Shown: positions 1 to 64,000 of the stretch, piece after piece | How the letters are laid out: each line of letters begins with the position of its first letter | Numbering within the stretch: position 1 is the stretch's first letter | NCBI GenBank assembly: GCA_030650425.1 | Contig: JAUSED010000010.1 | Coordinates: 10,104-74,103 of the forward strand | DNA length: 64,000 nt | Source: Candidatus Omnitrophota bacterium | GTDB lineage: Bacteria > Omnitrophota > Gorgyraeia > Gygaellales > Profunditerraquicolaceae | Reading direction: 5' to 3' | Made by a program: the position numbers and the translations under genes | The notes under the pieces: model-generated | Seen by the model: only the letters and a program-made list of their open reading frames with translations | The model's database searches: none | Told to the model about the DNA's origin: nothing

Positions 1-564
1 TCGCTTTTCGTTTAAAGGAATACCCATCGTTTTGGGCGAAACGGCTGTCATTTTATCGCCCAATAATCCCTCCGGTGTTGGAACCCGAACAATCACATCC
101 GAACCAGAAAAAATCAGTGGAAGCTTCGATATGTCTTTCTCAACCAGTTTCTTATAAGGATGCTCCGTAAAAACAACGTCTAAGAGCACATACTGCGGAA
201 GTTTTGAGAATTGCGAGGCAAACTGAAACTTATAATGCGCCTTCGGTATCTTACCATGACGCGAATCCTCTTTTACGGCGTCGAACCATTCCGACGCCGA
301 TACCATACTGACAAGCGCGTCTTTTAATCCTGCTCGTTCATTTACCGGCAAAAGGATATCAATATCTATAGACAGCCGGGCTGGCGGGAAAATATGCAGA
401 AGAATAGACGTTCCGCCTTTAAATATCAATCCCGGATAGACGCGAAGTAATTCGCTTAAGAGATTAAACGCGTAAACGGATTTCTCAAAGATCCCCGGAT
501 CCTTAAAGCCCAGCTCTTTTCGTAAAGATTCCATCCGGTTGCGATCAGGTATTTGCTTTGCCAT
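1..564 (-). CDS. AbiEii/AbiGii-family nucleotidyltransferase toxin (type IV TA). N-terminus complete; C-terminus runs off the window start.
   Basis: My own minus-strand translation from ATG at 564 gives MAKQIPDRNRMESLRKELGFKDPGIFEKSVYAFNLLSELLRVYPGLIFKGGTSILL... with no stop down to position 1. The motif is typical of the AbiEii/DUF1814 family. It was absent from the ORF track because it is truncated by the edge. Confidence 0.6.
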   Translation of the reverse strand, partial: MAKQIPDRNRMESLRKELGFKDPGIFEKSVYAFNLLSELLRVYPGLIFKGGTSILLHIFPPARLSIDIDILLPVNERAGLKDALVSMVSASEWFDAVKEDSRHGKIPKAHYKFQFASQFSKLPQYVLLDVVFTEHPYKKLVEKDISKLPLIFSGSDVIVRVPTPEGLLGDKMTAVSPKTMGIPLNEKR

Positions 565-1318
565 GAACATCCTTATTAGACATTACTTTCACTGCATATT
601 TTATATATGCGCCAAAAGTAACATTATTAAGTCCAATATTATCAACGAGTTGAGATATTAAATCTCGAAAGTACCTCCGGCTTTTGGCATAAGTAATCAA
701 GGCGCTAACATTAACCCTAAAAAGCCCATCCATACTACGCCACAATTCCCAGTAATCGCTATCCGCCATAGTTGAATACTTGTCTTTGATCACGAAAAGA
801 TCGACAAGCATCTTTTCAAGGGTAGGCGTATGAGTTTTCCGAGGCGAGCCCTTGATCAACAACCTAACAACGATCGGATCACGCGTAATGTCAAAATCTT
901 TAGGCACCAGGCGGCTAGTCTTCTCAACCGTTACAAACCGGTAATCGCGCGATATCCTGTCAGCGACAGGGTGAATCGCGTCCGCCTCCACCTCGACAAA
1001 AGTAATATTGTGCGTTTGCTGATGATGATAATAGGGTTGGAAATACAGGGTGTTCCAAACAAGGAAGTCAAGGTCAGGGTATTGTTTTTTCAAAAGCTGC
1101 CGGATCTCGGCCACGCGGCTTTTCTCTTCCAGGTGGAATTCTTCCGCGACAGAACTATATACCCCCCTACCCGCAGAAAAAATAATACCCTCGGACTTAA
1201 AAACATGCAGATAGTTCTTCGCTACTTGACGACTGAGACCCGTTGCTTTTATAACCCCGGCAAGGTTAAAATATCGCTTGTTTTTTATATATTCCCCGAC
1301 TAATGCTTTTTTATTCAA
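545..1318 (-). CDS. AbiEi-family antitoxin / transcriptional regulator (type IV TA partner)
   Basis: 257-aa ORF directly upstream of the AbiEii gene, overlapping it by 20 nt. N-terminal wHTH-like region. Typical AbiEi-AbiEii operon arrangement. Confidence 0.55.
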   Translation of the reverse strand: MNKKALVGEYIKNKRYFNLAGVIKATGLSRQVAKNYLHVFKSEGIIFSAGRGVYSSVAEEFHLEEKSRVAEIRQLLKKQYPDLDFLVWNTLYFQPYYHHQQTHNITFVEVEADAIHPVADRISRDYRFVTVEKTSRLVPKDFDITRDPIVVRLLIKGSPRKTHTPTLEKMLVDLFVIKDKYSTMADSDYWELWRSMDGLFRVNVSALITYAKSRRYFRDLISQLVDNIGLNNVTFGAYIKYAVKVMSNKDVHGKANT

Positions 1319-1488
1319 CGCCTATCTCCTTAAAACAATATTCTCCGGCAGATTTTTTACAAAAAGTGCTCGGGTTGATTTCAATAGTTTTCTGACTAAC
1401 ATTTCTGATTATAAGCTAACGACGGGAAAAGTCAAGTTTTGAATGGGTCACTGCGTGGGTCACCGCGCTAGCAAAGAACAAAATAATC

Positions 1489-4400
1489 TTATGGCGTTAC
1501 AAGCTGCGGCTCGCGGGGCAAGATTTGGATTTGGGCCAAGCTAAGCTGGAGTTCGTTTTCAGGCTTACCGGATTCAATTAAGACTAACATATCTTCTAAT
1601 TCGGGTTCGGTCTCGGTTACCCTTTCTTCTTCCATACGTAGAATATTGGCGATACAACCCAAAACCTTACCCATTTGCCTGCCTAAAGCCTGCCTTAGGC
1701 AACTGGAGGCGACATATTCTTTAAGCCGCTGGTTGGAAGGGATAATCCCTGCCTTAAGCATATTTTCTATCTCGGCCCACTCTGCATCAAGGTTAAGATT
1801 GCTTAATCTGTTTATCTCGATAGGGCTAAGTTTAAGCATCGCTGGGTTAATCGGGCTGCTAACAGCGGGTAAAGCGCGAAAGTCGATGCCGCCTTTTTTA
1901 TCTTTATTTAAGATTATAGGTGAATTTACCGAAGAGACAGATTGCAAATTTTTCTTCCGGGATTCTTTGAAATTGTTCAACATTTCATAAGTAATAATAT
2001 TCTCTGGATCAAATATAACTATGGAGACATGATTTCCTACTGCTTCATCTCCGCGCCCTTCTCCCCCCTCCATACCTATAACTCCATCGTAACCTAAAGA
2101 TAAAATAAATATTCTAAAATCAAACCCCTGAGTTATACCATCAAACCATCCATCTACGCCAGTTTCTTTAGAACCTCCTCCCTGGCGTAATAAGATAGGT
2201 TTTTTATTGTGCCTCCTATACCGAATGTAAGTAAAAATCCTGTCTCTTAAAGCTACCCGGGCCCAATCCAAAGATAAACTTTCCAAATACTTTAACCATG
2301 CATTTATCACCTCATCTGGAACGTTATTTCTACAATCTAATAATTTACTCCTTATCAATCTTGCCGCTACAACTTGAGGGTTGCCCGTTATTTTCTGTTG
2401 CGTTCTTCTCAATGCATATTTCTGAGCTTGTTCAGTATTATCAGTAAAATAAAACCCTAATCCCATCGTATACTCCATATCTTTTGGGCTTAAAATAAAC
2501 TGCTCAAATTCTCTATTGGTGCCATGAAAAATCGCTCCATCTTCTAAGGCCCCTGCATTATTTGAGTTAAGCCTTATTGGCATAGAGAAATCCGCTTCAG
2601 ACATCTGAGCATATTTGTTTAAAGCCGCTTCCTTTTCTCCCTGGGTTATTGGCCTATAGGTTTCGGTTAACTCGACAGTAACTTCCGCCGCCAAAGAGGC
2701 GGGTTCCTGCTGCGCCGGCGAGGCGGCGGTATCAGGTAAATTAGAAACGGTCCCCTTCTCTTCTGCTAACGGTGAGCCGGAGGATTTAGGTAAATTAGGC
2801 CCCTTCCCTTTTTCTGCAGGCGTCTTCTTTTGCAGCCTTTCCCACTCTGAGGTTGACATCGGGATGCGCATGATTCCCCCGGGAATTAGTCTTACAGGAA
2901 GATTCAGTCCGTTATACCCAATTATCCGTCTTGCCGGAGAGAATCTCTTACCATAACTTTTCCCTTTGTTTTCGCCATAGTACTGACGGACAAGACTCTT
3001 AATGCTGTCTCCCTTCTTTACTTGATGTTCTACCACTTTGGCCTCCGGGATAAATATCTTCCAGCCTGGAGGGCCGATTGGAGTTTGCCCGTTTTTCTCT
3101 TCTGACAAAAGCCCATATTCATTTGCATCGGCTATTTGTGAATACTGATTCCTGTCTCCATAATAATAGAATGCCAATAAACTAAGGCTCTGGCCTTTTA
3201 AGGTTATATGGAGAACAGACTGATAAAAGAAAGGTGTCTTAATTGCTAACTTCTTTTTTAGTTTTTCCCTCCAAAGTTCCTTCGCTTCCAATATCCTTTC
3301 TGCCTCTTTTTTTAATTCTTTGCTCCAAGGTTCAGATTCCAGAATCTTTAAGGCATTTACCATCTCTTTTAAGAAAGTTTCGTCATTGCTATATAATACT
3401 GATTCCTTTCCGCTATATTTTTTTATAAATTCTTCAAAAAATGGTTCGAGCTTTATTAACTCCGCGCGATCAAAATCAACAAACTCTGCGGGTGAGTACT
3501 CCAATTTATTTAACGCCCTAATGCGCGCCCAGATATATGCTTTTTTATCTTCCACCATCTCTCTATAACGCGAAGAGGAATTATCGCATTTACGCAATAG
3601 TTCGAGCGCGTTATCCGCAAGCCGCCAACCACCACCGACTTCCAGAATATCATCTACTGTAGTATCTAAAGAGATAAGTGAGTTTTCTTCCTTACTGGCT
3701 ATATCATACAATTGTTTATCCGCCTTTAATTTACGTAACTCTTTTAAAGCATCTATGCGTGTTTTATCCACAACCTTTTTATTCTCAACGATATCTTTTA
3801 GCCCTTCTTTATAACCGAGCATTTTAAAAACAGCGAGTTGAGCCTCCTGAAATACGCTTTTTGTTGGTTTTTCTGCTTTATTTACTTTCTCTGGTTCTGT
3901 TTTTGCTGTCTTTTTTTCTAGAAAGGGCTTACTTTCTTTTTGCACAAATTTGCCTATATATCTAATTTCCTCTTGCATAAATTCAGTAGCGTCAAACGGC
4001 CGCCACCCAAAATCCTTATCGTGGATTAAGATAAGGGCATGCCCGGGATATTTAAGGATTGCGTTTGTCCCGCCTAAAGAATATCCTTCGGCATAAAGCG
4101 CATCCACACCTAAGTATCTAAACATTAACCAGACAAAAGAAGAAGTAGTGTCACATTCACCCCTAAACTTCTCGCCCTCTGCTAATGTATCTGCCAACCA
4201 GTCAAAATATGTTCCACTGGCTAATTCACTATCAAAATATTTATTATAAATAAAATTGTTTCTGATTATATCGCGCACTGCCTCTATTTTCTCCTCAAAA
4301 GGAGCATCCTTAGCGCTATCCAGTTTATCCTTTATCTCCCTGAGATGAGGGTTAGTTTTTAAGATTTGGAATTCTTTCGCCAGCTGAGGCGTTTCCCGCA

Positions 4401-7400
4401 TATCGGAACTGATATAATTATGCCTATCTCTCTCGACTACTCTTAACAAATCATAGGTTACAAAGGTTGCTTTAGTTTTCTTTAAGGCCCTCAGGCTAAT
4501 ACCATCATCACCAAGTTCTAAGGCTCCTTCTTGCCCTTCTATATTTCTTATAACTCTTCCCAGCAGAGAAAAAACAGGTATACTTTCTCCTTTGTTAAGA
4601 GCTGGTATTTTTACTTTTAGTTTAATCACTTTAGAGTTGTCTGTTTCTACGCCAGCCGCTTTAATCTCTTTAACATAAAATTCCCCCTTATTTCCTAACA
4701 TATTGTATAACCCGGAAAATAAATGCTCTCTCTCCAAAAGATATTCCCTTCCGGAAACAATCTCGGCGATCTGGGGATTATTAAAGTTAGAATCTGATTC
4801 CATCTTTTTTATAATGCTTCCTTCTCCGCGGGGTTTGGTAAAATTATCGGCAAGAGGGATAACACCCCACTTCTGCCGGGACTTTTCTTCTTGAGGGATT
4901 CTAAAGGGTTTCGTCTCTGGCGCTCCAGCATACCTATAAATATTAGGCGCCGCTTGCTGCGGGGAATCTACTTTTGAAGAGTAATTGAGAAAAGAATAAA
5001 TCCCAATATAATAAAGTGCCGCAAATAGCAATAGAAAAGGAATAAGAGGCGCATACTCGAAAACCTTAGAAATAAACCCAGTATGCTCCTTATTTACTTT
5101 TTCCGGGCTGCCTATTTCTTGTCCAACCAATATTCTTTCGGCTGTTTCTTTCGAAGGTAGTTCTTTCTTTTCTTCTGCCTCCTTCTGCCATTGAATAATC
5201 AACGCTCTCACCCACTCCAGATCTTCATCAGCATTAATTTTCGATAGATCAAGCGGCTCCAGAGAAATTTTCAACTGCGATCTTCTTGTATGTTGATTGT
5301 ATATAGATGTGCCGTCAGGAAAACTCAGGCGCCCTTTATCAAAGCTCCAACCTTCTATTTTATTTATCTCTCCTACGGGCGAAGAAACAGGTTTTTCCTG
5401 CGCCGACGAGGCGGGGGTATCAGCTAAATTAGAAACGGCCGCATTTCCCGTCCCCTTTTGCTCATTTTTCTCTAACCTCTCTAACAGTTGTGTTATATAA
5501 CCTATAATTTCTTGCCAGTAACGAGTATTTTCTTCTGATTCTAATCGTTTCTTTTCCTTAGTTAAAAACGTTTTTAATTCTTCTCTTGAGGAAAGCGGGA
5601 ATAGCTTGGGATTAATTTTTAATAAAGTCCTCATAGCCTCACGTTTCGCATAAAAGTCACCATCTTTATATTCTCGTAATATTGTAGCCAAAGGGGGTTT
5701 CTCTTTTACATACAATATGTCTTGATGCTGATTGGAGTAATCAAAGTATTTATCAGCTAAGATATCCTTCATTACGCTTTTATCTTCGCCTATCTTGCTC
5801 AAAATACCTCCTGATTTTAATAATGAATCTAAATAATGTGAAAGGGCATTCCGGGATTCTAATCCTAGGGGAACGTACTGTAAAACATGATGAACAAAAA
5901 GTATATCTAAATTACCCACTAAATTAGGCGTTGTTCCTGCTGAAACATCAGCAAGATCAACATCATAGAATTCTAAATGCGAATTCATTCTATCAGAACG
6001 TTTGTAACCTTTTAGCTCTTCCACAACATAAACCTCTTTAAAATAATCAGCCTTTTCTTTATCCGTGAAACCTGCGTTGTCTATAACAATTTTAGGGAAG
6101 ATAATCTGGTTATTCTTTACTCTGTCGTATACTTTATTCGAATAACTCATCACGTCCACTTTAACAGTTATAGCTTTCTCAATATCTTCACCTGGCCTAA
6201 GTTGCTCTAAAAGTATTTTAGGGATCTGGCGGCTAAAATATGCAACGGCTGTAATCGGTTCTTGCCCAGAGGCTGCTCCGATAACTCCGATTGTGATTAC
6301 TTGCTGCTGCCCTGTTCTACGGAATTCACTTAGTTTATCCTTAACCAAATCTCCGAAGCCAACCCTATTAGATATGCTTCTAAGAACATCATCATATCTG
6401 AAGAATTGAGACCATTGGTCAAAGATGAGTTCTACCAATATTTTATTCTTTCTCAATGCTTCAATAAAAGGTTGTTCATTAAAAGAATGCCTGGAATCAC
6501 CTCTTATGCGTGCTAAGACTTCCCATCCACTATGACCTAAGCGCGGAAAGAATTTCCTTTTTTCTTCTTTTATCGCTTTATCGATTTCTTCTTCAAAATT
6601 TGCTAAAACTAAATCAATTCTTTCAAAATCTCCTTTTTCTGTGCCAAAGACGCCAAACAAAGACTGCAATAATTCTTTCTTAACATCATTCGTTATGATT
6701 GGTTTACCTAATCCGGGAATAGATATCATTGGAATGGGAGCTTTTACATTTAACGACTGCTGAAAAGTAAACCGAGATTTTTTCATCAAATCCTTAATTA
6801 CACTTCTTACAGCCATTCCTCTAAAAACACTTACTTCTGCTAATTTCTCATATATTCCTTTTAAATAATAGTTACTTCCTTCTTTTATTTCTATTTGCAC
6901 CGCTGCCTGTAACACTAAATACAGAATTCTATCTTCCGTTTCGTGACCAAAAGCTCTTGGATTGATTAAAATTTGGTTGAATTTCCTTTCTATTGCCACA
7001 ACCGGACCATCTTCTCCTAAATCATAGGCACTTATCCTCCAAGAGGCTAATTTAAATTGATTAGATGTTCCGATTTTATCTAACTCATATTTTGACATGA
7101 ATTTATTGAATTCGTCAACTTGCATAACGCCAATAGCGGATGAGCTAGCTTGAATACCAATAACTAGCTTCTGCGCAATAGGTGCAAAAGAAGAGGCGCC
7201 TGATGGAGAAGGCCTTTCGGCTGGCGAAGCTTGAGACGAAGGTAACCCTTCTGTTATAGTTATATTAGTATCTGATGGGTTCATACCGTTTCCAATAACA
7301 GCTAAGACAGGCATATTATTATCGGTTAAAGGTGAAATACCTTTATCGCCGACTGTTTCAAAAAGACTTGTTGAATCTGTTACTATCTTGATAGGACTGC

Positions 7401-8739
7401 CAGACGTTGGAGAAACGGAAGAGAAAGGTATACCGCCTAGAGATAAGCCTCCGCTAAAATAGCTCCTAATCACCTGGCCAGTAGGAGTATAGGCTGGCTG
7501 TTGGATGTTGTATTCGCCGTCTTTAAAGGATTTTTGGTAGGCTTGGAAGTAGGTGGTTTTGGACCAAGGTTGTTGGGAAATAAGGTTGGTGAGGTTGCGG
7601 GAGTTGATGAGCGCAGAAGCTGCATCAGGGACAGTCCCCTGCGGGGACAGTCCCTGATGCCGAGGGAAAGTGTCCCCTGCTGCTGTTGCGTGTCTAGCTT
7701 TAAACCATTGGGCTAAGATTAAAGAATAATAGACTTGCCTTAAAGGGGCATAGCGTTTGGAGGTGTTTATATCTTTGGTGAGTTTGGGGATGATTAGTTC
7801 TCTGATTAATTGAGAGGAATATTCGTTTAATTGCTTTAGGCGATCATCTTTAAACTGATACTGCGCGTAGGGGACACTTTCCTTTAAAGAGTTCCCTGAT
7901 AGCCCTGACGGAAAATGTCCCCTGCTTTTACTCGAAAGATAATCAGACTCAAGCATTACTTTAAGGGTAGCTTTGTAGATGTAGGCCGACGGTGGCACTT
8001 CGACTCGCTTGCGCTCGCTCAGTGCGCTGGCTTCGCCAGCGGTTTCGCGGATGATGATTTCGCCCGGGACGATCCAAGGACGAGTTAAGGTGGGTATGGT
8101 GATGTTTTCGTTACCTAAGAGTTCACCTGCTTTTTGATAAAGCTTATCCCAGTAAAGCTTACCTTCGGGGGTTTCGGGAGAAGTGAATTTGGCAGTGTCT
8201 TTTTTAAGTTGGAGATCGGCTTCTAGAAGAATCTTACCTACGTCAGTCTTGGCTAAATAATCATCAATAATATTATCCTCTGCATCAGGGCGTAGGTTGA
8301 CCCAGAAGGAGCTGTTGGGAAGGGTAAGGCCGATGAAGAAATAATTTAAGAGAACCTTGGTTTCGTCTTTAAGTTTAGTTTCATCCAAGGGGACACTTTC
8401 CTTTGGGCCAGAAGGGGACACTTTCCTTTGAGTGGCTTCGCCATAGCTCTGACGGAAAGTGTCCCCTTCTGCAGAAGTTGGAAAATGTCCCCTGCTGTTC
8501 TTTTGGGGAAGCTGATCGCCCTTGTCTAAAAGAAGCTTAAAGCTGTTGTTTTCTGGAAGATATTGCAGGGAACGCAGATGCAAGGGGCGGAATTTGTCTG
8601 GGATAAGGGAATTACGGAAGAGAGCGAGATGGCCGGAGATATCCAGCTCGCCGGCGACTTGAGCAAAACCAGACTGCTCAAAAATTAACAAAAAGCAGAC
8701 TAAAAAATAGATAAATTTAGGGAATTTGCGTTTTGGCAT
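1489..8739 (-). CDS. Giant secreted multidomain protein (2416 aa). Signal peptide, transglutaminase-like Cys-His-Asp core, LysM-like segment. N- and C-terminal modules shared with the 44259..49622 paralog.
   Basis: Uninterrupted ORF. N-terminal MPKRKFPKFIYFLVCFLLIF hydrophobic signal. GECDTTSSFVWLMFRYLGV...H...D resembles a transglutaminase-like cysteine protease core. N-terminal ~400 aa and C-terminal ~130 aa align with the second giant ORF. Confidence 0.7.
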   Translation of the reverse strand: MPKRKFPKFIYFLVCFLLIFEQSGFAQVAGELDISGHLALFRNSLIPDKFRPLHLRSLQYLPENNSFKLLLDKGDQLPQKNSRGHFPTSAEGDTFRQSYGEATQRKVSPSGPKESVPLDETKLKDETKVLLNYFFIGLTLPNSSFWVNLRPDAEDNIIDDYLAKTDVGKILLEADLQLKKDTAKFTSPETPEGKLYWDKLYQKAGELLGNENITIPTLTRPWIVPGEIIIRETAGEASALSERKRVEVPPSAYIYKATLKVMLESDYLSSKSRGHFPSGLSGNSLKESVPYAQYQFKDDRLKQLNEYSSQLIRELIIPKLTKDINTSKRYAPLRQVYYSLILAQWFKARHATAAGDTFPRHQGLSPQGTVPDAASALINSRNLTNLISQQPWSKTTYFQAYQKSFKDGEYNIQQPAYTPTGQVIRSYFSGGLSLGGIPFSSVSPTSGSPIKIVTDSTSLFETVGDKGISPLTDNNMPVLAVIGNGMNPSDTNITITEGLPSSQASPAERPSPSGASSFAPIAQKLVIGIQASSSAIGVMQVDEFNKFMSKYELDKIGTSNQFKLASWRISAYDLGEDGPVVAIERKFNQILINPRAFGHETEDRILYLVLQAAVQIEIKEGSNYYLKGIYEKLAEVSVFRGMAVRSVIKDLMKKSRFTFQQSLNVKAPIPMISIPGLGKPIITNDVKKELLQSLFGVFGTEKGDFERIDLVLANFEEEIDKAIKEEKRKFFPRLGHSGWEVLARIRGDSRHSFNEQPFIEALRKNKILVELIFDQWSQFFRYDDVLRSISNRVGFGDLVKDKLSEFRRTGQQQVITIGVIGAASGQEPITAVAYFSRQIPKILLEQLRPGEDIEKAITVKVDVMSYSNKVYDRVKNNQIIFPKIVIDNAGFTDKEKADYFKEVYVVEELKGYKRSDRMNSHLEFYDVDLADVSAGTTPNLVGNLDILFVHHVLQYVPLGLESRNALSHYLDSLLKSGGILSKIGEDKSVMKDILADKYFDYSNQHQDILYVKEKPPLATILREYKDGDFYAKREAMRTLLKINPKLFPLSSREELKTFLTKEKKRLESEENTRYWQEIIGYITQLLERLEKNEQKGTGNAAVSNLADTPASSAQEKPVSSPVGEINKIEGWSFDKGRLSFPDGTSIYNQHTRRSQLKISLEPLDLSKINADEDLEWVRALIIQWQKEAEEKKELPSKETAERILVGQEIGSPEKVNKEHTGFISKVFEYAPLIPFLLLFAALYYIGIYSFLNYSSKVDSPQQAAPNIYRYAGAPETKPFRIPQEEKSRQKWGVIPLADNFTKPRGEGSIIKKMESDSNFNNPQIAEIVSGREYLLEREHLFSGLYNMLGNKGEFYVKEIKAAGVETDNSKVIKLKVKIPALNKGESIPVFSLLGRVIRNIEGQEGALELGDDGISLRALKKTKATFVTYDLLRVVERDRHNYISSDMRETPQLAKEFQILKTNPHLREIKDKLDSAKDAPFEEKIEAVRDIIRNNFIYNKYFDSELASGTYFDWLADTLAEGEKFRGECDTTSSFVWLMFRYLGVDALYAEGYSLGGTNAILKYPGHALILIHDKDFGWRPFDATEFMQEEIRYIGKFVQKESKPFLEKKTAKTEPEKVNKAEKPTKSVFQEAQLAVFKMLGYKEGLKDIVENKKVVDKTRIDALKELRKLKADKQLYDIASKEENSLISLDTTVDDILEVGGGWRLADNALELLRKCDNSSSRYREMVEDKKAYIWARIRALNKLEYSPAEFVDFDRAELIKLEPFFEEFIKKYSGKESVLYSNDETFLKEMVNALKILESEPWSKELKKEAERILEAKELWREKLKKKLAIKTPFFYQSVLHITLKGQSLSLLAFYYYGDRNQYSQIADANEYGLLSEEKNGQTPIGPPGWKIFIPEAKVVEHQVKKGDSIKSLVRQYYGENKGKSYGKRFSPARRIIGYNGLNLPVRLIPGGIMRIPMSTSEWERLQKKTPAEKGKGPNLPKSSGSPLAEEKGTVSNLPDTAASPAQQEPASLAAEVTVELTETYRPITQGEKEAALNKYAQMSEADFSMPIRLNSNNAGALEDGAIFHGTNREFEQFILSPKDMEYTMGLGFYFTDNTEQAQKYALRRTQQKITGNPQVVAARLIRSKLLDCRNNVPDEVINAWLKYLESLSLDWARVALRDRIFTYIRYRRHNKKPILLRQGGGSKETGVDGWFDGITQGFDFRIFILSLGYDGVIGMEGGEGRGDEAVGNHVSIVIFDPENIITYEMLNNFKESRKKNLQSVSSVNSPIILNKDKKGGIDFRALPAVSSPINPAMLKLSPIEINRLSNLNLDAEWAEIENMLKAGIIPSNQRLKEYVASSCLRQALGRQMGKVLGCIANILRMEEERVTETEPELEDMLVLIESGKPENELQLSLAQIQILPREPQLVTP
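7627..7680. repeat. Palindromic repeat, GGGGACAGTCCCC variant, inside giant ORF 1 in-frame
   Basis: cagggacagtcccctgcggggacagtccctgatgccgagggaaagtgtcccctgc. Translated in-frame as GDTFPRHQGLSPQGTVPD. Confidence 0.7.
7870..7925. repeat. Family A palindromic element (GGGGACACTTTCC...GGAAAATGTCCCC) inside giant ORF 1 in-frame
   Basis: ggggacactttcctttaaagagttccctgatagccctgacggaaaatgtcccctgc. Encodes SRGHFPSGLSGNSLKESVPY in the giant ORF. Confidence 0.75.
8389..8495. repeat. Compound family A element (two left arms plus long right arm) inside giant ORF 1 in-frame
   Basis: The same ~107-bp compound element recurs at 12304-12436 and 50308-50412 intergenically. Here it is translated as ...NSRGHFPTSAEGDTFRQSYGEATQRKVSPSGPKESVP.... 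Confidence 0.75.
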
Positions 8740-8755
8740 TTTTAGTTACGCTCCA

Positions 8756-8811
8756 GGGGACACTTTCCTTGAAAGAGTTCCCTGATAGCCCTGATGGAAA
8801 ATGTCCCCTGC
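8756..8811. repeat. Family A palindromic element just upstream of the giant ORF 1 start
   Basis: ggggacactttccttgaaagagttccctgatagccctgatggaaaatgtcccctgc. Confidence 0.75.
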
Positions 8812-8922
8812 GGGGTTTTTTTGCTGCCAGTCGTATGTTAATTCAAGTATACAATATAGGTAAGAGGATTCAAGGGGAAAGCGGGGATTTAGGGAAAGCG
8901 CTTTCTTTCGTAGCGAACTCGA

Positions 8923-8980
8923 AAAATGGGGACAGTCCCCAAAAGGCGGGGACAGTCCCCATTTTTTGTCCCCATTTTTT
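8923..8980. repeat. Tandem mini-hairpins AAAATGGGGACAGTCCCCATTTT x2
   Basis: gaaaaatggggacagtccccaaaaggcggggacagtccccattttttgtccccatttttt. The same unit occurs at 49343-49375 and 49716-49740. Confidence 0.65.
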
Positions 8981-9023
8981 CAGTTGTAGCCAAAGGGGAT
9001 TTTTGTTAGAATACTTTATTCCT

Positions 9024-10154
9024 ATGTTAAATTTCTCGATAGCTAAAAGCCTGAATGAAATTCCGCGCCAAGAGTGGGATAATCTTTTTGGTGAAGAGCT
9101 GATTGAAAGTTATGGCTACCTGAAAACGTTAGAAGCTGGCGGAGTTAAGGAATTTGCTTTCGGATATCTAGTTGGGAAAAGAAATAGCCACATCGTTCTC
9201 ATCCTCCCCTTTTTCATTATGGACTTCTCCTTCGCGATGCTAGCCCCTGAATTCCTACACAAACTAGCCAATATCTTTAACCGTTGGTTAAGCATGAAAA
9301 TAATTTTCTTAGGCTCTCCTACTACCGAAGGATTCTCAATGGGCCTATCACCCAATGAAGATGCCGAAGCAATTTTAGATCAAGCTATAGAAGAATTACG
9401 GGCATTTTCTAGAAAAGAAAAGATCGCGGCTATGGCCTTTTATAATCTCTCGTCAAAATACCTGAAATTAGCTGAATACCTCAAGCGAAAAAAATTCCTG
9501 AAAATGGAGACATTGCCTACTACTACGATTGATATAAAAGCGGAGTCACTTGAAGAATACATCCAAGGGTTGGGGAAAAATACCCGGAAAGACTTAAAGA
9601 AAAAATTACGCCGCTCTCAAGAACTCGTCCAGCTTAAAACCGAAACACGCGTGGAGATATCCGATATCATTGACGATGTTTACAGGTTATATATGAATAA
9701 CGTGAATGACGCGGATGTGCATTTTGAAACCCTGACCAAAGAATTCTTCCTGAATATCTGCCGGAATATGCCCGGCGTGGCTAAATATTTTATTACTTAC
9801 GATCAACATAAAATCGTAGCCTTTAACTTATGTCTAATCAAAGATGGAGTTTTTATTGATAAGTTTATCGGATTCGATTACGCGGTGGCCCACCAGTATC
9901 ATCTTTACTACACTACCTTCTGCCAGAATATGGACTGGTGCATTAAAAACGAGATGCGAGTTTATCAGCCGGGATTTAGCGACTATCATCCTAAAATACG
10001 GCTGGGCGCGCAGCTTATACCGCTGGATATTTATGCCAAGGCCTTTAATCCACTGCTCAATGCATTGATCAGGCTAATTAAACCATTAATTGAACCGAAA
10101 AACTTAGATCCTGTACCTAAGGATTTTCACCCTACAACCATAAACTTTTCATAA
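9024..10154 (+). CDS. FemAB-like / GNAT-fold acyltransferase-family protein (PF04339-like)
   Basis: Only plus-strand gene in the window. The ORF track start at 8733 runs through the repeat elements, so the likely real start is ATG 9024 (MLNFSIAKSLNEIPRQEWDNLF...). Family assignment is from general similarity only. Confidence 0.4.
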   Translation: MLNFSIAKSLNEIPRQEWDNLFGEELIESYGYLKTLEAGGVKEFAFGYLVGKRNSHIVLILPFFIMDFSFAMLAPEFLHKLANIFNRWLSMKIIFLGSPTTEGFSMGLSPNEDAEAILDQAIEELRAFSRKEKIAAMAFYNLSSKYLKLAEYLKRKKFLKMETLPTTTIDIKAESLEEYIQGLGKNTRKDLKKKLRRSQELVQLKTETRVEISDIIDDVYRLYMNNVNDADVHFETLTKEFFLNICRNMPGVAKYFITYDQHKIVAFNLCLIKDGVFIDKFIGFDYAVAHQYHLYYTTFCQNMDWCIKNEMRVYQPGFSDYHPKIRLGAQLIPLDIYAKAFNPLLNALIRLIKPLIEPKNLDPVPKDFHPTTINFS

Positions 10155-12241
10155 TCCGGAAACCGCTGTAATAGTTTATCTTTCAAGAGGATATTCTGCC
10201 GGTACTCCAAACGCAGGTCAAGGTTAAGCAGCTTGATCGCTTCCTCACGGGCCCTTTTCAATAATTGCATCTGAGTGAGGGGATTGGCGATCTTTAATTC
10301 GCTTAAACCATGCTGTTGGCGGCCAAAAAACTCACCCGGCCCTCTAATTCTTAAATCCTCTTCGGCAATCTTAAAACCGTCATTGTATTTAACCATAGCA
10401 TCCAGGCGCGCCTTAGCCTCATCTGTCTGGCTATCGGAAATTAACACGCAAATAGATTCGTCTTTACCTCTACCTACCCTGCCGCGCAATTGGTGCAGTT
10501 GACTCAAGCCAAAACGCTCAGCATGCTCAATAATCATACAAGTGGCGTTAGGAATATCAATACCTACCTCTAACACCGTAGTAGAGACCAAAACATTAAT
10601 CTTAGCTGACTTAAATCCTGACATCACCGCATCCTGTTCTTCTCGCTTAAGCCTGCCATGGATCAAGCCTACTTTGAAATCCTTAAATTCTCCTGCTTTT
10701 AACTCCGCGTACATTTTTTTAGCTCCGGAGATATCCAAGACGTAAGATTCGTCAATCACCGGATAAATGATATACACCTGCCGGCCTAATTTTAGTTCTT
10801 CTTTGGCCAGCTTATAGGCCTCGCTTCTATGCGCCTGCTCGAATAAAAGCGTTTTTACCGGAAGCCTACCTTGCGGAAGCTCATTAATGATCGAAACATC
10901 TAAATCTCCGTAAAGGGTAATCGCTAAGGTCCGCGGGATAGGGGTGGCAGTCATAATCAGAACATCCGGATTTACGCCTTTCGCCGGAAGAAGCAGCCGC
11001 TGGCCCACGCCGAATTTATGCTGTTCGTCGATCACCACCAGCCCCAAGTTTTTAAACTTAACCCCCTGCTCCAAAAGCGCGTGCGTGCCAATCAGCAAAT
11101 CTATGCTTCCTTCTCTTATATCCTGATATATTTTATCTCTCTCTTTCTTGGCGGCACTACTAGTTAATAAACCAACTGCGATTTGTTTCTTCTGACTTCT
11201 GATTTCTGACAGCTGACTTCTGATTTTTTCAAAATGCTGCCAAGCCAATATTTCCGTAGGCACCATCAAAGCCGCCTGATAACCTCCCTGAATGGCCATT
11301 AAACTGGTAGCAGTTGCTACCACTGTCTTACCCGAACCCACATCTCCCTGCAAGAGACGCTGCATAGGGCGAGCTAAAGCCATATCTGATTTTATTTCGG
11401 CGATAACTTTTTCTTGGGCGCTAGTTAGGTGAAAAGGAAGCCCGGAAAGAAAATCTACTACTAATATCCCGCCTACCTTATGCGCGATACCTAATTTATC
11501 TTTCCTTTTTAATTTACGCAAAACCAGCGGCAACTGGAATAAAAAGAATTCTTCAAAGCTTAGGCGCGTGTAGGCTTCTTTTTGCAGGCTGAGGCTTTCC
11601 GGAAAATGTATATTTAATAAAGCCTTGGCTAAATTTAAGAGGTTGTTCCTCTGCCTTATATCATAAGGAAGGCATTCTTTTAATTTAGATAAATATTCAT
11701 CCAGGGCATTTTTGATCAGGCGGCGCAAAGTCCGCTGCGAAAAACCCGCGGGTAAAGAATAAACCGGGACCAAGCGGCCGACTGAAAGCTGCGCGTCAGT
11801 TTCATCGCTGATCATTTCGAACTCAGGATTGCTCATCTGGAGCCGCGAGCCATAGACTTCGACTTTTCCGTATAAGATAACTTCGCTTTCCGGCTTGAAA
11901 TATTCTTTAAGGTACGGCTGATTAAACCAAACGCAAGTTACTCTTCCCGTATCATCAGCTACACTGACTTCGGTAATATTAAACCTGCGCCTGCCTTGCC
12001 TGCCGGCAGGCAGGCGCCAAGAATCATGCTGGCCCAGGGCTAAAACCTTAGCTTTGATCGTCTGGATTTCGCCGGGCTTTAGTTGAGAGATAGGAACAAA
12101 ATTAGTGCGGTCTTCGTACCTGCGGGGGAAATAATAAAACAGGTCGTTAACGGTATTTATTCCGGAGCTGGCAAGATTCTTCGCCCGCTTCGGGCCTACG
12201 CCTTTAAGGTACCTTATAGATGTGTGTTCCGGATTATTCAT
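10127..12241 (-). CDS. recG: ATP-dependent DNA helicase RecG
   Basis: 704 aa. N-terminus MNNPEHTSIRYLKGVGPKRAKNL (HhH), wedge domain, helicase motifs GDVGSGKT, DEQHKFGV and QLRGRVGRG. Confidence 0.9.
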   Translation of the reverse strand: MNNPEHTSIRYLKGVGPKRAKNLASSGINTVNDLFYYFPRRYEDRTNFVPISQLKPGEIQTIKAKVLALGQHDSWRLPAGRQGRRRFNITEVSVADDTGRVTCVWFNQPYLKEYFKPESEVILYGKVEVYGSRLQMSNPEFEMISDETDAQLSVGRLVPVYSLPAGFSQRTLRRLIKNALDEYLSKLKECLPYDIRQRNNLLNLAKALLNIHFPESLSLQKEAYTRLSFEEFFLFQLPLVLRKLKRKDKLGIAHKVGGILVVDFLSGLPFHLTSAQEKVIAEIKSDMALARPMQRLLQGDVGSGKTVVATATSLMAIQGGYQAALMVPTEILAWQHFEKIRSQLSEIRSQKKQIAVGLLTSSAAKKERDKIYQDIREGSIDLLIGTHALLEQGVKFKNLGLVVIDEQHKFGVGQRLLLPAKGVNPDVLIMTATPIPRTLAITLYGDLDVSIINELPQGRLPVKTLLFEQAHRSEAYKLAKEELKLGRQVYIIYPVIDESYVLDISGAKKMYAELKAGEFKDFKVGLIHGRLKREEQDAVMSGFKSAKINVLVSTTVLEVGIDIPNATCMIIEHAERFGLSQLHQLRGRVGRGKDESICVLISDSQTDEAKARLDAMVKYNDGFKIAEEDLRIRGPGEFFGRQQHGLSELKIANPLTQMQLLKRAREEAIKLLNLDLRLEYRQNILLKDKLLQRFPDYEKFMVVG

Positions 12242-12303
12242 ATTTAAAAATATTATACTGTAAGACTAGGGAGTTATCTATAAAAATAGTTTTCCTTCAT
12301 CCC

Positions 12304-12436
12304 AGGGGACACTTTCCTTTGGGCCAGAAGGGGACACTTTCCTTTGGGCCAGAAGGGGACACTTTCCATTGAGTGGCTTCGCCATAGCCCTGACGGAAAG
12401 TGTCCCCCTCTGCGGAAGTTGGAAAATGTCCCCTGC
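12304..12436. repeat. Compound family A element (three left arms), intergenic
   Basis: ggggacactttcctttgggccagaa x2 ... ggaaagtgtcccc...ggaaaatgtcccctgc. It generates spurious ORFs 12274..12594 and 12344..12550. Confidence 0.8.
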
Positions 12437-12472
12437 TGCTGGGGTTGCCATAAAATATATTTTCCTAGGGAC

Positions 12473-12609
12473 TTGAAAAACGGAAAAAATATGGCATACT
12501 TATATTGCAGGTGGAAGAGAAGCCTGCGAACAAGGAGGTTAGGTAGATAGCGGAAGCTAGAAGGCCTATCACCTACAAGAAAACCCCGAATCACTCGGGG
12601 CTTTTTTGT
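12473..12609 (+). ncRNA. Candidate small RNA, copy 1: promoter-like TTGAAA..TACTTATATT, ~90-nt body, intrinsic terminator
   Basis: Conserved with 55588-55713: GCATACTTA(T)ATTGC ... GATAGCGGAA(A)GCTA..AGGCCTATCACCTACAA(A)AAACCCCGA-loop-TCGGGG-T6. No plus-strand ORF nearby. Confidence 0.45.
12581..12609 (+). terminator. Rho-independent terminator (CCCCGA-ATCAC-TCGGGG plus TTTTTTG)
   Basis: GC stem followed by a T6 run on the plus strand. Confidence 0.7.
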
Positions 12610-12759
12610 TGACAGTAACTCTTTTACCTTCTATACCACCATATCCAGCCAAGTATGCGCACGGCTTAACCACTCATTCTCAAATTCGCGGCCGGTGAGC
12701 GCTGACTGATAGCGATAATCTTCTTTGATGCAATAGACGTAGACACTCATTAGTTTAAA

Positions 12760-13032
12760 TTAAAAATGAGAAAAATAAACACAGCTCTTAAAAGGTAAAT
12801 TCGGCCTAAGGTCTCTTATGGGAACACAGGCAAATTGTTTCCCGGAAACTGTTTTATGTATACCTATCCTATGGTCATAGACAGGACAAAAATATTTTCC
12901 TGCTTCATCCCTCTTTAATTGCTCGCAAGGGTCTCCGTCAAAAGCGCCGCAACAGGCTCCGCACCTCCTGCAGAGGGCCTCATATCTTGCCTGCTCTTCT
13001 TCCTGTTTTCGTAAATACGCTGTTTCATCCAT
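12760..13032 (-). CDS. YkgJ-family Fe-S/zinc cysteine-cluster protein (CxxCxxCC)
   Basis: LCRRCGACCGAFDGDPCEQL and FCPVY motifs. Paralog at 53716..54093. Confidence 0.55.
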   Translation of the reverse strand: MDETAYLRKQEEEQARYEALCRRCGACCGAFDGDPCEQLKRDEAGKYFCPVYDHRIGIHKTVSGKQFACVPIRDLRPNLPFKSCVYFSHF

Positions 13033-13054
13033 AAAGATATTATACTCGATAAAA

Positions 13055-13095
13055 CAAGAATCCCAAGCTTTTTTCGGACTTGGGATTATTTGTTC
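13055..13095 (-). terminator. Hairpin AATCCCAAG-tccgaaaaaa-CTTGGGATT plus CTTGTTTT (minus sense), downstream of the DUF2950 gene
   Basis: Member of the recurrent CCCAAGC...GCTTGGG hairpin family. Confidence 0.45.
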
Positions 13096-13099
13096 CGCA

Positions 13100-13145
13100 A
13101 TCCTCTCAACTACAAGTAGTTAGATACAACATCTACGGTTTTTTT
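13100..13145 (-). repeat. Conserved post-stop motif AAACCGTAGATGTTGTATCTAACTACTTGTAGTTGAGAAG, copy 1
   Basis: Near-identical copies start at or near the stop codons at 13179, 33000 and 34320. Internal palindrome AACTAC..GTAGTT. Confidence 0.6.
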
Positions 13146-13178
13146 GAAAATGAAGAAAAGCCGCTACCCGCCGAGCTA

Positions 13179-14147
13179 TTACTGTGCCCTGCTCCATGTC
13201 GAATCGGGATTATAACCTACCATAGCTCCCAGGATCTTATCGGTATCCGGCCCGAGATCTTTCTCATAGACAATACCATTCTGATTAACTATGAATGTCA
13301 TTATTCCTGAAACTGCGTATTCGGCCGGCCATGCTGCCAGCGCAAAACCAGCAACCATGTGTTCGTTAATCAAGTAGCTGTACGCGCCGCCCGGAGCGTT
13401 CGCGCCTTGAGCCGTGAGTATTTTATAATGGTAGCCGTGGTATGGCGCGGGAGATATCATGCAGACCTCACCGACCACGTAACCCTCCTTGCTGGCTGCG
13501 ACAAACAACGGGCCAAGGGGGCTCGGCGGTTCTCCTTCTGTCTCTTCCCAGAAAAGGCCGTCCCGTCTACCAGGCTCGCTGCAAAACTTCCGGGCGTATT
13601 GCATAACCCCATCCATGTCGCGGTCAATGCCGGCATACTCTCTCTGGGCCTGCACAAAAGCCTGACAAGAACTTATAGCGCGAAGCTCATTACGCCCGAT
13701 CCTGCGCTTCAAGAGTTCCTGAAGCCCATCGGCGGTATTAAAAACCCAGCCTGCCTCTTTCTTAACAATAGGAACAGCCATAGGATAACTATCTTTACCG
13801 AGAATGACAGAGACCGTTCCGTTATCGTCTACAAAATTTACTTTCTCCTTATAACTTTTTGCGAATTTAGCGCGGTTATTCTTATCAGCCACCGCATCTC
13901 CCGAATCGATTATATCCTTTCCTTCAGGGCCAAAAATGGCAAGCATTTTTTCCGCGTCATTGCTTTTAGCCGCCTTAACAAGCATTTCCATTGCCTCTTC
14001 CGGAGATTGAAATACGGTTTGAGCCTGGACCCCCCCAGGCGCAAAAAAGACAAAAAGCGTAACGGCCGTAAATAAGAAAACTCCAATAAACGCGGGCATT
14101 ATAAAACAAGCGAATTTTCTTTTCCTAAAATTATTTAATATAACCAT
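13179..14147 (-). CDS. DUF2950-family secreted protein
   Basis: Signal peptide, then QTVFQSPEEAMEMLVKAAKSNDAEKMLAIFGPEGKDIIDSGDAVADKNNRAKF, which is typical of DUF2950. Partnered with a DUF3300 gene. Confidence 0.6.
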   Translation of the reverse strand: MVILNNFRKRKFACFIMPAFIGVFLFTAVTLFVFFAPGGVQAQTVFQSPEEAMEMLVKAAKSNDAEKMLAIFGPEGKDIIDSGDAVADKNNRAKFAKSYKEKVNFVDDNGTVSVILGKDSYPMAVPIVKKEAGWVFNTADGLQELLKRRIGRNELRAISSCQAFVQAQREYAGIDRDMDGVMQYARKFCSEPGRRDGLFWEETEGEPPSPLGPLFVAASKEGYVVGEVCMISPAPYHGYHYKILTAQGANAPGGAYSYLINEHMVAGFALAAWPAEYAVSGIMTFIVNQNGIVYEKDLGPDTDKILGAMVGYNPDSTWSRAQ

Positions 14148-14204
14148 CTTCTCCCTCCCGATTATTTAAATTTATACTTATAATTCCACAATACGGCTTA
14201 GGGT

Positions 14205-15611
14205 TCACCGGCGGTTGTCTCTCCGGTCTTCACCTCTGCGGTCCTGTCTGCTATCGCTCCTGCTTCCGCCGCCCCCTCTACTACCGTCGTCGCCTTGGCG
14301 CGAACGTCCGCTACCTCCCCTAACCCTAATCTCCTGTGTGCTGGATTGCCCGCGAAAGCTAGCTGCGCGTTCGCTTCCGCCTCTACCCACGCCGCTAAAG
14401 ACGTTGACATTTTCTCTGCCGCGGCCGGAAATTACAGGCCTCGCGGCTTCCTGAAGCTGAGCGCCACGGGATAGAGAACCCGTTGCCTGCCGAGGCCTTT
14501 CGCTAACTTGCGCCCTATCTCTGCCTCTCAATTCAACCCTCGGAATCTCTCTGGATTGCCTGCCACGGCCACTGGATCCTCTCATTTGTTCCGAAGGCCT
14601 TGCGCCTACCGCGGTTCCAGCGCCGCTAATACGATCCGACGGCCCTGACTGAACTTGAGCGCGGCCGCGAAATTCAGAAGCAGCTTCCGCCCTCTCTGAA
14701 GACCTGGAAACACGCCGGCCCTCAAAACGCTGAGCCGTAATTGAATCGCGATACTTCACGCCCCTGCGATACCGAGAGTCATGATGCCAGGCGTCATATT
14801 TTTTCCCCCTGTCGACATGAAAACGGTTCACGTGCCTAAAGTTCTTGACTACAAAAACATTAAAATTGCTGACATGGATAAATACGCCATGGAAACGCCA
14901 GTCGCAAAAAAATGATCCCCATCCCCACCACGCGTTGACATAATACCCTCTCAAAAACGGGCCTCTTATATATCCGGGATAATAGCAGTAATATGGCGGA
15001 TAATCCGGATACCACCAGGTACCGTATATTACACCAGGGTCATATACCGGCACATATACTATTTTCGGTTCGGCTGACTCAATGACTATTATTTTTGTTT
15101 CAGTATCAACCTTAACGGCCTGCTCTTTGCCTGATTTAAGATTACCCTGCGCGTAAGCTTTTTGTCTCAGGCGCTGGACGGAATCCATCACATCGCGCTG
15201 CTGGGCAAGAAAAGCGTTTCCTAATTTAGTGGTCCACTCCAACTGGCTATCCATCATTATCAATACATCAGGGAACTGAAGCAGCGCCTTAACACTCGGC
15301 TCCCAATCCCTGTCAATAGCCGCATCTATCAAGGCCTGTTCCTTTAACCCGGAGTTATCCTTTATAAACCTGCTAGCAGAAACGATATCCAAGGGGTAAG
15401 TCGCAGCCGTGAGAACCTGCGCCAGAAGCGCGTCAGGATACAAAGCAATGGGCGCGAGCATCTGGTCTAATTCTTCCGGCCTGAAAGCTTGCTCAATATT
15501 CTCTGCAGGCATGGTATCGGTATATTCCTGCGCCCTCGCCGCAAACGGAAGAACGAGTAAGGATAAAAAAACGAATAGCATCGCGCGTTTAAGATTTCTT
15601 TCCTTCTTCAT
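14205..15611 (-). CDS. DUF3300-family secreted protein with long R/G/S/D-rich low-complexity C-terminal tail
   Basis: LAPIALYPDALLAQVLTAATYP hallmark. C-terminal ~170 aa is RG/SR-rich. Confidence 0.65.
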   Translation of the reverse strand: MKKERNLKRAMLFVFLSLLVLPFAARAQEYTDTMPAENIEQAFRPEELDQMLAPIALYPDALLAQVLTAATYPLDIVSASRFIKDNSGLKEQALIDAAIDRDWEPSVKALLQFPDVLIMMDSQLEWTTKLGNAFLAQQRDVMDSVQRLRQKAYAQGNLKSGKEQAVKVDTETKIIVIESAEPKIVYVPVYDPGVIYGTWWYPDYPPYYCYYPGYIRGPFLRGYYVNAWWGWGSFFCDWRFHGVFIHVSNFNVFVVKNFRHVNRFHVDRGKKYDAWHHDSRYRRGVKYRDSITAQRFEGRRVSRSSERAEAASEFRGRAQVQSGPSDRISGAGTAVGARPSEQMRGSSGRGRQSREIPRVELRGRDRAQVSERPRQATGSLSRGAQLQEAARPVISGRGRENVNVFSGVGRGGSERAASFRGQSSTQEIRVRGGSGRSRQGDDGSRGGGGSRSDSRQDRRGEDRRDNRR

Positions 15612-15729
15612 AGCAATATCCCCTTTCTAATCTTAAAAAGTGAGTATAATATTCTGCCCTTATTGACTTTATTATAAACATAACCGCCTGAAAATGAATT
15701 GGCTTATTCAGCTTATTTCTGACTTTTTT

Positions 15730-15800
15730 CTACTTATTTGAAAAAATCTATGGTCAAACTATGTGATCATAGATTTTCGACAAGGGGATGACCTCTCTGT
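15730..15800 (-). repeat. Partial copy (3' half) of the GAGAGGTC/CCTCGTAAGGACG element, in the 5' leader of the DUF3300 gene
   Basis: cgacaaggggatgacctctctgtaagcagctacagg matches half of the full element at 30085-30185. Confidence 0.5.
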
Positions 15801-15884
15801 AAGCAGCTACAGGAAAAATAATCAAATCTTTTCCATAAATTTGTCCGCCTATGGCCATTTTGCCGTATGAGTATGATTCGATCT

Positions 15885-16577
15885 TCATTCCGCCACCTTA
15901 AGATGCTTTAAAAACCAACCCTTTGCCAGTTCAGCGACTTTCTCCAATGCGCCTGGCTCCTCAAAAAGATGCGTCGCGCCGGGTACAATTATAAGTTCTT
16001 TTTCCGCTTTAATTTTATTTAACGCTTCTTCATTTATCTTAATCACCTGGTGATCATTGCCGCCAACAATTAAAAGGACGGGCGCTTTCACGGTAGAAAG
16101 GCTCTCGCCGGCCAAATCAGGCCTGCCGCCTCGGGAAACGATCGCGTGAATACTTTCTACTGCCTTTGCCGCAGCTTTTAACGCGCTGGCTGCCCCGGTA
16201 CTTGCGCCGAAATATCCTATGTCGAAATTCTTCGTCGAAGGATTATGACTTAACCAATCCGTCGCGCTAAGTAAACGTCCCGTAAGTAGCTCTATATCGA
16301 ATCTGAACTGCGCGGTTATGGCGTCCAACTCATCTTCATCTTTAGTTAGAAGATCGACCAATAATGTTGCTATGAATGCCTTATTTAAATACTCTGCCAC
16401 TAACCTATTTCTCGGACTAAACCTGCCGCTTCCGCTGCCATGAGAAAAAATAACGGCATATTTAGCTCCGGGCGGCACGATTAAATCGCCAAAGATACTT
16501 GCCTTTCCGCTCTTGATCTCAATGTTCTTCGAGATCACTATGCGGGGCCTTTTTAAATTCAAGGACTTTTTCAACAT
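15885..16577 (-). CDS. Dienelactone hydrolase-family alpha/beta hydrolase
   Basis: AVIFSHGSGSGRFSPRN, GYFGASTGAASAL nucleophile elbow, and a GATHLF His motif. Confidence 0.7.
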   Translation of the reverse strand: MLKKSLNLKRPRIVISKNIEIKSGKASIFGDLIVPPGAKYAVIFSHGSGSGRFSPRNRLVAEYLNKAFIATLLVDLLTKDEDELDAITAQFRFDIELLTGRLLSATDWLSHNPSTKNFDIGYFGASTGAASALKAAAKAVESIHAIVSRGGRPDLAGESLSTVKAPVLLIVGGNDHQVIKINEEALNKIKAEKELIIVPGATHLFEEPGALEKVAELAKGWFLKHLKVAE

Positions 16578-16923
16578 TTATCACCAATTCTCTCTCTGCT
16601 TGCGGCGAAGGCTCCTCTTTTTCCAACTTCCGGTCATACCCGTCAAGAATCGCGATTTCTCTCAAATCCTCTCTCTTACCCAACAACTGATAACCGACAT
16701 CGCGTTCTTTATCCCATACAATAACCCCGATACCTGCTTTATTTTTAAGATTCATTACCGTACCGGGACAGAACCATCCGGCTACCGATAATTGTCCTTT
16801 AGGGCTAATGCCGATTTTAGTTGCTACAGTAAGATGCGGATACATATCATCAGCAGTGGTTAAAAAAACATACCCTAATTCCTGCCCTAGATTAACTGCT
16901 TTCTCAATCAATTCATTTCTCAT
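16519..16923 (-). CDS. Pyridoxamine 5'-phosphate oxidase-like FMN-binding split-barrel protein
   Basis: 134 aa. GYVFLTTADDMYPHLTV pattern. Assignment is tentative. Confidence 0.45.
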   Translation of the reverse strand: MRNELIEKAVNLGQELGYVFLTTADDMYPHLTVATKIGISPKGQLSVAGWFCPGTVMNLKNKAGIGVIVWDKERDVGYQLLGKREDLREIAILDGYDRKLEKEEPSPQAERELVINVEKVLEFKKAPHSDLEEH

Positions 16924-17047
16924 TTTTAATGCTCCTTAGTTCTAACTGCCTTTTTTAAAATCTCCGTGACTTCTTCATCGGAAGCCTGTTCAATAAGAGA
17001 CAATGCGCGATTTTCCCACTTATTCTCCTCTTGCCTTTATGCATAAC

Positions 17048-17834
17048 TCATCCTGAGGAATGCAAGCGTGAATATAACACTTGGATCGTATTGCCCGGTA
17101 AGCGGCTGAACGTAATCTTCGCCGGTGATTCAATGAGATGAAAGAAACCGTTTCGTATAAGCACGCCAATATTAAAAAAATCTCTCGCCAGCGGTACGCT
17201 GAATTCTGCCGGAGCGTGTTCGCGCTTGCGTAAAAGGTCTGCTCTTAAAATAGCGAGTTCTGCCATAGATACGCTGGAAGGGATAGGGTAATCGAAGATA
17301 TCTGCCGGCACTTTCAGAAAATCCCCATGCGAAGATTCGATCCACTCGCCATCTACCCTGTATTCTTGAACCTTGGAGAAAAACTCATCCATTTCGTCCG
17401 TAAACATACCTGTCTCTTCATGCAAATAGGTTAAAAATAACAGCACAGATGCCGAATCCTGTAAAAAACCTTCTTCTTGAACATGAGAATCTATCGAACT
17501 ATGATAAATCTCACTGCCGAAACAATTAACATCTCTTAATCGCCGGAAAATATCCTCTGCCTTGCTAAGGAATTTTTTATCTTCAAGATACCTAAATGGA
17601 AACAAAGTTTGCGTTAAGATAGCCCGCTATTTCTTTATTGTTGAATGCTTCCCGCGCCATCACATGACACCAATGGCACGTGGAATATCCTATTGAAGCA
17701 AAAATGATCTTGTTTTCGGATCGGGCATGCTCAAGGACGCTCTCGTCCCATTCCTGCCACCATACGGGGTTATCCTTATGCTGTTGTAGATATGGCGAGC
17801 TTGCCTTGCCTAAGTTATTCTGTGTAAAAACCAT
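17048..17834 (-). pseudogene. Fragmented DUF255/YyaL-like thioredoxin-domain gene (frameshift and truncation)
   Basis: N-terminal part SPYLQQHKDNPVWWQEWDESVLEHARSENKIIFASIGYSTCHWCHVMAREAF...NANFVSI ends at 17592. It continues in another frame (17048..17605). Total ~310 aa versus ~680 aa typical for YyaL. Confidence 0.5.
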
Positions 17835-17874
17835 CGAAAAAATTATCCCCCGCATTTTATATTTTTTAAACAAC

Positions 17875-18291
17875 TTAGGCAGGCTCGGAAACTTTTTCCA
17901 GAATTTTACAGGCAGTCTCACGGCTCCCCCGTAATACAATATCGCCGAGAGAAAGCATCCCCACCAGTTCTTTGTCATGATTTATAACGGGGAGCCTTCG
18001 TATTTTTTTATTTTCCATTTTATCGGCAACTCTTCCTACCTCTTCATCCTCGAAGCACCATTCGACTTTCGAAGACATTATCTCCTTAACCTTCGTAGAG
18101 CTGGGGTCTTTTCCCTCGGCTGTCAGGCGGACCGTTATGTCGCGATCCGTCACGATACCAACGAGACGGTTATTTTCACACACTGGCAATACTCCGATAT
18201 TGAGATCTCTCATCTTTTGCGATACCTCCTTAACGGATGTTTCCGGCCTTACAACTTCGATCTTCGTCGTCATCTCATTTTTTACCTGCAT
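17875..18291 (-). CDS. CBS domain pair protein
   Basis: Two CBS motifs: GVLPVCENNRLVGIVTDRDI and RLPVINHDKELVGMLSLGDI. Confidence 0.7.
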   Translation of the reverse strand: MQVKNEMTTKIEVVRPETSVKEVSQKMRDLNIGVLPVCENNRLVGIVTDRDITVRLTAEGKDPSSTKVKEIMSSKVEWCFEDEEVGRVADKMENKKIRRLPVINHDKELVGMLSLGDIVLRGSRETACKILEKVSEPA

Positions 18292-18315
18292 AGCATCCTC
18301 CTTTAATTTCTTAAT

Positions 18316-19098
18316 TCATTTAATAAATATCTCCTTAAAAAATGCTTTCATTGCTTCCCAAGAACGCATATCTGCCTCCCTGTTGTATGCCAACCCCTTG
18401 GAAGGATCATTGCCCGAATCAGGATTGGTAAAACTATGCACCGCATTTCCATAAATATTCATCTGCCAGTCACAATTCGCGGCGCGCATTTCATTCTGAA
18501 ACGCGGCCACCTGTTCTTGAGGCACAAGCGGGTCATCCGCGCCATGACAGACCAATATTTTTGCTCTGATATTTTTGGCGTCTTCGGGATGCGGCGTATC
18601 GAGGTTGCCGTGAAAACTTACCGCACCGGATAGATCAGCGCCGCCGCGCGCAAGCTCTAATACCGTGCCTCCTCCGAAACAATATCCAATAGCCGCGGTG
18701 CGTGTTACATCTACAAACTTACACTTCTTTAGCTCTGCAAGGCCTGCTTTTGCGCGCTCGCGCAGCAATTGCCTATCAGACCGATAAAAAGTCGCCTGTT
18801 GAGCGGCTTCTTTTGTGTCTTTCGGCCTTATGCCCTTGCCGTAAATATCAGCGCAAAAAGCAACATAACCGAGAGCCGCTATTTCTTGGGCGCGCCTTTT
18901 GACATAAGGCCCTATTCCTGTCCATTCATGCACGATCAAAACCCCGGGTACCTTGTCTTTACGAGAATCATCATAAACCAGGTAACCTTCAAGCACGGTG
19001 TTGTCCTGTTTATACTCTACTGTTTCCGTCTGCATAGCCGCGTAAGCCTTTATGGAAGAAGACAAAAATATTAAAATAAATAGAACAAGATACTTCAT
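18316..19098 (-). CDS. Secreted dienelactone hydrolase-family protein
   Basis: Likely start MKYLVLFILIFLSSSIKAYA (signal peptide). GYCFGGG nucleophile motif and CHGADDPLVP. Confidence 0.7.
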   Translation of the reverse strand: MKYLVLFILIFLSSSIKAYAAMQTETVEYKQDNTVLEGYLVYDDSRKDKVPGVLIVHEWTGIGPYVKRRAQEIAALGYVAFCADIYGKGIRPKDTKEAAQQATFYRSDRQLLRERAKAGLAELKKCKFVDVTRTAAIGYCFGGGTVLELARGGADLSGAVSFHGNLDTPHPEDAKNIRAKILVCHGADDPLVPQEQVAAFQNEMRAANCDWQMNIYGNAVHSFTNPDSGNDPSKGLAYNREADMRSWEAMKAFFKEIFIK

Positions 19099-19264
19099 CC
19101 TGCACTTTTCCTCCGGATAAGCTGCCTTAATTACCATGACTATACAGAGATAAACTTAATTGGTGAATAGGCTGAATCTGTTTTTCTTTGACTTTTTTCT
19201 ATTAGGATAGAATTGAATTATATAACGTGGTTTCTATGTATTAGGAAAGGAGCCGGCCCTCAGC

Positions 19265-19340
19265 ATACAGCTATTGGAAAATTTGAGAGGTCAGCCTCGT
19301 AAGGACGGGAGTAATATTCGACAAGAGGAAATATACTGCT
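19265..19340 (-). repeat. Partial copy (5' half) of the GAGAGGTC/CCTCGTAAGGACG element, in the 5' leader of the hydrolase gene
   Basis: aaatttgagaggtcagcctcgtaaggacgggag matches half of the full element at 30085-30185. Confidence 0.5.
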
Positions 19341-19559
19341 CCCTCCTAAGGAACCTTTCCCGTTGGCCGCTCATTTTTCTTTTCTTTATCGCCTTGATTT
19401 CCTTTAATAATTACAAATATAAAGAATAATACTACTGCCCCTAAAAACATATACACAGGCCAATCTTGCCACAGGTTGCCAGTCATATTACCCCTCCTTA
19501 TTATTTCATCGTTATTTGATACTAATAATAAGCGTTTAAGAATGCCGTGCTCCAGCCTG

Positions 19560-20525
19560 CTAACCAAGACGAACAACCATCACCACATAAAAAATATAAA
19601 TACTTATAAATACAACACCAATCCATCGATCAATGACTCTTCGCTTACCTACAAATGCGCTGGAGAACAATAAAAGGCTAGCCATAATCGCGATCACGAT
19701 AGCAAAGTTATCTTGAGGACGTAAAGGTAAAGGCCTAATAACAGCGCAAATTCCTAATACCATAAAAATATTCACGATATTGGAACCAACTATATTCCCG
19801 AGAGCCAAATCTGAATGCTTTTTAAGCGCGGCTACAATTGAAGCGGTTAACTCCGGGAGTGAGCTACCCAGAGCGATCACGGTCAAGCCTATTACTGTCT
19901 CTGATATACGCATCTTCCCTGCTATAAACACTGCGGCAGCAACGACCAACTTGGCGCCTAAAAATAGCGCTAACAACCCTATTATGATCCGAATAACTGA
20001 CTTTCCCATATCCAGCTTTTTATCCCCTGCCTCTCGCGGTTCTCGGGCTGATTTACTGATACCGGTAAGATAATATAGATAAATCGCAAAAAAACTTAGC
20101 ATAACCAAACCATCTATCCTGCTAAGCCGCGGATAACTGATACCTTCAATCAGCTTATCGTTGCCTAATAACAACACTGATAATGCCGCAATAAATGTAA
20201 AGGGAATCTCCTTCCAAACTACCCCGCGTCGGATCTGTAAAGGAAAAATGACCGCAGCCACACCAAGGATAAGCAAAATATTTGTGACATTGCTACCTAT
20301 GATATCGCCAATAACTAAACCCGTATTGCCTCTGACAGCGGCCGTAATATCAATAAACATCTCCGGTAGCGATGTCCCGAAAGCTACTACGGTCAACCCG
20401 ATAAAAAAATCAGACACCCCTAAGGCCTTAGCCAAAGATGAACCGCCCTCTACTAGCCAATGAGCGCCCTTGATCAGAACGAAAAAACCAATAACGAATA
20501 AAACCCCCTGCCAAATCCAATCCGT
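19560..20525 (-). CDS. CaCA-family sodium/calcium antiporter (YrbG-like)
   Basis: Duplicated alpha-repeat motifs GDIIGSNVTNILLILGV and GNIVGSNIVNIFMVLGI. ~10 TM segments. Start taken at MTDWIWQ. Confidence 0.75.
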   Translation of the reverse strand, partial: TDWIWQGVLFVIGFFVLIKGAHWLVEGGSSLAKALGVSDFFIGLTVVAFGTSLPEMFIDITAAVRGNTGLVIGDIIGSNVTNILLILGVAAVIFPLQIRRGVVWKEIPFTFIAALSVLLLGNDKLIEGISYPRLSRIDGLVMLSFFAIYLYYLTGISKSAREPREAGDKKLDMGKSVIRIIIGLLALFLGAKLVVAAAVFIAGKMRISETVIGLTVIALGSSLPELTASIVAALKKHSDLALGNIVGSNIVNIFMVLGICAVIRPLPLRPQDNFAIVIAIMASLLLFSSAFVGKRRVIDRWIGVVFISIYIFYVVMVVRLG

Positions 20526-20786
20526 CATAATTAACACCGGCCTATTTTCTAATTCGCCTTGGCGTTTCGGGATCTTTTTCGCCAAGGCCTTTTTTGAAGA
20601 TTCTACTAAAACAGAATACCGCTAAACTGATAATGAGACTCCATGAAATTATCATAAAAATCCAGCCGCTCAGCCTCAATCAACACCCTCTTTCCAATAA
20701 AAACTGCCGCCCTGTATTCTTAGTAAGGCCCGGAAAAATAAATAGTCCTTCATAATCTAGCCTCTTTGAAAAGATTGTCTAGACCG

Positions 20787-21839
20787 TTACTTATTCCCTA
20801 CAGGCAATACAACCCTTACTGCTGTGCCTTTACTTTCTTCGCTCTCTACCCATATACGGCCACCTAGCTCTTCCACGGCCAGCTTACAGAAAGTTAGGCC
20901 TAGGCCACTGCCAAATAGAATTAACCCCGATTCTCTAGCTTTAATCTGGGCGAATCTGTCAAAGAAACTATCTATTATATTCTTGGGGATGCCCGGGCCC
21001 CTATCTATTACGCTAATTTTAATCTTTCTATCATCTTCTGAATCTACGACAACGGACACTGGCGAACCAGCTGAACTTACTTTTATGGCATTATTCAGTA
21101 AATTTATCAGAATACACCTTATCAGATGAAAATCCGTGTAAAAAATATTTTGCTGCGTATTAAAACATTTTTCTAATTTTATCTGCCTATTTTTTGCAAA
21201 TACCGACACTACCCTTAGCGCGTTATTCAACAGTTCTTCTAAATTGATTTCTCTTAATATTAACTTTATTTTCCTATTTTCCAGGCGCGATATGTCTAGT
21301 ATGGAATCAATAAGCGCGGACATCATATCGGTAGAAATTTTATATGCATCAACTATATCTTTTTGCTGGCTACTTAATGCTTGGTTTTCGTTTTCCAGTA
21401 ATTTATTAAGATTTTGAGAAATATTATCTAAGTGTATATATAAATCATTGGCAACAAATTCGGTAAGCTCTTTGCTTCTCCTGTTAAGAATACGGATATA
21501 CCATAAAGCATAAGTTATAATTAGAAAAACGGTCAGCCTGATTGCCGCGTTCCAGCCAGGGATAAAATAGTTCGGGTAAGTAACTCCCGCCAGAGAATCG
21601 GCTAGAAACCAAGTAATAATACTTGCAAATGATATTATTATTCCCGGATATAGCCCGCCAAGCCATGTTGTAATAGCGATAGGGATGATATAGAAAAGAA
21701 AGAAACCAATTTGATAGCCTGTTATATAATCAATATACCCTATAACTAACACCCCCAGCAATCCCAATATTAAAATAGCTGCTGGACGAAAGCATTTTTT
21801 GAAGTATCTCGTATAAGCCTGCAATAAAGATTCCGTCAT
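20787..21839 (-). CDS. Membrane sensor histidine kinase-like protein (HATPase_c present; H-box lacks His)
   Basis: N/G1/G2 boxes present: NLLNNAIKVS, DRGPGIP, GSGLGLTFCK. The dimerisation region STDMMSALIDSILDISRLE has no histidine. No response regulator adjacent. Confidence 0.6.
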   Translation of the reverse strand: MTESLLQAYTRYFKKCFRPAAILILGLLGVLVIGYIDYITGYQIGFFLFYIIPIAITTWLGGLYPGIIISFASIITWFLADSLAGVTYPNYFIPGWNAAIRLTVFLIITYALWYIRILNRRSKELTEFVANDLYIHLDNISQNLNKLLENENQALSSQQKDIVDAYKISTDMMSALIDSILDISRLENRKIKLILREINLEELLNNALRVVSVFAKNRQIKLEKCFNTQQNIFYTDFHLIRCILINLLNNAIKVSSAGSPVSVVVDSEDDRKIKISVIDRGPGIPKNIIDSFFDRFAQIKARESGLILFGSGLGLTFCKLAVEELGGRIWVESEESKGTAVRVVLPVGNK

Positions 21840-21997
21840 TCTTTCTCTCTATTTCGTAATTATCCCGATAAAAAACCGCCACCCTGCATTTGCATGCAAA
21901 AAGAAAAATTCAACAAATCAATAAGATGATTCCGCAACAGGCCTCCGACTATTACCTTAGCCTTAACCATAGAATCCCTTCATAGCATCTGACTTAT

Positions 21998-23692
21998 TTA
22001 TAAATAAGCCTTTAAGACATATTCCTGGACCAATCTCTGGGTATTAAAAAATGAAGCGTTCAACGCTATCGTATGGCGCATAATTTCAAGCCATTTATCT
22101 TTCTCTTTGTAAAACGTAGGGATAATTACCTTTTCTAATTTCTGATACAAATCATGAGCATCTTGAGCGCTATCCGCATTCTGTTTTTGTACCGAGCCGA
22201 TTGCCCAGCCGGTTACATTTTCAATACAACCCTCTATCCACCAACCATCAAGAACGCTTAAATTCGGCACACCGTTAAGGCATGCCTTCATACCGCTCGT
22301 GCCAGAGGCCTCTCGTGGAGGAAGAGGGTTATTCAGCCAAAGGTCAACGCCGCCGGTAATTAACCTCCCCTGTGTCATATCATAATTCTCAAGATAGGCA
22401 ATTTTGATTTCTGGGTTTAGCTCTTTAATTTTTGAAAATATCTTTTTTATCAGCTCTTTACCACCGCCATCCTTAGGATGCGCCTTTCCCGCATAAACGA
22501 TTTGCATCTTGCCTGTTTTATCATTAATCTCGACTAACCGATTTATATCAGTTAATAAAAGGTTTGCTCTTTTATAAGCTGTGACGCGCCGGGCAAAACC
22601 GATAGTAAAGGTATCGTGTTCCAACCCAATGCCTGTACGGGCATTTACATAATCAATGAGTTCTTTTTTTGCCTCAAAGTGCGCCTGAAATATTTCCTCT
22701 TTAGGAATACTCAAGGCGTAACGCAAGGAAAAATAATCTGATTGCCAGCCGGGGATATATTTATCGTAAAGCTTTTTGAATGCGGGGGCTGCCCAAGTCA
22801 ATAAATGAATCCCGTTGGTAATAGAATCTATGGAATAACCGGGGAACATCTCTCGTGTCACTTCGCCATGCTTCTTGGCTACTCCGTTTATATATTTACT
22901 TAGATTCAAAGCAATCCACGTCATATTTATTTCATTATCCCGGATAAATATATCAGGCATTTCAAAAGACAAGTTGCTGCGCAGGGCTCTTTTTACAAGA
23001 TCAAGAGGAAACCGGTCATGTCCGGCGGCTACGGGCGTATGGGTAGTAAATATGCATTTATTTCTTACTGAATCAAGGTCATATTTCTTATAAATATCCT
23101 CCTCACTATCTTTTTTTGTCCTCTCTAATAATTCCAACGCTAAGAGACTGGCATGGCCTTCGTTCATATGGTATTTTTCAATGTTTTGATAACCAATAGC
23201 TTCGATTGCCCTCACGCCGCCTATGCCAAGGATTATTTCCTGACAAAGGCGGTACCACTGGTCACCTCCGTAAAGGAAACTAGTGAGGGTACGGTCGTAT
23301 TCGGAGTTTTCCTGTAAATTAGTATCCAGAAAATAAACAGGCACGGTGGCCCCTGTAATCCCCTGCACTATATATTTCCAAATTTTTATTCTTACCTCTC
23401 TTCCTTCAATATTTACGCTTACTTGTACCGGCAAAAGCTTCACAAATTCCTCTTTTGGCCAATCCACGGGAAATTCTGATTGACTGCCTTCTGCGTCAAA
23501 TTTTTGCCTAAAATAGCCTTTTTCATTAAGCAATGTTACTGCGATAATCGGCACACCTAAATCCGCGCATGATTTTATAGTATCTCCTGCCAGGACCCCT
23601 AATCCGCCGCTATAGGTGGGCATTTCAGGGTCAAGGCCTATCTCCATAGTAAAATAAGCGATCCCTCTTTTCCCTAGAGCCTGTTTGTTCAT
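21998..23692 (-). CDS. glgP: Alpha-glucan (glycogen/maltodextrin) phosphorylase, short GT35 form
   Basis: EIGLDPEMPTYSGGLGVLAGD at the N-terminus and the PLP-lysine motif EASGTSGMKACLNG. Confidence 0.85.
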   Translation of the reverse strand: MNKQALGKRGIAYFTMEIGLDPEMPTYSGGLGVLAGDTIKSCADLGVPIIAVTLLNEKGYFRQKFDAEGSQSEFPVDWPKEEFVKLLPVQVSVNIEGREVRIKIWKYIVQGITGATVPVYFLDTNLQENSEYDRTLTSFLYGGDQWYRLCQEIILGIGGVRAIEAIGYQNIEKYHMNEGHASLLALELLERTKKDSEEDIYKKYDLDSVRNKCIFTTHTPVAAGHDRFPLDLVKRALRSNLSFEMPDIFIRDNEINMTWIALNLSKYINGVAKKHGEVTREMFPGYSIDSITNGIHLLTWAAPAFKKLYDKYIPGWQSDYFSLRYALSIPKEEIFQAHFEAKKELIDYVNARTGIGLEHDTFTIGFARRVTAYKRANLLLTDINRLVEINDKTGKMQIVYAGKAHPKDGGGKELIKKIFSKIKELNPEIKIAYLENYDMTQGRLITGGVDLWLNNPLPPREASGTSGMKACLNGVPNLSVLDGWWIEGCIENVTGWAIGSVQKQNADSAQDAHDLYQKLEKVIIPTFYKEKDKWLEIMRHTIALNASFFNTQRLVQEYVLKAYL

Positions 23693-23707
23693 AGTGGTTT
23701 TCCCGTA

Positions 23708-24379
23708 TTATTGCGCCTTCACCTTGCTTATTTTTGAAGGTAATATGACAATTTCAACCCTGCGGTTTTTCTGCATATTCTCCTTTGTGTCATTGGCTGC
23801 AACCGACCGGAATTCCCCATAGCCGTTAGCAGAAAGCCTGGTTGGCCTTACTTCACACTCATTAATTAAATAATGCAAGACCGCAAGCGCCCGCGCCGAT
23901 GAAAGCTCCCAGTTCGTTTTCCAGCCTGAATATTTTATCGGCTGATTATCAGTGTGGCCCTCAATGGCGACATTTGAATTGGGTACATCCCGGTTTAAAA
24001 CTTCAGCAACTCTTCGAATTGAATCTTTTCCGTCTTCCCGGACCATATCTTTACCGGAATCAAAAAATACTTCGGACAGAAAAGTAATCACAAGCCCGCG
24101 CTCGGTCATCTCCAGCTTGGCTTTATAGTCTCCAATCTCCTTCTTCAAGGCATCCTCTAGCTCAAGTTTTGCTTTTTCAAGCTCAGAAAGCTCTCTTTCC
24201 TTCTGTTTGACAACATTATCAACTTCTTTTGTTTTCTCTTTCTGAAGCTGCGTAATGCGCGCCCGTAAATTCTGGTTCTCAACCTCCAAATCATCAGTCC
24301 TTTTGGCTTTTTGAATATAAGTGCACCCTGACGTGGTAAATATTACTAAAAGCATAAAAGCCGTAAATTTAATCCTCAT
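23708..24379 (-). CDS. OmpA-family lipoprotein with coiled-coil
   Basis: Lipobox TTSGC. Coiled-coil QLQKEKTKEV.... OmpA_C: GHTDNQPI...WELSSARALAV...NRRVEIV. Confidence 0.8.
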   Translation of the reverse strand: MRIKFTAFMLLVIFTTSGCTYIQKAKRTDDLEVENQNLRARITQLQKEKTKEVDNVVKQKERELSELEKAKLELEDALKKEIGDYKAKLEMTERGLVITFLSEVFFDSGKDMVREDGKDSIRRVAEVLNRDVPNSNVAIEGHTDNQPIKYSGWKTNWELSSARALAVLHYLINECEVRPTRLSANGYGEFRSVAANDTKENMQKNRRVEIVILPSKISKVKAQ

Positions 24380-24489
24380 GGATAATCCTCCTTTTATTTT
24401 ATCTTTTCAAAATACTTATAAACATGCAACGATACTTTCGCGATAAATTCCTTGGAAGGCACGCTGTTTGAATTCGCACTTTCATTTTT

Positions 24490-24900
24490 TTATCGAGGTA
24501 AGTATTCGTTTAATTCCGCCGACGTCCGTTTGCCGACTATCCCATCTGCTTTAAGGCCGTTTGCTTTCTGAAATTTTCTAATCGCTTCTTTTGTCTTAGG
24601 CCCGATCTTACCGTCAATAGGCCCTTGATAGAAACCAGCGCTCTTTAAAGCCCGTTGAATCTGCTTCAGGCTTAATTCTACTCTTGATCCAGTATAAGTT
24701 TTCTTAGCCGATTTTTCATAGCTACCGGCCGACCATGTATCATTAGCACCATAACCCTCAGAATACGATTCCTGCTGATATACTTTCTGAGATTTCTCAG
24801 TTACCTTCGGCTGCGATTGCGCTGCTTGCTTCTTAGAACCTGTGGCACACCCAGCCAAGGTAAAAGCGAAAAAAACAAACAAAATTATTCTTGTACACAT
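24490..24900 (-). CDS. Lipoprotein with peptidoglycan-binding (PG_binding_1) domain
   Basis: Lipobox LAGC. LKQIQRALKSAGFYQGPIDGKIGPKTKEAIRKFQKANGLKADGIVG. Confidence 0.7.
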   Translation of the reverse strand: MCTRIILFVFFAFTLAGCATGSKKQAAQSQPKVTEKSQKVYQQESYSEGYGANDTWSAGSYEKSAKKTYTGSRVELSLKQIQRALKSAGFYQGPIDGKIGPKTKEAIRKFQKANGLKADGIVGKRTSAELNEYLPR

Positions 24901-25030
24901 AGTTTCTCCTCCTGTTTAATATATGAATTAATCCTTTTCTGCCAACCCGGAAGCCATTTTTGCTCATTACGGACTGAAGGAAAACTTTGCGCGTAATCTT
25001 TAAGTATAGCATTTACTGACCGGTATTAAC

Positions 25031-25351
25031 TTAGAATGTAATCTTTTCATTCTTTAAAATAGGAGTTACCGGTTTGGCGTCTATACGCAGACCGCCGTCA
25101 TGCTCGATCTTTATAGTATAGCTCATACCGGGGATGAATTTTGTGCCGGGCGCTTCAATCTGGACGTTCTTAATGTCTGCCTTGCTTGCTTTCTTAGGAT
25201 TAAACGCGTATTCCCAAAAATTCTTCCAAAGCTTTTTCTCAAAAGCGTTCTTAACAGCCGCTACTTTATAACCAAAGGGTATTTCATTTATTCTAGTAAT
25301 CTCGAAAGATTCAACGCCCTTATTAGTCAGCATAAATGCCTTCATAAACAA
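25031..25351 (-). CDS. Hypothetical protein. A signal-peptide-like segment lies upstream in another frame.
   Basis: No recognisable domain. A 26-aa ORF MKFKIFKLYIAIAVTVILVYEGIYAD overlaps the start out of frame. Confidence 0.35.
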   Translation of the reverse strand: MFMKAFMLTNKGVESFEITRINEIPFGYKVAAVKNAFEKKLWKNFWEYAFNPKKASKADIKNVQIEAPGTKFIPGMSYTIKIEHDGGLRIDAKPVTPILKNEKITF

Positions 25352-25430
25352 GAATAACTGTTACCGCAATGGCTATATATAATTTGAATATTTTAAATTT
25401 CATGGTTTTTTGGTTTCCGCTATAATAATT

Positions 25431-26483
25431 TCAATCTTTACTTATATACAGCTTCTGCGTAGGATAGGCAAACTCTATGCCCCGTTTTTCAAACTCTTCC
25501 TTAATCGCGAAATTAATCTCCTGCTGGACATCCATATATTTGTTGTAATCGGGAGTTAAAACAAAATACACGACCTCAAAGATGAGGCTAAAATCCCCAT
25601 AACTAAAAAAGTGTGCGCGGTCAAAAGCCGTGTCTTTGGTATTCTTAACGACACGCTCGATGATCTTGGGAATTTCCTTTAATTGGCTAAGAGAAGTCTG
25701 ATAAGTAACGCCTATACGAAATAAAATACGCCTTTTCTCCATAAGCCTATAATTACGAACCCGGGAGTCTGTAAGGTCGGTGTTAGAGAATATTACCTGT
25801 TCGCCGCCCAAGCTGCGTATGCGCGTGGTTTTTATCCCTATATACTCAACGGTACCCATGAAATCACCGATGATTATAAAATCCCCTATTTTGAAGGGAT
25901 GGTCAAAGACTATAGAAAAATAGCTGAAGAAATCTTTCAGGAGCGCCTGCGCGGCTATTGCTACTGCAATACCGCCGATTCCTAATCCGGCAATTAACGT
26001 AGAGACTTTATAACCAAGGTTATCTAATAGAATTATAACCGCCAAGGCCCAAATCAAAAATTTAACGGCCCATAACATACCATCAAGGCTGCGCACCACC
26101 GTGGGATCCTGCTGCTTTTTGGTAAGATATGTATTAATCCCCCAACCGGCAAGCATAACCACTATGCGCGCGGCAAAAAAAGTGATAATAATCATCTCAA
26201 AAGTGTTGATCAAAGCGCCGGCTGCGGAAGGTAATTTTAATGTTTTGGCGCTCACATAAAAACAACTGATGTATAATGCCGGCAGGCCGATCTTTGACAG
26301 AATTGATACTAAAAAATTATCGAATCTTGTAGTAGTTCTTTCCGCTATTTTTTTAAGACGCCTTATAAAGAAGAGGATAACCACTTTAACAAACAACAGG
26401 GTTAAGAATAACGTTACTAAAGCGATAATATAATCCAAAATACGGTTGCCAAAAAATACCTGCTCTAAAATTTTTAGATCCAT
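25431..26483 (-). CDS. Mechanosensitive ion channel, MscS family
   Basis: Three N-terminal TM helices and an MscS beta domain (GTVEYIGIKTTRIRSLGGEQVIFSNTDL). Confidence 0.85.
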   Translation of the reverse strand: MDLKILEQVFFGNRILDYIIALVTLFLTLLFVKVVILFFIRRLKKIAERTTTRFDNFLVSILSKIGLPALYISCFYVSAKTLKLPSAAGALINTFEMIIITFFAARIVVMLAGWGINTYLTKKQQDPTVVRSLDGMLWAVKFLIWALAVIILLDNLGYKVSTLIAGLGIGGIAVAIAAQALLKDFFSYFSIVFDHPFKIGDFIIIGDFMGTVEYIGIKTTRIRSLGGEQVIFSNTDLTDSRVRNYRLMEKRRILFRIGVTYQTSLSQLKEIPKIIERVVKNTKDTAFDRAHFFSYGDFSLIFEVVYFVLTPDYNKYMDVQQEINFAIKEEFEKRGIEFAYPTQKLYISKD

Positions 26484-26497
26484 TTTAACTCCTCATA

Positions 26498-26580
26498 AAA
26501 AAGCCATCCCGCATTCTAATGCAAGATGGCGGCCCGACCATCGATAATCCTCCAGAGATATTTAAATATCTCTGAACCAC
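26498..26580 (-). promoter_or_regulatory. Candidate cis-regulatory structured RNA (riboswitch/attenuator-like) in the mscS leader
   Basis: Minus sense: hairpin CAGAGATATTTAAATATCTCTG; conserved hairpin GATGG-UCGGGCCG-CCAUC; alternative terminator GCCAUC...GAUGGC plus U6 directly before RBS GAGGAG. Paralogous copy at 29893-29970 with a compensatory hairpin. Confidence 0.5.
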
Positions 26581-26653
26581 TTATTTATCCGTTGTTCTAT
26601 TTTAAAATACTATAGCACATGTAACATCAAATACAATAATTTTATATCCCCGG

Positions 26654-27781
26654 CTAAATTTTACTCTCGACTGAAAAACTGCTAAGAAGTTTACAAAGAT
26701 TATCTTTAAATATGTTATTTTTAATAAATTTATTAGCAATCGCGCTTGCCCTCATTGAGAGCTTCTTTCTTAAAGCATGATTTCTTATCAAAACTCCGTA
26801 TTTTTCGGAAAAATCTCCGACATTTGCATCGAAAAATAATGCGGCGTCCTTAAACTTCTCCAAAACCGGAAGCTGGTTTAAAAGCAAGGCGTTATTACAG
26901 AGCGCGCTTTCATGGGTACTCAAAGAAAACGACTCGCTTAAAGAGCTGTTAATATAAATATCACTTAAATAGTAATACTGGAATAACTCTTTTTTATCCA
27001 AAAATTTTTTATAAAAGAACTGCTCGGGGTATAGCCTGCACAGGCTTAATAATTTTTTATACAGATCTTTCTCCAGCGACCTCCCCACAAAAAAGATTTT
27101 AAGATGGCGATGCTCCCTGAGGATCTTTGGCGCCTCTTTAAGCAAGATGTGGGCTCCTTTTATCCTCTCAAGCCTGCCTACATAAAGCGAAACTATATCA
27201 TTATTCTTAATCTTATGCTTATTCCTTATCTCTTCTATCTTATTTTTTTCTGCGCTAAAGGCTTCAATAGTATTCTCAATAACGACCACTTTATCTATAA
27301 AAGAGGGGAAATACCTGATAAAATTATCGTATTCATAGGTAGAAGGACAAACAATCCTATCTGCCAATTCAATCATCTTTTCCTGATTGCATAAAAAGTG
27401 ATTTAGCGTTCTGAATCCGGAATCTTTCTCCCTTCTTAATATGCTGTGAAAGTGGTATATGATTTTAGGTTTTCTCCTCTTTTGTATTGCAATCTTTTTA
27501 AGCTCTTTAGTCCAATTCACAAAATGATGGATTATATAGCCAAAATTACACCAGTCATAATCCCTTAGGAATGCTCCCAGGCTAGGGTAGCGCTTTATGG
27601 AATCATCCGGAAGCAACAACTTAACCGGATCTTTCCTGGCAAACCCGGAGCTTATAAGGACGTAAGTCTCATAACCTATAGCTAAAAGGGCATCCCTGCT
27701 TTGCTCTACGATCTGACCCACGCCGCCGCAGTATGACTTTCCGGTGGGATATTCAAATGAAATAAGAAGTACTTTCTTCAC
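26654..27781 (-). CDS. Glycosyltransferase family 4 (GT-B, group 1)
   Basis: C-terminal GT1 fold with ERIKGAHILL. E..E-like motif region. Confidence 0.65.
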   Translation of the reverse strand: MKKVLLISFEYPTGKSYCGGVGQIVEQSRDALLAIGYETYVLISSGFARKDPVKLLLPDDSIKRYPSLGAFLRDYDWCNFGYIIHHFVNWTKELKKIAIQKRRKPKIIYHFHSILRREKDSGFRTLNHFLCNQEKMIELADRIVCPSTYEYDNFIRYFPSFIDKVVVIENTIEAFSAEKNKIEEIRNKHKIKNNDIVSLYVGRLERIKGAHILLKEAPKILREHRHLKIFFVGRSLEKDLYKKLLSLCRLYPEQFFYKKFLDKKELFQYYYLSDIYINSSLSESFSLSTHESALCNNALLLNQLPVLEKFKDAALFFDANVGDFSEKYGVLIRNHALRKKLSMRASAIANKFIKNNIFKDNLCKLLSSFSVESKI

Positions 27782-27909
27782 GATAAAACCTCCTAAAGAA
27801 TAAAAAGCGCTGACAAAAAAATTTATTTTTCCCTGGAATAAAAGGAGAGATAAACAACGAAGATTGCAGAAAAAAATGCCTTTACAATGCCATTACGCAG
27901 GGTTTCCCT

Positions 27910-28869
27910 TTATTTATCCAGCGACTTCAGATATTTATAATAATCGCTGTCGGTAGTCAGGATTACCGTTGAATTTGCGTCAATAGTGCCCCTATACGTT
28001 TCCAGCGTCTTAAGAAAAGAATAAAATTCGGGATTCTGCTCATAAGAGGTAGCGTAAATATTAATTGCTTCGGCGTCGGCTTTACCGACAATAGACTGCG
28101 CTTGCTTGTAAGCCTCTGAAGTTATTAACTTAAGTTCTTTACCGATCTGGCCCTCTATTTCGGCCGCTTTCCCAAACCCCTCCGAGCGGTATTTTTCAGC
28201 GGCGCGTTTTCTCTCCGCAATCATCCTGTCGTAAACTTTATTTCGGACCTCTTCCACATAATTTATGCGTTTGATACGCACATCCAGAATCTCAATCCCG
28301 TATTGGGGAGCAAGCACTTTTGCCTTTTCCAGTATAGAGCGAGTCAACTTCTGCCTTCCCATTTCTATACGTTCAAGCGCCTCTTCGCTGACTATGGCAT
28401 CTTCCCCTAAATCCTTACTCTCAAGTATGCGGTTAGAATCCCTTACCGCCTCAACCAGAAGATTACCGGTAACAGCATCCCTGGTAGCTGAATTAATAAT
28501 ATCGTTTAGCCTGCTGCTTGCGCTTGTTTCATTACCCACAGACTGTAGGAATTTCAAGGCATCCACTATTTTCCAGCGCGCCGTGGTATCTACCCAGATA
28601 TATTTCTTGTCTTTTGTGGGTATTTGGTTCGGATCGCCGTCCCATTCCAAGAGCCTCTTCTCAAAATAATGCGCCTCTTGTATCAAGGGAATTTTAAAAT
28701 GCAAGCCAGCGGAAGTTATGGGTTCTCCGACTGGTTTACCGAACTGGGTAATCACTACTTGTTTTGTTTCATCAACTATAAATAACGCCCCGCTGGCAAA
28801 GGCAAGCAAAACAATTACAGCCGGGAAAATAATTAACCCCAAAATAGTCCCTAATCTGCCCTCTTTCAT
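27910..28869 (-). CDS. hflC: Protease modulator HflC (SPFH/band 7)
   Basis: N-terminal TM, then FIVDETKQVVITQFGKPVGE. Overlaps the hflK stop. Confidence 0.85.
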   Translation of the reverse strand: MKEGRLGTILGLIIFPAVIVLLAFASGALFIVDETKQVVITQFGKPVGEPITSAGLHFKIPLIQEAHYFEKRLLEWDGDPNQIPTKDKKYIWVDTTARWKIVDALKFLQSVGNETSASSRLNDIINSATRDAVTGNLLVEAVRDSNRILESKDLGEDAIVSEEALERIEMGRQKLTRSILEKAKVLAPQYGIEILDVRIKRINYVEEVRNKVYDRMIAERKRAAEKYRSEGFGKAAEIEGQIGKELKLITSEAYKQAQSIVGKADAEAINIYATSYEQNPEFYSFLKTLETYRGTIDANSTVILTTDSDYYKYLKSLDK

Positions 28870-29861
28870 TGCTGCGGCCCTCCTTTCTTGCCTATATCCA
28901 ATAACGGCAATATGGAAGATTGCCTTGGGTCAATAATATATTTTTCTTTCACCTTGGGCAAGACCTCGGCAAGGGCTTCAAGATAGAGCCTCTTACGGGT
29001 AATCTCCGGGGCTTTCTTATATTCTCCCAGGGTCACTAAAAACCTTTCCGACTCGCCCTTGGCCCTGTTTATCTTATCCAGGGAATATCCCTCTGCTTCG
29101 CGGATAGTCCGCTCCGCTTCTCCTTTGGCCTTTGGTATGGCCTTATTATATGCCTCCCAGGCCTGATTGATCATCTTCTCTTTTTCCTGTTTTGCCTCAT
29201 TAACTTCGTTAAAAGCCGGCTTTACCTTATCCGGAGGATTTACATCCAGCAGTTTCACCGTAATGACCTGCACGCCGGTCTGATAATCATCTAGAATCCT
29301 CTGCATTTCAACTTGAGCTAAGTGGTCTACTTCTTCCCTTTTAATAGTCAACACCTCATCCACGGTGTAATCTCCCACCAGCCGGCGCATGACTATTTCA
29401 GAGACATCCCTTATAACATTAACCGGGTTACGCACGACAAAAAGGAGCTTAATGGGGTCTTTTATTTTAAATTGCACAATCCAGCGAACGTCGAGTATGT
29501 TTAAATCTCCGGTAAGCATTAACGACTGTTCTAAATTCGAGCCGTAAGAACGCGTACTCACTAAACCCGAGCTCCCTCCCCCAAACTCTTCCTTGAATAT
29601 TTTTTCTACTTTTATCGGCGTTACCTTATCAATGCCAAAGGGAATCTTAACGTGCAAGCCGGGTGAACTTAATTCTGTATATTTACCGAACCTCTGCATG
29701 ACCCCTACTTCATCCGGGCCTATTGAATAGATTACCCCTCTTAGACCTATAATAATAAGCAGGCCAAATATTATCCAGGGGATATACTTGCCATAATCGG
29801 ATAATTTCTTTTTGCCTACATCGATTATATCGTCCGGGCTAGGAACATTTTGCCAGTCCAT
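28866..29861 (-). CDS. hflK: Protease modulator HflK (SPFH/band 7)
   Basis: GPDEVGVMQRFGKYTE...VKLLDVNPPDKVKPAFNEVNEAKQEKEKMINQA. Confidence 0.85.
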   Translation of the reverse strand: MDWQNVPSPDDIIDVGKKKLSDYGKYIPWIIFGLLIIIGLRGVIYSIGPDEVGVMQRFGKYTELSSPGLHVKIPFGIDKVTPIKVEKIFKEEFGGGSSGLVSTRSYGSNLEQSLMLTGDLNILDVRWIVQFKIKDPIKLLFVVRNPVNVIRDVSEIVMRRLVGDYTVDEVLTIKREEVDHLAQVEMQRILDDYQTGVQVITVKLLDVNPPDKVKPAFNEVNEAKQEKEKMINQAWEAYNKAIPKAKGEAERTIREAEGYSLDKINRAKGESERFLVTLGEYKKAPEITRKRLYLEALAEVLPKVKEKYIIDPRQSSILPLLDIGKKGGPQQ

Positions 29862-29892
29862 AATAAACTCCTTTCTTTAACTTAAAGCCTCT

Positions 29893-29970
29893 AAAAAAAC
29901 AAAACCACCAACTGCAATTTCGCAGATGGCGGCCCGACCATCTAAACCTTCAGGAAATCTTCCTGAACCC
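29893..29970 (-). promoter_or_regulatory. Second copy of the candidate cis-regulatory RNA, in the hflK leader
   Basis: Same GATGGTCGGGCCGCCATC hairpin. The variable hairpin TTCAGGAAATCTTCCTGAA has different sequence but keeps pairing. The alternative terminator CCAtCTGC...GCAGtTGG plus a U-rich run precedes RBS AAGGAG. Confidence 0.5.
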
Positions 29971-30084
29971 GTTTCTTTAAAATATCAACTGCCCTTAGTT
30001 TACTATTATTACGCTTCTTGTCAAGCCTAATCGTAAATCGTAAATCACTTTTAATACCAAGTTAAGGCAACCTCGCAAAGATGG

Positions 30085-30185
30085 ACAGTAATATTGCACA
30101 AGGGGACGACCTCTCTGCACACAACCATTGGCAAATTTGAGAGGTGAACCTCGTAAGGACGCCCAGAAATACGCAGCGACAGAAA
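30085..30185 (-). repeat. Full-length GGGCGTCCTTACGAGG..ACCTCTC..GAGAGGTCGTCCCC element, upstream in the hflK leader
   Basis: Contains both halves that occur separately at 15730-15800 and 19265-19340. Predicted nested stems ACCUCUC/GAGAGGU and GGGCG/CGUCC. Confidence 0.5.
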
Positions 30186-30472
30186 GACTCTCTGTATACA
30201 GGTAGTGTAATTATTTAGAAGAAATAGAAATGAGGCCCTTTTGGACTTACCCCTAATACACTTGTCTATTCTACCTTTTTACAAATTTCTTTGCGACAAT
30301 TTTTGTGAATAGCGGATATATTATTTTCTATTTCCTTAGGAAATGGACAGTGGACAATTTCGATGCCTTCAGCAACTTTACCCCTTAAAATTTATCGGAA
30401 ATGTTCACAATAGCCCCTATCTGTCAATATCATCAATTTAAGCGAGTTGTTAGACAAAATAAAGCTCCCTAC

Positions 30473-31525
30473 TTAATAAACCGGAACAGCTACACTCCAG
30501 GACCCGTCAAGTTGCTTGTGAGAAACATATATTTGGTAATCTTTCCTTCCCTGAGGAAGGAGCTCAAAATATAATTCTTTTTCGTCTCTTGTCAAGCTTG
30601 GAGCAAATATCTTATGGGTAGCAATACCTAAATCTAATTTTATCGGCTCTGCCCATATTCCATTGACTTTTTCCGAGAAATAGATTCCCGTTTTCTTAAG
30701 ATTTATGGGCTGAGGATATGCTCTCACAAAGTATATTCGTTGCTTATCAGGGCTTAGCCATCCTGGCGCTTCAAAAGCATCTTCAGTATTTATCGGCTTG
30801 CCTATATTTATTGGCTCGCTCCATTCTCCATTTTCAAAGTTACTGATAAAGATATCGCCAAAACCTAAAGTGCCCGGCCTGTCAGAGCGAAATATCAACG
30901 TCTTTCCGTCTTCTGTTACATGAAAATCCTGCTCCATATGGGGAGTATTAAAATAATCAGACAGAATGAAAGGTCCTTTCCATGTCCCGTCTGCTTGTTT
31001 GTAGAAGGTAACAAGATCTCCTTCGCCTTTAATTTCCCTGCCATCTATAGAAATACCAGATGCTTCGACAATCAGTCTAGTCCCATTGTCAACTGTCATA
31101 AATTTAGCGTAAATTCCTTTATCTCTTGGTATCAATTCATGCGGCGCAAGTGTTGGGTTTGTCCATTTTCCATTCACTTTTTCGGAGCAATACCCTCTAA
31201 ACCAAATATTTTTATTGGAAATATCGTTTTCAGTGTGGCCTTTTCTATAAGGCCCGATTATTTTAATGCCTTTCTCCTTTTTTAATATTTTCATCTTCTC
31301 TTCGGGGGAAAGCTCCTGGAACCATTCAAAATCCATAGGAGAATACAAGAAACACAACTTGTTTCCGTCAAGTGAAATTATTGGTTGATCTTCGGTCCCC
31401 AACGTATTGATTGCAATTACATTCTCTTCACTAAATGCCTGCTTAAAATCCACAACTAATGCGATACTTATTGCCATCAAAACTGTCAATAAGCCAAAGG
31501 AAATTGATATGTGAGTATTTTTCAT
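30473..31525 (-). CDS. Secreted beta-propeller (PD40/TolB-like repeat) protein
   Basis: Signal/TM at the N-terminus. Repeated W/G-containing blades. No catalytic motif recognised. Confidence 0.45.
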   Translation of the reverse strand: MKNTHISISFGLLTVLMAISIALVVDFKQAFSEENVIAINTLGTEDQPIISLDGNKLCFLYSPMDFEWFQELSPEEKMKILKKEKGIKIIGPYRKGHTENDISNKNIWFRGYCSEKVNGKWTNPTLAPHELIPRDKGIYAKFMTVDNGTRLIVEASGISIDGREIKGEGDLVTFYKQADGTWKGPFILSDYFNTPHMEQDFHVTEDGKTLIFRSDRPGTLGFGDIFISNFENGEWSEPINIGKPINTEDAFEAPGWLSPDKQRIYFVRAYPQPINLKKTGIYFSEKVNGIWAEPIKLDLGIATHKIFAPSLTRDEKELYFELLPQGRKDYQIYVSHKQLDGSWSVAVPVY

Positions 31526-31679
31526 CTTATTTTCTGGACTAAGTATTGTGTCACTGGAATTTTGGAATTCTGGAATTCGTAATATATCAAGGTATCCATT
31601 TAGGAAACGCTCCCTTTTCTAATTCTTAATTATACAGTCTAAGGCCGATTAGCTCAACAAAAAAGACGCGGAGTATCGG

Positions 31680-32213
31680 TCAATCTCTGTGGAATCCAAT
31701 TGGAGGCTTCTGCGGCAAAAGAGGCGCGGGTGCCGGCTCAAGCAGCTTTTTAATCGCTTCGAAAATAAGCTGGATCTTATCATCATGTGTAGCGTATTTC
31801 TTCTCGAGCGCGGCGATCTTTTCCGCCAAGTCCTTGTGAGTCAAAAGGAACTCTTTTAATTTCACGAAGGCGCGCATAATCATAATATTAACCTGGATAG
31901 CGCGCTCGCTGTTCAGAACGCTAGAGAGCATAGCCACTCCCTGCTCGGTAAAGACATAAGGAAGTTGATGGGAAAAACGCAGCCCGCTTAGGTGGTCACA
32001 AATTGTGACCAGCTCCTCTTTTTCCTCTTTCCTGAGCTGAAACATGAAATCCGATGGAAATCGTTTTATATTTCTCTTTACTGCTTGATTCAACCGCTTA
32101 GTAGCAACACCATATAACTTAGCCAAATCAATATCTATCATTACCTTCTTACCTCTGAGATCTAATATTCTTGCGGCTATTAGCTCAACCGATATAATCA
32201 TAGACATACCCAC
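31680..32213 (-). CDS. ORF6N (KilA-N-like) domain protein
   Basis: LRGKKVMIDIDLAKLYGVATKRLNQAVKRNIKRFPSDFMFQLRKEE is the canonical ORF6N N-terminal region. Confidence 0.65.
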   Translation of the reverse strand: MGMSMIISVELIAARILDLRGKKVMIDIDLAKLYGVATKRLNQAVKRNIKRFPSDFMFQLRKEEKEELVTICDHLSGLRFSHQLPYVFTEQGVAMLSSVLNSERAIQVNIMIMRAFVKLKEFLLTHKDLAEKIAALEKKYATHDDKIQLIFEAIKKLLEPAPAPLLPQKPPIGFHRD

Positions 32214-32514
32214 CTCCTTCTCTGATTAGCTTGAAGTAGCAATCTACGGCTTCAAGTTGCTAATCCCTTGTACCACAAATAGTTCTCTACTTGATGCCAT
32301 AATTTGTGACCTCAAGTTTGTAATCTATTGATGTGTCTCCTTTCTACTCTAATAGACGCTCGAAAGGGCGGAATCTAACGTATTTTTTCGACAAAAAAGA
32401 CGCTGGAGTTTCCCAGCGCCTTGCGAAAAATATAACCGTCCCCTTTTATTTACGCATATAAATATTATACTATAGGGACAAAACCAAAACCCCAAGCCTT
32501 TTTAGGGTTAGGTT

Positions 32515-32904
32515 TTATTTTGAGTGGACATGGAAGCCAACTACCCTTGTTTGCTTAGGCGGTTCAAGCAGCCTTTTAATCGCTTCAAACACTACAGCGA
32601 ATTGACCGTCATATTTATTTTCCATATCTTCAATTTTACGCTTTAATACAGCATAGGTCAACCCTATCCTTCGTAAAGCTACAAAAGCCCTCATTATCTG
32701 AATATTAACCTGTATTGCCTGTTTGCTATTTAGCACGCTCGAAAGCATTGCTACGCCCTCCTGCGTAAAAGCAAACACATTAGGCGCATGTTTAATCTTG
32801 GAACTTATCACAATTTGTGATAAGTTCATGATCTCCCTCCTAGTAAGTGAAAACATAAAATCTTCTGGAAAACGGTCGATATTTCTTCTAACCGCCTGGT
32901 TCAC
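32515..32904 (-). CDS. N-terminally truncated ORF6N-domain paralog (GTG start directly after a TATAAT box)
   Basis: Begins within the ORF6N core (NQAVRRNIDRFPEDFMFSLTRRE). C-terminal half aligns with 31680..32213. Confidence 0.5.
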   Translation of the reverse strand: MNQAVRRNIDRFPEDFMFSLTRREIMNLSQIVISSKIKHAPNVFAFTQEGVAMLSSVLNSKQAIQVNIQIMRAFVALRRIGLTYAVLKRKIEDMENKYDGQFAVVFEAIKRLLEPPKQTRVVGFHVHSK

Positions 32905-32959
32905 AGTTTACACAACCTATTATACTACAACTGATTCCTAAGGGAATTTGTTTCGCAAT

Positions 32960-33000
32960 CTTCTCAACTACGAGTAGTTAGATACAACGTTACGGTTTCT
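32960..33000 (-). repeat. Conserved post-stop motif, copy 2, abutting the stop of 33000..34208
   Basis: ttaagaaaccgtaacgttgtatctaactactcgtagttgagaag (minus sense). Confidence 0.6.
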
Positions 33001-34208
33001 TAATTTACGGCTCCATGCGCCTTTAGTAAAGAAATTATATCCTCTGGATATTTAGGAAAAGCGGCTTTTAGCTCCTCTAAAAATACTAATACGGTTTTCC
33101 CTTGATTATCTCTGGCATTTATATCTGCACCAGCAGAAAGAAGTAATTCGACGATTTCAACCTTTGGTGGCAACAATATCGATGCCTGCATTAATACTGT
33201 ACCGCCATAACTATTCCTCTGATTAACATTCGCACCTTTTTTAATCAATAATTCTATCATTTCCTTATCTTGATTCGCTACCGCACATCTTAAAGGTGCA
33301 TTTCCTCCATTGCTTATTGAATTAACGTCTGCTCCCTTTTCAATTAATAACTCTGCTATTTTCTTATTCCCTTTGCCATAATTAATCAAAGCAATCAAAG
33401 GAGTATTCCCTAAACTATCCCTTGCATTAACATCTGCACCATTTGCAATTAATAACTCAGCAATCTCCTCTTCTACAGGTTTATCGAAATTGAAAAATGC
33501 CTCATGCAATGGCGTAACTCCATTGGAACTTGAGTCTTTTAAGGAAGGATTAGCGCCATGCATTAGTAATAATTTCACCATTTCTTTATGCGCAAATTCT
33601 ACTGCCAAACATAGGGGTGTACCGGAACCATCAACTTTGTTTACATCTGCGCCATCCGCAATATCACGAGCAACCCTTTCCACATCTCCCTTAACTAACG
33701 CATCGAATGGAAGCACCTTTACTACAGCCACAGAGTTTCCATACGCCCGCTGAAGTTTTTCTGCTTCACCTTCTACAACGTACATTTGGTTTACTTTTTT
33801 AGCACTAATATCAGGATAGTTCTTTTGCCCCGAATCAAATTCTAGCACTTCAATAAAATAAGGGTCGGCTTTAAACCCTATATTTTCAGCTTGATGCACA
33901 TCTGCCCATGCTTTGCCATATTCTTTCGTCTCGTAATAGGAAACGCCGCGGTTGTAATAGGCATCTGCATAGTTAGGATTAATTGCGATAGCTTTGTTAT
34001 ACTCAGAGATGGCCTGAGTAAAATTCTTTTGCTTATAATAGGCAATCCCGCGATCAACATATTCTTTCGCTGTCTCAGCATAAACAGAAGAAACACTTAA
34101 AAATAATACTCCCATTAAAATAAATATAATTACTTTGGAACTCTTGGACATCATCTCCTCCTCCTTAAAAAGATTATTAAGATAGTAACTACCGCTTTGC
34201 ATACTCAA
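33000..34208 (-). CDS. Secreted TPR plus ankyrin-repeat protein
   Basis: TPR: YYKQKNFTQAISEYNKAIAINPNYADAYYNRGVSYYE. At least 5 ankyrin repeats with G-TPLH/A...G...V..LL..GA. Confidence 0.8.
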   Translation of the reverse strand: MSMQSGSYYLNNLFKEEEMMSKSSKVIIFILMGVLFLSVSSVYAETAKEYVDRGIAYYKQKNFTQAISEYNKAIAINPNYADAYYNRGVSYYETKEYGKAWADVHQAENIGFKADPYFIEVLEFDSGQKNYPDISAKKVNQMYVVEGEAEKLQRAYGNSVAVVKVLPFDALVKGDVERVARDIADGADVNKVDGSGTPLCLAVEFAHKEMVKLLLMHGANPSLKDSSSNGVTPLHEAFFNFDKPVEEEIAELLIANGADVNARDSLGNTPLIALINYGKGNKKIAELLIEKGADVNSISNGGNAPLRCAVANQDKEMIELLIKKGANVNQRNSYGGTVLMQASILLPPKVEIVELLLSAGADINARDNQGKTVLVFLEELKAAFPKYPEDIISLLKAHGAVN

Positions 34209-34279
34209 AAATATATACTGCCACTGGTTAACAAACAGAGTGTCCCTTTTTGGGACGTCCCCCCTTTTCTTTCCAATCC

Positions 34280-34325
34280 TCTTAACTGTAAGTAGTTAGA
34301 TATAACGTCTAAGGTTCATTTAGGG
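34280..34325 (-). repeat. Conserved post-stop motif, copy 3, abutting the stop of 34320..35066
   Basis: gaaccttagacgttatatctaactacttacagttaagag (minus sense). Confidence 0.55.
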
Positions 34326-35066
34326 AACGCCCACTTTCCTCTTTTCCATCTTTTCGCATAAATTACGTTCAATTTCCATTGACGCGTAATTAGGATCATT
34401 TTTGTCCATATATTTCTCTGCTTCCGAAAAATAGTAACTGGCCTGCCTCCAATTGCTCATGTTCATATAGACTACCCCAATGTTACCCAAACCTTGCCAA
34501 CTATGAGGCACTACTTCCAAAAGCTTCTTAGCAGCCTGAATTGACAATTTGTAAAAACTGTCATCTTTATTCTTCTCATATGCTTCTATCCCCTTTTCAA
34601 GATAATTTGAACTTAAAGAAAAGTTAATTCTTGCCACATCGTTAATATCGTTTGTCTTCTTAAGGGCCAGCTCGCATAATTCAATTGCCTTATCAAAATT
34701 ATGCACAGAATAATAATAATTAATTTTCTTCAATATTTCTTCAACCGTTGATTCGGCGGTAATTTCCACATTATCATCTTTGTTGGGCGGCTTCGCATAT
34801 TCCGGATTCAAAATCTCGATCGTAGTTGATTTATTTGGTGCGTTGACTGACTTACCATCAATGCTTTCTATCTCATCCAAAAAATAAGTCAGTGGAACTC
34901 CCTGAAAGTATATTTTTATATACTTATCTGTCTTCTCAATCAGCTTGCCTTCCACAGTTTTACCGGACTTAAGAACAATGGTCTCGGCAAATATAAAAGC
35001 TGGTAAACATAAACACACCAATAATATCAAACTAATTAATATTCTTTTCTTCATTCTTCCTCTCAT
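34320..35066 (-). CDS. Secreted TPR-like repeat protein
   Basis: Signal peptide. TPR-like helices (AIELCELALKKTNDIND..., NIGVVYMNMSNWRQASYYFSEAEKY). Confidence 0.55.
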   Translation of the reverse strand: MRGRMKKRILISLILLVCLCLPAFIFAETIVLKSGKTVEGKLIEKTDKYIKIYFQGVPLTYFLDEIESIDGKSVNAPNKSTTIEILNPEYAKPPNKDDNVEITAESTVEEILKKINYYYSVHNFDKAIELCELALKKTNDINDVARINFSLSSNYLEKGIEAYEKNKDDSFYKLSIQAAKKLLEVVPHSWQGLGNIGVVYMNMSNWRQASYYFSEAEKYMDKNDPNYASMEIERNLCEKMEKRKVGVP

Positions 35067-35267
35067 TTTTTCACACCAATAAATTCCTGAGGAATTCTTG
35101 GAAACACCATACTTATTTTCTGAATTAAGTATTGTGTCCCCCCGAATCTTTATCCTTCATTTCATTTTTATTGGTATGCTTAATCATGATAGGACCTTCC
35201 CACCCTTTTATTTTATTTATAGGCCAATAATTGACTGCGGTTAAAAAATTCCTAACTTCCTTTTTAT

Positions 35268-35564
35268 TCATTTCTTTATGTATGTAATATACGCTAAAAT
35301 AGCAGTGGTTATAACTAACCCCAGGGTTACCCAAACTAAAGCCCAGGTCGCTTTAACTGACTGTATACTGGACTTTAAATTCTTATCAGCTATTGCCTGT
35401 CGTTCTACCCTTTCTTTTTCTTCTATGGCAAATTTAAGCGATTGAATATTAACCTTATCATAAAATTTTTCTTCACTAAACATTCCACTGGTAAGAATCC
35501 TCTTTAACTCTAAAAGGGATAGTTTCATAAACTCATCAAACCTAGTCTTTCTTTCTTGGTTCAT
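35268..35564 (-). CDS. Small C-terminally anchored membrane protein
   Basis: 98 aa. Coiled-coil-like N-terminus. C-terminal TM WALVWVTLGLVITTAILAYITYI. Confidence 0.4.
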   Translation of the reverse strand: MNQERKTRFDEFMKLSLLELKRILTSGMFSEEKFYDKVNIQSLKFAIEEKERVERQAIADKNLKSSIQSVKATWALVWVTLGLVITTAILAYITYIKK

Positions 35565-35660
35565 ACTATCTCCCTGTTGTCTTATTCAACTTCTTAATAT
35601 CCTCTTCTGTCAATATCTATACTTAGACCTGGAAGCCTAGCTAGATTTAGATACCTTTCT

Positions 35661-36194
35661 CTAATCCCCAACTATACTATTAAATCTTAGCTCAATCAAT
35701 TTTTGAACTACACTTCCTATTTTTTGAAAAAAAACGAGTCTGTCTCTTATTGATTTCACTTTTTTATAGCGGTCATCCTTAAAGGGAAGATTGTGTGCGA
35801 ATACATCTCTTAAATCATTAAGCTGAGAAACAACCGAGAAATCAATTTGTGTTTTAGCAAAAAATCTCTTCATCAATTCAATTTTTGGCTTAAAAGACAT
35901 CCTCACGTAATAGTCTAATGATTTTTCAAGCTCTTTGTCATTATTAGAAGTTTTTTTAGAAGCCTTTAATGAACGAAGGGCAAGAAGTATATTAAATTGA
36001 GCTTCCACCAAAAAGTGATATCCTAAGATTGCTTCCCTTATATCTACAAATTCATTTTTTTGAGCATCACTTATCCCCTCAGGTAGAATTTTTTTAAATA
36101 ATAGCTTTAGATTATCAATAAATTCACTGTAAGCCTTATCTGAATTAAGTGCTTCTATGCTCATTACAACCCTCCATTTGCTATAAAAAGGCAA
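35661..36194 (-). CDS. HEPN-like protein (Rx4H motif), candidate abortive-infection/RNase component
   Basis: All-helical. LNDLRDVFAHNLPF contains R-x4-H, the HEPN catalytic signature. Confidence 0.45.
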   Translation of the reverse strand: MPFYSKWRVVMSIEALNSDKAYSEFIDNLKLLFKKILPEGISDAQKNEFVDIREAILGYHFLVEAQFNILLALRSLKASKKTSNNDKELEKSLDYYVRMSFKPKIELMKRFFAKTQIDFSVVSQLNDLRDVFAHNLPFKDDRYKKVKSIRDRLVFFQKIGSVVQKLIELRFNSIVGD

Positions 36195-36362
36195 CCCCTA
36201 TTTTCTAGAGAATTGCCTTTAGATTCTAATGTCTAAACTCATAATAACGTTCCTTTGTTATTGATTATATTCTACCTCGGTTTTTGAGTTTTACAATCGA
36301 AAAGACGGGATTGCTTCGGCTGCTGCGCTGCCTCGCAATGACGGGGGAGCTAAAAAAACAAG

Positions 36363-36436
36363 GGGACACTTTCCTTTAAAAAGTAACAAATAGCTCTGAC
36401 GGAAAATGTCCCCTTCAATTACTGTGTCCCCTGCTG
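36363..36436. repeat. Family A element
   Basis: ggggacactttcctttaaaaagtaacaaatagctctgacggaaaatgtcccc...gtgtcccctgc. Confidence 0.8.
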
Positions 36437-36441
36437 CGGAA

Positions 36442-36834
36442 TTATTGGCAGCAGGATCTTTCTTTTTCTTCGGCGCTTGAACCGGCTTTGCAGAGGCTGT
36501 GTAGCTTACGAAGCTGCTCTTTGGAAAGCATCTTTTTAAGCGTCACGAACGCGCTCAAAAGCTCTTTCATCGACTCTTTTTTAAGCGTGTACTTTCTGTC
36601 GAGCAGTTTGGCGATCTCAGCCATATCCGGCGAGTCATCCCATAGCTTTGACATAATGTCTACGGCTATCGTTTCAACCTCCGCGTTAACTTTAATCAGG
36701 CTTTTTTTCGTATCCAGCTTCAAATCCTTAACCTTACGCAGGTTTTCATCGGAAAAACCTAATTCAGCCTGATTTTCAAAGATCGCGTGCGCCATTTTGA
36801 AAAATTTGTTGCTTAGGCATTGTTTATGCATATT
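36442..36834 (-). CDS. Hypothetical helical protein with LTxxQ-like repeats (Spy/CpxP-like?)
   Basis: Start taken at MHKQCLSNKFF. The longer ORF start lies inside a repeat element. FSDENLRKVKDL and LSKEQLRKL motifs. Confidence 0.35.
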   Translation of the reverse strand, partial: NMHKQCLSNKFFKMAHAIFENQAELGFSDENLRKVKDLKLDTKKSLIKVNAEVETIAVDIMSKLWDDSPDMAEIAKLLDRKYTLKKESMKELLSAFVTLKKMLSKEQLRKLHSLCKAGSSAEEKERSCCQ

Positions 36835-36854
36835 GCACCCCCTTTCGGTGATCA

Positions 36855-36909
36855 GGGGACACTTTCCTTTTGAAAGTTCCACATAGCTCTGACGGAAAAT
36901 GTCCCCTAC
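36855..36909. repeat. Family A element
   Basis: ggggacactttccttttgaaagttccacatagctctgacggaaaatgtcccctac. Confidence 0.8.
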
Positions 36910-36990
36910 TGATGACTTAATTATATAAAAATAGGGGTAAGTTGGGAATTGGGCGGGGACACTTTTTATGGATGTTTTTCTACTAGAAGA

Positions 36991-37053
36991 AAAGGCGAAA
37001 CAGTTTCCTGTCCGGCCTTCGCAGATAGCTTTCTGCGGAAACTGTTTCTTGCG
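36991..37053. repeat. Family B palindromic element (GAAACAGTTTCC...GGAAACTGTTTC)
   Basis: aaaaggcgaaacagtttcctgtccggccttcgcagatagctttctgcggaaactgtttcttgcga. Paralogs at 39085-39149 and 41636-41703. Always adjacent to a family A copy. Confidence 0.75.
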
Positions 37054-37059
37054 AAGAAG

Positions 37060-38955
37060 TTATAAATCAGAGAGGTTTTCGAGGTATTCCCAGCGCTGGG
37101 TGGCTTGGTCTATCTCGGTGGAGAGTGCTTCGGAGCGGGACTCGGCTTGGGCTCTTTCGGTAGGGGTTTTCTGGTAAAAACTGATATCCGCGAATAGGGC
37201 GTAGAGCGCTTTTTGCTCTGCTTCCAGTTGCTCTATTTTTAAGGGAAGTTCGTCTAATTCCTGCTGTTCTTTAGACGTGAGCTTGCGCGGGATAATCGGC
37301 TTTTCTTTTTTGAGCGGCTCTTTTTTAGGCTTGGCCTTTGACGGCTCAGACGCTGTTTCAGTATGGCGCTGGCTTAACCAATCATCATACCCTCCGGGAT
37401 ATTCATTAACCACGCCATCACCTTCCAAGGCAATGGTCGAGGTAACTACATTATTCAGGAATTGCCGGTCATGACTGACTAAAAGTAAAGTGCCGTCATA
37501 CTCCGAAAGTAATTCTTCCAAAAGCTCCAAGGTCTCGATATCCAGATCATTGGTCGGTTCATCCATTACCAGCACATTAGAGGGCTTGGAAAAAAGCCGG
37601 GCAAGCAAGAGGCGGTTACGCTCGCCTCCGGAAAGAACTTTAACCTTAGTGCGGCTGCGGTCCGGGGCAAAAAGAAAATCCTGCAGATAACCCAAGATAT
37701 GCTTGGGCTTGCCGTTAATGATGATTGTTTCGCTGGAATCATTAACATTCTCAGCCACGGTTTTTTCTTCATCAAGTTGTTCGCGCAGCTGGTCGTAATA
37801 AGCAATCTCTAAGTTCGTGCCGAGAGTGGCTTTGCCCCGCTGAGGCTCAAGCTTACCTAAGAGAATGCGTAAAAGCGTAGTTTTGCCGCTGCCATTGGGG
37901 CCGATCACCCCGATCTTATCGTGACGCATAATATTGGTGGAAAAATCGCGGATCAGGCATTTATCGCTATAACTAAAATGCAGTTGAAAGGCTTTAATTA
38001 CTTTGTGGCCGGAGAGGACTGATTTTTGGGCGCGCATACGCACCAAACCCTCTTCTTTGCGCTGAGCCTTCTTCTCCTGCCTTAAACGCTCAAGGGCCTT
38101 GACCCTGCCTTCATTACGACAACGCCGGGCCTTCACTCCCTGACGAATCCAGACCTCTTCTTCGGCTAACTTTTTATCAAAATGCTTCCATTCTGATTCT
38201 TCAATATCCAAGGCCGCCTCTTTACGCGCCAAGAAAGTTTTATAATCGCAAGACCAGCTGAAGATCCTGCCCCGGTCAAGCTCAACGATGCGGGTTGCCA
38301 GATGGGTCATAAACATCCGGTCATGGGTCACAAAAAAGACCGTGCCCGGATAATCCGCCAAAAACTCCTCCAGCCAATTAATCGAATCAATATCCAGATG
38401 ATTAGTCGGCTCATCTAAAAGCAAAACCTCTGGTTTTAAGACCAAGGCCCGGGCTAAGAGCACCCTGCGCTTCTGTCCTCCGGAGAGGCTTGAGAAATCG
38501 CTATCAGCGTCCAGCTTCATCTTGGAGATAACATTCTCCACCTGATTATTCACATCCCAACTTTCCGTGCGATCCAACTCTGCCTGCACAATATCCAGCT
38601 GACGCAGTAATTCTTTGCTATGCTCGATATGCAAACGGTGAGTAAGCTGATGGTAGCGGCTCAAAAGATTGGCCCGCTCTCCCAAGCCGGAAAGGACAAT
38701 ATCATAAACATTACCTTCTATCTGGGCTGAAACTTCCTGAGGAAGGTGGGTAATCTGGATACCTTTTTGCAGGACCACTTGGCCAGCATCAGGCGAAAGC
38801 TCCCCTGCCATCACCTTCATCAGGGTGGTTTTGCCCGCGCCATTACGGCCAAGCAGGGCCACTCGCTCGCCCGATTCCAATTGCAAGTTTAAGCAATCAA
38901 AAATAAGCGGGCCGCCGAACTTTAAACTGAGCTCTTGTAAACTAATTAATGCCAT
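37060..38955 (-). CDS. ABC-F family ATPase with two ABC cassettes and C-terminal coiled-coil (Uup-like)
   Basis: Two Walker A (GRNGAGKTT, GPNGSGKTT), two LSGG signatures, C-terminal EQQELDELPLKIEQLEAEQKAL coiled-coil. No TMD. Confidence 0.85.
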   Translation of the reverse strand: MALISLQELSLKFGGPLIFDCLNLQLESGERVALLGRNGAGKTTLMKVMAGELSPDAGQVVLQKGIQITHLPQEVSAQIEGNVYDIVLSGLGERANLLSRYHQLTHRLHIEHSKELLRQLDIVQAELDRTESWDVNNQVENVISKMKLDADSDFSSLSGGQKRRVLLARALVLKPEVLLLDEPTNHLDIDSINWLEEFLADYPGTVFFVTHDRMFMTHLATRIVELDRGRIFSWSCDYKTFLARKEAALDIEESEWKHFDKKLAEEEVWIRQGVKARRCRNEGRVKALERLRQEKKAQRKEEGLVRMRAQKSVLSGHKVIKAFQLHFSYSDKCLIRDFSTNIMRHDKIGVIGPNGSGKTTLLRILLGKLEPQRGKATLGTNLEIAYYDQLREQLDEEKTVAENVNDSSETIIINGKPKHILGYLQDFLFAPDRSRTKVKVLSGGERNRLLLARLFSKPSNVLVMDEPTNDLDIETLELLEELLSEYDGTLLLVSHDRQFLNNVVTSTIALEGDGVVNEYPGGYDDWLSQRHTETASEPSKAKPKKEPLKKEKPIIPRKLTSKEQQELDELPLKIEQLEAEQKALYALFADISFYQKTPTERAQAESRSEALSTEIDQATQRWEYLENLSDL

Positions 38956-38984
38956 AGGACCTCATTAATGTATAGGGGACACTT

Positions 38985-39030
38985 TCCTTTTAAGAGTCCC
39001 CGGATAGCTTTGACGGAAAATGTCCCCTGC
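38985..39030. repeat. Family A element
   Basis: ggggacactttccttttaagagtccccggatagctttgacggaaaatgtcccctgc. Confidence 0.8.
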
Positions 39031-39084
39031 TGTGCGACGACTGTTTCTTGCGAAAGGGTTGCTGTGAGTGTTATGGAAATAGAG

Positions 39085-39149
39085 AAAAAGGCGAAACAGT
39101 TTCCTATCCGGTCTATCTGAATACTTCTACGGAAACTGTTTCTTGCGAG
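39085..39149. repeat. Family B element
   Basis: aaaaaggcgaaacagtttcctatccggtctatctgaatacttctacggaaactgtttcttgcgag. Confidence 0.75.
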
Positions 39150-39166
39150 TATTTTAGAAGAATTAC

Positions 39167-39619
39167 TTAGGCGCGGTCGCGGCTGCGCTTGCGGAAAATA
39201 GGCTTCTTCCTGCCGGCTGGCCTGCTGTCTTCCCTGGGGCTGCGGTCGAATTTGGGCTTAAACGAACCTCTCTCCCCACCTACACTGCCGCCTTCTTTGC
39301 GCTTGGAAAAACAATCTTTGCAGTATATTGGACGGTCTCCGGTAGGCTTAAAGGGAACCTCACATTCAGTATTGCATTCCGCGCAGATAGCTTTAGTAAA
39401 ACTTCTCTCGCGGAAGCTATTTTCCCGGCCCCCTCTATCGCGGCGATAAGGATTATCGAAACGCTGGGCAGGCCTAGCTGTGGAAGACTGGGCAATCAGG
39501 GTGTCGAGCTTCTTCTCCAGAAAAGTTAATTGCTGTTGGATTCTACCAATGGCAGAGGCTAGATCTGACTCAGCCTGTGGTTCAAATACTGGGGGTTTAC
39601 GTTTAAATATCTTTTTCAT
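39167..39619 (-). CDS. Zinc-ribbon (CxxC-x17-CxxC) protein with Arg-rich tails
   Basis: CAECNTECEVPFKPTGDRPIYCKDCF. Basic R/K-rich C-terminus. Start taken at MKKIFKRK. Confidence 0.45.
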   Translation of the reverse strand: MKKIFKRKPPVFEPQAESDLASAIGRIQQQLTFLEKKLDTLIAQSSTARPAQRFDNPYRRDRGGRENSFRERSFTKAICAECNTECEVPFKPTGDRPIYCKDCFSKRKEGGSVGGERGSFKPKFDRSPREDSRPAGRKKPIFRKRSRDRA

Positions 39620-39767
39620 CTTGCTCCTTGTGTACAAACACAACACCGGCGTAATTCAAATAAACGCCGGGTGTCTTTTATCGTGGTTAAGTTGCTATAC
39701 TTTAACTATCTACTATACACCTTTTGGGGGATAAAGCAAAGGGTTCTTGAGAGACAAGGGGACACTT

Positions 39768-39812
39768 TCCTTTAAGCCGTATCTGATAGCTTTGACGGAA
39801 AATGTCCCCTGC
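39768..39812. repeat. Family A element
   Basis: ggggacactttcctttaagccgtatctgatagctttgacggaaaatgtcccctgc. Confidence 0.8.
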
Positions 39813-39817
39813 TATTG

Positions 39818-40525
39818 TTAGGAAAAAAGCTCTCTGGCGCCGTGCTTATCTTGGATATAGACTTCGGGGATAAATTCTATGGAGTTAGGGATAAGGTCGG
39901 ACATAACTTTTTTTAGGCGTAACTGCTGGGTGGCATTTTGAAGGTCAAAGATGGGATTTTGGCTAAGATCGTTTAATAAAAGAATAACCGGATTATAGGG
40001 AAAAACAAAATCCTTCAAAAGCTGTTTGATCAGCAGGTCTAAATAATCCGGCTTGTCCTTAAAAACATTTACCGCGGTTTTAAAAGTGATTTTTCCCCAA
40101 TCCTCAGCAATAGTTTTATGGATCAGGGCGTAGCTAGAAGAATATTTAACCATTCTGGCTTGGCCGGGAGATAATTTACTGGCGGCGTTAATAATCACCG
40201 TGGTAAACTCGGAATGCTTAAATGTTTTGATCTCTTTGTGGATATCAATAGTGAGCAGGTCAAAAATGTAGGCGCCGCGCACGCTGGATGCCGCGCTGAT
40301 CGTGCTGCGCTTGACGAAATCCTCTACCGCATCCCAAAGGATCTTTTCATCATCGCGAATAAAATTTAAAGATAGAATATGGCAGGTTTGGCCTTCGCGC
40401 ATCGCTTGATATTGGCGGACTTTGTCCTCATTATGGCCGGCATAGGAAATTTCGTCAAAAAGGGGCATATGCTGGAAGAGGTTGGAATTTTGGAAGCCGA
40501 AGTCGATGAGGTTCATAATAAGCAA
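39818..40525 (-). CDS. Hypothetical protein, 235 aa, no family recognised
   Basis: Long ORF flanked by repeat elements. No motif recognised from sequence. Confidence 0.35.
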   Translation of the reverse strand: MLIMNLIDFGFQNSNLFQHMPLFDEISYAGHNEDKVRQYQAMREGQTCHILSLNFIRDDEKILWDAVEDFVKRSTISAASSVRGAYIFDLLTIDIHKEIKTFKHSEFTTVIINAASKLSPGQARMVKYSSSYALIHKTIAEDWGKITFKTAVNVFKDKPDYLDLLIKQLLKDFVFPYNPVILLLNDLSQNPIFDLQNATQQLRLKKVMSDLIPNSIEFIPEVYIQDKHGARELFS

Positions 40526-40533
40526 ATACTCAA

Positions 40534-40648
40534 GGGGACACTTTCCTTTTCCCGCCAGGCTATGTAATAGCGGGCGGGATCCCGCCTGATAAAGAATAGC
40601 TTGGCGGGAAAAGAGTTCCCGATAGCTTTGACGAAAAATGTCCCCTGC
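40534..40648. repeat. Family A element with a ~55-bp insertion inside
   Basis: ggggacactttccttttcccgccaggc...gcgggatcccgcctg...gatagctttgacgaaaaatgtcccctgc. Confidence 0.7.
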
Positions 40649-40661
40649 TATTTAGTACATT

Positions 40662-41615
40662 CTAAATACTCTCAATTATCTTTATCATTTCCTCTTTGTT
40701 CTTTACCCGAGAGGATTTTTCGCGCAATGGCCGGATTTGACGGAAACCTTTGGTGTACCAGCCGAAAAACTTGCGGTAGATGACTACTCCGTTGCGCTCG
40801 CCATAAAAGGCGATAGAAGCATTTAAATGCTCCAGCATTACTTTAATCACCTCAGACTGCGCGGGCCGGGAAATAATTTTACCGCTCTTTAAAAACTCTC
40901 TAATCTCTTTAAAGATCCACGGGTTGCCAAACGAACCGCGGGCAATCACCAACCCGTCGCAATTTGTTTCATCGAGCATCTTTTTGGCTAATTGCGCGGA
41001 TAAGATATCGCCGCTGGCAATAACCGGGATATTTAAGGCCTTCTTCACTTTCTGAATTACGGCGTAATTTACCTTTCCACTATACTCTTCGACCTTGGTT
41101 CTACCGTGGATAAATAACGCGCTTACTCCGGCATCTTCAGCGTAAAGGCTGACCTCTTTGGCGTTGATACTCTGCTGATCCCAACCAATGCGCATCTTTA
41201 CCGTAACCGGGACTTGGGAATGCTTGACCACTAATTTCAATAATTTATTTAATTTTTTGGGTTCTTTGAGCAAGGCTGCTCCCTCTTGGCGCCGGACCAC
41301 TTTCTTTGCCGGACAGGCGGCGTTAAAATCAAGCAGGTCAAATTTATAATCTTTAAGCACATCCAAAGCCTTAAGCATGAATTTTTCTTCGCAGCCTAAT
41401 AATTGTACGCCTAAAGGCTTATCCTTAGGATGCGAGCTAAGCATACTCCGCGTCCTTTTGCTTTTATGGCCGATCGAACGGGCATTGATCATTTCCACAA
41501 AGGCAAGCTCGGCGCCGAATTTGCGGTTGAGCATCCGGAAAGGCAGGTCGCTTACCCCGGCCATAGGGGCGAGGATGAGGTTGGATTTGAGTTTTAGATT
41601 ACCGATTTTGAGCAT
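40662..41615 (-). CDS. tRNA-dihydrouridine synthase (DusB-like)
   Basis: LAPMAGVSDLPFR..., catalytic C in FNAACPAKKV, K in VTVKMRIGWD. Start taken at MLKIGNL, because the longer ORF start runs into a repeat. Confidence 0.8.
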   Translation of the reverse strand: MLKIGNLKLKSNLILAPMAGVSDLPFRMLNRKFGAELAFVEMINARSIGHKSKRTRSMLSSHPKDKPLGVQLLGCEEKFMLKALDVLKDYKFDLLDFNAACPAKKVVRRQEGAALLKEPKKLNKLLKLVVKHSQVPVTVKMRIGWDQQSINAKEVSLYAEDAGVSALFIHGRTKVEEYSGKVNYAVIQKVKKALNIPVIASGDILSAQLAKKMLDETNCDGLVIARGSFGNPWIFKEIREFLKSGKIISRPAQSEVIKVMLEHLNASIAFYGERNGVVIYRKFFGWYTKGFRQIRPLREKSSRVKNKEEMIKIIESI

Positions 41616-41635
41616 AGTATAATATTTCAATTCAA

Positions 41636-41703
41636 AGAGACAGTTTCCTGTCAACCTTCGTAAATAGCCTACTGCGGAAACTGTCCCTTTCGAGGATACG
41701 CAA
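41636..41703. repeat. Family B element (degenerate right arm)
   Basis: agagacagtttcctgtcaaccttcgtaaatagcctactgcggaaactgtccctttcgag. Confidence 0.65.
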
Positions 41704-41805
41704 GGGGACACTTTCCTTTAAGCCGTATCTGATAGCTTTGACGGAAAATGTCCCCTGCGAGTAGGAGGTTAAGAGTATTCCAGCCTGACGGAAAATGTCC
41801 CCTGC
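41704..41805. repeat. Family A element with a duplicated right arm
   Basis: ggggacactttcctttaagccgtatctgatagctttgacggaaaatgtcccctgc...cctgacggaaaatgtcccctgc. Confidence 0.8.
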
Positions 41806-41814
41806 GGGAAATGA

Positions 41815-43287
41815 TTAAAGAATATACTTGGGATTTTTGACAAGAGGGTGGCTGGTGATTTCGCTGGCTATCTCTTGGGAGATGCCGGGCTTGCCTAATT
41901 TGTAATACATATAATTCTTATAACCTTCGACTCCGGGCTGGTCAAAAGCATTGATATTCAGAAGCTCGCCCTCAAAGGCTGTGGCCATTTCAAAGAAAAA
42001 CAAAAGCGCTCCCCAATTATACGCGGATACCTTAGGCATAATAATCGTGCAGTTCGGACGGCCTTCACTGGCCAATGCCCACTCTGTTGCCTCCTGCGCC
42101 AAATGCATAAGCGAGCTAAAACTTTTTCCGGAGAGCAAATCCCCTTTACCCGGTATTTTTAAATCTGTTCTAAATTTCTCAACCCGGATAAAAGTAAGCA
42201 CTTTATTATCTTCCCCCTCAACATTATTTTGTTGAATAGAATGCAGATCATTGGTTCCGGCAGCAGATATAGGAGTCCTGCCCTTGCTAAACAAGGATTC
42301 TTTATCCGCCAGCCAATTCTCCACTCCATCAATACCTACCTCAACTTTACGGTGGTATTTTTTACCTAAGCTTTCAGCTAAAAGCTGCACATACCAATCT
42401 GCCGTGGATTTAAGTGTTTGAGAAAAAGGCATTAATATAGCTAATGATTTCGCCTTTTTACGGTAGAGAATTGTATGCAACAAAGCATACATATACGCTG
42501 GATTCTTCAGTATATCATCCTGACTGCAGCGATTAAACATCTCCTTAACACCCGCGAAAAGCTCTCTTATATTTACGCCCACAATCGCCAAGTGTATTAA
42601 GCCCATATTAAACTCTGAGAACCTCCCGCCTACGCCTTTTAAAATTGGAAGCGCGCGAAAGCTTAAAGCATCTTTTTTTTGCTCACGCTCTACCTTCGCG
42701 CGCAGAGCGCCGGATTGCGGGTCAGTAATTGCTAAAATCTGCCTGCCGTATTTCTTGCCTACCCCTTTCTTCAGCCAAGCTTCAACTAAGGCGAATGCCG
42801 CCTTAGGCTCGGTGGTTTCGCCGGATTTAGAGATCACAATCACAAATGTTTGCTTAGGCTTAAGATTTTTTAATAAAACCTGCAGGGTATCCGGATCAAG
42901 ATTATTGCCTTCCAAATAAATCCGCGGCGATTTCTTTCTTAAGGGCTTAAATTCATTGTAATAAGGCGCGCACAACGCGTCCTGCGCGGCTTTTAGGCCT
43001 AAATATGAACCACCGATTCCCAAGAAAACAACATTTTCATATTTTCCGGAGATCTCTTTCCCGAGTTTATAGATCTTGGCGATCTCCTCTTTATCCTGCT
43101 CGAAAAGAACCGCCCACTGAAGGCCTAATTTGATTCTTGCTTGGGGATTGGCGATAATTTTCTTTAAGTGCCCCGCGCAAAGCCGCGCCTCCGGAAGAAT
43201 CTCATCAATATCCTGCTGGCTTACGCCATGTACGCCAATACTAGCACTAAACAGATTATTAAAATCAAATTTAATCGCTTCCATCAA
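41815..43287 (-). CDS. pgi: Glucose-6-phosphate isomerase
   Basis: NVVFLGIGGSYLG motif. SKSGETTEP. C-terminal NAFDQPGVEGYK. Confidence 0.8.
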   Translation of the reverse strand: MMEAIKFDFNNLFSASIGVHGVSQQDIDEILPEARLCAGHLKKIIANPQARIKLGLQWAVLFEQDKEEIAKIYKLGKEISGKYENVVFLGIGGSYLGLKAAQDALCAPYYNEFKPLRKKSPRIYLEGNNLDPDTLQVLLKNLKPKQTFVIVISKSGETTEPKAAFALVEAWLKKGVGKKYGRQILAITDPQSGALRAKVEREQKKDALSFRALPILKGVGGRFSEFNMGLIHLAIVGVNIRELFAGVKEMFNRCSQDDILKNPAYMYALLHTILYRKKAKSLAILMPFSQTLKSTADWYVQLLAESLGKKYHRKVEVGIDGVENWLADKESLFSKGRTPISAAGTNDLHSIQQNNVEGEDNKVLTFIRVEKFRTDLKIPGKGDLLSGKSFSSLMHLAQEATEWALASEGRPNCTIIMPKVSAYNWGALLFFFEMATAFEGELLNINAFDQPGVEGYKNYMYYKLGKPGISQEIASEITSHPLVKNPKYIL

Positions 43288-43292
43288 GACTC

Positions 43293-43616
43293 CTATTTAT
43301 GCATAATTTTTACGGTTGTGCGCAAGCCATCCTGCCAAGGCCAAAGCATGGCAAAGATCGAATCGCGGCCGTCTTTTTTACAATAAAGCGTCTGGCCGGG
43401 CATAATCCCGCCAAAACTATTGATTTTCTTCTGGATCTCGGAAGACAACTCATCTTTAGCCGGCCAAGCAGGCTCGCCAAAAAATTTTTTTAATCTTTCT
43501 TCGAGCTTAGCCAGTTCTTCCTTAATGATCACTGCCTCAAAATAATCCTTGGTATCGGTGCGTAATAATTCAAACCCGAGTTTTTTTACCTCTTCCCTAA
43601 TCTCGCTAAATTCCAT
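43293..43616 (-). CDS. Hypothetical small protein
   Basis: Start taken at MEFSEIREEV. No family recognised. Confidence 0.35.
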   Translation of the reverse strand: MEFSEIREEVKKLGFELLRTDTKDYFEAVIIKEELAKLEERLKKFFGEPAWPAKDELSSEIQKKINSFGGIMPGQTLYCKKDGRDSIFAMLWPWQDGLRTTVKIMHK

Positions 43617-43670
43617 ATTAACCACCTTTGGCATAAGTATAGCAAATAATCCCCTAATTGACAATTAGAA

Positions 43671-43703
43671 AAGCCCGCCATTTGCATGACGGGCTTTTTT
43701 ACT
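43671..43703 (-). terminator. Rho-independent terminator downstream of 43727..44104
   Basis: Minus sense: AAAAAAGCCCGTCATGCAAATGGCGGGCTTTTCT. Confidence 0.6.
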
Positions 43704-43726
43704 CTTTCAGATAGGAATAAGTACGG

Positions 43727-44104
43727 TTATTGCTGGTTTTCAATCGAAACTAAACTTAATTCATCGCCGACTTTTTTAGCAACTACTACTACCTGAAGCT
43801 TGCTATCCGCTTGCTTTAAAAACTCCTCAATCTTCGCGTTGCTCCCCTTGTCGAATTTGGAAAGCTGGCTGTCGCTTAAGATAGAGTAACCGCTTGCCGC
43901 GCATTGAGGCATAAGCGCGCACTGCTTGGTGTGGGTTTTAACAAAAGCTGCTAAAGCTTCAGGCTTCTGGGAACCAGCGCACATATTGTCGATAATATCT
44001 CCTGTTATTGTGCTGGCCGCTGGAGCCTGAGCCTGTGTCTCCGCCGCGAAAGCAAAACCTGCTACCAAACATACTGCCATAACGATTAAGACTAATTTTT
44101 TCAT
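43727..44104 (-). CDS. Small secreted Cys-containing hypothetical protein
   Basis: Signal peptide MKKLVLIVMAVCLVAGFAFA. 4 Cys. Confidence 0.45.
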   Translation of the reverse strand: MKKLVLIVMAVCLVAGFAFAAETQAQAPAASTITGDIIDNMCAGSQKPEALAAFVKTHTKQCALMPQCAASGYSILSDSQLSKFDKGSNAKIEEFLKQADSKLQVVVVAKKVGDELSLVSIENQQ

Positions 44105-44258
44105 TTTTTTTACCTCCTTTCTTTATTTATATAATTGTAATACTAAATTTGCGCTAATCAAGGGAAATCTGACTGCTGAGTGTAGAAAAGGAGCACTTTT
44201 TGGATTGGCCTTTATGCCGGTAGGCTAAAAGGCTGGTGCCCCTTTTGGAAAGATTAAC

Positions 44259-47200
44259 TTATCGTAGTCCAGTAAATACCGCTTTTAGTTCCTGATTAGG
44301 CATCCCTGATTCAAGCACAACCAGGATGTCTTTAAGCGTTACTTCAGTTGGATAGCAGCGCTCTTCTTCTAGTCTTAGGATATCAGCAATACAGGAGACG
44401 ACTTTCTGCGTATCTGGATTTCCTTGAAGGCAGGAACTGGCGACATATTCCTTGATCCTTTCTGCTGAAGGAGTAATCCCCGCATCCACTAACTTCTGCA
44501 TCTCTTGCAGTTCTTGATTTAGGTTTAAAGACTTGAGCTGGCTTAAAGATATAACTGAAGAGGCGCTTAATCTTAAGTTACTCATCGCTTGGGTAACGAT
44601 GGGAAGCGCGCGGAAGTCAATACCACCCTTACCATCATCTACACCATTATTAACAACCGAATTCGCCTGTTTGTGCGTATCGGTTACTATTGGCGAAGAC
44701 AATGATTGTGCGTTTTGTTTCCGGTTATTTTGATGTTCCGCGATCTCCAGGAGTTTATCGAGGTATCTTTCTACCAGTACATACCTAAACCAATAAGGAG
44801 GCTTTCCGTCAATTTCATCAAAGTCCCATTGAACTAAACCAAGGAGCCTTTGTTCAAACGTCCTTTCATCGGAATAAAGTACAAAGAAGTCTCGATACGG
44901 AAACTGGTTAGAAATAAATTCTTCGTCTTCCACTTTCTCTTGATATGCGCTAATAAATAAGGCAACAGGAACAGAAGGTTTTCCGCGTTTAAGACCTATA
45001 TCACCCAGAAAAACGCTCCCAAATTCTTCTAATACCGCTTTCGCTTGTTTTACATTTTTGGCGACTCCGCGGTTTCGTAACATAGAAGGGCTCACTATTA
45101 TGCAATTACCATAAAACTCATCCTCTAACATTATTGGAAGATCGGCTGATGGAGCAATATGAATCCCAATTTCTACTTTGAGCAGTTGAGATAGTCTTTG
45201 GATCTTTTTAACGAGCCGATTTATAAGCTGTTTATGAGGTTCGGATTCAAAAAGATTCATGCCTAATTCTAATTTCGCGAGCTGCGGCTGTCTCTCTGGC
45301 GTAAGACGATCAAATTTTACGCCAAGTTTTATTAAATACTGCTTGGCTATTTCGCGGCGCTGCTTTTTTGATATCTTCTCATTAATAGGCGAAGAGGTAT
45401 TTTGAGGCACTTCTATTTTTACTTCCACCGCCGAAGAGACGGGTTGCTTCTGCGCCGGCGAGGCGGCGGGCTCTTTAAAGTAGACAATATCACCATCTTT
45501 AAAATTTATCTGATTTGTAAGGATATCCTCTAGAGACAAAGTCTGTTTATTCACAACCATCGTAAGCTTATTCTCTAGTATGCTCGTGATGTCAACCATC
45601 GTTTCGTTGTGATCAAGCGTTTCTTCAGTGAGCAGCATCAAAAGAAGGTCAAAAGGCCCGTTTGCCCGTAAGTCTAGGGCTTTGCCCTTATACCCCACAG
45701 TTATGGTAGAAAATATTGAGGCCTTCTGCGCGCTACCATTCTTTATCGTCTCTGCCTCCTGTAAAACAAGCTCTTTTTGTAACGAATATATCTTAGCGCG
45801 ATTTCCTGTTGTAAATACATGCTTTAATGTACTATAGTGGCCGCTGATGCCATATAGAAAAATGTCTTCAAGCTCTAAGAGGATTGCCTTCTCAGCGTTA
45901 GCGTTTAAGGCTGTATACATAAGATGAGTTAATATGAAATCAAGCGTTTCATCATTGATCTTTTTTAACGCAAAGGCTTTTTTTAAGGCTTCTTTCCCTT
46001 CAGGCGTTGGTTTAAAAAGCAAGCCTTGATAATAGACAAGGCCTCTTTTTACCAGGCGCCTGCTGTCACGAATACTTACTACCGGCTTCTCAAGCTCAAA
46101 GTAGGGGCCAGCTCCGGCTATATCTTTTGCTGTAAGAATATACTTAAGTTCTTCTCCTGATGTCGAAGTAACCCTTGATACTGATGGCTTAAGGGCGCTT
46201 AAGAACGCGTTTAAGCTATCCATATTGACATTGGGATAACGCGCGTTTAACCAAGCCTTGCTATTTTGAGTTGTTTCCTGGAGATTATTCATATAGCGTC
46301 TTCCGGATATAGACATACTAATTACTTCACCATAAGTAGTAATATAGAACACCTTGTCAAAAGAAGGAGAAATCCCCAAGAGGCGCACCCCTGCTTTTTC
46401 GGCTTTCGCTTCAATAAAGTCAAGTGTAGGGGTATAGAAGATAATCGGCTCTTTTGTTTTCTGGCCAATAAGTTTTCCTTCACGCCAAAAACTAAGAGCA
46501 TCTATGCTACCTTCCTTTTGTTCATATTCAAACTTAACCTCTGAAGGAATATCTAACTCCATGGCTAATTGGTCATTTTTGAATTTAGCCTGCAGGCCGT
46601 TAGTATACAGGCCGTATGAGGTAAAGTATATACCGCCTATATTCTCCCCGGCAAAGCCTCTTTGCCGCGCGTACAAAGACATCATCCGGCTAAAGGCCGG
46701 CTCAAAGATGATCCCGTTGTTGCGTAATTTTAATAACGGCGAGTGCAATGATTCAAGGTTATGCTTAAGAAAAAGATTGGTTAAATATAGAACAGCCATT
46801 TTTTGCACATTGCCTTTTATCGCTTCGGTAATTGCTACTATTACATCAGGGACATTCGCGAAGGCGATAACGGTACTTGGCTGAATGAGGCCAGGCGTGT
46901 TTCTAGCAATTATTTCTATTGTATGATCTTTTCCGGACAGATTCCCGCCTAATCTTTCGGTGTCAGGAATATCCCCTACTTTTATTAGTTCTTTGTTTTG
47001 TGTGGGCTTATTGCTAACAAATTTGCCCCACCATCTTTTAATAGAAGGTATTATATTAATCGCCGAAGAGGCGGTTTCCTTCTGCGCCGGTGAGGCGGAG
47101 GATTTTGTTGCGGTGACTAACGAAGAAACTTCTGGCGAAAATGCCACTGCTACTTTTGAATAATCACTATTCCTGGTTTTAAAAATAGTTGTCTTCCGAT

Positions 47201-49622
47201 CTTTTAACCTCTCCACAATATCAGGAATGAATCTTGGGCTTGCCCACCCTTCAGGCGGCATAAAATTAACAAATAATATATGGCCGCCAGGAGCGACTAA
47301 TTCTTCGGATTTCCTAAAATACTCAACGACATTTAATAATGGATCTTCTCTCAGAGATGGATCATACATCTTATAAGGCCCATAAATATTCATATATGTA
47401 CGCATATTATAAAAAAGTATGACATCCGGCTTTTTTTGTAAACCTAATGCTCTTAAGGAATTGGGGTTAAACTCGAAGAAATCTTTTTCCCATATTTCAA
47501 AGTAACCTTCTTTAATGCCATAAGGTATTCGCGTGTCCACATTGACTACTCTATAGATTGGAACGCCTTGTTCATTACGGACAGAAAGCGGATTAGCGCC
47601 GTAACCGATATTTAGAATTACACTCCCTTCGGGAACCCCTAAAGCTTTTAAGAAAATCCTCAGATTATCCGAAGCCTCTTTATTATAGTACTCACCAGGA
47701 TGTTCTTTGAGCCCAGTCAACACCACAGTATTACCTGCTTCTTCCATCGCCAAAGAAGAGACGGTTTCTTTCTGCGCCGGTGAGGCGGCTGGGCTGCTGG
47801 ACAAACCATAATCCCTTAATTGAAAATCCTGTATGGCTTTCTCGGCATAGAAAACAATGTTGTTATATTCTGCCTCTTCTAAACGAACGCCTCCTCGATA
47901 AAAATCGCTTTCTGGGGCGTTAACGGAAAGAACGACCACGCCCGTATCCCCAAAAGAAGCTGCCAAATGTTCAAGGCCGGCACCTTCCGGATAAGGATCC
48001 ACGTAAAACCCTTCATCTTCTAAAAAAACGTAGTAATGAGCGCCCCCCCCTTTTTCATCCTTTTTTTCCATCACGTAAGCCTCGTTTCCTTGTGACCTCA
48101 AAACCAAGGTCAACCACGCCGCGTGAACAGCACATACGGCCTGAGGCATCGTCCGCTTCAAAAAAATCCTCGTATTTTTAGCAAACTTAAAAACGGCTTC
48201 CTTAGTCATCGGCGAACCGGCGGATTCGACTCGCCCACCTTCGGCGGGCTCGCTCACCACCAATCTTGAGCTTGTCGAAGGGATGGTTACCTGAATTCCC
48301 GCGACTGCACCTGGTGTTCCCTGAATGTCCATAACTAACTCGCCACTACGGACAGCTGGCGAACTTGTAGCAACTATCGTTGACACAGGGCTCGAGCCAG
48401 CATTTACGGTACCAAACGGTTGGATGTTGATAGCAAAATTTTCTCCTCCGCTAAAATAGCTCCTGATCACCTGACCTGTGGGAGTATAGACTGGTTCTTT
48501 AATGTTGTATTCGCCGTCTTTGAAGGATTTTTGGTAGGCTTGGAAGTAGGTGGTTTTGGACCAGGGTTGTTGGGAAATAAGATTGGTGAGGTTGCGGGAG
48601 TTGATGCGCGCATCAGGAGACACTTTCCTTTTGAGGGTTCCATTATCGCCCTGACGGAAAATGTCCCCTACTTTTAGAGTATGCCGGGCTTTAAACCATT
48701 GGGCTAAGATTAAAGAATAATAGACTTGCCTTAAAGGAGCATAGCGCTTGGAGATGTTAATATCTTTGGTGAGTTTGGGGATGATTAGTTCGCGGATTAA
48801 TTGAGAAGAATATTCGTTTAATTGCTTGAGACGTTCATCCTTAAACTGATACTGCGCGTAGGGGACACTTTCCTTTTGAGCGTTCTCTGATAGCCCTGAC
48901 GGAAAATGTCCCCTACTTACACTTGAAAGGTAGTCAGACTCAAGCATTACCTTAAGCGTAGCCTTATAAATGTAGGCTGAGGGCGCGTCTTTCGTTTCTC
49001 TGATGATAATCTCATCCGGTACTATCCATGGGCGGGTTAGGGTAGGAATGGTTATGTTCTCAGAGCCAAAGAGCTCTCCTGCTTTGGCATAGAGCTTATT
49101 CCAGTAGTCTCTGCCTTCAGGGGTCTCTGGTGAGGTAGCTAAAGCAGTGTCTTTCTTAAGCTGGAGATCAGCTTCCAGCATAATCTTACCTACATCAGTT
49201 TTAGCTAGGTAGTCATCGATAATATTGTCTTGGGCATCTGGACGTAGGTTGACCCAAAAGGAATCGTTGGGGAGGGTTAGGCCGATGAAAAAGTAGTTGA
49301 GGAGGGTTTTGGTGGATACTTCTAGTGATTCTGTAGAAAAAGGGGACAGTCCCCAAAAAACGGGGACAGTCCCCTTTTTCTGTTCGCTTTTGGGGAATTG
49401 GTCGCCTTTGTCTAAATAAAGTTTAAAGCTGTTGTTTTCGGGAAGATACTGCAGGTAACGCAGGTGCAGGGGACGAAATTTGTCTACTCCAAAAGAATTA
49501 TGCAGGGCGGTAAGGCGAGCGGCAATGTTGAGCTCTACAGCGACTTGCGCAAAGCCGGATTGCTGGATAGCCAACAAGATACAGAGAAAAATAGCGATAA
49601 TTTTTAGGGATTTTTTTCGCAT
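44259..49622 (-). CDS. Giant secreted multidomain protein 2 (1787 aa), paralog of 1489..8739
   Basis: The N-terminal ~400 aa share motifs with giant 1: FAQVA.EL, DKFRPLHLR.LQYLPENNSFKL, LLNYFFIGLTLPN.SFWVNLRPDA.DNIIDDYLAKTDVGKI. The C-terminal ~130 aa are also shared (GGIDFRALP...KEYVASSCL). The central region differs. Confidence 0.7.
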   Translation of the reverse strand: MRKKSLKIIAIFLCILLAIQQSGFAQVAVELNIAARLTALHNSFGVDKFRPLHLRYLQYLPENNSFKLYLDKGDQFPKSEQKKGTVPVFWGLSPFSTESLEVSTKTLLNYFFIGLTLPNDSFWVNLRPDAQDNIIDDYLAKTDVGKIMLEADLQLKKDTALATSPETPEGRDYWNKLYAKAGELFGSENITIPTLTRPWIVPDEIIIRETKDAPSAYIYKATLKVMLESDYLSSVSRGHFPSGLSENAQKESVPYAQYQFKDERLKQLNEYSSQLIRELIIPKLTKDINISKRYAPLRQVYYSLILAQWFKARHTLKVGDIFRQGDNGTLKRKVSPDARINSRNLTNLISQQPWSKTTYFQAYQKSFKDGEYNIKEPVYTPTGQVIRSYFSGGENFAINIQPFGTVNAGSSPVSTIVATSSPAVRSGELVMDIQGTPGAVAGIQVTIPSTSSRLVVSEPAEGGRVESAGSPMTKEAVFKFAKNTRIFLKRTMPQAVCAVHAAWLTLVLRSQGNEAYVMEKKDEKGGGAHYYVFLEDEGFYVDPYPEGAGLEHLAASFGDTGVVVLSVNAPESDFYRGGVRLEEAEYNNIVFYAEKAIQDFQLRDYGLSSSPAASPAQKETVSSLAMEEAGNTVVLTGLKEHPGEYYNKEASDNLRIFLKALGVPEGSVILNIGYGANPLSVRNEQGVPIYRVVNVDTRIPYGIKEGYFEIWEKDFFEFNPNSLRALGLQKKPDVILFYNMRTYMNIYGPYKMYDPSLREDPLLNVVEYFRKSEELVAPGGHILFVNFMPPEGWASPRFIPDIVERLKDRKTTIFKTRNSDYSKVAVAFSPEVSSLVTATKSSASPAQKETASSAINIIPSIKRWWGKFVSNKPTQNKELIKVGDIPDTERLGGNLSGKDHTIEIIARNTPGLIQPSTVIAFANVPDVIVAITEAIKGNVQKMAVLYLTNLFLKHNLESLHSPLLKLRNNGIIFEPAFSRMMSLYARQRGFAGENIGGIYFTSYGLYTNGLQAKFKNDQLAMELDIPSEVKFEYEQKEGSIDALSFWREGKLIGQKTKEPIIFYTPTLDFIEAKAEKAGVRLLGISPSFDKVFYITTYGEVISMSISGRRYMNNLQETTQNSKAWLNARYPNVNMDSLNAFLSALKPSVSRVTSTSGEELKYILTAKDIAGAGPYFELEKPVVSIRDSRRLVKRGLVYYQGLLFKPTPEGKEALKKAFALKKINDETLDFILTHLMYTALNANAEKAILLELEDIFLYGISGHYSTLKHVFTTGNRAKIYSLQKELVLQEAETIKNGSAQKASIFSTITVGYKGKALDLRANGPFDLLLMLLTEETLDHNETMVDITSILENKLTMVVNKQTLSLEDILTNQINFKDGDIVYFKEPAASPAQKQPVSSAVEVKIEVPQNTSSPINEKISKKQRREIAKQYLIKLGVKFDRLTPERQPQLAKLELGMNLFESEPHKQLINRLVKKIQRLSQLLKVEIGIHIAPSADLPIMLEDEFYGNCIIVSPSMLRNRGVAKNVKQAKAVLEEFGSVFLGDIGLKRGKPSVPVALFISAYQEKVEDEEFISNQFPYRDFFVLYSDERTFEQRLLGLVQWDFDEIDGKPPYWFRYVLVERYLDKLLEIAEHQNNRKQNAQSLSSPIVTDTHKQANSVVNNGVDDGKGGIDFRALPIVTQAMSNLRLSASSVISLSQLKSLNLNQELQEMQKLVDAGITPSAERIKEYVASSCLQGNPDTQKVVSCIADILRLEEERCYPTEVTLKDILVVLESGMPNQELKAVFTGLR
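48616..48670. repeat. Family A element, in-frame inside giant ORF 2
   Basis: ggagacactttccttttgagggttccattatcgccctgacggaaaatgtcccctac, translated as VGDIFRQGDNGTLKRKVSPD. Confidence 0.7.
48861..48916. repeat. Family A element, in-frame inside giant ORF 2
   Basis: ggggacactttccttttgagcgttctctgatagccctgacggaaaatgtcccctac, translated as VSRGHFPSGLSENAQKESVPY. Confidence 0.75.
49343..49375. repeat. GGGGACAGTCCCC mini-hairpin pair, in-frame inside giant ORF 2
   Basis: ggggacagtccccaaaaaacggggacagtcccc. Encodes KKGTVPVFWGLSPF at the position where giant 1 carries a family A insert. Confidence 0.7.
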
Positions 49623-49715
49623 ATAGCCTACCGGATTTAACTTATTATAAGTATGCTATATAGGTAAGATAATACAAGGCTAAAATAGGAGTTTGGGGAA
49701 AGCGCTTTCTTACTG

Positions 49716-49740
49716 GAAAAATGGGGACAGTCCCCATTTT
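49716..49740. repeat. AAAATGGGGACAGTCCCCATTTT mini-hairpin upstream of giant ORF 2
   Basis: Same unit as at 8923-8980 upstream of giant ORF 1. Confidence 0.65.
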
Positions 49741-49741
49741 G

Positions 49742-50287
49742 TTACTTTAAATAGGCTTTGATGATTTTTTGTTCGCTAAGCGGGCGGTCGGATGGATTGG
49801 TTTGGGTATTTTCGATTTTCTGCACCACATCATAGCCTGAAATGACCTCGCCAAAAATTGTATGGCGCATATTCAACCAAAGGGTGGCGGCAGTGGTGAT
49901 AAAAAATTGGCTTCCGTTGGTATTCGGGCCGGCATTGGCCATAGCCAGAATCCCGGGTTTATCGAATTTGGCGCTAGGGCTTACTTCGTCTTCAAATGCC
50001 TTTCCCCAGATAGAATTTCCACCTGAGCCGGTTCCTGTGGGATCTCCGCCTTGAATCATAAAGCCTTTAATCACCCGATGAAAAATTAAACCGTTATAAT
50101 AACCTTTTTCCGCTAGCTTGGTAAAATTTTCGCAGGCCTTGGGCGCTACATCCGGCATAAGTTTAATCTCGATCAAACCTTGATTTGTTTCAAGAACTAC
50201 AATGTTGCTATCCATGCTAAATGCTCCTTTCGTAGCAATACCTACAACAAACATAAAACAGGCAATAACGATAATCTTTTTTAGCAT
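49742..50287 (-). CDS. ppiB: Cyclophilin-type peptidyl-prolyl cis-trans isomerase (secreted)
   Basis: FHRVIKGFMIQGGDP...GSQFFITT signature motifs. N-terminal signal. Confidence 0.85.
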   Translation of the reverse strand: MLKKIIVIACFMFVVGIATKGAFSMDSNIVVLETNQGLIEIKLMPDVAPKACENFTKLAEKGYYNGLIFHRVIKGFMIQGGDPTGTGSGGNSIWGKAFEDEVSPSAKFDKPGILAMANAGPNTNGSQFFITTAATLWLNMRHTIFGEVISGYDVVQKIENTQTNPSDRPLSEQKIIKAYLK

Positions 50288-50307
50288 TCCTCCCCCTTTT
50301 TACGATA

Positions 50308-50412
50308 GGGGACACTTTCCTTTGGGCCAGAAGGGGACACTTTCCTTTGAGTGGCTTCGCCATAGCTCTGACGGAAAGTGTCCCCTTCTGCAGAAGTTGG
50401 AAAATGTCCCCT
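50308..50412. repeat. Compound family A element, intergenic
   Basis: Near-identical to 8389-8495. Confidence 0.8.
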
Positions 50413-50416
50413 GTGG

Positions 50417-51052
50417 TTAGGGTTTGCTCGATTTAGGCTGTTTGGAGAGCATAGACAGATTTTCGGCAATTTCTCTGCTTAAAGAGAAACAAACATCTCC
50501 GAGAGCTTGAGCTAAACCGAAATAATTATGCGGATTGATAGGTTTGCTAATCCGCGTCCTCTTGGTCAATAACAACTCCCTGCTTTTAGCATCAATAATC
50601 GACCACTGTCCTGTAAAAACCATATCCTTCTCCAGCTCGCTATCTAATTGTAAAACCTCCACAATCACCTGATAATCCAGCGGAATAGCGAAATTACAGG
50701 GGAAGACCTGAAAGCTTGCCGCCGGAAGCAAACTGGCGAGGTCATCATTAATCAAACGGGCTATGCCCGAATCAAGGGGTTCTCCCCACCGCTCAAACTG
50801 CGCAAATAAAAGTGTCCCATCCTTATTTCTCGTTACAATCTGCGGACGGTCCTGATAGGCCGGGATTCTGATCGGCCCGACCGCCACAATTACGCCGGAG
50901 GCAATCTCAAACTTTTCAACTGACTGCTCCTTAGTTATTGAGCCGGGCATATAAAACCGCGGGGTGGGGCTGGACGGGATAGATACGCATCCGTTTATCA
51001 GGAAAACAAATAAAACTACTGCCGCGCAGGATAAAAAATTCGCTTTGCTCAT
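50417..51052 (-). CDS. ABC-transport auxiliary lipoprotein (PqiC/YmbA-like), last gene of the Mla-like operon
   Basis: Lipobox LINGC. Follows the MCE protein gene. Confidence 0.55.
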   Translation of the reverse strand: MSKANFLSCAAVVLFVFLINGCVSIPSSPTPRFYMPGSITKEQSVEKFEIASGVIVAVGPIRIPAYQDRPQIVTRNKDGTLLFAQFERWGEPLDSGIARLINDDLASLLPAASFQVFPCNFAIPLDYQVIVEVLQLDSELEKDMVFTGQWSIIDAKSRELLLTKRTRISKPINPHNYFGLAQALGDVCFSLSREIAENLSMLSKQPKSSKP

Positions 51053-51053
51053 C

Positions 51054-51758
51054 TTACTCTCCTTTAGGAAGGGATTTTCCTTTTAAAAGCGCCTCAGGAT
51101 GCTGCTCAAGATACTCGGCAAACAAACCAAAAAAACGGGCTGAATTAGTCAATTCTTTAAGGGTCTTATCCAATTCAGAGATCCCCTCGGAATTTACCAG
51201 CCTGTTAATTCCGGCAAGCGTCTGTCCCAAATTAACCGTAATCTCTTTGATCGGGATATCATCCATAACTTGGAAAATATCCGGGGATATGGGAAGCGCC
51301 GGCAATTCTGGATAGCTTTTGATAATGCCGTAAAATTTCCCCGGCTTATTCGGATAAAGATCTAAAGCGATCATCAGCTGGCCGGTGATAAAATTTTGTA
51401 TTTCGAGCTTGGCGCGCAAGCCTTGCTTGATAAACTTCGTGTAATCAGGATAACCCGGCATCTCAGGAATCCCCATCACGCGCGATAACTCTACGTCAAT
51501 GACTACGGGAATGAGTACCTCTTGCGTTTGCTCGTCGTAAACTAAATTAATACTAACGACATTGCCAATTTTGACGCCTCTAAAGATTACCGGCGCTCCC
51601 ACGGAAAGGCCCTTAACTGAACCGTTAAAAAATAAAACGTATTTATCCGACTGCCTAAACAGCGCTCCTGAACCAAAAACTAATATCGCTACAATTAATA
51701 AGACTACCCCTCCTACTACAAACGCCCCGATTGTTGTTTTATTTATTTTTTTAATCAT
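51054..51758 (-). CDS. MCE-family (MlaD-like) substrate-binding protein
   Basis: N-terminal TM followed by an MCE domain (GLSVGAPVIFRGVKIGNV). Confidence 0.75.
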   Translation of the reverse strand: MIKKINKTTIGAFVVGGVVLLIVAILVFGSGALFRQSDKYVLFFNGSVKGLSVGAPVIFRGVKIGNVVSINLVYDEQTQEVLIPVVIDVELSRVMGIPEMPGYPDYTKFIKQGLRAKLEIQNFITGQLMIALDLYPNKPGKFYGIIKSYPELPALPISPDIFQVMDDIPIKEITVNLGQTLAGINRLVNSEGISELDKTLKELTNSARFFGLFAEYLEQHPEALLKGKSLPKGE

Positions 51759-51777
51759 AAGCTAACTCCCTGCCTGC

Positions 51778-52551
51778 CTAAGCAGGCGCAGTTTGTTTTT
51801 CTCCCCTTGTCAAAAACTGAATAACCCTGGAATCTTTAGAATTAGCGAGCAAGTCTTTAGGATTCCCTTCGGCAATTATACCCTTACTTTCAGCATCAAG
51901 AAGCACTGCCTTATCGCCGAGAGCAAAAATACTCGCCAATTCGTGGGTCACAATCACAAAGGTAGCGCCCAAGGCGTTTCTCAATTGCATAATCAAATCG
52001 TCAAGCATCCGGGCGTTCAAAGGGTCTAACCCGGCTGAGGGTTCATCAAAAAAAATAATCTCGGGATCAAGGGCAATTGCACGGGCAAGCCCTGCTCTTT
52101 TACGCATGCCACCGCTTATTTGCGCCGGATAGAAATCAGCGTAACCGCTCAAGCCGACCAAAGAGAGCTTTAATTCTACCATTTCCCGAATCTGGATGGA
52201 AGACAAATTTGAATACAATTCTAAAGGCAAAGCGACATTCTCACCCAAGGTAAAAGAACTCCAGAGCGCCCCGCTCTGATAGAGCACTCCGAAACGCCGT
52301 ATCCAATCCTGCTGGACTGACTCATCCTCTTGCCAAAAATTTGCTCCTCCATATAATACCTCTCCCTTGATCGGCTCTTTAAGCCCAATCAGGACTTTCA
52401 ACAGGGTGCTCTTGCCGCAACCGCTTCCACCCATCACCACAAAAATATCTCCTTTATTTACGCTGAAATTGAGATCGTGCAGGACCTCGTAATCATCATA
52501 ACTTAGATCAAGATTACGCACTTCAATTATAGGCTGAGATTTATTATCCAT
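51778..52551 (-). CDS. ABC transporter ATP-binding protein (MlaF-like)
   Basis: Walker A GGSGCGKST, signature ISGGMRKRAGLARA, Walker B IIFFDEPSAGLD. Confidence 0.85.
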   Translation of the reverse strand: MDNKSQPIIEVRNLDLSYDDYEVLHDLNFSVNKGDIFVVMGGSGCGKSTLLKVLIGLKEPIKGEVLYGGANFWQEDESVQQDWIRRFGVLYQSGALWSSFTLGENVALPLELYSNLSSIQIREMVELKLSLVGLSGYADFYPAQISGGMRKRAGLARAIALDPEIIFFDEPSAGLDPLNARMLDDLIMQLRNALGATFVIVTHELASIFALGDKAVLLDAESKGIIAEGNPKDLLANSKDSRVIQFLTRGEKQTAPA

Positions 52552-52554
52552 TAA

Positions 52555-53682
52555 TTACACCCCTAAAACCTGACAAATTAAAGTAATAATCGCGGTAGCC
52601 ACCACAATGCTGGTTATAGCGCTTACCACTGCCGAAGTGGTTGCCGCTCCTACGCCTTCAGCGCTTTTTACGCAGTTAATTCCGCGGAAACATCCGGCCA
52701 CAGCCACGATGATTCCAAAAACAAAACTGTGGATCAGGCCAACCCAAAGATTGCTTAGGTGCACAGCCGACTGGGTATGCCGCCAGTACTCTACCGGATT
52801 AAGCCCGAGAAATTTTACGCTGATAATAAAACCTCCTAATATACCCATAAAATCCGCGTAAAGTGTTAAGAGCGGCATCATTATCACCAAGGCTAAAACG
52901 CGCGGTATCACCAAAAATTCCACCGGAGAAATTCCCAAGGTCTTAAAAGCATCGATCTCCTCATTTACCTGCATCAGGCCAAGCTCCGCGGCAAAAGATG
53001 CTCCGGTGCGGCCGGACATAATAATTCCGGTCATCACCGCGCCCATCACCCGAACCATAGCGATACCAACGATATTGGCGATATAAATCTGCGCCCCGAA
53101 TATTTTAAGCTGGATTGCTCCAATAAAGGCAAGAATCATACCGACCAGAACGCTGATCAGAGAAACAAGTCCCCAGGCATCAACCCCGCAACGCTGCACA
53201 ATACCAATAAATTCATCCTGACGAAAATAGGCTCTACCGGAAAGCAAACGGCCGAAAGCAAAAGCAATCTCCCCTAAGAAATTAACAACCGAGAGCGCGC
53301 CGGCACAGAGTTGTAGGAATCTATCGGCAACTTTTTCCAGAAAATACTCTTTCTCGATCTTATGCGGAATATTTTCTGTATTAGCCTTGAGCGCAAGCGC
53401 AAGCAGTTTGCCCACCCCCTGCGGCAGGTCTTGACGATCAACCTGTATATCTCTATGGCCGCACTCTTTGATTAAATTGAGCAGGAAAGAAACCAGTCCG
53501 CTATCCCATTTTTCTATTTTGGAAACATCCAGCACTACCTGCGCAATCTCTTTATGTTCGCCAAGCTGCGCGAATACTTCGCTTGCTGAGGGCAGCCCCG
53601 CGCGGATTTGCCACTCTCCGCTTAATTTTAGGCGGAGAGTATTTACGGAAGGATAATCAAAAGAAAGTTTATTTAACGGCAT
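52555..53682 (-). CDS. MlaE-family ABC permease with N-terminal STAS-like domain
   Basis: N-terminal ~110 aa are STAS-like. C-terminal 5-TM permease with MlaE-like EIDAFKTLGISP motif. Confidence 0.75.
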   Translation of the reverse strand: MPLNKLSFDYPSVNTLRLKLSGEWQIRAGLPSASEVFAQLGEHKEIAQVVLDVSKIEKWDSGLVSFLLNLIKECGHRDIQVDRQDLPQGVGKLLALALKANTENIPHKIEKEYFLEKVADRFLQLCAGALSVVNFLGEIAFAFGRLLSGRAYFRQDEFIGIVQRCGVDAWGLVSLISVLVGMILAFIGAIQLKIFGAQIYIANIVGIAMVRVMGAVMTGIIMSGRTGASFAAELGLMQVNEEIDAFKTLGISPVEFLVIPRVLALVIMMPLLTLYADFMGILGGFIISVKFLGLNPVEYWRHTQSAVHLSNLWVGLIHSFVFGIIVAVAGCFRGINCVKSAEGVGAATTSAVVSAITSIVVATAIITLICQVLGV

Positions 53683-53715
53683 ATAATTTTATTCTACTCT
53701 TCGTGAGCAAAAAAC

Positions 53716-54093
53716 CTAGGTGGGCCTTTTTTTATTTTTAGATTTATACGGAGTACATAATACGCTGGCAAAAGAAGAAAGCTTATTATCTTCATAAGGA
53801 AATTCCTTGCAGGTGACCGGCTTTAAAGCATAATCAACCTTATGTATTCTGCAGAGGCCGTCGGAATCCAAAAAAACACAACGCTCGTCTTCATAACTGG
53901 TGCCTACCTTGTACCCGGAAGGAAAACAATCGTCTTTTTCTAAATGGAAAAAATCGCCCTTTATCCCAAAGGACAATATATTTTTCGCTTCTTCCAGGTC
54001 GATCCAAGCCCCTAGCTTACAGCAATCCGCCTGCGTTTTACAGCTAAGACAATCAATCTTTACTTTCGCTTTTATTTTTTTAGCATTTTTCAT
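53716..54093 (-). CDS. YkgJ-family cysteine-cluster protein (second copy)
   Basis: CLSCKTQADCCKLGAW...CVFLDSDGLCRIHK. Confidence 0.55.
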   Translation of the reverse strand: MKNAKKIKAKVKIDCLSCKTQADCCKLGAWIDLEEAKNILSFGIKGDFFHLEKDDCFPSGYKVGTSYEDERCVFLDSDGLCRIHKVDYALKPVTCKEFPYEDNKLSSFASVLCTPYKSKNKKRPT

Positions 54094-54329
54094 TTCTTAA
54101 TGCCTTCCATGCTTTATTATGGGCCTAAAGGGCTGGATTCTAGAATCCAGCCCTTCGACTCACTAGATAAATTTAATTATTTTTTACACTTAAGGCAGCA
54201 ATTATCGTGGATGCATTTAATAGCGGTCTTAGCAAGCACAAAGATGATTAACAACAAGGCGATCTGGCCAAACAATCCCCAGCTCATCATCTCTCCCTCC
54301 TTTTTTAATAAACAGACAACTTACTGCGC

Positions 54330-54740
54330 CTAGCCTTTCTTCAATGCCACGAAGGCCTTTTCATTATCACTGGCTGAGAGTGCTATGGTTGCCGGGCAGC
54401 CCGAAGAGCAGGTAGTGCCATAGGCATATTTTATATCCACCTTTTCCTGCGCTACCTTTTCGGTCACCAGTTTTAATGCGCCGACCTTGTTCTCAAGATC
54501 AATCACGACAATGCTTTTTTCTTCCTGTGATTTGTAGCCTGCTTTTTTCAAGGCATCAGAGGCGCGCAAGTTATCCACAGTCACCAGATGGATCTTGGCT
54601 TCTTTGCCCATGCCATAGCCCACAAAAGCCTCTAAGTTTATGCCATGGTCCGCAAGTATCTTGCATATATTTGCCAATGCACCTACGCTATTTGCCACCG
54701 TTACTACGATCTCCTTTTTCATATTCACCGCTTTAATCAT
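54330..54740 (-). CDS. Tandem ACT-domain protein
   Basis: Two ~65-aa ACT-like repeats (VANSVGALANICKILADHGINL; ENKVGALKLVTEKVAQEKVDI). Confidence 0.6.
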   Translation of the reverse strand: MIKAVNMKKEIVVTVANSVGALANICKILADHGINLEAFVGYGMGKEAKIHLVTVDNLRASDALKKAGYKSQEEKSIVVIDLENKVGALKLVTEKVAQEKVDIKYAYGTTCSSGCPATIALSASDNEKAFVALKKG

Positions 54741-54833
54741 AGTCGGCCTCCTTTTGCTATCATTCTACCTCTCCCCTCACCCTTGTCAACCTCAAAATAT
54801 CCTTAGGCTATGACGGTGTTGCATCTCCGAGAT

Positions 54834-55460
54834 TTAAAGATTAGTATAATTATTTTTCCAATACCATTGCGGAAAGACAATAGTAAAAATAAATAAAACG
54901 ACTAGCACAGGCAACCAGGCAAACATGTCTATCTTGCCCACTATCTTTAAATCATTGACATTTAATAACACCAACAATAGCGCAAATAATAAATAAGTAA
55001 CCCCCCAGACCGCTGTCACAATGCGCCAGGCTTTTGAATAATATTTTGAGCGTATGATTTTTTCCGGCGCCCTTACTCCCACAACATCTGCAAATATCTC
55101 AATAATTGAACGGCTGAAAAACAGAGAAACTAAAAAGATAACCCCGAATATAAACTCATCCAAGGCCACCAAGAACAGGTACGTGCGGGGATCCCTTTGC
55201 GCAATCACCACAACTATCCTCACCAAAATCAAAACCAGTGCCAGAATCGCGAAAATATTGGTTTTATGGGTTCTTGCTTGACCTATTAGAAACACCACAA
55301 CGCACCAAGCTACGGCTATGCCACCCCAAAGAAAAGGCATTTTCTGGTTCAGTCCGTAAAGAAAAATTACCTTGGGGATTAAAAAACCTACGATTACATC
55401 TTTCCAAGGAAAATTATGCCTAAAAACTTGCCATGTGGACTGCGGCTTTTCGTCTATCAT
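54834..55460 (-). CDS. Polytopic membrane protein, unknown function
   Basis: ~6 predicted TM helices. Confidence 0.45.
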   Translation of the reverse strand: MIDEKPQSTWQVFRHNFPWKDVIVGFLIPKVIFLYGLNQKMPFLWGGIAVAWCVVVFLIGQARTHKTNIFAILALVLILVRIVVVIAQRDPRTYLFLVALDEFIFGVIFLVSLFFSRSIIEIFADVVGVRAPEKIIRSKYYSKAWRIVTAVWGVTYLLFALLLVLLNVNDLKIVGKIDMFAWLPVLVVLFIFTIVFPQWYWKNNYTNL

Positions 55461-55587
55461 CCCAGAATCCTCCTTAATTTTATTATACTACCTTACACCA
55501 AGAATCCCAAATGTTTTTTAGAATTGAGATAGATTAGTTTGGTGTCGAAGAATTTGAAAGCGCTTTCCCAAAACCCTGTATTTACCC

Positions 55588-55713
55588 TTGATTTTTATTT
55601 AGGATAATGCATACTTAATATTGCGTTTACTCAAAAAAGGAGGGTGGTCGATAGCGGAAAGCTATTAGGCCTATCACCTACAAAAAACCCCGAGGATATT
55701 CGGGGTTTTTTGT
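55588..55713 (+). ncRNA. Candidate small RNA, copy 2 (paralog of 12473-12609)
   Basis: TTGATT-n18-TACTTAATATTGC ... GATAGCGGAAAGCTATTAGGCCTATCACCTACAAAAAACCCCGAGGATATTCGGGGTTTTTTG. Confidence 0.45.
55683..55713 (+). terminator. Rho-independent terminator (CCCCGAGG-ATAT-TCGGGG plus T6)
   Basis: Stem-loop plus U-run on the plus strand. Confidence 0.7.
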
Positions 55714-55728
55714 TTGCAGCACCTAGTT

Positions 55729-56376
55729 TTATTTTGAAGGCGCTTGTTTATGCACCATTGTATAGGCGTATTCCACGCCGAAACCGTACGCGCCGCTATG
55801 CGTCTTTATTATGTCAATGACGGCGTCATAAGTTTCCTTTCTTGCCCAATCCCGCTGGAACTCAAGCATCACCTGCTGCCAAGTTACAGGTACAGCGCCT
55901 GCCTGAATCATTCTTTGGCAGGCTTTTTCGTGAATTTCCGGAGAGGTTCCTCCCGAGGCATCGGCAACGAAATAAACTTCATAGCCGGCTTTTAGCGCGC
56001 TTAAAACCGGAAAACAAAGGCAGACCTCTGTCCATAACGCGCAGATAATCAGACGTTTGCGGCCGATCCGCTCGACTTCGGCAACAAATTTTTTGTCTTC
56101 CCAAGAGTTCATAGAAGACCTCTCTATGACTTTTTGGTATTCGAAGATCTTGTGGATCTGAGGCAAAAAATAACCACTAAAACTTTTACTTTCAATGCCT
56201 GTAAGAATCACGGGTAGATTAAAAACTTTGGCTGCTTTAGCCAAGGCGACAACATTATTCAGAAGCAGCTGCCTATCCATCGAAGCTACCCCAAAGAACA
56301 TTTGCGGCTGAAAATCAATAAAAATTACCGAGCAGTCTCCCGGTTCCAACAATTCTACGTAATCAACTTTTGGCAT
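55729..56376 (-). CDS. Isochorismatase-family cysteine hydrolase
   Basis: D..K..C triad context: SVIFIDFQ, ICALWTEVC, FVADASGG. Confidence 0.75.
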   Translation of the reverse strand: MPKVDYVELLEPGDCSVIFIDFQPQMFFGVASMDRQLLLNNVVALAKAAKVFNLPVILTGIESKSFSGYFLPQIHKIFEYQKVIERSSMNSWEDKKFVAEVERIGRKRLIICALWTEVCLCFPVLSALKAGYEVYFVADASGGTSPEIHEKACQRMIQAGAVPVTWQQVMLEFQRDWARKETYDAVIDIIKTHSGAYGFGVEYAYTMVHKQAPSK

Positions 56377-56472
56377 ATCCCCTCCTTTTTAAGAGAATAC
56401 TACCTTATTCTAGAAAATAAATAAATTGGCTGATTCGCCTTTTTGCTGTCTTTTATCCCTCCTTCAGGTGCC

Positions 56473-56520
56473 TACGTAAAAAAAATCCCAAGCCTTTTCG
56501 AGCTTAGGATTTCTAATTAA
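56473..56520 (-). terminator. Terminator hairpin AATCCTAAGC-tcgaaaa-GGCTTGGGATT plus T7, downstream of pspC-like gene
   Basis: Member of the CCCAAGC hairpin family. Preceded by TTGACACTTAATTAG. Confidence 0.6.
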
Positions 56521-56542
56521 GTGTCAAACTTTAATTTAGAAT

Positions 56543-56734
56543 TTATGCTTTGGGCCTTCGGGGAATCACCGCCCACACCGCCAGATAACCAATGATTCCA
56601 ATGCCACATGATATAATGGTAAGAAAAACAAACAGAACCCTAAATATCGTAGAATCTATCTCAAAATACTCGCCCAAACCACCACAGACACCGCCGATTT
56701 TACGGTCGGTATTCGAAAGGTAAAGTTTTTTCAT
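56543..56734 (-). CDS. PspC-domain membrane protein
   Basis: KLYLSNTDRKIGGVCGGLGEYFEIDSTIFRVLFVFL is a PspC domain followed by a TM. Confidence 0.7.
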   Translation of the reverse strand: MKKLYLSNTDRKIGGVCGGLGEYFEIDSTIFRVLFVFLTIISCGIGIIGYLAVWAVIPRRPKA

Positions 56735-56759
56735 ACTCACCTCCTTATATTTTATAACT

Positions 56760-57014
56760 CTAATATCTGAAATGCACAAATATCCTGCCGAAATTTTTAT
56801 CGTCTTTTTCAATGCGGCGGTAAAGCCTTTTTATCTGCGGCTGTTCCAAGAAACGCAATACACTCTTCTTCAGCTGTCCGCTCCCCTTGCCCGGAATGAT
56901 TTCCACCAGCTCTATCTTTTTACTTACCGCCTCCTGAATTACACGATTGAGTTCCACTTCAATTGCCCGGCCATTGCTGAAGATATCATGTAAGTCTAAT
57001 TTAATTTTAGCCAT
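56760..57014 (-). CDS. Smr-domain protein
   Basis: MAKIKLDLHDI...IEVELNRVIQEAVSKKIELVEIIPGKGSGQLKKSVLRFL (LDLHG/IIHGKG-type Smr motifs). Confidence 0.65.
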   Translation of the reverse strand: MAKIKLDLHDIFSNGRAIEVELNRVIQEAVSKKIELVEIIPGKGSGQLKKSVLRFLEQPQIKRLYRRIEKDDKNFGRIFVHFRY

Positions 57015-57189
57015 AAAGTTATTATAACTCCCTAAACCAAAAATCCCAAGCCATTTTAAAGGCTCGCTTAATTCAGCAGGGCCTGCCACGGCGCCACCTT
57101 ACTTGTTCTCGCCTATTCGGCTCGAAAAGTAAGGGATCCGTCACCGTGTCACCCGCGCGAAGCTCCCTCCGCTCGCCTCTCCCTGCGCT

Positions 57190-57235
57190 ATCCGCCAAAA
57201 ATCCCAAGCTTTTTTCGAGCTTGGGATTAATTAAC
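57190..57235 (-). terminator. Hairpin AATCCCAAGCT-cgaaaaa-AGCTTGGGATT plus TTTT, downstream of 57314..57712
   Basis: Perfect 11-bp stem. Adjacent GGGGGACACAATAGTTAATTA motif. Confidence 0.55.
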
Positions 57236-57247
57236 TATTGTGTCCCC

Positions 57248-57295
57248 CGGAACTACGCCCGGAACTACCCGGAACTATTCCCCGGAACTATTCTA
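57248..57295. repeat. Short tandem repeat (CCGGAACTA-like unit, ~4 copies)
   Basis: cccggaactacgcccggaactacccggaactattccccggaactattc. Confidence 0.6.
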
Positions 57296-57313
57296 ATTTT
57301 CTCTAATTTTATA

Positions 57314-57712
57314 TTATTCATTTTCACACCTCTCCATCATCTTATTATCAATCAATATGTTGGCAATCTTTTCTTTGGAGATTTGATATTTATTGCTAAC
57401 TGTTTCTATAGCCGTTTGAATATTCATAATCTGCAACTTTGTTGTGGCTGTTTGTTCTTTATCAACGTTCTTTGAAATATTCGTCTTCGCTTTTGTTAAA
57501 CTAAAGCCCTTAGTTAATTCTTCATAGTCACTAATAACTCCCACTAAGGTATTACTGTCAACACCATATTTAATAGCCAATAATTCCGTGTCCTCATTAA
57601 GCATATTCTCTATCTCAAGATTTTCTTCTACTGCTCCTGTCTGAGTCTGAACTGATTTTTGCTCACACCCAATAACAAACAAACATAATAATAAAACTAA
57701 CAGTTTTTTCAT
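57314..57712 (-). CDS. Hypothetical lipoprotein
   Basis: MKKLLVLLLCLFVIGCEQ has a signal peptide with lipobox. Confidence 0.5.
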   Translation of the reverse strand: MKKLLVLLLCLFVIGCEQKSVQTQTGAVEENLEIENMLNEDTELLAIKYGVDSNTLVGVISDYEELTKGFSLTKAKTNISKNVDKEQTATTKLQIMNIQTAIETVSNKYQISKEKIANILIDNKMMERCENE

Positions 57713-57896
57713 TTATCCCCCTACTTTAATATTATTGGATTCTGTAAACGCAACACTCAATTGTATCTAACGAAGAATTAAATTCTGCGTCTCCAGGACT
57801 TACTTGATTTCTCAAGCCCTTTTCAAGCTTGGGAATAATTAATTACTGTGCCCCCGAAATTACCGACTTCTTATTTATTTACAGGCTTTCTACTTT

Positions 57897-58250
57897 TTAG
57901 TATGCGCTCCCACTGTTTCTGTTATGATCTCTTATTTCTTCTAGATTTCTAGCTTCTTCTTCCTTTGTTTCTGTTCTAATATAAACTCCAAACTTTATGC
58001 GACTAACAGTAGAGTTCTTTATTTCTTTAGCGATATCTCCTCCTGCTTCTGCGAATTGCAGTACTCGAATACCCGCTTTTCCCGACTTCGTATCAATATC
58101 TTCAACCGTAACTGCTATATCAAACTCTACTGTTTTGTTTTCTTTATCATAAAGTTTCATGTCGCGCACAGAATTATTACGCGCATCTTCTACTCCTTGG
58201 ACTAAATCGGTTAAGACTTTTTTTACAAACTCCTTTAGTTCCATATTCAC
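57897..58250 (-). CDS. Hypothetical small soluble protein
   Basis: 117 aa. No family recognised. Confidence 0.35.
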   Translation of the reverse strand: MNMELKEFVKKVLTDLVQGVEDARNNSVRDMKLYDKENKTVEFDIAVTVEDIDTKSGKAGIRVLQFAEAGGDIAKEIKNSTVSRIKFGVYIRTETKEEEARNLEEIRDHNRNSGSAY

Positions 58251-58283
58251 TCCTTCTATTTTTCAAAAATCAGAACCCCCATT

Positions 58284-58664
58284 TTATTTTGAATTAGGAA
58301 AATATTCTTTATGTTTCCTACCTATTACATTAATAATCTTGTTGTTTATTGGGTCATCTATGTCTTTTAAACCATTTACTCCTCTCCAAGAGTAAACTTT
58401 CCCTGTTGCAGTATCAAAAATATCATAATTAGGATATTCATAATTAACCATAACATATCGACCTATTGACGGCTTAATAAGACTACCAATCAATACAAGA
58501 AACCCACTAATTAAACCAATGATAGCAACTCTTACAGGTAATGAAATCGATAACCATATATCCTTAGCCTTTTTTATACTATTTCCTTTCAGTACAAGAC
58601 TACCCCAAACAAACAATAAGGACGGTTCTATCTTTCTAGAAACCTTCCCTCGAATTGCGACCAT
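58284..58664 (-). CDS. Hypothetical two-TM membrane protein
   Basis: TM segments LLFVWGSLVL and VRVAIIGLISGFLVLIGSLI. Confidence 0.35.
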   Translation of the reverse strand: MVAIRGKVSRKIEPSLLFVWGSLVLKGNSIKKAKDIWLSISLPVRVAIIGLISGFLVLIGSLIKPSIGRYVMVNYEYPNYDIFDTATGKVYSWRGVNGLKDIDDPINNKIINVIGRKHKEYFPNSK

Positions 58665-58805
58665 GGCGCAACAATAACCTGATTATTGACTATATTTTAC
58701 CCCTCCCAATATGCTTGTCAATCCAAAATTCCCAAATACTTGCAAGCCTGGAATTCTAAAGGTATTCCTTTAGGGACGTTTCTAGTCTTCTCCAACCCTA
58801 ATAAA

Positions 58806-59210
58806 TTATTTCTGAGCCTGCGGTCCCAATAATTTAATCTTCAAATTGTGACTCTGCTTTAACTCCCCGTTTACTCTAACTTCAATACTATAATCACCGG
58901 CTAAGTCGAATTTCAAATTAACCAATTGAATAGGCAAAGGAATGTACTGCTCCTCTGCGTGATCCTTCGACACATCGAGGTCGGCTTCCGCTTTAAATAT
59001 CGTGCCTTTCTCACCAATTAATCGAATATCAACCCTATTTTTACCTATATCTTGCCTTGTTACCTTTAATCTTACTAGTATAAATATTAAAGGGTGAACA
59101 CAAGGTAATTTACGCGCCGTAATTTCTGCAATACCCGCACCTACTAACGTAAATTTACCACCTTCATTCGCTGCTGCATAATCAGCTAAAATTAAATCAG
59201 TTACTTCCAT
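58806..59210 (-). CDS. Hypothetical protein, 134 aa
   Basis: No family recognised. Sits in an island with the TA and excisionase-like genes. Confidence 0.35.
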   Translation of the reverse strand: MEVTDLILADYAAANEGGKFTLVGAGIAEITARKLPCVHPLIFILVRLKVTRQDIGKNRVDIRLIGEKGTIFKAEADLDVSKDHAEEQYIPLPIQLVNLKFDLAGDYSIEVRVNGELKQSHNLKIKLLGPQAQK

Positions 59211-59267
59211 TCTGCTACCTCCTCTTTATTTATAGTTGCTATATCGCAACTATTTACACAAAAAAAA

Positions 59268-59546
59268 TCACCTAATTTGTAGATAACGGACTAACTCTTC
59301 TCGCGATATAGTATATTGCTCACCCAACATTTTTGCACTCAACCTCCTTTCGCTGATCATTTTCCTTACTGCTTGTTGAGTTATGCCTGCCTCCTTAGCA
59401 AACTGAGTGACGGATAAAAAACTAGGCATATCACCTAGCTTAATTTCTAAGCGTAATAACGGTCGTAACCCTTCACTATGGCTTCCAAGCCGTATAACAG
59501 AAAAAGGTTCGTTTGCTGTAGCTTTAAAGTTCTTAATTTCAACCAT
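59268..59546 (-). CDS. Excisionase/MerR-like HTH DNA-binding protein
   Basis: Start taken at MVEIKNF. C-terminal LSVTQFAKEAGITQQAVRKMISERRLSAKMLGEQYTISREEL is an HTH_17-like helix-turn-helix. Upstream promoter TTGCTA-n17-TATGCT. Confidence 0.55.
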   Translation of the reverse strand: MVEIKNFKATANEPFSVIRLGSHSEGLRPLLRLEIKLGDMPSFLSVTQFAKEAGITQQAVRKMISERRLSAKMLGEQYTISREELVRYLQIR

Positions 59547-59599
59547 AGAAAAAGCATAACATATAAGTTGCGATTTAGCAACAAATATTTTTATCAAAT

Positions 59600-59900
59600 G
59601 CCTTGCGATTTTTTGACTAATATTTATTAGCGGGTGGCGAGGCCCGCTTTGAGCAGGGCGTAACGCAGGCGGAGCGGGCAAGGATCGTCTGCTATCTAAT
59701 ACTAGTGAGAGCGGAGCCGAGTAGCCGAGCGTGACTTTTCACGCCGGGAAAAATCGCGCGTCCCTGCGAGAAGTGGGCCTCGACAGGCCCCGCTAACCGG
59801 CTATGAGCGAGAAAATTGACAGAAAATCCGTTGCTGGCCCCGCTGATTAGAGCGAGCAACTCGGCAACAAAAAAGGCGCTGATTTCTCCAGCGCCTTTCC
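59600..59900. other. GC-rich structured island (candidate ncRNA or integration-site remnant) within AT-rich DNA
   Basis: Several GC hairpins: GCGGG-tggcgag-GCCCGC, GGGGCCTGTCGAGGCCC, CCGGCGTGAAAAGTCACGCTCGG. The only ORF (59692..59937) looks non-coding. Confidence 0.4.
59866..59893 (-). terminator. Terminator GGCGCTGGAGAAATCAGCGCC plus TTTTTTGTT (minus sense)
   Basis: Perfect 8-bp GC-rich stem followed by a T6 run on the minus strand. Confidence 0.65.
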
Positions 59901-60027
59901 TCGTAGCATAAATGTTCCTTTCCGACATTTTAAGCATATCTTACTATAATCTCTCTGTCAAGAAAAACGAGGTGACACTCCAAGAAGTGTGGCGGGACAA
60001 CCTACAGGCAGGGACTCCGAGGTGGCG

Positions 60028-60276
60028 CTAAATTTTGCTTACTTTCAATAAAGTAAGCCTTTTTCGTTTCTTTAGCTTTTTGTGAAGAGCAATTATATCG
60101 TTCTGGACTAATTGGGCATTCGCCATTCTTACATTTGGCGGCAAATTTGGATTACCCTCGTAAATTGCTTTAATGTCGTGCAACTGCCTTGACCGAAGCC
60201 ATAACGGATCAATTGGCTGCTGTTTAATCCGTTTCAACAGTTTCTGAAACTTTTTATTCATCTTACGCCTCTGCAA
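60028..60276 (-). CDS. Hypothetical basic small protein
   Basis: 82 aa, K/R-rich. Overlaps the brnA stop by 14 nt. Confidence 0.35.
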   Translation of the reverse strand: MQRRKMNKKFQKLLKRIKQQPIDPLWLRSRQLHDIKAIYEGNPNLPPNVRMANAQLVQNDIIALHKKLKKRKRLTLLKVSKI

Positions 60277-60514
60277 CTTTATGCAGAACCTCCGAAATAA
60301 AAGTCTGATATTTAACGCCTAGTTTGTGCGCCTTTTGCTTAATATTCTCTAAGTCGTAACTGTTAACACGAATATTCAAGACGGCATCTTTTTTTCTCGC
60401 CTCAAGCGCGGCTGCTATTTCAGCAAACCTTTCTCTGCTTACACTAACATATTCCCCTCTTAGTAATGCATCCTCAATAGACTTTTCTTGCTTAGTCAGC
60501 TTGATTTTCCTCAT
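60263..60514 (-). CDS. brnA: BrnA-family antitoxin
   Basis: C-terminal LNIRVNSYDLENIKQKAHKLGVKYQTFISEVLHKV matches the BrnA/CopG-like RHH antitoxin pattern. Overlaps the brnT stop. Confidence 0.65.
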   Translation of the reverse strand: MRKIKLTKQEKSIEDALLRGEYVSVSRERFAEIAAALEARKKDAVLNIRVNSYDLENIKQKAHKLGVKYQTFISEVLHKVAEA

Positions 60515-60770
60515 TAGATCTCTCCTTCTTATAAAGTTTTGTGTATTTACGACTTTGATATAAGGTCTTCAGAAATAAGTACGTCTCCGCTTCAACACAG
60601 GGAACTAACCAAATATAGTTTCTGTATTCAAAAAGCAACATTTGTTGATTTTGCCTGTGCGGGTTATCTTTAACATCTATAATCTTTGCGGTAACAATTT
60701 CTTCAAACGAAACACCTCTTGTACGCTTCAATCTTTTGCTTTTCAGCGGGTTCCATCTAAATTCCTTCAT
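60492..60770 (-). CDS. brnT: BrnT-family ribonuclease toxin (DUF497)
   Basis: MKEFRWNPLKSKRLKRTRGVSFEEIV...LVPCVEAE matches the DUF497/BrnT N-terminal signature. Confidence 0.65.
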   Translation of the reverse strand: MKEFRWNPLKSKRLKRTRGVSFEEIVTAKIIDVKDNPHRQNQQMLLFEYRNYIWLVPCVEAETYLFLKTLYQSRKYTKLYKKERSNEENQAD

Positions 60771-60788
60771 CGACGCTTCACGCAATGG

Positions 60789-60828
60789 ATTGTATATACA
60801 ATTGTATCACACTTATGACCTTTGTCAA
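60789..60828 (-). promoter_or_regulatory. Sigma70-like promoter (TTGACA-n16-TACAAT) with overlapping perfect palindrome ATTGTATATACAAT (likely BrnA operator)
   Basis: Minus sense: TTGACAAAGGTCATAAGTGTGATACAATTGTATATACAAT directly upstream of brnT. Confidence 0.55.
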
Positions 60829-60904
60829 GTTTTTGTCTCCCTTGCGTGCCTCCTCTCTACTCTAATAGACGCAGGAAGAGGCAAAATCTAACAAATAAAA
60901 AAGC

Positions 60905-60940
60905 CAGTGAAATTGATCACTGGCTTTTCAATTAATACAG
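60905..60940 (-). terminator. Terminator AAAAGCCAGTGATCAATTTCACTGGCTTTTTTATTTG downstream of 60949..61500
   Basis: Stem GCCAGTGA/TCACTGGC plus a T-run on the minus strand. Confidence 0.7.
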
Positions 60941-60948
60941 GATCGGGA

Positions 60949-61500
60949 TCAGCGCTGCACTATAAACAAAGTTGCTTCGGAGCTTGCGGAGTATGTATTA
61001 CCGGCTAGGCCTTGCGGACAACTTACCTGCAACATATATGTGCCGGGCAAAATATAGCCCTTGTAAGAATTATACTTGCTGATATTCGCAGGAAGCGTGC
61101 CATAAGCAAGTACCTTCTCGCTATGAGGTTGTATCTCCAATGTTTGGTACCCTGGCCAACATTTTCCTCCATAGCAGATATCCTGACCGTAAGTAGCGCT
61201 TAAGTAGCCCTCGGCTACAAAAGGCAGATATGTCTGCGGGTCCACTGATGTTAGACGGGAAACCTTCGCGAGCGTAAAATAGTAGCTTTTCTGCAGTTGG
61301 ATTGTCTGGATTCTATCCGACATATTCGTGACTCTAAGCTCCACTGTCACTGGTTCAAAAGAGGCCGACATGTAGCTGGCCCTGGACCTGGCTACCGAAG
61401 GGTTCAAAGTAACGGTAAATACGACATCATCTGCCAAGGCAATGTTAGTAAAAACAAGGCAAGCTAAAGATAATAAGAAAACTGCGATCTTTTTATTCAT
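60949..61500 (-). CDS. Secreted hypothetical protein (beta-rich, Cys-containing)
   Basis: Signal peptide MNKKIAVFLLSLACLVFTNIALA. Confidence 0.45.
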   Translation of the reverse strand: MNKKIAVFLLSLACLVFTNIALADDVVFTVTLNPSVARSRASYMSASFEPVTVELRVTNMSDRIQTIQLQKSYYFTLAKVSRLTSVDPQTYLPFVAEGYLSATYGQDICYGGKCWPGYQTLEIQPHSEKVLAYGTLPANISKYNSYKGYILPGTYMLQVSCPQGLAGNTYSASSEATLFIVQR

Positions 61501-61544
61501 TAGGCCCTCTCTTTCTTGGTTGGTTAATTTGTGACTTGTTTATA

Positions 61545-61590
61545 AAAAACAAAACCGAATTGACCAATTTCTTCAATTCGGTCTTGAAGT
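61545..61590 (-). terminator. Hairpin ACCGAATTG...CAATTCGGT plus TTTGTTTTTT (minus sense)
   Basis: Second terminator after the rRNA operon. Confidence 0.5.
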
Positions 61591-61805
61591 CAACCGGCGA
61601 TATTTTGATTACCTCCATAATCAAAATACGTGTAATAGCCCCATAAATTATTACGTTTAAGTATACACTTATTCTTTAATAAATTCAAGGCATCCGGCTA
61701 CATTTTTGCAAGCGCTTTCAAGCGGCTTGTTCGGAATGACACCGCACTCAAACCTGTATCCGACGCTTAAGATGGATTCATTTGTATCGTGCGGTGTTAA
61801 AATAA

Positions 61806-61848
61806 AAAAGCGTCTACAGCTATAAAGCCATAGACGCTTTTTTATTTT
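61806..61848 (-). terminator. rRNA operon terminator AAAAAAGCGTCTATGGCTTTATAGCTGTAGACGCTTTTTTATTTT
   Basis: Strong hairpin plus U-run immediately 3' of 5S. Confidence 0.75.
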
Positions 61849-61850
61849 AA

Positions 61851-61964
61851 GGAGCACCGACCTACTCTCACATATCCTTACGAATACACTACCATCGGCC
61901 CTGAGGGGCTTAACTTCCGTATTCGGAATGGGAACGGGTGTTTCCCCCTCGGTAAAGGCACTCC
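61851..61964 (-). rRNA. rrf: 5S ribosomal RNA
   Basis: Minus sense: ...CCCGTTCCCATTCCGAATACGGAAGTTAAGCCCCTCAGGGCCGATGGTAGTG...GAGAGTAGGTCGGTGCTCC matches 5S helix IV/V consensus. Confidence 0.85.
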
Positions 61965-62474
61965 AAAATTTTTGTGCAACAAAAATTTTGGTACTTGGCG
62001 ATACCAAAAATCTTTTACCTAGGTTTGAGCCAAGTACCTCCATCACAAATAACCTCAACAACCACATAACCTCGTATGGTAAAAACTACTCTCAATAAAC
62101 CTTTGAGAATTGATTTTCCTCCACCTCCAGCTCTTTTGCAAGAAGGAGGCTCGGGATAATCTTCTTCGCTTTGCAGCGAAAAAAATTAAAGGCCAAGCCA
62201 ATCGGCTGATTAGTACGCATTAGCTCAAATCCTTACGGACCTTACACATTGCGCCTATCGAGGTCGTAGTCTACGACCAGCCTAATGGGGATACTTATTC
62301 TTGAGGGGGGCTTAGCACTTAGATGCTTTCAGCGCTTATCCCTTCCGAACATAGCTACCCGGCCTTTGCCCTTGGCAGGACAACCGGAACACCAGAGGTT
62401 CGTTTCTCTAGGTCCTCTCGTACTGAAGAGAACTCCTCTTCAAGTATCCTACGCCCACATCAGATAGAGACCGA

Positions 62475-63214
62475 CAATTTTTGTTACATTCGCAAAATTA
62501 TTGCGAAGGATCAATCATTTCTGCTGATCTCTGCATATCGCTATGCAGTTCGGACTGTATCATATCCGCCTGTCATGCGGATTCTGGCGTACAGTCTCTG
62601 AAGATTCCAAGTGAGAAATTATATCTTCCAGTTTTTGCTTGCGATATTTACCGCTAAAATTCATTGAATAAGCGATTGTTAATATCGTAATCAACCCATT
62701 CTTTTTTAAATGCCCTCCTTCTTTCATTAAACTAACGACTCGAGCAAATTTCTCAAAATCCTTTTGTTTGATTGAAATAAGAGGAGATTTTTTGAAGAAT
62801 GGTATGACTTTATTACGGAGATCATCGATATTTCGCACCACATAAACTGAAGTTTGATCCTTTAGATTTTGATAATCATTAGGTTTAATATACCCACAAC
62901 CTAATTTTTTCTTAATCACTTCAAGGACTTCAGTCCTGTCCTGGTGCTGTGAAACATGAAATTCCGGGATTACCTGAATCCCTAGTTTCACATTGCCGCT
63001 TTTTTGAATTGTTACTGAAAAGCAGCCTTCTCCATCAACAAAACCTGAGATATATGATGTTATCCCACCTGGCCTTTCCTGCTGATTGTCTGCACCCATA
63101 TATTTTCACTCCCGACGATATATTATCATATAGAGACTAAATCGTCAAGTAGTAATATGGGATTCTCAGAGTTTCCAGCAATTAGCCAGATTTAAAGACA
63201 GCAACGGTCATTTT
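62475..63214 (-). mobile_element. Group I-type intron in 23S at the I-CreI homing site (E. coli ~2593; GTGAGACAGT^TCGGTC)
   Basis: Exon sequence is contiguous with the E. coli 23S consensus once 62475-63214 is removed. Contains a LAGLIDADG ORF. Confidence 0.7.
62560..63099 (-). CDS. LAGLIDADG homing endonuclease (I-CreI-like), intron-encoded
   Basis: GFVDGEGCF motif. 179 aa. Confidence 0.8.
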   Translation of the reverse strand: MGADNQQERPGGITSYISGFVDGEGCFSVTIQKSGNVKLGIQVIPEFHVSQHQDRTEVLEVIKKKLGCGYIKPNDYQNLKDQTSVYVVRNIDDLRNKVIPFFKKSPLISIKQKDFEKFARVVSLMKEGGHLKKNGLITILTIAYSMNFSGKYRKQKLEDIISHLESSETVRQNPHDRRI

Positions 63215-63250
<36 letters not shown>

Positions 63251-63285
63251 CTTTTAACTGGCGAACAGCCAGACCCTTGGGACCT

Positions 63286-64000
63286 GCTTCAGCCCCAGGA
63301 TAGGATGAGCCGACATCGTACCTTTATCCATAATTACGTATGGTGTAGACTATATCTTTTCCCTACTGTCGGACTTTAGGCTTTCAGCCATATCCTTTAC
63401 TTTTTGATGTAGGGTTCGGCGTGTTATCTAGCTTCTTTTACAAAAGCTAAATCTCCTCTTTCGAGTCAGTCGTTACGGGGTCATAGTCAATTTTATAACG
63501 GAAACATGGCAACAGATGAGGCGCGACTATATTTCGAAATAGTCCTGCGCTTTCCGTTCGTATTCGAATTCTAAAGTATTGTTTATCGCGATTGAGACTG
63601 GACTTAATACCTAAATCTCGATCTAAAATATTCATCAATATCTTCTGGCTTACCAGATCAAACTGCTGAGTATTTAAATAAAATGTATTGCGACTCTTCG
63701 AACCGTCATCCATAAACCAAACAGAAAGCATCAAATTGGTTAGGATGAGATCGGTCGAAACTGCCTTTTTGCCGCTCGAATAATATTTTAAATAATATTC
63801 TGTAAAAAGCGGAAGGCTTTGAGTCGTAAAACGATAAGCAATACGATTGCCATTGCCATGGCGAGATTTTGGCGGAGTTTTGACAAACTCTTCGAAATTT
63901 TTCCACTTCCAATCAACATATTCTCGATATTGGAACGAGTGGTTAACCTCAAGAAGCGCGTTAGTTCTGGTGCCCTGCTTTCGCAATGCGCCATCACCAA
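63286..64000 (-). mobile_element. Second intron in 23S (near E. coli ~2500 region), continues beyond the window
   Basis: The exon resumes at ...TACGATGTCGGCTCATC (63271-63285). Upstream sequence does not match the 23S consensus and encodes a LAGLIDADG_2 ORF. 5' boundary not in window. Confidence 0.55.
63447..63986 (-). CDS. LAGLIDADG_2-family homing endonuclease, intron-encoded
   Basis: LMLSVWFMDDGS motif (WFMDDG signature of the LAGLIDADG_2 family). 179 aa. Confidence 0.7.
   Translation of the reverse strand: MRKQGTRTNALLEVNHSFQYREYVDWKWKNFEEFVKTPPKSRHGNGNRIAYRFTTQSLPLFTEYYLKYYSSGKKAVSTDLILTNLMLSVWFMDDGSKSRNTFYLNTQQFDLVSQKILMNILDRDLGIKSSLNRDKQYFRIRIRTESAGLFRNIVAPHLLPCFRYKIDYDPVTTDSKEEI

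Follow-up and report, generated by a model that had tools for sequence, protein, structure and literature searches.

Fixed terminal modules and exchanged cargo in two large paralogous proteins of an Omnitrophota genome

The stretch of DNA analysed here (64,000 nucleotides, the window) raises the question of what kind of protein begins and ends like another protein encoded nearby and differs from it almost everywhere in between. Large proteins of the Omnitrophota have been described as poorly conserved, with few annotated domains and poorly understood roles (PMC10066038). The two genes concerned, referred to as g1 and g2, are recorded at NCBI as part of a Candidatus Omnitrophota MAG, on a contig of 83,942 bp.

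1489-8739, minus strand: g1, bookended protein of 2416 aa (MDO8662854.1), ORF uninterrupted
44259-49622, minus strand: g2, bookended protein of 1787 aa (MDO8662894.1, Q7K98_06725), ORF uninterrupted

Both reading frames are intact and without frameshift, in agreement with the preliminary description of this DNA. By BLASTP the N-terminal 460 aa of the two proteins share 307 identities (67%, E 4e-177) and the C-terminal 155 aa are 45% identical (E 6e-30), and all the motifs from which shared termini had first been proposed fall inside these regions. They consist of high-complexity sequence. The middles had been called unrelated, and at the protein level this holds, since only short AASPAQ(K/Q)E linker peptides align outside the termini; at the DNA level, however, a linker repeat of 17-41 nt is common to both genes at five domain boundaries. 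No third copy of either module was found in the whole window by tblastn with the N- and C-modules as queries. Giant genes had also been presumed typical of the Omnitrophota, and this is indeed an Omnitrophota genome, but at 1.8-2.4 kaa the two proteins are far smaller than the published giants of the phylum.

The shared termini (the bookends) resolve into a leader and two modules.

8662-8739, minus strand: g1 Sec-type signal peptide, aa 1-26 (MPKRKFPKFIYFLVCFLLIFEQSGFA, next residue Q), from sequence features
7447-8661, minus strand: g1 N-module, aa 27-431, with in-frame repeat insertions, 67% identical to g2
1492-1893, minus strand: g1 C-module, aa 2283-2416, starting with GGIDFR, from BLASTP and family alignments
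49548-49622, minus strand: g2 signal peptide, aa 1-25, from sequence features
48444-49547, minus strand: g2 N-module, aa 26-393, from BLASTP against g1 and homolog search
44262-44627, minus strand: g2 C-module, aa 1666-1787, seven helices in the AlphaFold model (pLDDT 86, pTM 0.76)

The g1 leader begins with K/R-rich sequence, followed by some 12 uncharged residues and by G-F-A ahead of the likely cleavage point, a pattern that we judged from sequence features to be present in 51 of 62 family members. The proteins had been labelled surface proteins; what a typical Sec signal peptide suggests is export alone. The N-module is a conserved alpha/beta domain of about 340-400 aa (pLDDT above 90 over residues 50-340 in the AlphaFold model of the homolog P0007) and has no match in Pfam, NCBIfam, PDB sequences or Foldseek searches of the PDB. 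The C-module is, as modelled, an all-helical domain, about 125 aa long and with an invariant GGIDFR at its start; it matches nothing in Pfam or NCBIfam, and its best Foldseek E-value against the PDB is 0.54. In the alignments it contains one nearly invariant cysteine (C91 in A6) and two further positions where cysteine is common. The only match below E 0.1 in PDB profile searches of the two modules, that of the C-module to a designed PPR protein (E 2.5e-5), was set aside as helical-repeat noise, no single stretch passing by itself. Similarly, when 62 N-modules were compared with Pfam at E<=1, eight had weak matches to EC042_2821 (E at least 0.029), which we regard as noise, and the other matches were scattered. 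The bookends are under strong constraint, with N-modules 49-91% identical across the phylum (mean 0.57, minimum 0.49), and the pairwise identities of N- and C-modules are correlated (Spearman 0.61).

Searching with the patterns FWVNLRPD and RPWIVPxE recovered 433 N-module loci in species-representative genomes, almost all of them Omnitrophota, and a protein search gave 333 homologous proteins. Among the best 80 of the 433 loci, at least 14 genomes carry two to four copies. The C-module stands exactly at the end of 41 of 49 complete N-module genes, and in seven of the remaining eight it is found downstream of a frameshift or stop; in 99 sequences it ends at most 19 aa from the C-terminus. Lengths range from 600 to at least 6439 aa, the smallest members (about 600 aa) being made of N-module, linker and C-module and nothing else, and the 6439-aa protein (P0131) being bookended as well. 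Both g1 and g2 have the Sec-type leader, the FWVNLRPD/RPWIVPxE N-module, the terminal GGIDFR C-module and the [AS]SP[AILVM] linkers that define the family. They are paralogs within an Omnitrophota-wide and apparently undescribed family with fixed start and end modules. The cargo enclosed by these, domains that fold independently and are joined by Ser/Pro-rich linkers, amounts to anything from zero to more than 6000 aa. The linker motif occurs family-wide at 1.22 per 1000 aa against 0.14 expected, with four instances in g1 and eight in g2, and SSP[IV] is regularly placed just ahead of the C-module.

Two small and well-conserved domains, both with confident predicted structures, provide in this way a first fixed handle on a whole class of large Omnitrophota proteins, from 600 aa to more than 6 kaa; a genome has several of them, in part at fixed places in the chromosome. 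As a simple sequence rule, the bookends permit the cataloguing of cargo throughout the phylum, and they are targets for expression, structure determination, use as bait and antibodies.

The cargo of each protein, beginning with g1, resolves as follows.

4999-5055, minus strand: internal hydrophobic helix, aa 1229-1247, possible transmembrane segment (predicted; Kyte-Doolittle 1.89, 19-residue window)
3988-4335, minus strand: transglutaminase-like core, aa 1469-1584 (Pfam PF01841 Transglut_core, 27.8 bits, cut-off 23)
2860-3222, minus strand: LysM-like segment(s), aa 1840-1960 (two weak profile matches)
2281-2532, minus strand: ART-fold domain (DUF3990 / ART-PolyVal), aa 2070-2153 (Pfam segment scan, PADLOC)

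A transglutaminase-like Cys-His-Asp core had been seen in the letters of g1, and it stands: the Pfam score exceeds the curated cut-off and the predicted triad (Cys1529, His1567, Asp1583) is present. The LysM-like segment fared less clearly, with an NCBIfam LysM match at aa 1840-1882 (E 4e-6) but a Pfam LysM score of 17.6 bits, below the cut-off of 20.9; the NCBIfam match, to PRK11198, is local and far below the whole-protein cut-off of that family. Scanned as a separate segment, the ART-fold domain passes two curated cut-offs, at 35.4 bits against 32.2 and at 32.4 bits against 31.2, and it has a PADLOC match to PDC-M13A (E 5e-8). A CheR-like methyltransferase suspected by eye (GVIGAASGQEPIT) was left unassigned, Pfam giving no support. 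Within the limits of the word index, the search for homologs of the g1 cargo returned g1 alone. The cargo of g2 is made of four modules:

47814-48173, minus strand: module A, aa 484-603, no assigned function (one homolog, P0138)
47070-47789, minus strand: module B, aa 612-851, putative divergent class I SAM-methyltransferase-like (profile search against the PDB)
45828-46838, minus strand: module C, aa 929-1265, no assigned function (homologs P0125, P0146, P0149, P0150)
44733-45377, minus strand: module D, aa 1416-1630, no assigned function (12 homologs)

The transglutaminase-like Cys-His-Asp pattern seen by eye in module A was rejected, the cysteine being a serine in its sole homolog and Pfam giving no match. 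Module B has no Pfam match either, and 20 of its 21 weak matches in the PDB profile search are SAM methyltransferases (best E 0.0017); it has a conserved LN(I/V)GxGxNP motif, and its homologs sit at varied positions within other long proteins. Module D has no match among PDB sequences, and two of its homologs (P0126 and P0127) are stand-alone proteins, each with a signal peptide of its own.

Compared with 80 family members, the cargo of g1 and g2 shows no similarity at E<1e-3. Positional orthologs located after rsmI (in the order dnaN-gyrB-gyrA-glmS-rsmI) and after a cyclophilin gene have cargo that ranges from unrelated to mosaic, close orthologs differ by shifted blocks and by insertions or deletions of whole modules, and the cargo modules of g2 are found again elsewhere along other long proteins. 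Cargo changes by whole modules, which are inserted, deleted or replaced, at syntenic loci as well. Across the family the census of cargo comprises transglutaminase-like, LysM-like, ART-like, methyltransferase, PGK, iPGM, PGM/PMM, guanylate kinase, HD, GNAT and HEAT/TPR domains. The early picture of a modular family that keeps its termini and exchanges its cargo is upheld by the 433 N-module loci, the 41 of 49 C-module ends, the non-homologous cargo at syntenic positions and the conversion tract described below.

The neighbourhood of the two genes contains RecG, a FemAB-like gene, a DUF6577 gene, a cyclophilin, Mla genes and PGI. Immediately downstream, g1 is followed by the DUF6577 gene and g2 by a secreted protein of 125 aa, an ORF of 123 aa and then PGI, the 125-aa and 123-aa ORFs having no family match. 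No downstream gene is conserved across the 80 loci, and among 620 clustered neighbouring ORFs there is only housekeeping synteny, with no dedicated secretion, protease or chaperone gene. A viral origin was discounted, the N-module having two matches in 2.9 million IMG/VR viral contigs; PHROGs gives weak matches only, of unassigned function.

At the DNA level the two genes share the following features.

7453-7956, minus strand: gene-conversion tract, g1 aa 262-429, counterpart in g2 at 48450-48947 (aa 226-391), located by a step in third-position identity
5377-5417, minus strand: g1 linker repeat, aa ~1107-1121 (PASSAQEKPVSS), direct repeat D7
2689-2729, minus strand: g1 linker repeat, aa ~2003-2017 (AASPAQQEPASL), direct repeat D7
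45429-45469, minus strand: g2 linker repeat, aa ~1384, direct repeat D7
47061-47101 (aa ~840), 47751-47791 (aa ~610) and, degenerate, 48183-48223 (aa ~466), minus strand: further g2 linker repeat copies
8838-8907, minus strand: 5' leader and promoter block common to g1 and g2 (g2: 49642-49711), 77% over 70 nt, direct repeat D19

In codons for identical residues, third-position identity reaches 0.8-0.9 within the tract, compared with 0.4-0.6 on its upstream side, 0.2 on its downstream side and 0.40 in the C-module, and the direct repeats D3 and D8 are 88-92% identical. The two genes have recently recombined, by a conversion tract of about 500 nt that stops at the boundary between N-module and cargo. 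The family offers a clean natural case of domain cassettes evolving between fixed ends, in which the recombination of g1 and g2 is caught under way. Only these two genes carry the linker DNA repeat. The idea that such repeats serve generally for recombination was rejected: none of 19 same-genome paralog pairs from other genomes shares a cargo 18-mer, and the linker repeat is specific to this genome. The 5' flanks, also proposed to be homologous, align over the block listed above, but part of the similarity is due to a dispersed palindromic repeat whose copies (GGGGACAGTCCCC) adjoin it. Within this block, upstream of g1, there is a sigma-70-like site, TTGAAT-16-TATACT (8873-8846, minus strand).

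Several known systems resemble this architecture in part. The MARTX toxins, large secreted proteins of Vibrio and its relatives, have conserved regions at both termini and between them unrelated effector domains that vary among strains through recombination; these toxins leave by type I secretion, with a signal at the C-terminus instead of a Sec leader, and an ABC/MFP/TolC system is encoded next to them. The constant terminal regions around a central array of swapped, unrelated domains are alike in both cases. However, g1 and g2 lack GGxGxD RTX repeats (pattern GG.G.D) and a Peptidase_C80 domain (Pfam, E<=0.1 for whole proteins and E<=1 for separate segments), they have a Sec-type leader instead of a type I signal, there is no ABC/MFP/TolC system among their neighbours, and their bookends are globular domains with no fold match in the PDB, the family being present as several ancient paralogs per genome. 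A second parallel is offered by the polyvalent proteins of phages and conjugative elements, reportedly described by Iyer, Burroughs, Anand, de Souza and Aravind in 2017, from which we take Pfam ART-PolyVal and DUF3990 to derive. Like these, g1 strings together unrelated enzymatic domains, DUF3990/ART-PolyVal above cut-offs among them (segment scan), but g1 and g2 lie in an ordinary chromosome, with orthologs in dnaN-gyrB-gyrA-glmS-rsmI synteny, and both the signal peptide and the constant bookends are features that polyvalent proteins are not known to have. Type IX secretion CTD proteins and autotransporters combine an N-terminal Sec signal with a conserved C-terminal domain, and LapA-type adhesins an N-terminal retention module with a C-terminal signal. 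The logic is alike: a variable passenger is enclosed by an N-terminal element for export or retention and a C-terminal element, both of them constant. Nevertheless, the C-module is modelled as a bundle of seven helices, not as a beta-sandwich CTD (Por_Secre_tail) or a beta-barrel, and has no Pfam match, and the N-module is a large globular domain of about 350 aa, to our knowledge more conserved than any known retention module.

A further comparison is with the Omnitrophota giants already published (Archaeovorins, dockerin-type proteins and 'multi-enzyme metabolic clusters'), which are described as poorly conserved and are encoded by ORFs of more than 20 kb or at least 10 kaa long (bioRxiv 10.1101/2023.11.21.568195; bioRxiv 10.64898/2026.06.07.730766; PMC10066038). 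They belong to the same phylum and share with g1 and g2 signal peptides or transmembrane helices, Pfam domains of cytoplasmic type (methyltransferase, PGM, HD, HEAT, GNAT) and a poorly conserved body. They differ in that g1 and g2 have no dockerin, TSP3, C39 or SecA domains by Pfam and are not beside a type II secretion/pilus locus or pilZ genes. Keyword searches of these three sources, and the sections read, gave no conserved pair of N- and C-terminal bookends.

From the architecture and evolution of the family documented above we infer its function, and favour with moderate confidence the reading that g1 and g2 are exported strings of enzymes on constant handling modules, two paralogs of an Omnitrophota-wide modular family. 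The polypeptide would be exported through Sec and its signal peptide cut after GFA; the constant N- and C-modules would be the handles by which some conserved component of the cell keeps the protein, displays it or hands it on, and the variable enzymes would have as their target the cell envelope or a partner cell, at its surface or inside it. The acting cargo would be the transglutaminase-like Cys-His-Asp domain, the LysM-like segment and the ART-like domain in g1, and the methyltransferase-like domain with three modules without assigned function in g2. We favour export because of the family-wide signal-peptide pattern, the stand-alone homologs of module D with their own signal peptides, the LysM-like segment of g1 and the cysteines of the C-module. 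A signal peptide or transmembrane helices are present in 94% of long Omnitrophota proteins (bioRxiv 10.64898/2026.06.07.730766). Much recognisable cargo counts against export, specifically PGK, iPGM, PGM, guanylate kinase, GNAT, SAM-methyltransferase and ART; such domains are normally cytoplasmic and need ATP, SAM or NAD, and a location in the periplasm or at the surface is therefore awkward unless the proteins enter another cell. The internal hydrophobic helix of g1 would, in a simple topology, return the half with the LysM-like and transglutaminase-like parts to the cytoplasmic side. The housekeeping neighbours of family members, among which no dedicated secretion or processing gene is conserved, likewise speak against the favoured reading, and so does the restriction of the linker DNA repeat to this genome. 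Along these lines, the N- and C-modules could be recognition elements of a novel Omnitrophota protein-handling system that exports enzymes of cytoplasmic type (glycolytic enzymes, kinases, methyltransferases, ART-like domains) to or into a host or prey cell, an idea that we consider doubtful. If true, these episymbiotic nanobacteria would have their effector repertoire in the bookended family, to which the larger published giants might belong as extreme cases.

It is unlikely, in our estimation, that the proteins are instead polyprotein precursors, exported as one chain and cut by a dedicated protease at the [AS]SP[AILVM] linkers and/or at the GG of GGIDFR, freeing the enzymes in the manner of MARTX autoprocessing or of viral polyproteins. 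The bookends would then serve as pro-domains or as platforms for the processing; such a scheme is compatible with the favoured reading and adds to it an obligatory cleavage step. The 8.7-fold enrichment of the linker motif, its location at domain boundaries and the regular SSP[IV] ahead of the C-module are what such processing would predict, and the transglutaminase-like Cys-His-Asp domain of g1 is of the papain superfamily. For giant Omnitrophota proteins, West-Roberts et al. have suggested cleavage by C39 and S8 peptidase domains (bioRxiv 10.1101/2023.11.21.568195). However, no protease domain is common to the family, g2 has none detectable (its Cys-His-Asp pattern is not kept in the homolog), and a Ser/Pro-rich linker may equally be a flexible or glycosylated spacer.

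It appears improbable to us that the hydrophobic segment at the N-terminus stays uncleaved as an anchor, the string of enzymes being an intracellular fused metabolon on a cytoplasmic, membrane-tethered scaffold. Such a scaffold would explain why the census is so rich in enzymes of cytoplasmic type (PGK, iPGM, PGM/PMM, guanylate kinase, HD, GNAT, methyltransferases) and agrees with the housekeeping synteny of some members, beside dnaN-gyrB-gyrA-glmS. Yet the charged start, the short uncharged run and the G-F-A end are typical of a cleaved Sec signal, and the orientation would put the bulk of the protein outside; g1 has a LysM-like segment, LysM being a binder of peptidoglycan, and module D of g2 has homologs with their own signal peptides. 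On topology grounds Nielsen & Lui dropped the same reading for a protein of 147 kaa (bioRxiv 10.64898/2026.06.07.730766).

Of similarly low probability is a self-assembling coat or fibre, in which the N-module would bind the C-module of the next molecule, or both modules one envelope receptor, to give a surface layer displaying the variable domains. The joint conservation of both ends could be read in this sense, although the correlation of their identities may reflect shared descent only. The same applies to interrupted members such as L020, in which the N-module and the cargo with C-module are separate ORFs, a 'Rosetta-stone' hint of a functional link; the break in L020 lies at an A7 homopolymer, however, and could stem from a sequencing error or from phase variation. 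V. archaeovorus has been called 'coated' (PMC10066038), but the single-chain AlphaFold model gives no confident docking of the N- on the C-module (pTM 0.59, disordered linker). Finally, it is very improbable that the family is a polymorphic toxin system of the classical kind, or one for contact-dependent competition, that relies on cognate immunity genes: the variable cargo and the ART-like and transglutaminase-like domains of g1, common in toxins, would suit it, but the variable part is internal and the C-terminus constant, no small gene is conserved downstream and no immunity gene is evident, many members sit at conserved core-gene positions, and the cargo includes HEAT/TPR repeats and glycolytic enzymes, so that 'polymorphic' here does not amount to 'polymorphic toxin'.

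A further observation concerns the in-frame insertions of the N-module, which are palindromic elements.

8388-8499, minus strand: dispersed palindromic element of 112 nt, in frame in g1 (aa ~81-117) and missing in g2 (gap in the g2 alignment)
7869-7925, minus strand: palindromic element of 57 nt, in frame in g1 (aa ~271-290, SRGHFPSGLS..KESVP), g2 counterpart at 48860-48916 (direct-repeat search)

The first recurs between genes at 12329-12440 and 50307-50418, with 96-98% identity, and the second has 13 copies, nine of them intergenic; within the window, only g1 and g2 have such elements in coding sequence. They recall the Rickettsia palindromic elements, said to have been described by Ogata et al. 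in 2000, from which they differ in sequence and phylum. The likeness is one of repeats and not of protein families: in both cases short, dispersed elements lie in frame within coding sequence and are translated as loop peptides.

The two giant paralogous genes, g1 and g2, are intact in the window as the preliminary description had them, each an uninterrupted ORF with no break:

1489-8739, minus strand: g1, 2416 aa
44259-49622, minus strand: g2, 1787 aa

At NCBI they correspond to MDO8662854.1 (named 'transglutaminase domain-containing protein') and MDO8662894.1 (named 'hypothetical protein Q7K98_06725'), both from an 83,942-bp contig of a Candidatus Omnitrophota MAG. The shared ends described for the pair were recovered by BLASTP of g1 against g2, with 67% identity over the first 460 aa (E 4e-177, the N-module) and 45% over the last ~155 aa (E 6e-30, the C-module). 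The middles (the cargo) had been called unrelated, and no cargo alignment was obtained; this has to be softened for short AASPAQ(K/Q)E peptides, which do align, and for a linker DNA common to both genes. Five domain boundaries of g1 and g2 carry this identical GC-rich linker, CTGCGCCGGYGAGGCGG (plus strand). The rest of the window and 82 other loci lack it, and it is specific to this genome. The homology of the 5' flanks also held (8838-8907 against 49642-49711, 77%); a promoter-like site lies inside this common flank, preceded by a GGGGACTGTCCCC hairpin with a T-run. A tblastn search of the whole window with the modules found no third copy, and the genes around g1 and g2 are ordinary chromosomal ones (RecG, a FemAB-like acetyltransferase, a DUF6577 protein, cyclophilin, the Mla system, PGI, Dus, ABC-F and others).

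Both proteins start with 3-4 Lys/Arg, an uncharged run of ~12 residues and then QQSGFA|Q, a pattern found again in 51 of 62 family members (median 25 residues up to GFA). Judged by sequence, it looks like a textbook Sec signal peptide of the cleaved type. The domain structure behind it is as follows:

g1 aa 431, g2 aa 393: end of the N-module (...IRSYFSGG)
g1 aa 1229-1247: hydrophobic helix
g1 aa 1469-1584: transglutaminase-like core (PF01841, 27.8 bits against a cut-off of 23)
g1 aa 1840-1960: LysM-like segments, weak evidence
g1 aa 2070-2153: ART-fold domain, which clears the cut-offs of DUF3990 and ART-PolyVal if its segment is scanned alone
g2 aa 484-603: module A
g2 aa 612-851: module B
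g2 aa 929-1265: module C
g2 aa 1416-1630: module D
g1 from aa 2283, g2 from aa 1666: C-module, from GGIDFR to the stop codon

The C/H/D core that had been read in g1 is above the PF01841 cut-off with C1529, H1567 and D1583 in place, and the LysM-like segment of the same description stays a weak candidate. No match was found for the rest of the g1 cargo, and in a word-indexed search of 5.8 billion proteins the sole match to the whole g1 centre was g1 itself. The g2 cargo had no Pfam match, and in an exhaustive HMMER search it divided into the four modules, whose relatives differ from module to module. The module B profile hit SAM-dependent methyltransferases in 20 of its 21 matches, all of them weak (best E 0.0017), and stand-alone homologs of module D (P0126 and P0127) have signal peptides of their own.

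The bookends are two unannotated domain families, with no match in Pfam, NCBIfam, PHROGs or PADLOC and none to PDB sequences, profiles included. For a minimal member (P0007) AlphaFold2 predicts with confidence that residues 50-340 form an alpha/beta N-module (pLDDT above 90), after which the linker is disordered; for the g2 C-module (43 sequences) it gives a confident bundle of seven helices (pLDDT 86, pTM 0.76). These ends are constrained: pairwise identity of the N-module has a mean of 0.57 and a minimum of 0.49 across the sampled phylum, ~70 of its columns are invariant (62 sequences), and one Cys of the C-module is nearly invariant (C91 in A6), further Cys positions being common.

The distribution is phylum-wide. 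With the g2 N-module as query 333 proteins were found, some of them fused to PGK, GAPDH, enolase, PGM, HD or HEAT domains, and the named homologs come nearly all from Omnitrophota MAGs (52-71% identity). Scanning a single genome for each species confirmed 433 N-module loci; counted among the best 80 of these loci, 2-4 copies occur in at least 14 genomes. The few records labelled Planctomycetales, Margulisiibacteriota or Thermodesulfovibrionia are MAG bins that may carry the wrong label, and only two matches appeared among 2.9 million viral contigs. In the 80 fetched loci the ORFs that begin with the N-module vary from 440 to >3700 aa. The C-module is the exact end in 41 of the 49 complete ones; seven of the remaining eight have it downstream of the ORF, past a stop or in a different frame, which gives 48 N-modules out of 49 a C-module partner. 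In a further 99 sequences no more than 19 residues separate the end of the C-module from the C-terminus. The bookend architecture is the rule across the N-module family, from minimal members of ~600 aa that consist only of N-module, disordered linker and C-module (P0003, P0005, P0006, P0007, P0016) to the 6439-aa P0131, which is bookended too.

One family gene (L020:1640-1700, = P0047) is broken at the first residues of a GGI motif (...NSLDNGGI and stop), where an A7 homopolymer directly precedes the break. It is continued in the +1 frame by an ORF that begins ATGGAGGAATAT, with a C-module ~1700 codons on, and the identical 440-aa product is on record for 12 contigs; the interruption may be genuine (a split gene or a phase variant) or an error of sequencing at the homopolymer. 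Of two C-module fragments, P0218 (236 aa) has an intein splicing domain (PF14890) among its precomputed Pfam domains and P0217 carries PF01934; there may be inteins within family members.

Between the constrained ends the cargo turns over. None of 80 family members has cargo similar to that of g1 or g2 at E<1e-3, and this includes the positional orthologs of g2 located 3' of the cyclophilin gene (L011, L017, L026, L062; 1566-2971 aa), despite their equal position. A second position is the conserved co-directional block dnaN-gyrB-gyrA-glmS-rsmI-[N-module gene], present at 17-18 loci (L005, L008, L010, L015, L019, L022, L023, L027, L028, L035, L040, L044, L045, L050, L063, L064, L073). The proteins there vary from 1867 to >3756 aa, and many pairs are without any common cargo while their N-modules are still 55-70% identical. 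This replication-gene block is the core-genome position of one paralog lineage, an uncommon place for a gene that is hypervariable. Between close orthologs blocks are shifted and whole modules inserted or deleted (L017 393-610 with L062 635-852; L017 1694-2354 with L062 842-1498; L019 1977-2313 with L027 1278-1614, 91%), and g2 cargo modules reappear at very different positions in other long proteins, bookended or not. Most cargo in a Pfam census of 35 regions was unannotated, the rest containing HEAT and TPR repeats, metallophosphoesterase, PGK, guanylate kinase, iPGM, PGM/PMM, HD, GNAT and methyltransferases; the motif [AS]SP[AILVM] occurs at domain boundaries at 8.7 times the expected frequency. 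The modular family suggested from two genes, with ends kept and cargo exchanged, is supported well outside the window: by the 433 N-module loci, by the paired ends of the complete genes and by cargo that many genes at syntenic loci do not share. L046 and L056 carry an N-module gene next after PGI-Dus, and none stands there in the window, which may reflect the loss of a family member.

Recent recombination has affected g1 and g2 themselves. Paralogs of one genome elsewhere have N-modules 57-66% identical, and each is nearer to an ortholog from a different genome (up to 0.91), so the paralogs are old lineages. The exceptions are L025/L057 from one genome (0.85) and g1/g2 (0.76-0.77, above the identity of either to anything else), the latter because of a local tract of high third-position identity in the codon alignment. 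Scored at codons for identical residues, this identity is 0.4-0.6 over g1 aa 1-261, 0.8-0.9 over g1 aa 262-429 (nt 7453-7956, against g2 nt 48450-48947), 0.2 just beyond the N-module end and 0.40 in the C-module. The tract, bounded 5' by an in-frame palindromic element and 3' by the N-module/cargo boundary, is the product of a recent gene conversion. The C-modules are of different subtypes (that of g2 is 70% identical to the C-module of a 609-aa member and only 50% to that of g1), which makes g1 and g2 mosaics.

Dispersed palindromic elements, resembling the Rickettsia palindromic elements, are translated in frame within both N-modules as extra loop peptides (SRGHFP...KESVP, GTVP, GLSP). They are of three kinds: a 57-nt family GGGGACACTTTCC...GGAAAATGTCCCC (13 copies), a 112-nt composite (three copies, 96-98% identity) and pairs of GGGGACAGTCCCC. 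Outside the g1 and g2 N-modules all copies in the window are intergenic:

7627-7655, 7869-7925, 8388-8499, 48615-48671, 48860-48916, 49342-49374: copies inside the N-modules
8755-8811, 12329-12440, 36360-36416, 36853-36909, 38974-39030, 39756-39812, 41702-41758, 50307-50418: examples of intergenic copies

The latter are dense around the ABC-F, zinc-finger and Dus genes (36300-41800). The tetrapeptide GTVP that the elements encode occurs about 17 times as often as expected in the family proteins of many MAGs (36 found, 2.1 expected) and is present in C-module loops too.

As to function, we propose that the proteins would be exported via Sec, that the constant modules would serve as handles by which a conserved partner keeps the protein, displays it or hands it on, and that the target of the cargo would be the envelope or a partner cell. 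Export is favoured by the signal-peptide shape in the family, the LysM-like segment of g1 (a weak match), the signal peptides on stand-alone relatives of module D, the nearly invariant and other common Cys of the C-module, and the published topology statistics for long Omnitrophota proteins (bioRxiv 10.64898/2026.06.07.730766). The chief problem for it is that ATP, SAM or NAD is required by much of the recognisable cargo, so that export is easy to explain only if the proteins reach the cytoplasm of another cell. Such delivery would fit the episymbiotic or predatory lifestyle proposed for Omnitrophota (bioRxiv 10.1101/2023.11.21.568195; PMC10066038). Competing readings are a polyprotein with obligatory processing, a tethered scaffold in the cytoplasm, self-assembly through an N-C interaction and a classical polymorphic toxin; the reading that we prefer is export with the constant modules as handles.

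MARTX toxins, with conserved ends around exchangeable central effectors, are the closest analogue in logic, but of its defining features the three that were tested (RTX repeats, type I secretion and the cysteine protease domain) all fail for g1 and g2. Polyvalent proteins, like g1, string enzymes together and have an ART-PolyVal/DUF3990 domain; unlike g1 and g2, they are encoded on mobile elements. We regard the bookended family as a variation on known modular secreted multi-effector proteins, built on two unannotated domain families. A keyword search of published work on Omnitrophota giant proteins (bioRxiv 10.1101/2023.11.21.568195; bioRxiv 10.64898/2026.06.07.730766; PMC10066038) found no conserved N/C pair, and one of these papers stresses poor conservation (PMC10066038).

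Other features of the window are these:

13179-15611, minus strand: adjacent gene pair, DUF2950 (E 1e-107) and DUF3300 (E 2e-80)
26524-26579, minus strand: nhaA-I (Na+-sensing) riboswitch match, upstream of an MscS-like channel gene (25431-26483)
29924-29970, minus strand: nhaA-I (Na+-sensing) riboswitch match, upstream of the ORF 28866-29861
61849-61965, minus strand: 5S rRNA gene
62199-63432, minus strand: 3' part of the 23S rRNA gene, at the window end
62560-63099, minus strand: LAGLIDADG homing endonuclease ORF (LAGLIDADG_1, E 5e-25)
63447-63986, minus strand: LAGLIDADG homing endonuclease ORF (LAGLIDADG_2, E 1e-30)

Since Rfam model positions 2049-2912 of the 23S rRNA are stretched over 1234 nt and two LAGLIDADG ORFs are found, the gene appears to be interrupted by endonuclease-encoding introns. 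Both riboswitch matches score 47 bits against a cut-off of 37.

Follow-up and report, generated by a model that had tools for sequence, protein, structure and literature searches.

Two large ORFs and a palindromic repeat family

The analysed window is a stretch of 64,000 nt from a Candidatus Omnitrophota bacterium. It contains two large paralogous ORFs, ORF1 and ORF2 (Table 1), sharing 67% identity over the N-terminal 430 aa and 45% over the C-terminal 150 aa. In ORF1, a signal-peptide-like N-terminus and the N-terminal domain conserved in Omnitrophota (aa ~1-430) are accompanied by transglutaminase-core and DUF3990/ART-like regions and by a C-terminal domain that is also conserved. Six sites of a palindromic repeat lie inside these two intact ORFs, all within the common ~430-aa N-terminal domain, and ~14 of 20 repeat sites fall within the non-coding ~18% of the window, mainly in spacers between co-directional genes, the predominantly extragenic distribution typical of REP/REPIN sequences.

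Table 1. Large ORFs, genic repeat sites and intergenic repeat copies in the window
Feature	Position	Strand	Remarks
Large ORF1	1489..8739	-	2416 aa; reading frame open 7.2 kb
ORF1 loop site 1, compound (nested) element	8389..8492	-	outer arms around complete inner element
ORF1 loop site 2, canonical 53-nt unit	7870..7922	-	translated SRGHFPSGLSGNSLKESVP
ORF1 loop site 3, composite	7627..7677	-	one long arm and inverted doublet AGGGACWGTCCCC-TGC-GGGGACWGTCCCT
ORF1-only 13-aa extra AGEASALSERKRV	7990..8040	-	tip of beta-hairpin
Large ORF2	44259..49622	-	1787 aa; paralogue of ORF1; reading frame open 5.4 kb
ORF2 loop site 1	49343..49375	-	two GGGGACWGTCCCC palindromes with A5 and T5 flanking runs
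ORF2 loop site 2, canonical unit	48861..48913	-	translated SRGHFPSGLSENAQKESVP
ORF2 loop site 3, canonical unit, different frame	48616..48668	-	translated GDIFRQGDNGTLKRKVSP
Intergenic unit	8756..8808	-	17 nt upstream of ORF1 ATG, directly 5' of GGAG ribosome-binding site
Intergenic doublet of GGGGACAGTCCCC, A/T-run flanks	8929..8975	.	divergent spacer between ORF1 and FemAB-like gene
Intergenic compound element	12305..12433	-	three left and two right arms, upstream of recG
Intergenic unit	36362..36413	-	additional half-arm at 36425
Intergenic unit	36855..36906	-	
Intergenic unit	38975..39027	-	20 nt upstream of ABC-F ATG
Intergenic unit	39758..39809	-	9 nt downstream of stop codon
Intergenic unit	40534..40645	-	second, different palindrome (CCCGCC...GGCGGG) nested in loop
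Intergenic unit (41704-41755) and solo right arm (41790-41802)	41704..41802	-	Dus-PGI spacer
Single GGGGACAGTCCCC palindrome, A4/T4 flanks	49718..49740	.	between PPIase gene and ORF2
Intergenic compound element	50308..50411	-	6 nt past stop codon, 21 nt before PPIase ATG

The arm GGGGACACTTTCC, searched on both strands with up to 2 mismatches, gave 37 matches against 0.92 expected, a number reached in 0 of 100 shuffles. The window holds 13 full 57-nt units and, in addition, three compound ones of ~112 nt. A preliminary description of this DNA had proposed modelling the hairpins, and the stems fold with z-scores of -3.5 to -7.5. Units are 53-57 nt long, with arms of 13-14 bp forming terminal inverted repeats as in MITEs. 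In the long form, conserved 13-bp arms (GGGGACAYTTTCC and GGAAARTGTCCCC) enclose a 20-45-nt genome-specific loop; its short relative is the palindrome GGGGACWGTCCCC, which frequently occurs as an inverted doublet, and the variant GGGGACAGTCCCC is present 7 times in the window. Inverted doublets of the form AGGGACWGTCCCC-(3 to 24 nt)-GGGGACWGTCCCT, an arrangement shared with REP/REPIN sequences, were found at 7627-7660 and also at the loci L021, L022 and L023 of other genomes. Rfam contained no family for the hairpins at gathering and E-value thresholds, the window matching only rRNA and nhaA-I, and the segment 7550-9050 gave only sub-threshold matches to miRNA-precursor hairpin models.

The stem is preceded by a tag of the form G[T/C/A]AG, with conservation across 83 arms limited to the A at -2 (78%) and the G at -1. 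GYAG precedes 23 of these arms and exact GTAG 9, so that the GTAG tag that marks the REP/REPIN superfamily is weakly supported here. A clear ribosome-binding site lies between hairpin and ATG in three cases in the window. A fixed distance upstream of start codons was also considered: in 27 of 58 copies the first in-frame start follows after 8-26 nt, but an open frame would give ~35% by chance, and this spacing was not relied on. A terminator-like pattern was matched by 49718-49740 and by ORF2 site 1 (49342-49374, sense strand), the long 53-nt units not being flagged and the window total equalling the shuffle expectation.

Repeats inside ORF1 and ORF2 are read in frame

The preliminary description had placed the repeats at these coordinates in both large ORFs and had stated that none interrupts the reading frame. 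All of its coordinates hold, both ORFs are read through with homologous sequence on both sides of every insert, and the quoted insert peptides are correct. It listed insert lengths and said that all of them preserve the frame; the frame is indeed kept, but 107, one of those lengths, is not a multiple of 3. ORF1 site 1 is translated as SRGHFPTSAE-GDTFRQSYGEATQRKVSP-SGPKESVP and site 3 as GDTFPRHQGLSPQGTVP, and ORF2 site 1 is translated as KGTVPVFWGLSPF. The net gain over modal loop lengths is about +39, +20 and +17 aa in ORF1 and about +17, +20 and +15 aa in ORF2. As RNA, ORF1 site 1 has a hairpin energy of -66 kcal/mol, and ORF2 site 1 forms a 20-bp hairpin of -35.8 kcal/mol. Site 2 has the same position in ORF1 and ORF2, in surroundings (300 nt) that are 88% identical between the paralogues, and its arms are identical in both while its loop has diverged. 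At ORF2 site 3 one arm position is substituted, and on the sense strand the pair is retained as G·U. The DNA of the ORF1-only extra contains a small palindrome, GCTGGCTTCGCCAGC, with an 11-mer in common with the compound-element loop.

Several genic copies are nearly identical to intergenic ones. In ORF1, the compound copy at 8388-8499 matches the intergenic copy at 50307-50418, 42 kb away, with 98% identity and that at 12329-12440 with 96%, and the ORF1 copy at 7869-7925 shares 96% identity with the intergenic copy at 8755-8811.

Comparison with insert-free orthologues and structure prediction had both been put forward earlier as checks. Most of 120 homologues have short loops, with modal lengths of 16, 5 and 12 aa at sites 1, 2 and 3, and the closest sister clade (P0001-P0007, P0011, P0016) is without insert at any of the three sites, while GGGGAC-type inserts are scattered over at least 8 lineages. 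In the AlphaFold model (mean pLDDT 80, pTM 0.77), every insert is a low-confidence coil between confident helices or strands, a position outside the folded core like that of RPE segments. In ORF1, pLDDT is <50 at aa 82-112 (site 1) and aa 277-285 (site 2); for the site 3 insert (aa ~352-375), the 10-residue block means are 56 and 54 (residues 351-370), not <50. Short homologue loops, an insert-free sister clade, near-identical intergenic copies, intact ORFs and the coil location thus support the reading, already proposed in the preliminary description, that the segments are in-frame insertions of a palindromic repeat and not ancestral protein sequence.

Element copies are not open in every reading frame. 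The inserts of homologues read GTVP in 15 cases, GLSP in 17 and GDCP in 0, the cysteine-containing frame never being used. All 6 genic sites are confined to ~2.6 kb of ~52 kb of coding sequence, and among ~20 copies in other genomes none lies in a credible ORF. Such an extreme enrichment in one protein family indicates that random insertion plus tolerance alone may be an incomplete account. Many apparently intragenic matches in contigs of 64-72% G+C were discarded, their overlapping multi-frame ORFs being unreliable. Insert-derived predicted peptides include SRGHFPSGLSGNSLK and GLSPQGTVPDAASALINSR.

The same loops are occupied by different repeats in other genomes

In many homologues, the same three loops hold repeats belonging to that genome itself. 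At L021, the spacers and each of the homologue's three loops contain the same palindrome pairs, the copies in loops 1 and 3 being closer to each other than to intergenic copies. The same doublet is found upstream of the gene and in loop 1 at L023, and L020 and L024 carry other palindromes in their loops, with GTAG read in the sequence ahead of them. Between genomes, the 13-bp arms are the same and the loops different, although the search patterns imposed part of the arms' identity and asymmetry. Two orthologous spacers, in a genome with 76-84% nucleotide identity, likewise have identical arms and unrelated loops. Of the spacers compared in the syntenic relative (L004, L111, L117), two are also occupied and a third contains a different hairpin; the orthologue of the 38975..39027 site in L117 is occupied with identical arms and an unrelated loop, and the orthologous site of 40534..40645 in L004 is also occupied. 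The ORF2 locus shows no synteny with the related genome, where a 481-aa ORF at the position of ORF2 proved unrelated to it.

The repeats also follow a strand rule. In 23 of 23 metagenome cases where both flanking ORFs run the same way, the gene strand is the one on which the full stem forms with a G·U pair. This holds equally for all co-directional cases at 19 genome loci and throughout the window, where every copy has the same orientation and 56 of 59 ORFs lie on the minus strand; this co-orientation with genes is confounded with replication direction. On the opposite strand, the stem has a C·A mismatch instead of the G·U pair. Since the copies are co-oriented with transcription, the mRNA strand makes an uninterrupted stem containing a G·U pair, and in three of three arm polymorphisms in the window pairing is kept only on the sense strand.

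Three observations are new: the same loops hold a genome's own repeats in many homologues, identical arms enclose differing loops, and the strand rule applies. Co-orientation, together with invariant arms as against free loops, suggests that the intergenic copies are active at the RNA or single-strand level. Our guess is that they would act as mRNA hairpins, serving as stabiliser or processing punctuation.

Mobilisation and insertion boundaries

No transposase, RAYT or integrase was detected by Pfam among 46 ORFs of the window, nor in the ORFs between paired copies at L038, L051 and L091. A parent IS with the same termini was found neither in the window nor at the compared loci, and a viral-contig scan for the repeats gave no match. 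With respect to target-site duplication, the flanks (..A|element|T..) extend the palindrome, and a direct repeat such as TA was seen in a minority of copies only. No clean empty site that would define the insertion boundaries and any target-site duplication was recovered among the insert-free homologues or in the syntenic relative; the nearest insert-free homologues (L026, L027) are ~70-75% identical, with loops not alignable at the nucleotide level.

Relation to known palindromic repeats

RPEs (Ogata et al. 2000) are ~100-150 bp long, CGTC-tagged and restricted to Rickettsia, where they occupy unrelated housekeeping genes and sites (PMC10969869, PMC3733652). Like RPEs, the repeats described here are palindromic, occur both in spacers and in frame in functional genes, and are translated as extra segments compatible with the fold. 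They differ in having a ~53 bp unit or a doublet of a 13-bp palindrome, another sequence, the tag G[TCA]AG and Candidatus Omnitrophota as host, and in that all genic copies seen are confined to three homologous loops within a single protein family.

Several species have intragenic GTAG REP dimers encoding 20-30 aa, with the highest number in O. terrae, a PVC bacterium (PMC3733652); GTAG REPs are mobilised by RAYT, and occupancy of the same site by different REPs has been described in Xanthomonas recB (PMC3733652, Di Nocera et al. 2013). The present repeats resemble REPs as short stem-loops that are mostly extragenic between unidirectional genes and plausibly transcribed, in their inverted dimers 1-100 bp apart, in intragenic dimers encoding 20-30 aa, and in the occupancy of the same site by different repeats. 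In contrast to REPs, more than 90% of members here carry G[T/C/A]AG and not GTAG, a long variable loop separates the 13-bp arms of the long form, which are not themselves palindromic, no RAYT was seen among the ORFs scanned, and the strict G·U/C·A co-orientation with transcription is outside the REP definition.

In-frame genic repeats further include ERIC, Coxiella QMITE1 and Anabaena MITEb/e (PMC10969869, PMC5896051). The earlier statement that in-frame cases outside Rickettsia are rarely described was thus overstated, because intragenic REPs, RPEs, ERIC and QMITE, as well as the Anabaena MITEs, were already known. With bacterial MITEs, the repeats share terminal inverted repeats, a non-coding and dispersed character and occasional in-frame fusions with host ORFs; however, their size is at the extreme low end, and their arms are conserved across species whereas the core is not. 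The MITE label used in the preliminary description is not established, as no target-site duplication was found and no parent IS in the window or at the compared loci. Correia/NEMIS elements are similar in being co-transcribed with neighbours into long RNA hairpins that possibly affect mRNA fate (PMC3733652). Correia elements differ in being 100-155 bp long, in duplicating a TA target and in occurring in both orientations.

Proposed origin and alternatives

We consider it likely that the repeats are a native Omnitrophota family of short, non-autonomous palindromic elements, REP/REPIN- or MITE-like. Six copies are fixed in frame in three disordered loops of the conserved, secreted N-terminal domain of the two paralogues. 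In such a family, copies would proliferate, become nested and undergo turnover at fixed sites. The site 2 copy is probably older than the paralogue duplication, and sites 1 and 3 were probably remodelled later. According to the structural model, the fold would tolerate the Gly/Pro/Ser-rich translated peptides of 15-39 aa, and survivors would be limited to in-frame, stop-free and cysteine-free readings. The loops may recur as hosts because they are permissive, with resident copies attracting nesting or replacement.

An alternative that we regard as unlikely gives the intragenic hairpins a function as attenuators or pause sites coupled to translation, with the loops as maintained landing sites: strong stems (-26 to -66 kcal/mol), located 250-1100 nt inside very long genes, would tune the expression or co-translational export of costly secreted proteins. 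The terminator-like hairpin of ORF2 site 1, the perfect pairing of the site 2 arms in both paralogues despite loop divergence, the filling of the same loops by different repeat families in many lineages and the strict sense orientation of genic copies are all in line with this idea. The same facts are, however, explained by tolerance plus concerted evolution; ~40% of 85 homologues, the nearest sister clade included, have no insert at any site, and some genic copies are visibly decayed, such as GGGACTGTCTCC in L023. It is similarly doubtful that the 13-bp arms are a signal read, on the transcript or single-stranded DNA, by a protein conserved in Omnitrophota and related PVC bacteria, the loops being maintained landing pads whose hairpins, more than tolerated junk, would control translation-coupled transcription, pausing or export of very large secreted proteins.

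Much less probable is a role of the repeats as recombination substrates for paralogue exchange or cargo shuffling, in which their N-terminal presence would be a diversification mechanism. One N-terminal module is indeed combined with very different cargos (PGM/PMM, HEAT, PGK, transglutaminase/ART), and the non-syntenic ORF2 locus and the mutual closeness of the L021 loop copies would fit such exchange. Yet the repeats lie inside the conserved module and not at the module-cargo junction, the junctions bear a different repeated linker found only in the ORFs (ASPAQKE), and no rearrangement breakpoints were seen at repeats.

That the segments are ancestral low-complexity loop sequence, with the intergenic copies derived from it or alike by chance, is largely refuted and most improbable: loop length does vary across the whole family, and insert-free homologues at site 3 read GKGDTY (GGTGACACTTAT), similar to the arm, but genic copies are 96-98% identical to unlinked intergenic copies, the inserts are missing from the sister clade and have a scattered distribution across the tree, spacers of many other genomes contain the same arms, and the 37 arm matches compare with 0.9 expected. 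Equally remote is the explanation that the large ORFs are untranslated pseudogenes or artefacts of collapsed or mis-joined repeats, a classic source of mis-assembly in metagenome assemblies such as these, given frames that remain open over 7.2 and 5.4 kb and have a conserved domain at either end, the same loop insertions in independent NCBI, JGI and ENA assemblies, and signs of selection, on the inserts only, in the unused cysteine frame and the identical site 2 arms with a diverged loop.

As a native palindromic family fixed in frame, the repeats would add Omnitrophota, a phylum that is uncultured and noted for very large proteins, to the bacteria with selfish DNA inside protein-coding genes; in the text of two papers on Omnitrophota giant proteins, no occurrence of "palindrom" or "hairpin" was found. 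Different repeat families have entered the three loops of one conserved domain independently in many genomes, and this recurrence provides a natural experiment on the loops, frames and peptides that a fold accepts. There is also a practical risk, as the spurious ORFs and false N-terminal extensions created by the repeats will mislead gene callers and domain-boundary prediction in Omnitrophota MAGs. Such extensions had been noticed earlier in this window and, where tested, were supported, the Pfam match starting at residue 106 in the ORF at 8733..10154 and at residue 46 in the Dus ORF.

Anatomy of the repeat family

The arm GGGGACACTTTCC, searched with at most two mismatches, matched the window 37 times against 0.92 expected, a number reached by no shuffle. 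Each element consists of GGGGACACTTTCC, about 27 nt and GGAAA(A/G)TGTCCCC, and the copies were grouped into 13 units, each 57 nt long, plus three compound ones (~112 nt) with 96-98% identity; a related 13-nt palindrome, GGGGACAGTCCCC, was found seven times, singly or in doublets. The units are all oriented alike, and the minus strand holds 56 of the 59 ORFs. Predicted stems are 13-14 bp long, with folding energies of -24 to -27 kcal/mol in single units and -66 kcal/mol in the compound form, and z-scores of -3.5 to -7.5. All repeat coordinates of the preliminary description held on re-check.

In one unit, an unrelated second palindrome (CCCGCCAGGCTAT...ATAGCTTGGCGGG, inner GGCGGGATCCCGCC) is nested in the loop, indicating insertion of one repeat family inside another. 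A CTGCGGAAACTGTTTCTTGCGA-type sequence, present in three copies next to GGGGAC units, may be a further small repeat or a degenerate arm.

Two large ORFs host the genic copies

ORF1 and ORF2 are paralogues; they share 67% identity over the first ~430 aa and 45% over the last ~150 aa, and their middles are unrelated. Transglutaminase-core and DUF3990/ART-like domains were matched in ORF1, and the N- and C-terminal modules of both had no match in Pfam or NCBIfam. A search with the N-terminal module recovered 334 proteins, of which the named ones are almost all hypothetical proteins of Candidatus Omnitrophica/Omnitrophota (52-70% identity), and these homologues are fused to many different cargos. 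The C-terminal module of ~150 aa (KGGIDFRALP...IPS..R.KEYV.SSCL...LRLEEER) occurs in ORF1 and ORF2 and also in short homologues (P0003-P0007, P0016); the two modules together bracket a variable cargo.

A repeat of ~41 nt with partly complementary ends (CCGCCGCC...GGCGGCGG), encoding the linker (A)ASPAQKE(T/P)(V/A)SS, has five matches versus 0.1 expected, is confined to the two large ORFs and apparently lies at cargo-segment boundaries; it could serve as a conserved linker or cleavage motif or, alternatively, as a junction repeat at which modules are shuffled. In the PGI-PPIase interval (window 43290-49740; 3700-5450 of L111), a syntenic relative has an unrelated 481-aa ORF in place of ORF2 and its two small neighbours, indicating that the large-protein locus varies between related genomes.

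Repeats are inserted in frame at three loops

All six genic repeat sites, which fall within ~2.6 kb of the ~52 kb of coding sequence in the window, occupy three positions of the N-terminal module, the same three in ORF1 and ORF2. None of the copies in the other genomes examined (~20) lies inside a credible ORF. At sites 1-3, the modal segment lengths among 120 homologues are 16, 5 and 12 aa, versus 55, 25 and 29 aa in ORF1. In a neighbour-joining tree of the alignment with loops masked, ORF1 groups with ORF2 as its sister, the clade closest to the pair (P0001-P0007, P0011, P0016) is insert-free at every site, and GGGGAC-type inserts are scattered across at least eight lineages. Moreover, the compound copy in ORF1 and an intergenic copy 42 kb distant share 98% identity, and the site 2 copy of ORF1 is 96% identical to a unit in the ORF1 5' leader. 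Together, these data support the proposal of the preliminary description that the genic segments are palindromes inserted in frame, rather than ancestral protein sequence. Site 2 is occupied in both paralogues with 88% identical flanks, suggesting that this insertion probably predates the duplication; the repeat variants at sites 1 and 3 differ between ORF1 and ORF2, suggesting later remodelling there.

An AlphaFold2 model of ORF1 residues 1-440 (85 input sequences) had a mean pLDDT of 80.3 and a pTM of 0.77. Its low-pLDDT segments, below 50 at residues 82-104, 107-112 and 277-285 and averaging ~55 at 351-370, are the three inserts, each modelled as coil between confident elements (E66-72/H120-139, H264-271/H299-326 and H328-350/H394-407).

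The same loops carry repeats across the protein family. In locus L021 (GCA_018824265.1), pairs of AGGGACTGTCCCC and GGGGACTGTCCCT separated by ~24 nt occur in two spacers and all three homologue loops. In L023 the gene is preceded by the doublet AGGGACTGTCCCC-GAA-GGGGACTGTCCCT, which is also present in loop 1, and L022 has this doublet in loop 2. Loop 1 of L020 contains the long element and its loop 2 another perfect palindrome, GTAGTGCGGGCTTAAGCCCGCACTAC, starting with GTAG; L024 has GTAGGGACAGGTCGCGACCTGTCC-form palindromes in loops 1 and 3, and loop 2 of L025 contains one half of a CAGC-rich intergenic palindrome. About 40% of 85 homologues examined are insert-free, and the others have at least one lengthened loop. 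That several repeat families have repeatedly colonised three homologous loops is new. In the homologues, the short palindrome encodes GTVP (15 cases) or GLSP (17) and never GDCP, and a single unit has only about two of its three sense frames open; a filter on the encoded peptide is thus evident.

Distribution, co-orientation and turnover

Exact arms were found at 19 loci, belonging to about nine Omnitrophota MAGs and a single Planctomycetales MAG, with genome-specific loops, and in 114 metagenome loci; the arm sequences were preset by the search patterns. Among 80 metagenome loci analysed, 40 copies are asymmetric, with a U·G pair on one of the strands and a C·A mismatch on its complement. For all 23 asymmetric metagenome copies that lie between two co-directional ORFs (23 of 23), the gene strand is the one with the G·U pair; this is also true of the genome loci and every window copy, and all three arm polymorphisms in the window keep pairing solely on the sense strand. 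Gene orientation and replication direction are correlated, so this co-orientation may come from a DNA-level mechanism that is strand-specific, like that of IS200/IS605 or RAYT.

The relative L004/L111/L117 shows synteny with window 37-43.5 kb (76-84% nucleotide identity). Its units at two shared spacers have identical arms and unrelated loops; the spacer sites persist and their content turns over, mirroring the protein loops.

The 13-nt arms, perfectly paired and extended (...CCATTTCC / GGAAATGG...), were also present in metagenome contigs with a G+C content of 64-72% (L032, L033, L040, L044, L045, L060, L064, L069, L073, L076, L078, L081, L090, L093, L099, L100, L102, L103, L107); the few lower-G+C contigs measured alongside (L035, L068, L071, L089, L098) are far from this, at 43-52%. 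The arm-bearing locus L003 is labelled Planctomycetales. The distribution of the arm motif seems to extend beyond Omnitrophota.

Relation to known palindromic repeats

No transposase was found in the 46 window ORFs scanned or between paired copies in other loci, Rfam contained no family for the hairpins, and viral contigs gave no match. The tetranucleotide before the stem is G[T/C/A]AG, with exact GTAG in 9 of 83 arms, and the A...T flanks extend the palindrome without forming a direct repeat. The element thus behaves like REP/REPIN or MITE repeats but lacks a defining feature of either family.

Rickettsia RPEs, ERIC, QMITE1 and Anabaena MITEs are established cases of in-frame palindromic repeats (PMC10969869), as are GTAG and CGTC REPs in several species (PMC3733652); their rarity outside Rickettsia had thus been overstated. 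By text search, two preprints on Omnitrophota giant proteins do not mention palindromes, nor does the 2026 one mention hairpins or MITEs. What is new is the host phylum, an element family whose arms are invariant and whose loops vary freely, and its strict co-orientation with transcription.

Other features of the window

Coordinates of features in the window
Feature	Position	Strand
ORF1 (2416 aa)	1489..8739	minus
ORF2 (1787 aa)	44259..49622	minus
C-terminal module, ORF1; ORF2	1489-2100; 44259-44798	minus
~41-nt linker repeat	2689-2729, 5377-5417, 45429-45469, 47061-47101, 47751-47791	minus
Unit with nested palindrome; palindrome	40534-40645; 40547-40632	
CTGCGGAAACTGTTTCTTGCGA-type copies	37016-37057, 39110-39151, 41655-41696	
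23S rRNA 3' part, region	62199-63986	minus
LAGLIDADG_1 and LAGLIDADG_2 ORFs	62560..63099, 63447..63986	
5S rRNA	61849-61965	
nhaA-I riboswitch; SPFH/Band 7 gene pair	29924-29970; 27910..29861	minus (riboswitch)
nhaA-I riboswitch; MscS-type gene	26524-26579; 25431..26483	minus (riboswitch)
48-nt motif	13098-13145, 32956-33003, 34274-34321	
AAAATCCCAAGC-loop-GCTTGGGATTTT hairpins	13055-13091, 32484-32520, 55499-55535, 55684-55714, 56482-56512, 57040-57070, 57196-57232	

The 23S rRNA match (model positions 2049-2912 over 1234 nt, 233 bits) is ~370 nt too long, and two 179-aa ORFs there encode LAGLIDADG endonucleases, suggesting that homing-endonuclease introns or insertions are probably present in the gene. 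Two nhaA-I riboswitch matches (47 bits versus a gathering score of 37) lie upstream of an SPFH/Band 7 gene pair and an MscS-type mechanosensitive channel gene, respectively. Three minus-strand ORFs each have at the 5' end a copy of a 48-nt motif (CAATCCTCTCAACTACAAGTAGTTAGATACAAC...; 77-83% identity), which may act as a leader or promoter. Hairpins of a second family, AAAATCCCAAGC-loop-GCTTGGGATTTT, look terminator-like; the Dus-PGI spacer holds one such hairpin in the relative L004 and a GGGGAC element in the window.

Follow-up and report, generated by a model that had tools for sequence, protein, structure and literature searches.

Palindromic repeats that lie in frame within genes are known from textbooks as an oddity of Rickettsia, and some IS families are well established to insert at hairpins. 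Among the described systems, Rickettsia palindromic elements (RPE) are roughly 100–150 nt long and occur between genes and in frame within many unrelated genes. The short peptide that they add to a protein lies at fold-compatible positions (PMC10969869). REP, BIME and REPIN sequences are short imperfect palindromes of high copy number, often arranged as inverted doublets in one long hairpin, with conserved stems and variation elsewhere; they are extragenic by definition, and REP classes are exchangeable at orthologous places, the so-called ‘orthoswitch’ (PMC3686654). MITEs such as Correia, ERIC and Nezha are small, have terminal inverted repeats and no coding capacity of their own, and occasionally form in-frame fusions with host ORFs (PMC10969869). 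In addition, the SPRITE repeats of pneumococcus are terminator-like, and IS1111/QMITE2 is an example of hairpin-targeted insertion (PMC10969869).

A 64-kb stretch of Omnitrophota DNA, referred to in its whole length as the window, contains two families of hairpin repeats, A and M. Most copies are intergenic, and seven lie in frame within two giant genes, g1 and g2 (Table 1). The reading that we favour, as the somewhat probable one, is that they are REP/MITE-like, non-autonomous hairpin DNA repeats tolerated in disordered loops of the encoded proteins, and that the occupant of a long-occupied site turns over.

The two giants are related, secreted, multi-domain proteins, and the N-terminal module of about 430 aa that they share has homologues in Omnitrophota only and matches no family in Pfam and no fold in the PDB. 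An AlphaFold2 model of the g1 module (pLDDT 80.6, pTM 0.77) falls below a pLDDT of 50 only at residues 82–104, 277–287 and 358–365, which are the inserts; the repeats thus coincide with the sole low-confidence loops in the predicted fold. Within the module, g1 and g2 are 71–76% identical in the 5′ part and 88–92% in the 3′ part, gene conversion between N-terminal modules blurs their ancestry, and the NJ core tree of the modules is a rough one.

Table 1. Giant genes, their N-terminal modules and the hairpin repeats of the window, in order of position within each gene region.
Feature	Position	Strand	Remark
g1 ORF	1489–8739	minus	2416 aa
g1 N-terminal module	7444–8739	minus	signal peptide and ~430-aa conserved domain; four repeat-bearing loops
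Chimera, g1 loop 3	7627–7677	minus	A left arm 7665–7677, then 29-nt M doublet 7627–7655
Simple family A element, g1 loop 2, SRGHFPSGLSGNSLKESVP	7870–7922	minus	pLDDT < 50 at residues 277–287
Extra 16 aa AGEASALSERKRVEVP, g1 loop 4	7993–8040	minus	coded by a third kind of small hairpin; not in g2
Compound family A palindromic element, g1 loop 1 (aa 81–117)	8389–8495	minus	in frame
Four arms of the g1 loop-1 element	8389–8401, 8414–8426, 8454–8466, 8480–8492
Simple family A element	8756–8808	minus	17 nt upstream of g1 start codon
M doublet	8922–8965	.	directly upstream of conserved g1 promoter block
Intergenic compound family A copy upstream of recG	12305–12433	minus	third right arm, 4 substitutions
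Intergenic family A cluster	36362–41802	minus	all copies in one orientation
Cluster members	36362–36413, 36855–36906, 38975–39027, 39758–39809
Cluster members, continued	40534–40645, 41704–41755, 41790–41802		last member a solo arm
g2 ORF	44259–49622	minus	1787 aa
g2 N-terminal module	48444–49622	minus	core identity to g1 91%
Simple family A element, g2 loop 3	48616–48668	minus	boundaries same as g1 chimera
Simple family A element, g2 loop 2	48861–48913	minus	91% identical to g1 loop-2 copy
Family M doublet, g2 loop 1, flanked by A5/T5	49337–49379	minus	in frame
13-mers of the g2 doublet	49342–49354, 49362–49374
Single M hairpin	49718–49740	.	upstream of g2 promoter block, downstream of PPIase gene stop codon
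Intergenic compound family A copy	50308–50411	minus	abuts stop codon of gene 50417–51052

A sequence-only reading of this DNA had proposed that different repeats occupy one site of both paralogs, and this is borne out: the modules align with 91% identity in core columns, and the inserts lie at homologous positions, between DKGD and LLNYFFIG in each. The translations it quoted for both inserts are exact, and so are its coordinates for the g1 element, 8389–8495, 107 nt; the mini-hairpin pair of g2 is also real, but lies at 49342–49374, one nucleotide away from the 49343–49375 originally given. The g1 occupant belongs to family A, whose elements have 13-nt inverted arms (GGGGACAYTTTCC/GGAAARTGTCCCC) on either side of a lineage-specific loop of 27 nt and may carry extra arm units. 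In g1 there are two arms to the left and two to the right of the loop, with an arm-unit period of 25 nt, the element spanning 104 nt from arm to arm and 107 nt up to position 8495 with the family-typical GCA. The A arm gives 37 matches with at most two mismatches where 0.9 are expected by chance, and the element has a predicted RNA fold of −66.3 kcal/mol (z = −7.6). The g2 occupant, a family M doublet, is a pair of GGGGACWGTCCCC (two GGGGACTGTCCCC at a 20-nt spacing), its 13-mer giving 12 matches against 0.02 expected. It is about 90% similar to the M doublet upstream of g1, is predicted to fold as a single 18-bp hairpin (−35.8 kcal/mol, z = −7.1), and is terminator-like by prediction on both strands, with a GC-rich stem-loop followed by a T run. 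The repeats are almost free of stop codons, with five of six reading frames open in the compound family A element and all six in the g2 doublet.

The same sequence-only reading called the two inserts unrelated, which is wrong, because families A and M have the terminal heptamer GGGGACA/TGTCCCC in common, and g1 loop 3 holds an A/M chimera. The M 13-mer equals the outer 6+6 nt of the A arms, and a simple central-deletion stump of A (GGGGACA/.../GTCCCC) would fit the sequence of M. However, M is a separate multi-copy family with conserved A/T flanks that is present in many other organisms, so the stump idea is retained only as a possible relationship. A metagenome scan for M doublets gave at least 120 loci, most of them on unrelated high-GC contigs (median 67% GC), and among the matches listed none has an N-terminal module; thus the 13-mer palindrome doublet is widespread and not diagnostic.

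It is extremely improbable that the inserts are peptide motifs selected for their amino-acid sequence, with no DNA element involved. Peptides such as SRGHFP...ESVP and GLSP...GTVP do recur in many homologues, but the g1 loop-1 copy is identical at 104 of 104 nt to the compound copy in non-coding DNA next to the gene at 50417–51052, which contradicts such selection and identifies copied DNA repeats rather than a protein motif. Moreover, the same A arm is translated in two frames inside g1 (RGHFP/GDTF and RKVSP/KESVP), the copies are mostly intergenic as noted above, and disorder is predicted for the inserted stretches of the protein. The repeats have been copied between intergenic and coding sites.

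Similar comparisons extend to the other loops and to the spacers. In loop 2, the family A copy of g1 is 96% identical to the copy in the 5′ UTR of the same gene, against 91% to the corresponding g2 copy. A complete A element occupies loop 3 of g2; in g1, loop 3 retains the A left arm alone and continues with an M doublet that is identical to copies in L134, a by-product of the metagenome scan, and in L156. In situ fold-back copying (CATCA...TGATG) had been considered as the origin of this doublet and is weakened because the identical 29–31-nt doublet is found at those two loci. Outside the genes, the copy upstream of recG has a 3′ flank similar to the coding flank of loop-1 copies. The orthologue L001 carries a different hairpin at the place of the element just upstream of the g1 start codon, and its orthologous spacer is without the M doublet next to the g1 promoter block. 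Syntenic UBA6233 spacers likewise have other repeats at the sites of the window's intergenic copies, and they gave no clean empty-site junctions, being too rearranged.

For the shared site, the sequence-only reading had left a choice between a permissive hotspot with independent insertions and the replacement of one family by another, and each part finds support. Loop 1 is 15 aa long in 62 of 103 homologues and carries an insert of at least 20 aa in 30 of 103 modules, with at least six hairpin peptide types among them, M doublets rather than family A being the commonest occupant. Three more loops behave alike, the four being expanded in 28 of 101, 18 of 113 (loop 4), 48 of 115 and 42 of 122 homologues, and across the protein family all four are occupied by many hairpin families. 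A purely permissive hotspot, in which elements insert nearly anywhere, only in-frame, stop-free survivors remain, and the insertions into g1 and g2 were separate events that involved neither targeting nor replacement, would account for the restriction to the low-confidence parts of the model, for the near absence of stop codons, and for the scatter of occupied modules among empty ones in the core tree. P0001, close to g2 with 90% core identity, is empty in loops 1 and 3, a state that requires precise loss, independent gain or recombination. In addition, the trailing flank of g2, STESLEVSTKT, resembles the empty-allele type, so g2 may have received its insert independently.

We nevertheless consider such unaided permissiveness unlikely, since it does not account well for the junctions. 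In the eleven genes inspected, the junctions of five hairpin types lie no more than about 6 nt apart in a loop of 45 nt. The leaders of g1 and g2 are homologous at the DNA level (g1 CAGCTTCCCCAAAAG--AACA/G; g2 CAA-TTCCCCAAAAGCGAACAG/, the slash marking the junction) and unlike the leaders of empty alleles, which places the 5′ junctions 0–1 nt apart; the 3′ junctions are at most about 5 nt apart, with 36 nt (g1) and 37 nt (g2) between the last GTCCCC and the LL codons. Family A in L035 and an unrelated 33-nt hairpin in L034 have common flanks and a junction within 1 nt, L157 compared with L035 again shows a different family at the same junction, and three M doublets (L033, L156, L158) sit at an identical offset. 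Between different families the junctions agree to within 0–6 nt. A trailing flank motif is linked to occupancy (18 of 30 occupied alleles against 0 of 73 empty ones) and, together with the L035/L034 junction and the loop-3 chimera, supports replacement. Furthermore, the roughly 10 kb of cargo-coding sequence in g1 and g2 contains no copies, and of the 30 loci that a context-blind pattern scan found, the one with a copy in a long ORF again has it in this N-terminal module. The empty alleles used for comparison (L032) and the occupied ones are more distant than population variants: a search of 5.8 billion proteins gave no population variants, the highest overall identity being 63% for g1 and 70% for g2.

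The family A pattern occurs in 30 stretches that come from some ten genomes; one of these is a MAG labelled Planctomycetales, and the others are Omnitrophota. Across genomes the arms are identical and the loops lineage-specific: arms agree at 26 of 26 positions in L028 and 25 of 26 in L035, against 60–72% for the coding flanks. Conservation of the arms is at the DNA level, whichever frame they are read in, whereas loops and coding flanks have diverged. Conservation at synonymous positions across genera speaks for selected cis-acting structures that would serve the gene as RNA or DNA: the g2 doublet could act as an intragenic attenuator or terminator, and other options are pausing, protein binding, or a hotspot of recombination that drives conversion between N-terminal modules. 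On the sense strand of g2 the M hairpins fit the terminator consensus, M hairpins also lie directly before the conserved promoters of both giants, and the predicted structures are highly stable (−66 and −36 kcal/mol). In addition, 12 of 12 window copies have a single orientation relative to transcription, although nearby genes are all on one strand, so that this bias cannot separate transcription from replication. Such a function is nevertheless very unlikely to explain the inserts: loop 1 is without one in about 70% of homologues, at least six unrelated hairpins occur as occupants and their loop sequences are not conserved, and the gene in L001 has a stop codon and a frameshift where its loop-2 inserts sit.

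Compared with the described systems, families A and M resemble RPE without being homologous to them: both are palindromic hairpin repeats found between genes and in frame within them, and the positions appear fold-compatible here too, the inserts lying in surface loops predicted to be disordered. Judged by host and by Rfam, in which no family covers the repeats, they are unrelated to RPE in sequence, the host being Omnitrophota rather than Rickettsiales and the arms and loops forming a distinct sequence family. The units are much shorter, at 33–107 nt, in-frame copies of family A turned up in one protein module only rather than in many unrelated genes, the arms are perfectly conserved across genera, and several unrelated families alternate at one junction. 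REP-like features are the high copy number, the conserved stems and the inverted doublet of g2 folding into one hairpin, but the seven in-frame copies depart from the extragenic habit. As to the GTAG conserved beside REP palindromes, the family A loop in the window begins with GTCAG and shows no conserved GTAG, and in the STB_56 variant many copies have GTAG after the arm. The 13-nt arms correspond to the terminal inverted repeats of MITEs, although arm units can here be repeated at each end with a 25-nt period. M, a GC stem between A and T runs and a predicted bidirectional terminator, is similar to SPRITE, but this terminator-like unit lies inside an ORF and is read in frame.

As for a mover, Pfam scans revealed no transposase or RAYT (IS200/IS605-like Y1 transposase) gene among ORFs of at least 150 aa in the window, and neither turned up in about 250 kb of other loci. 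Nor did the window or 35 such loci show a parent IS with the same ends, in the form of a unit of IS size with A arms at its borders. Unlike MITEs, the repeats have no target-site duplication, as no direct repeat was seen at the ends of inspected copies or in occupied-versus-empty comparisons. Since no transposase was found, the mechanism is an inference. Under the favoured reading of tolerated, REP/MITE-like repeats, a loop would stay occupied for long while its occupant changes. New hairpin elements may insert at or into an existing hairpin, or the existing hairpin may be overwritten by short-patch conversion through the common GGGGAC/GTCCCC termini. Slippage between 25-nt arm units could change the arm number, which at the orthologous site is 2+2 in g1, 3+1 in L001 and 1+1 in L028 and L035. 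Of the resulting states, selection would then retain only those that are in frame and free of stops, in loops able to accommodate additional disordered peptide. A bolder and decidedly unlikely version holds that the four loops are long-lived landing pads, where a hairpin-specific system swaps occupants at nucleotide-precise junctions and keeps the 13-nt arms identical across genera, with the hairpins possibly used as attenuators or recombination hotspots. If that were true, the hairpins might attenuate transcription of the giant genes, homogenize N-terminal modules and shuffle cargo domains.

Two recent studies of Omnitrophota giant genes do not mention these repeats. The repeats inflate and fragment gene calls, as in the L001 orthologue with its in-frame stop and frameshift at loop 2, and give rise to spurious ORFs, the N-terminal extension at 8733–9023 being one, so that annotation and alignment of these genes are prone to confusion. 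The Omnitrophota case shows that in-frame palindromic repeats are not peculiar to one reduced genome. Here the phenomenon centres on a single conserved module, which is specific to the phylum and part of very long secreted proteins; it clusters in four loops of that module, with at least six hairpin families taking turns at one junction. It offers a natural system for asking how hairpin repeats choose and re-use their sites, and how much disordered peptide a fold can absorb.

Loop 1, one of four repeat-bearing loops in the N-terminal module of the two giant paralogues, is occupied by a different palindromic repeat in each: a compound family A element in giant 1 and a doublet of the family M 13-mer in giant 2. 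The sequence-only reading had proposed this shared site, and its translations of both inserts are exact, with coordinates of the giant 2 pair off by one (corrected in the table). Alignment did not place the two inserts at non-homologous positions, so the same-site observation stands. Between the GD codons and the first GGGGAC, the leaders are homologous in DNA (CAGCTTCCCCAAAAG--AACA|G in giant 1, CAA-TTCCCCAAAAGCGAACAG| in giant 2), with small indels that shift the frame, and thus the 5' junctions are 0-1 nt apart; at the other end, the LL codons follow the last GTCCCC after 36 nt in giant 1 and 37 nt in giant 2. The description of the two families as unrelated has to be dropped, because GGGGACAGTCCCC equals the 6+6 nt at the outer edge of the A arms and loop 3 of giant 1 (7627-7677) is an A/M chimera in which an M doublet follows an A left arm. 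Between the same boundaries, giant 2 has a complete A element.

Both inserts are DNA repeats rather than a protein motif. The A arm matches 37 times in the window (0.9 expected) and the M 13-mer 12 times (0.02 expected), both far more often than by chance. Family A, of the form (G)CA-GGGGACATTTTCC-GTCAGRGCTAT...AAA-GGAAAGTGTCCCC-T, has at least 13 copies in the 64 kb, mostly between genes; one intergenic copy adjoining a stop codon (50308-50411) is identical to the giant 1 copy at 104/104 positions, and a third compound copy (12305-12433) has an extra right arm and four substitutions. Giant 1 itself uses two frames of the same A arm, which appears as RGHFP or GDTF and as RKVSP or KESVP. The compound A element is open in five of six frames and the giant 2 doublet in all six; as RNA, the former folds at -66.3 kcal/mol (z = -7.6) and the latter into a single 18-bp hairpin at -35.8 kcal/mol (z = -7.1). 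All 12 simple A copies in the window have the same orientation with respect to the minus-strand genes. In addition, the flanks (12288-12304 and 12434-12450) of the third compound copy, which is intergenic, resemble the coding flanks of loop-1 A copies (TGGGATGAAGGAAAACT, versus TTGGATGAAACTAAACT in giant 1 and TGGGATGATGCCAAACT in the related locus L035), a hint that this copy may have been taken from an N-terminal module with its flank, or the reverse.

Nearly all genes of the window lie on the minus strand. The products of the two giants have in common a signal peptide followed by the ~430-residue N-terminal module (core-column identity 91%) and a C-terminal module of ~120 residues, with unlike 'cargo' in between: a transglutaminase core and a DUF3990/ART-PolyVal-like region (Pfam) in giant 1, and a stretch with no Pfam match in giant 2. 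The N-terminal module matches neither a Pfam family nor a PDB fold, and it has more than 320 homologues, the named ones nearly all from Omnitrophota MAGs. Its nucleotide identity between the giants is mosaic, 88-92% in the 3' part (7448-7961 vs 48445-48952) and 71-76% in the 5' part (8042-8727 vs 48994-49613), which suggests gene conversion between the paralogues. Since the C-terminal module (GGIDFRALP...IKEYVxxSCL...; 1489-1900 and 44259-44650) also ends the protein of the closest relative, L001 (5053-5466), and the distant homologues P0026 and P0030, the family has variable cargo framed by N- and C-terminal modules that are conserved. At cargo-domain boundaries, the linker (S/A)SPAQ(K/Q)E(T/P)(A/V)SS is encoded by a DNA repeat of 41-64 nt, whose copies may be joints for domain shuffling.

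Features with their coordinates (window positions unless a locus of a relative is named)
Feature	Position	Strand	Description
Giant 1	1489-8739	minus	long ORF, 2416 aa
Giant 2	44259-49622	minus	long ORF, 1787 aa
Giant 1 loop-1 insert	8389-8401, 8414-8426, 8454-8466, 8480-8492		four 13-nt arms around 27-nt loop
Giant 2 loop-1 insert	49342-49354, 49362-49374		two copies of GGGGACAGTCCCC
Linker repeat	2689-2757, 5377-5445, 45429-45497, 47061-47101, 47751-47791, 48183-48223		both giants
Promoter-like block	8840-8905, about 49640-49715; L001 200-290; L032 415-480; L033 9915-9975		GCGCTTTCCC..CCTTGAATCC.CTTACCTATATTGTATACTT
5S rRNA	61849-61965		
Hairpin repeat	13055-13091, 32484-32520, 55499-55535, 55684-55714, 56482-56512, 57040-57070, 57196-57232		AAAATCCCAAGC-TTTT-GCTTGGGATT, probably a terminator
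48-nt repeat	13098-13145, 32956-33003, 34274-34321		CAATCCTCTCAACTACAAGTAGTTAGATACAAC

Among 103 homologues in which loop 1 can be delimited, the loop is exactly 15 residues long in 62 (consensus LKNPxTQELExTSKE) and 20-54 residues long in 30. The extra residues are translated hairpin repeats of at least six kinds: family A (in giant 1, P0009, P0088 and P0119), the M-type GLSP...GTVP, which is the commonest, VIASPEGAKQS, SPGHQV, IPNSKSQ and GTGRDLS. Three further loops are similar, with expansions of at least 5 residues in 48/115, 42/122 and 18/113 homologues. In an AlphaFold2 model of giant 1 residues 1-433 (pLDDT 80.6, pTM 0.77), pLDDT drops under 50 nowhere but at residues 82-104, 277-287 and 358-365; these stretches are the inserts, and well-folded helices and strands lie on either side of them.

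In the DNA of relatives, loop 1 is empty in L032 (P0001; core identity to giant 2 90%), reading GAC ACC AAG AAC CCA GCC ACC CAA GAG. In L001, which is syntenic with giant 1, it holds a family A element of 3+1 arms whose first spacer is the same and whose loop has diverged, and loop 2 (1081-1260) holds other palindromes, GTCATCCTGAGCCCCGAAGGGGCGAAGGATCT and AGATTCTTCAGCCGCTTCGCGGCTTCAGAATGAC; just 5' of these, the giant 1 orthologue has an in-frame TAG in its LE(S/Q)DYL motif and is out of frame beyond, being either a pseudogene or an assembly error. L028 (P0009) and L035 (P0119) carry a simple A element with the giant 1 junctions, AGCA|GGGGAC...GTCCCC|T(G/T)GGAT, and their A arms are identical to those of giant 1 at 26/26 and 25/26 positions, the coding flanks at just 60-72%. 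L034 (P0085) and L157 (P0062) have flanks as in L035 (QFS.S |.D.A.LQ.ETKT), but their occupant, no more than 1 nt off the L035 junction, is an unrelated hairpin of 33 nt (GTCATTGCGAGCC.CGAAGGGGCGAAGCAATCT). In L033, L156 and L158 the occupant is an M doublet of 29 nt, placed in every case 7 nt past the GD codons and 30 nt ahead of the LL codons. Across the inspected loci, the junctions thus amount to five hairpin types in eleven genes, with ends within about 6 nt inside a 45-nt loop. Moreover, a trailing flank motif, ...L(Q/K)xET(K/Q)x, is present in 18 of 30 occupied alleles, whatever the hairpin type, and in none of 73 empty ones.

Because this trailing motif is shared, junctions are common to unrelated hairpins at nucleotide level and chimeric elements exist, we lean towards a loop 1 that has long been 'occupied' and whose occupant turns over. 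This supports the earlier suggestion of a permissive hotspot or of replacement between families, and widens it to a hotspot across the whole protein family with evidence of turnover. Confidence is moderate, because searches of the window revealed neither a transposase nor a target-site duplication nor a parent IS (IS-sized units bounded by A arms were absent from 35 further loci as well), occupied and empty alleles are intermingled in the core tree, giants 1 and 2 are mosaic, and the trailing flank of giant 2 is of the empty type. In view of these points, an independent insertion into giant 2 is conceivable, though we regard it as rather unlikely. Turnover at a long-occupied site could proceed by insertion at or into the resident hairpin, as is known for some IS families, by short-patch conversion via the common GGGGAC/GTCCCC ends, or by slippage between 25-nt arm units, which would yield the arm counts 2+2, 3+2, 3+1 and 1+1; selection would keep in-frame, stop-free states.

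When one genome per species was scanned with the exact pattern, family A turned up in 30 stretches belonging to about ten genomes, with identical arms, lineage-specific loops and often compound copies; apart from one MAG labelled Planctomycetales, these genomes are all Omnitrophota. Nine of 50 simple A copies (window plus 35 loci) lie in long ORFs, all nine in N-terminal modules, and the 30 loci that came from the context-blind scan include just one in a long ORF, again in this module. M doublets are widespread among the matches listed, on unrelated, mostly high-GC metagenomic contigs; the low-GC contig L134 (45% GC) has two in frame in an RHS-repeat protein (1614-4478, minus), KGLSPQGTVPEQ and KWGLSPPPEGTVPIL, one of them identical to the giant 1 loop-3 doublet at 31/31 positions. 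M hairpins of the window are confined to the 5' ends of the giants, where they lie inside loops 1 and 3 and just 5' of a promoter-like block (TTGAAT-16-TATACT) that is conserved ahead of N-terminal-module genes in several different Omnitrophota genomes; the doublet 5' of giant 1 is absent in L001. The plus-strand ORF 8733-10154 (473 aa) is a FemAB-like/GNAT gene with its true start near 9024, its first ~97 codons (8733-9023) being an open frame that owes its existence to the stop-free A and M repeats of the divergent spacer. M units are predicted to be terminator-like on both strands, two of them on the giant 2 sense strand. This shape, the arm conservation and the orientation bias hint at a selected cis-function of the hairpins, which is nevertheless improbable and is not required by the data, since ~70% of homologues have no insert and the occupants are interchangeable.

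Other elements of the window deserve mention. A 31-nt palindrome, GCGCCTGCCTTGCCTGCCGGCAGGCAGGCGC (11987-12017), lies in recG (10127-12241, minus), where its in-frame translation is WRLPAGRQGRRR; it may represent a further palindromic insert of this kind, here in a housekeeping gene, and its LPAGRQG peptide also occurs inside hairpin inserts of P0002. A 23S rRNA fragment (62199-63986, minus) covers model positions 2049-2912 spread over 1234 nt, followed by another interruption, and the gene probably contains two intron-encoded homing endonucleases, as ORFs 62560-63099 and 63447-63986 match LAGLIDADG_1 and LAGLIDADG_2. Two matches to the nhaA-I (sodium-responsive) riboswitch exceed the Rfam gathering score (26524-26579 and 29924-29970, minus) and lie 5' of an MscS-like channel gene and of an SPFH/Band-7 gene pair, respectively.

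REP/REPIN elements, which switch class at orthologous places (PMC3686654), resemble the present repeats in hairpin-doublet architecture, stem conservation and class switching, but they are extragenic and defined by a cognate RAYT, and no RAYT was found in the 64 kb window. As for MITEs, neither the target-site duplication that marks them nor a parent IS was found. We found no description of palindromic repeats in Omnitrophota genes in the literature, and two preprints about the giant genes of this phylum are silent on them. In behaviour, the repeats come closest to the Rickettsia palindromic element, which likewise is a palindrome read in frame and compatible with the protein fold (PMC10969869). 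In contrast to that element, the units described here are short, their arms are perfectly conserved, in-frame A copies are confined to one module, and hairpin families alternate at one junction. In-frame palindromic repeats are known from Rickettsia, and the Omnitrophota case is, by analogy and with no homology between the repeats, the same kind of phenomenon.
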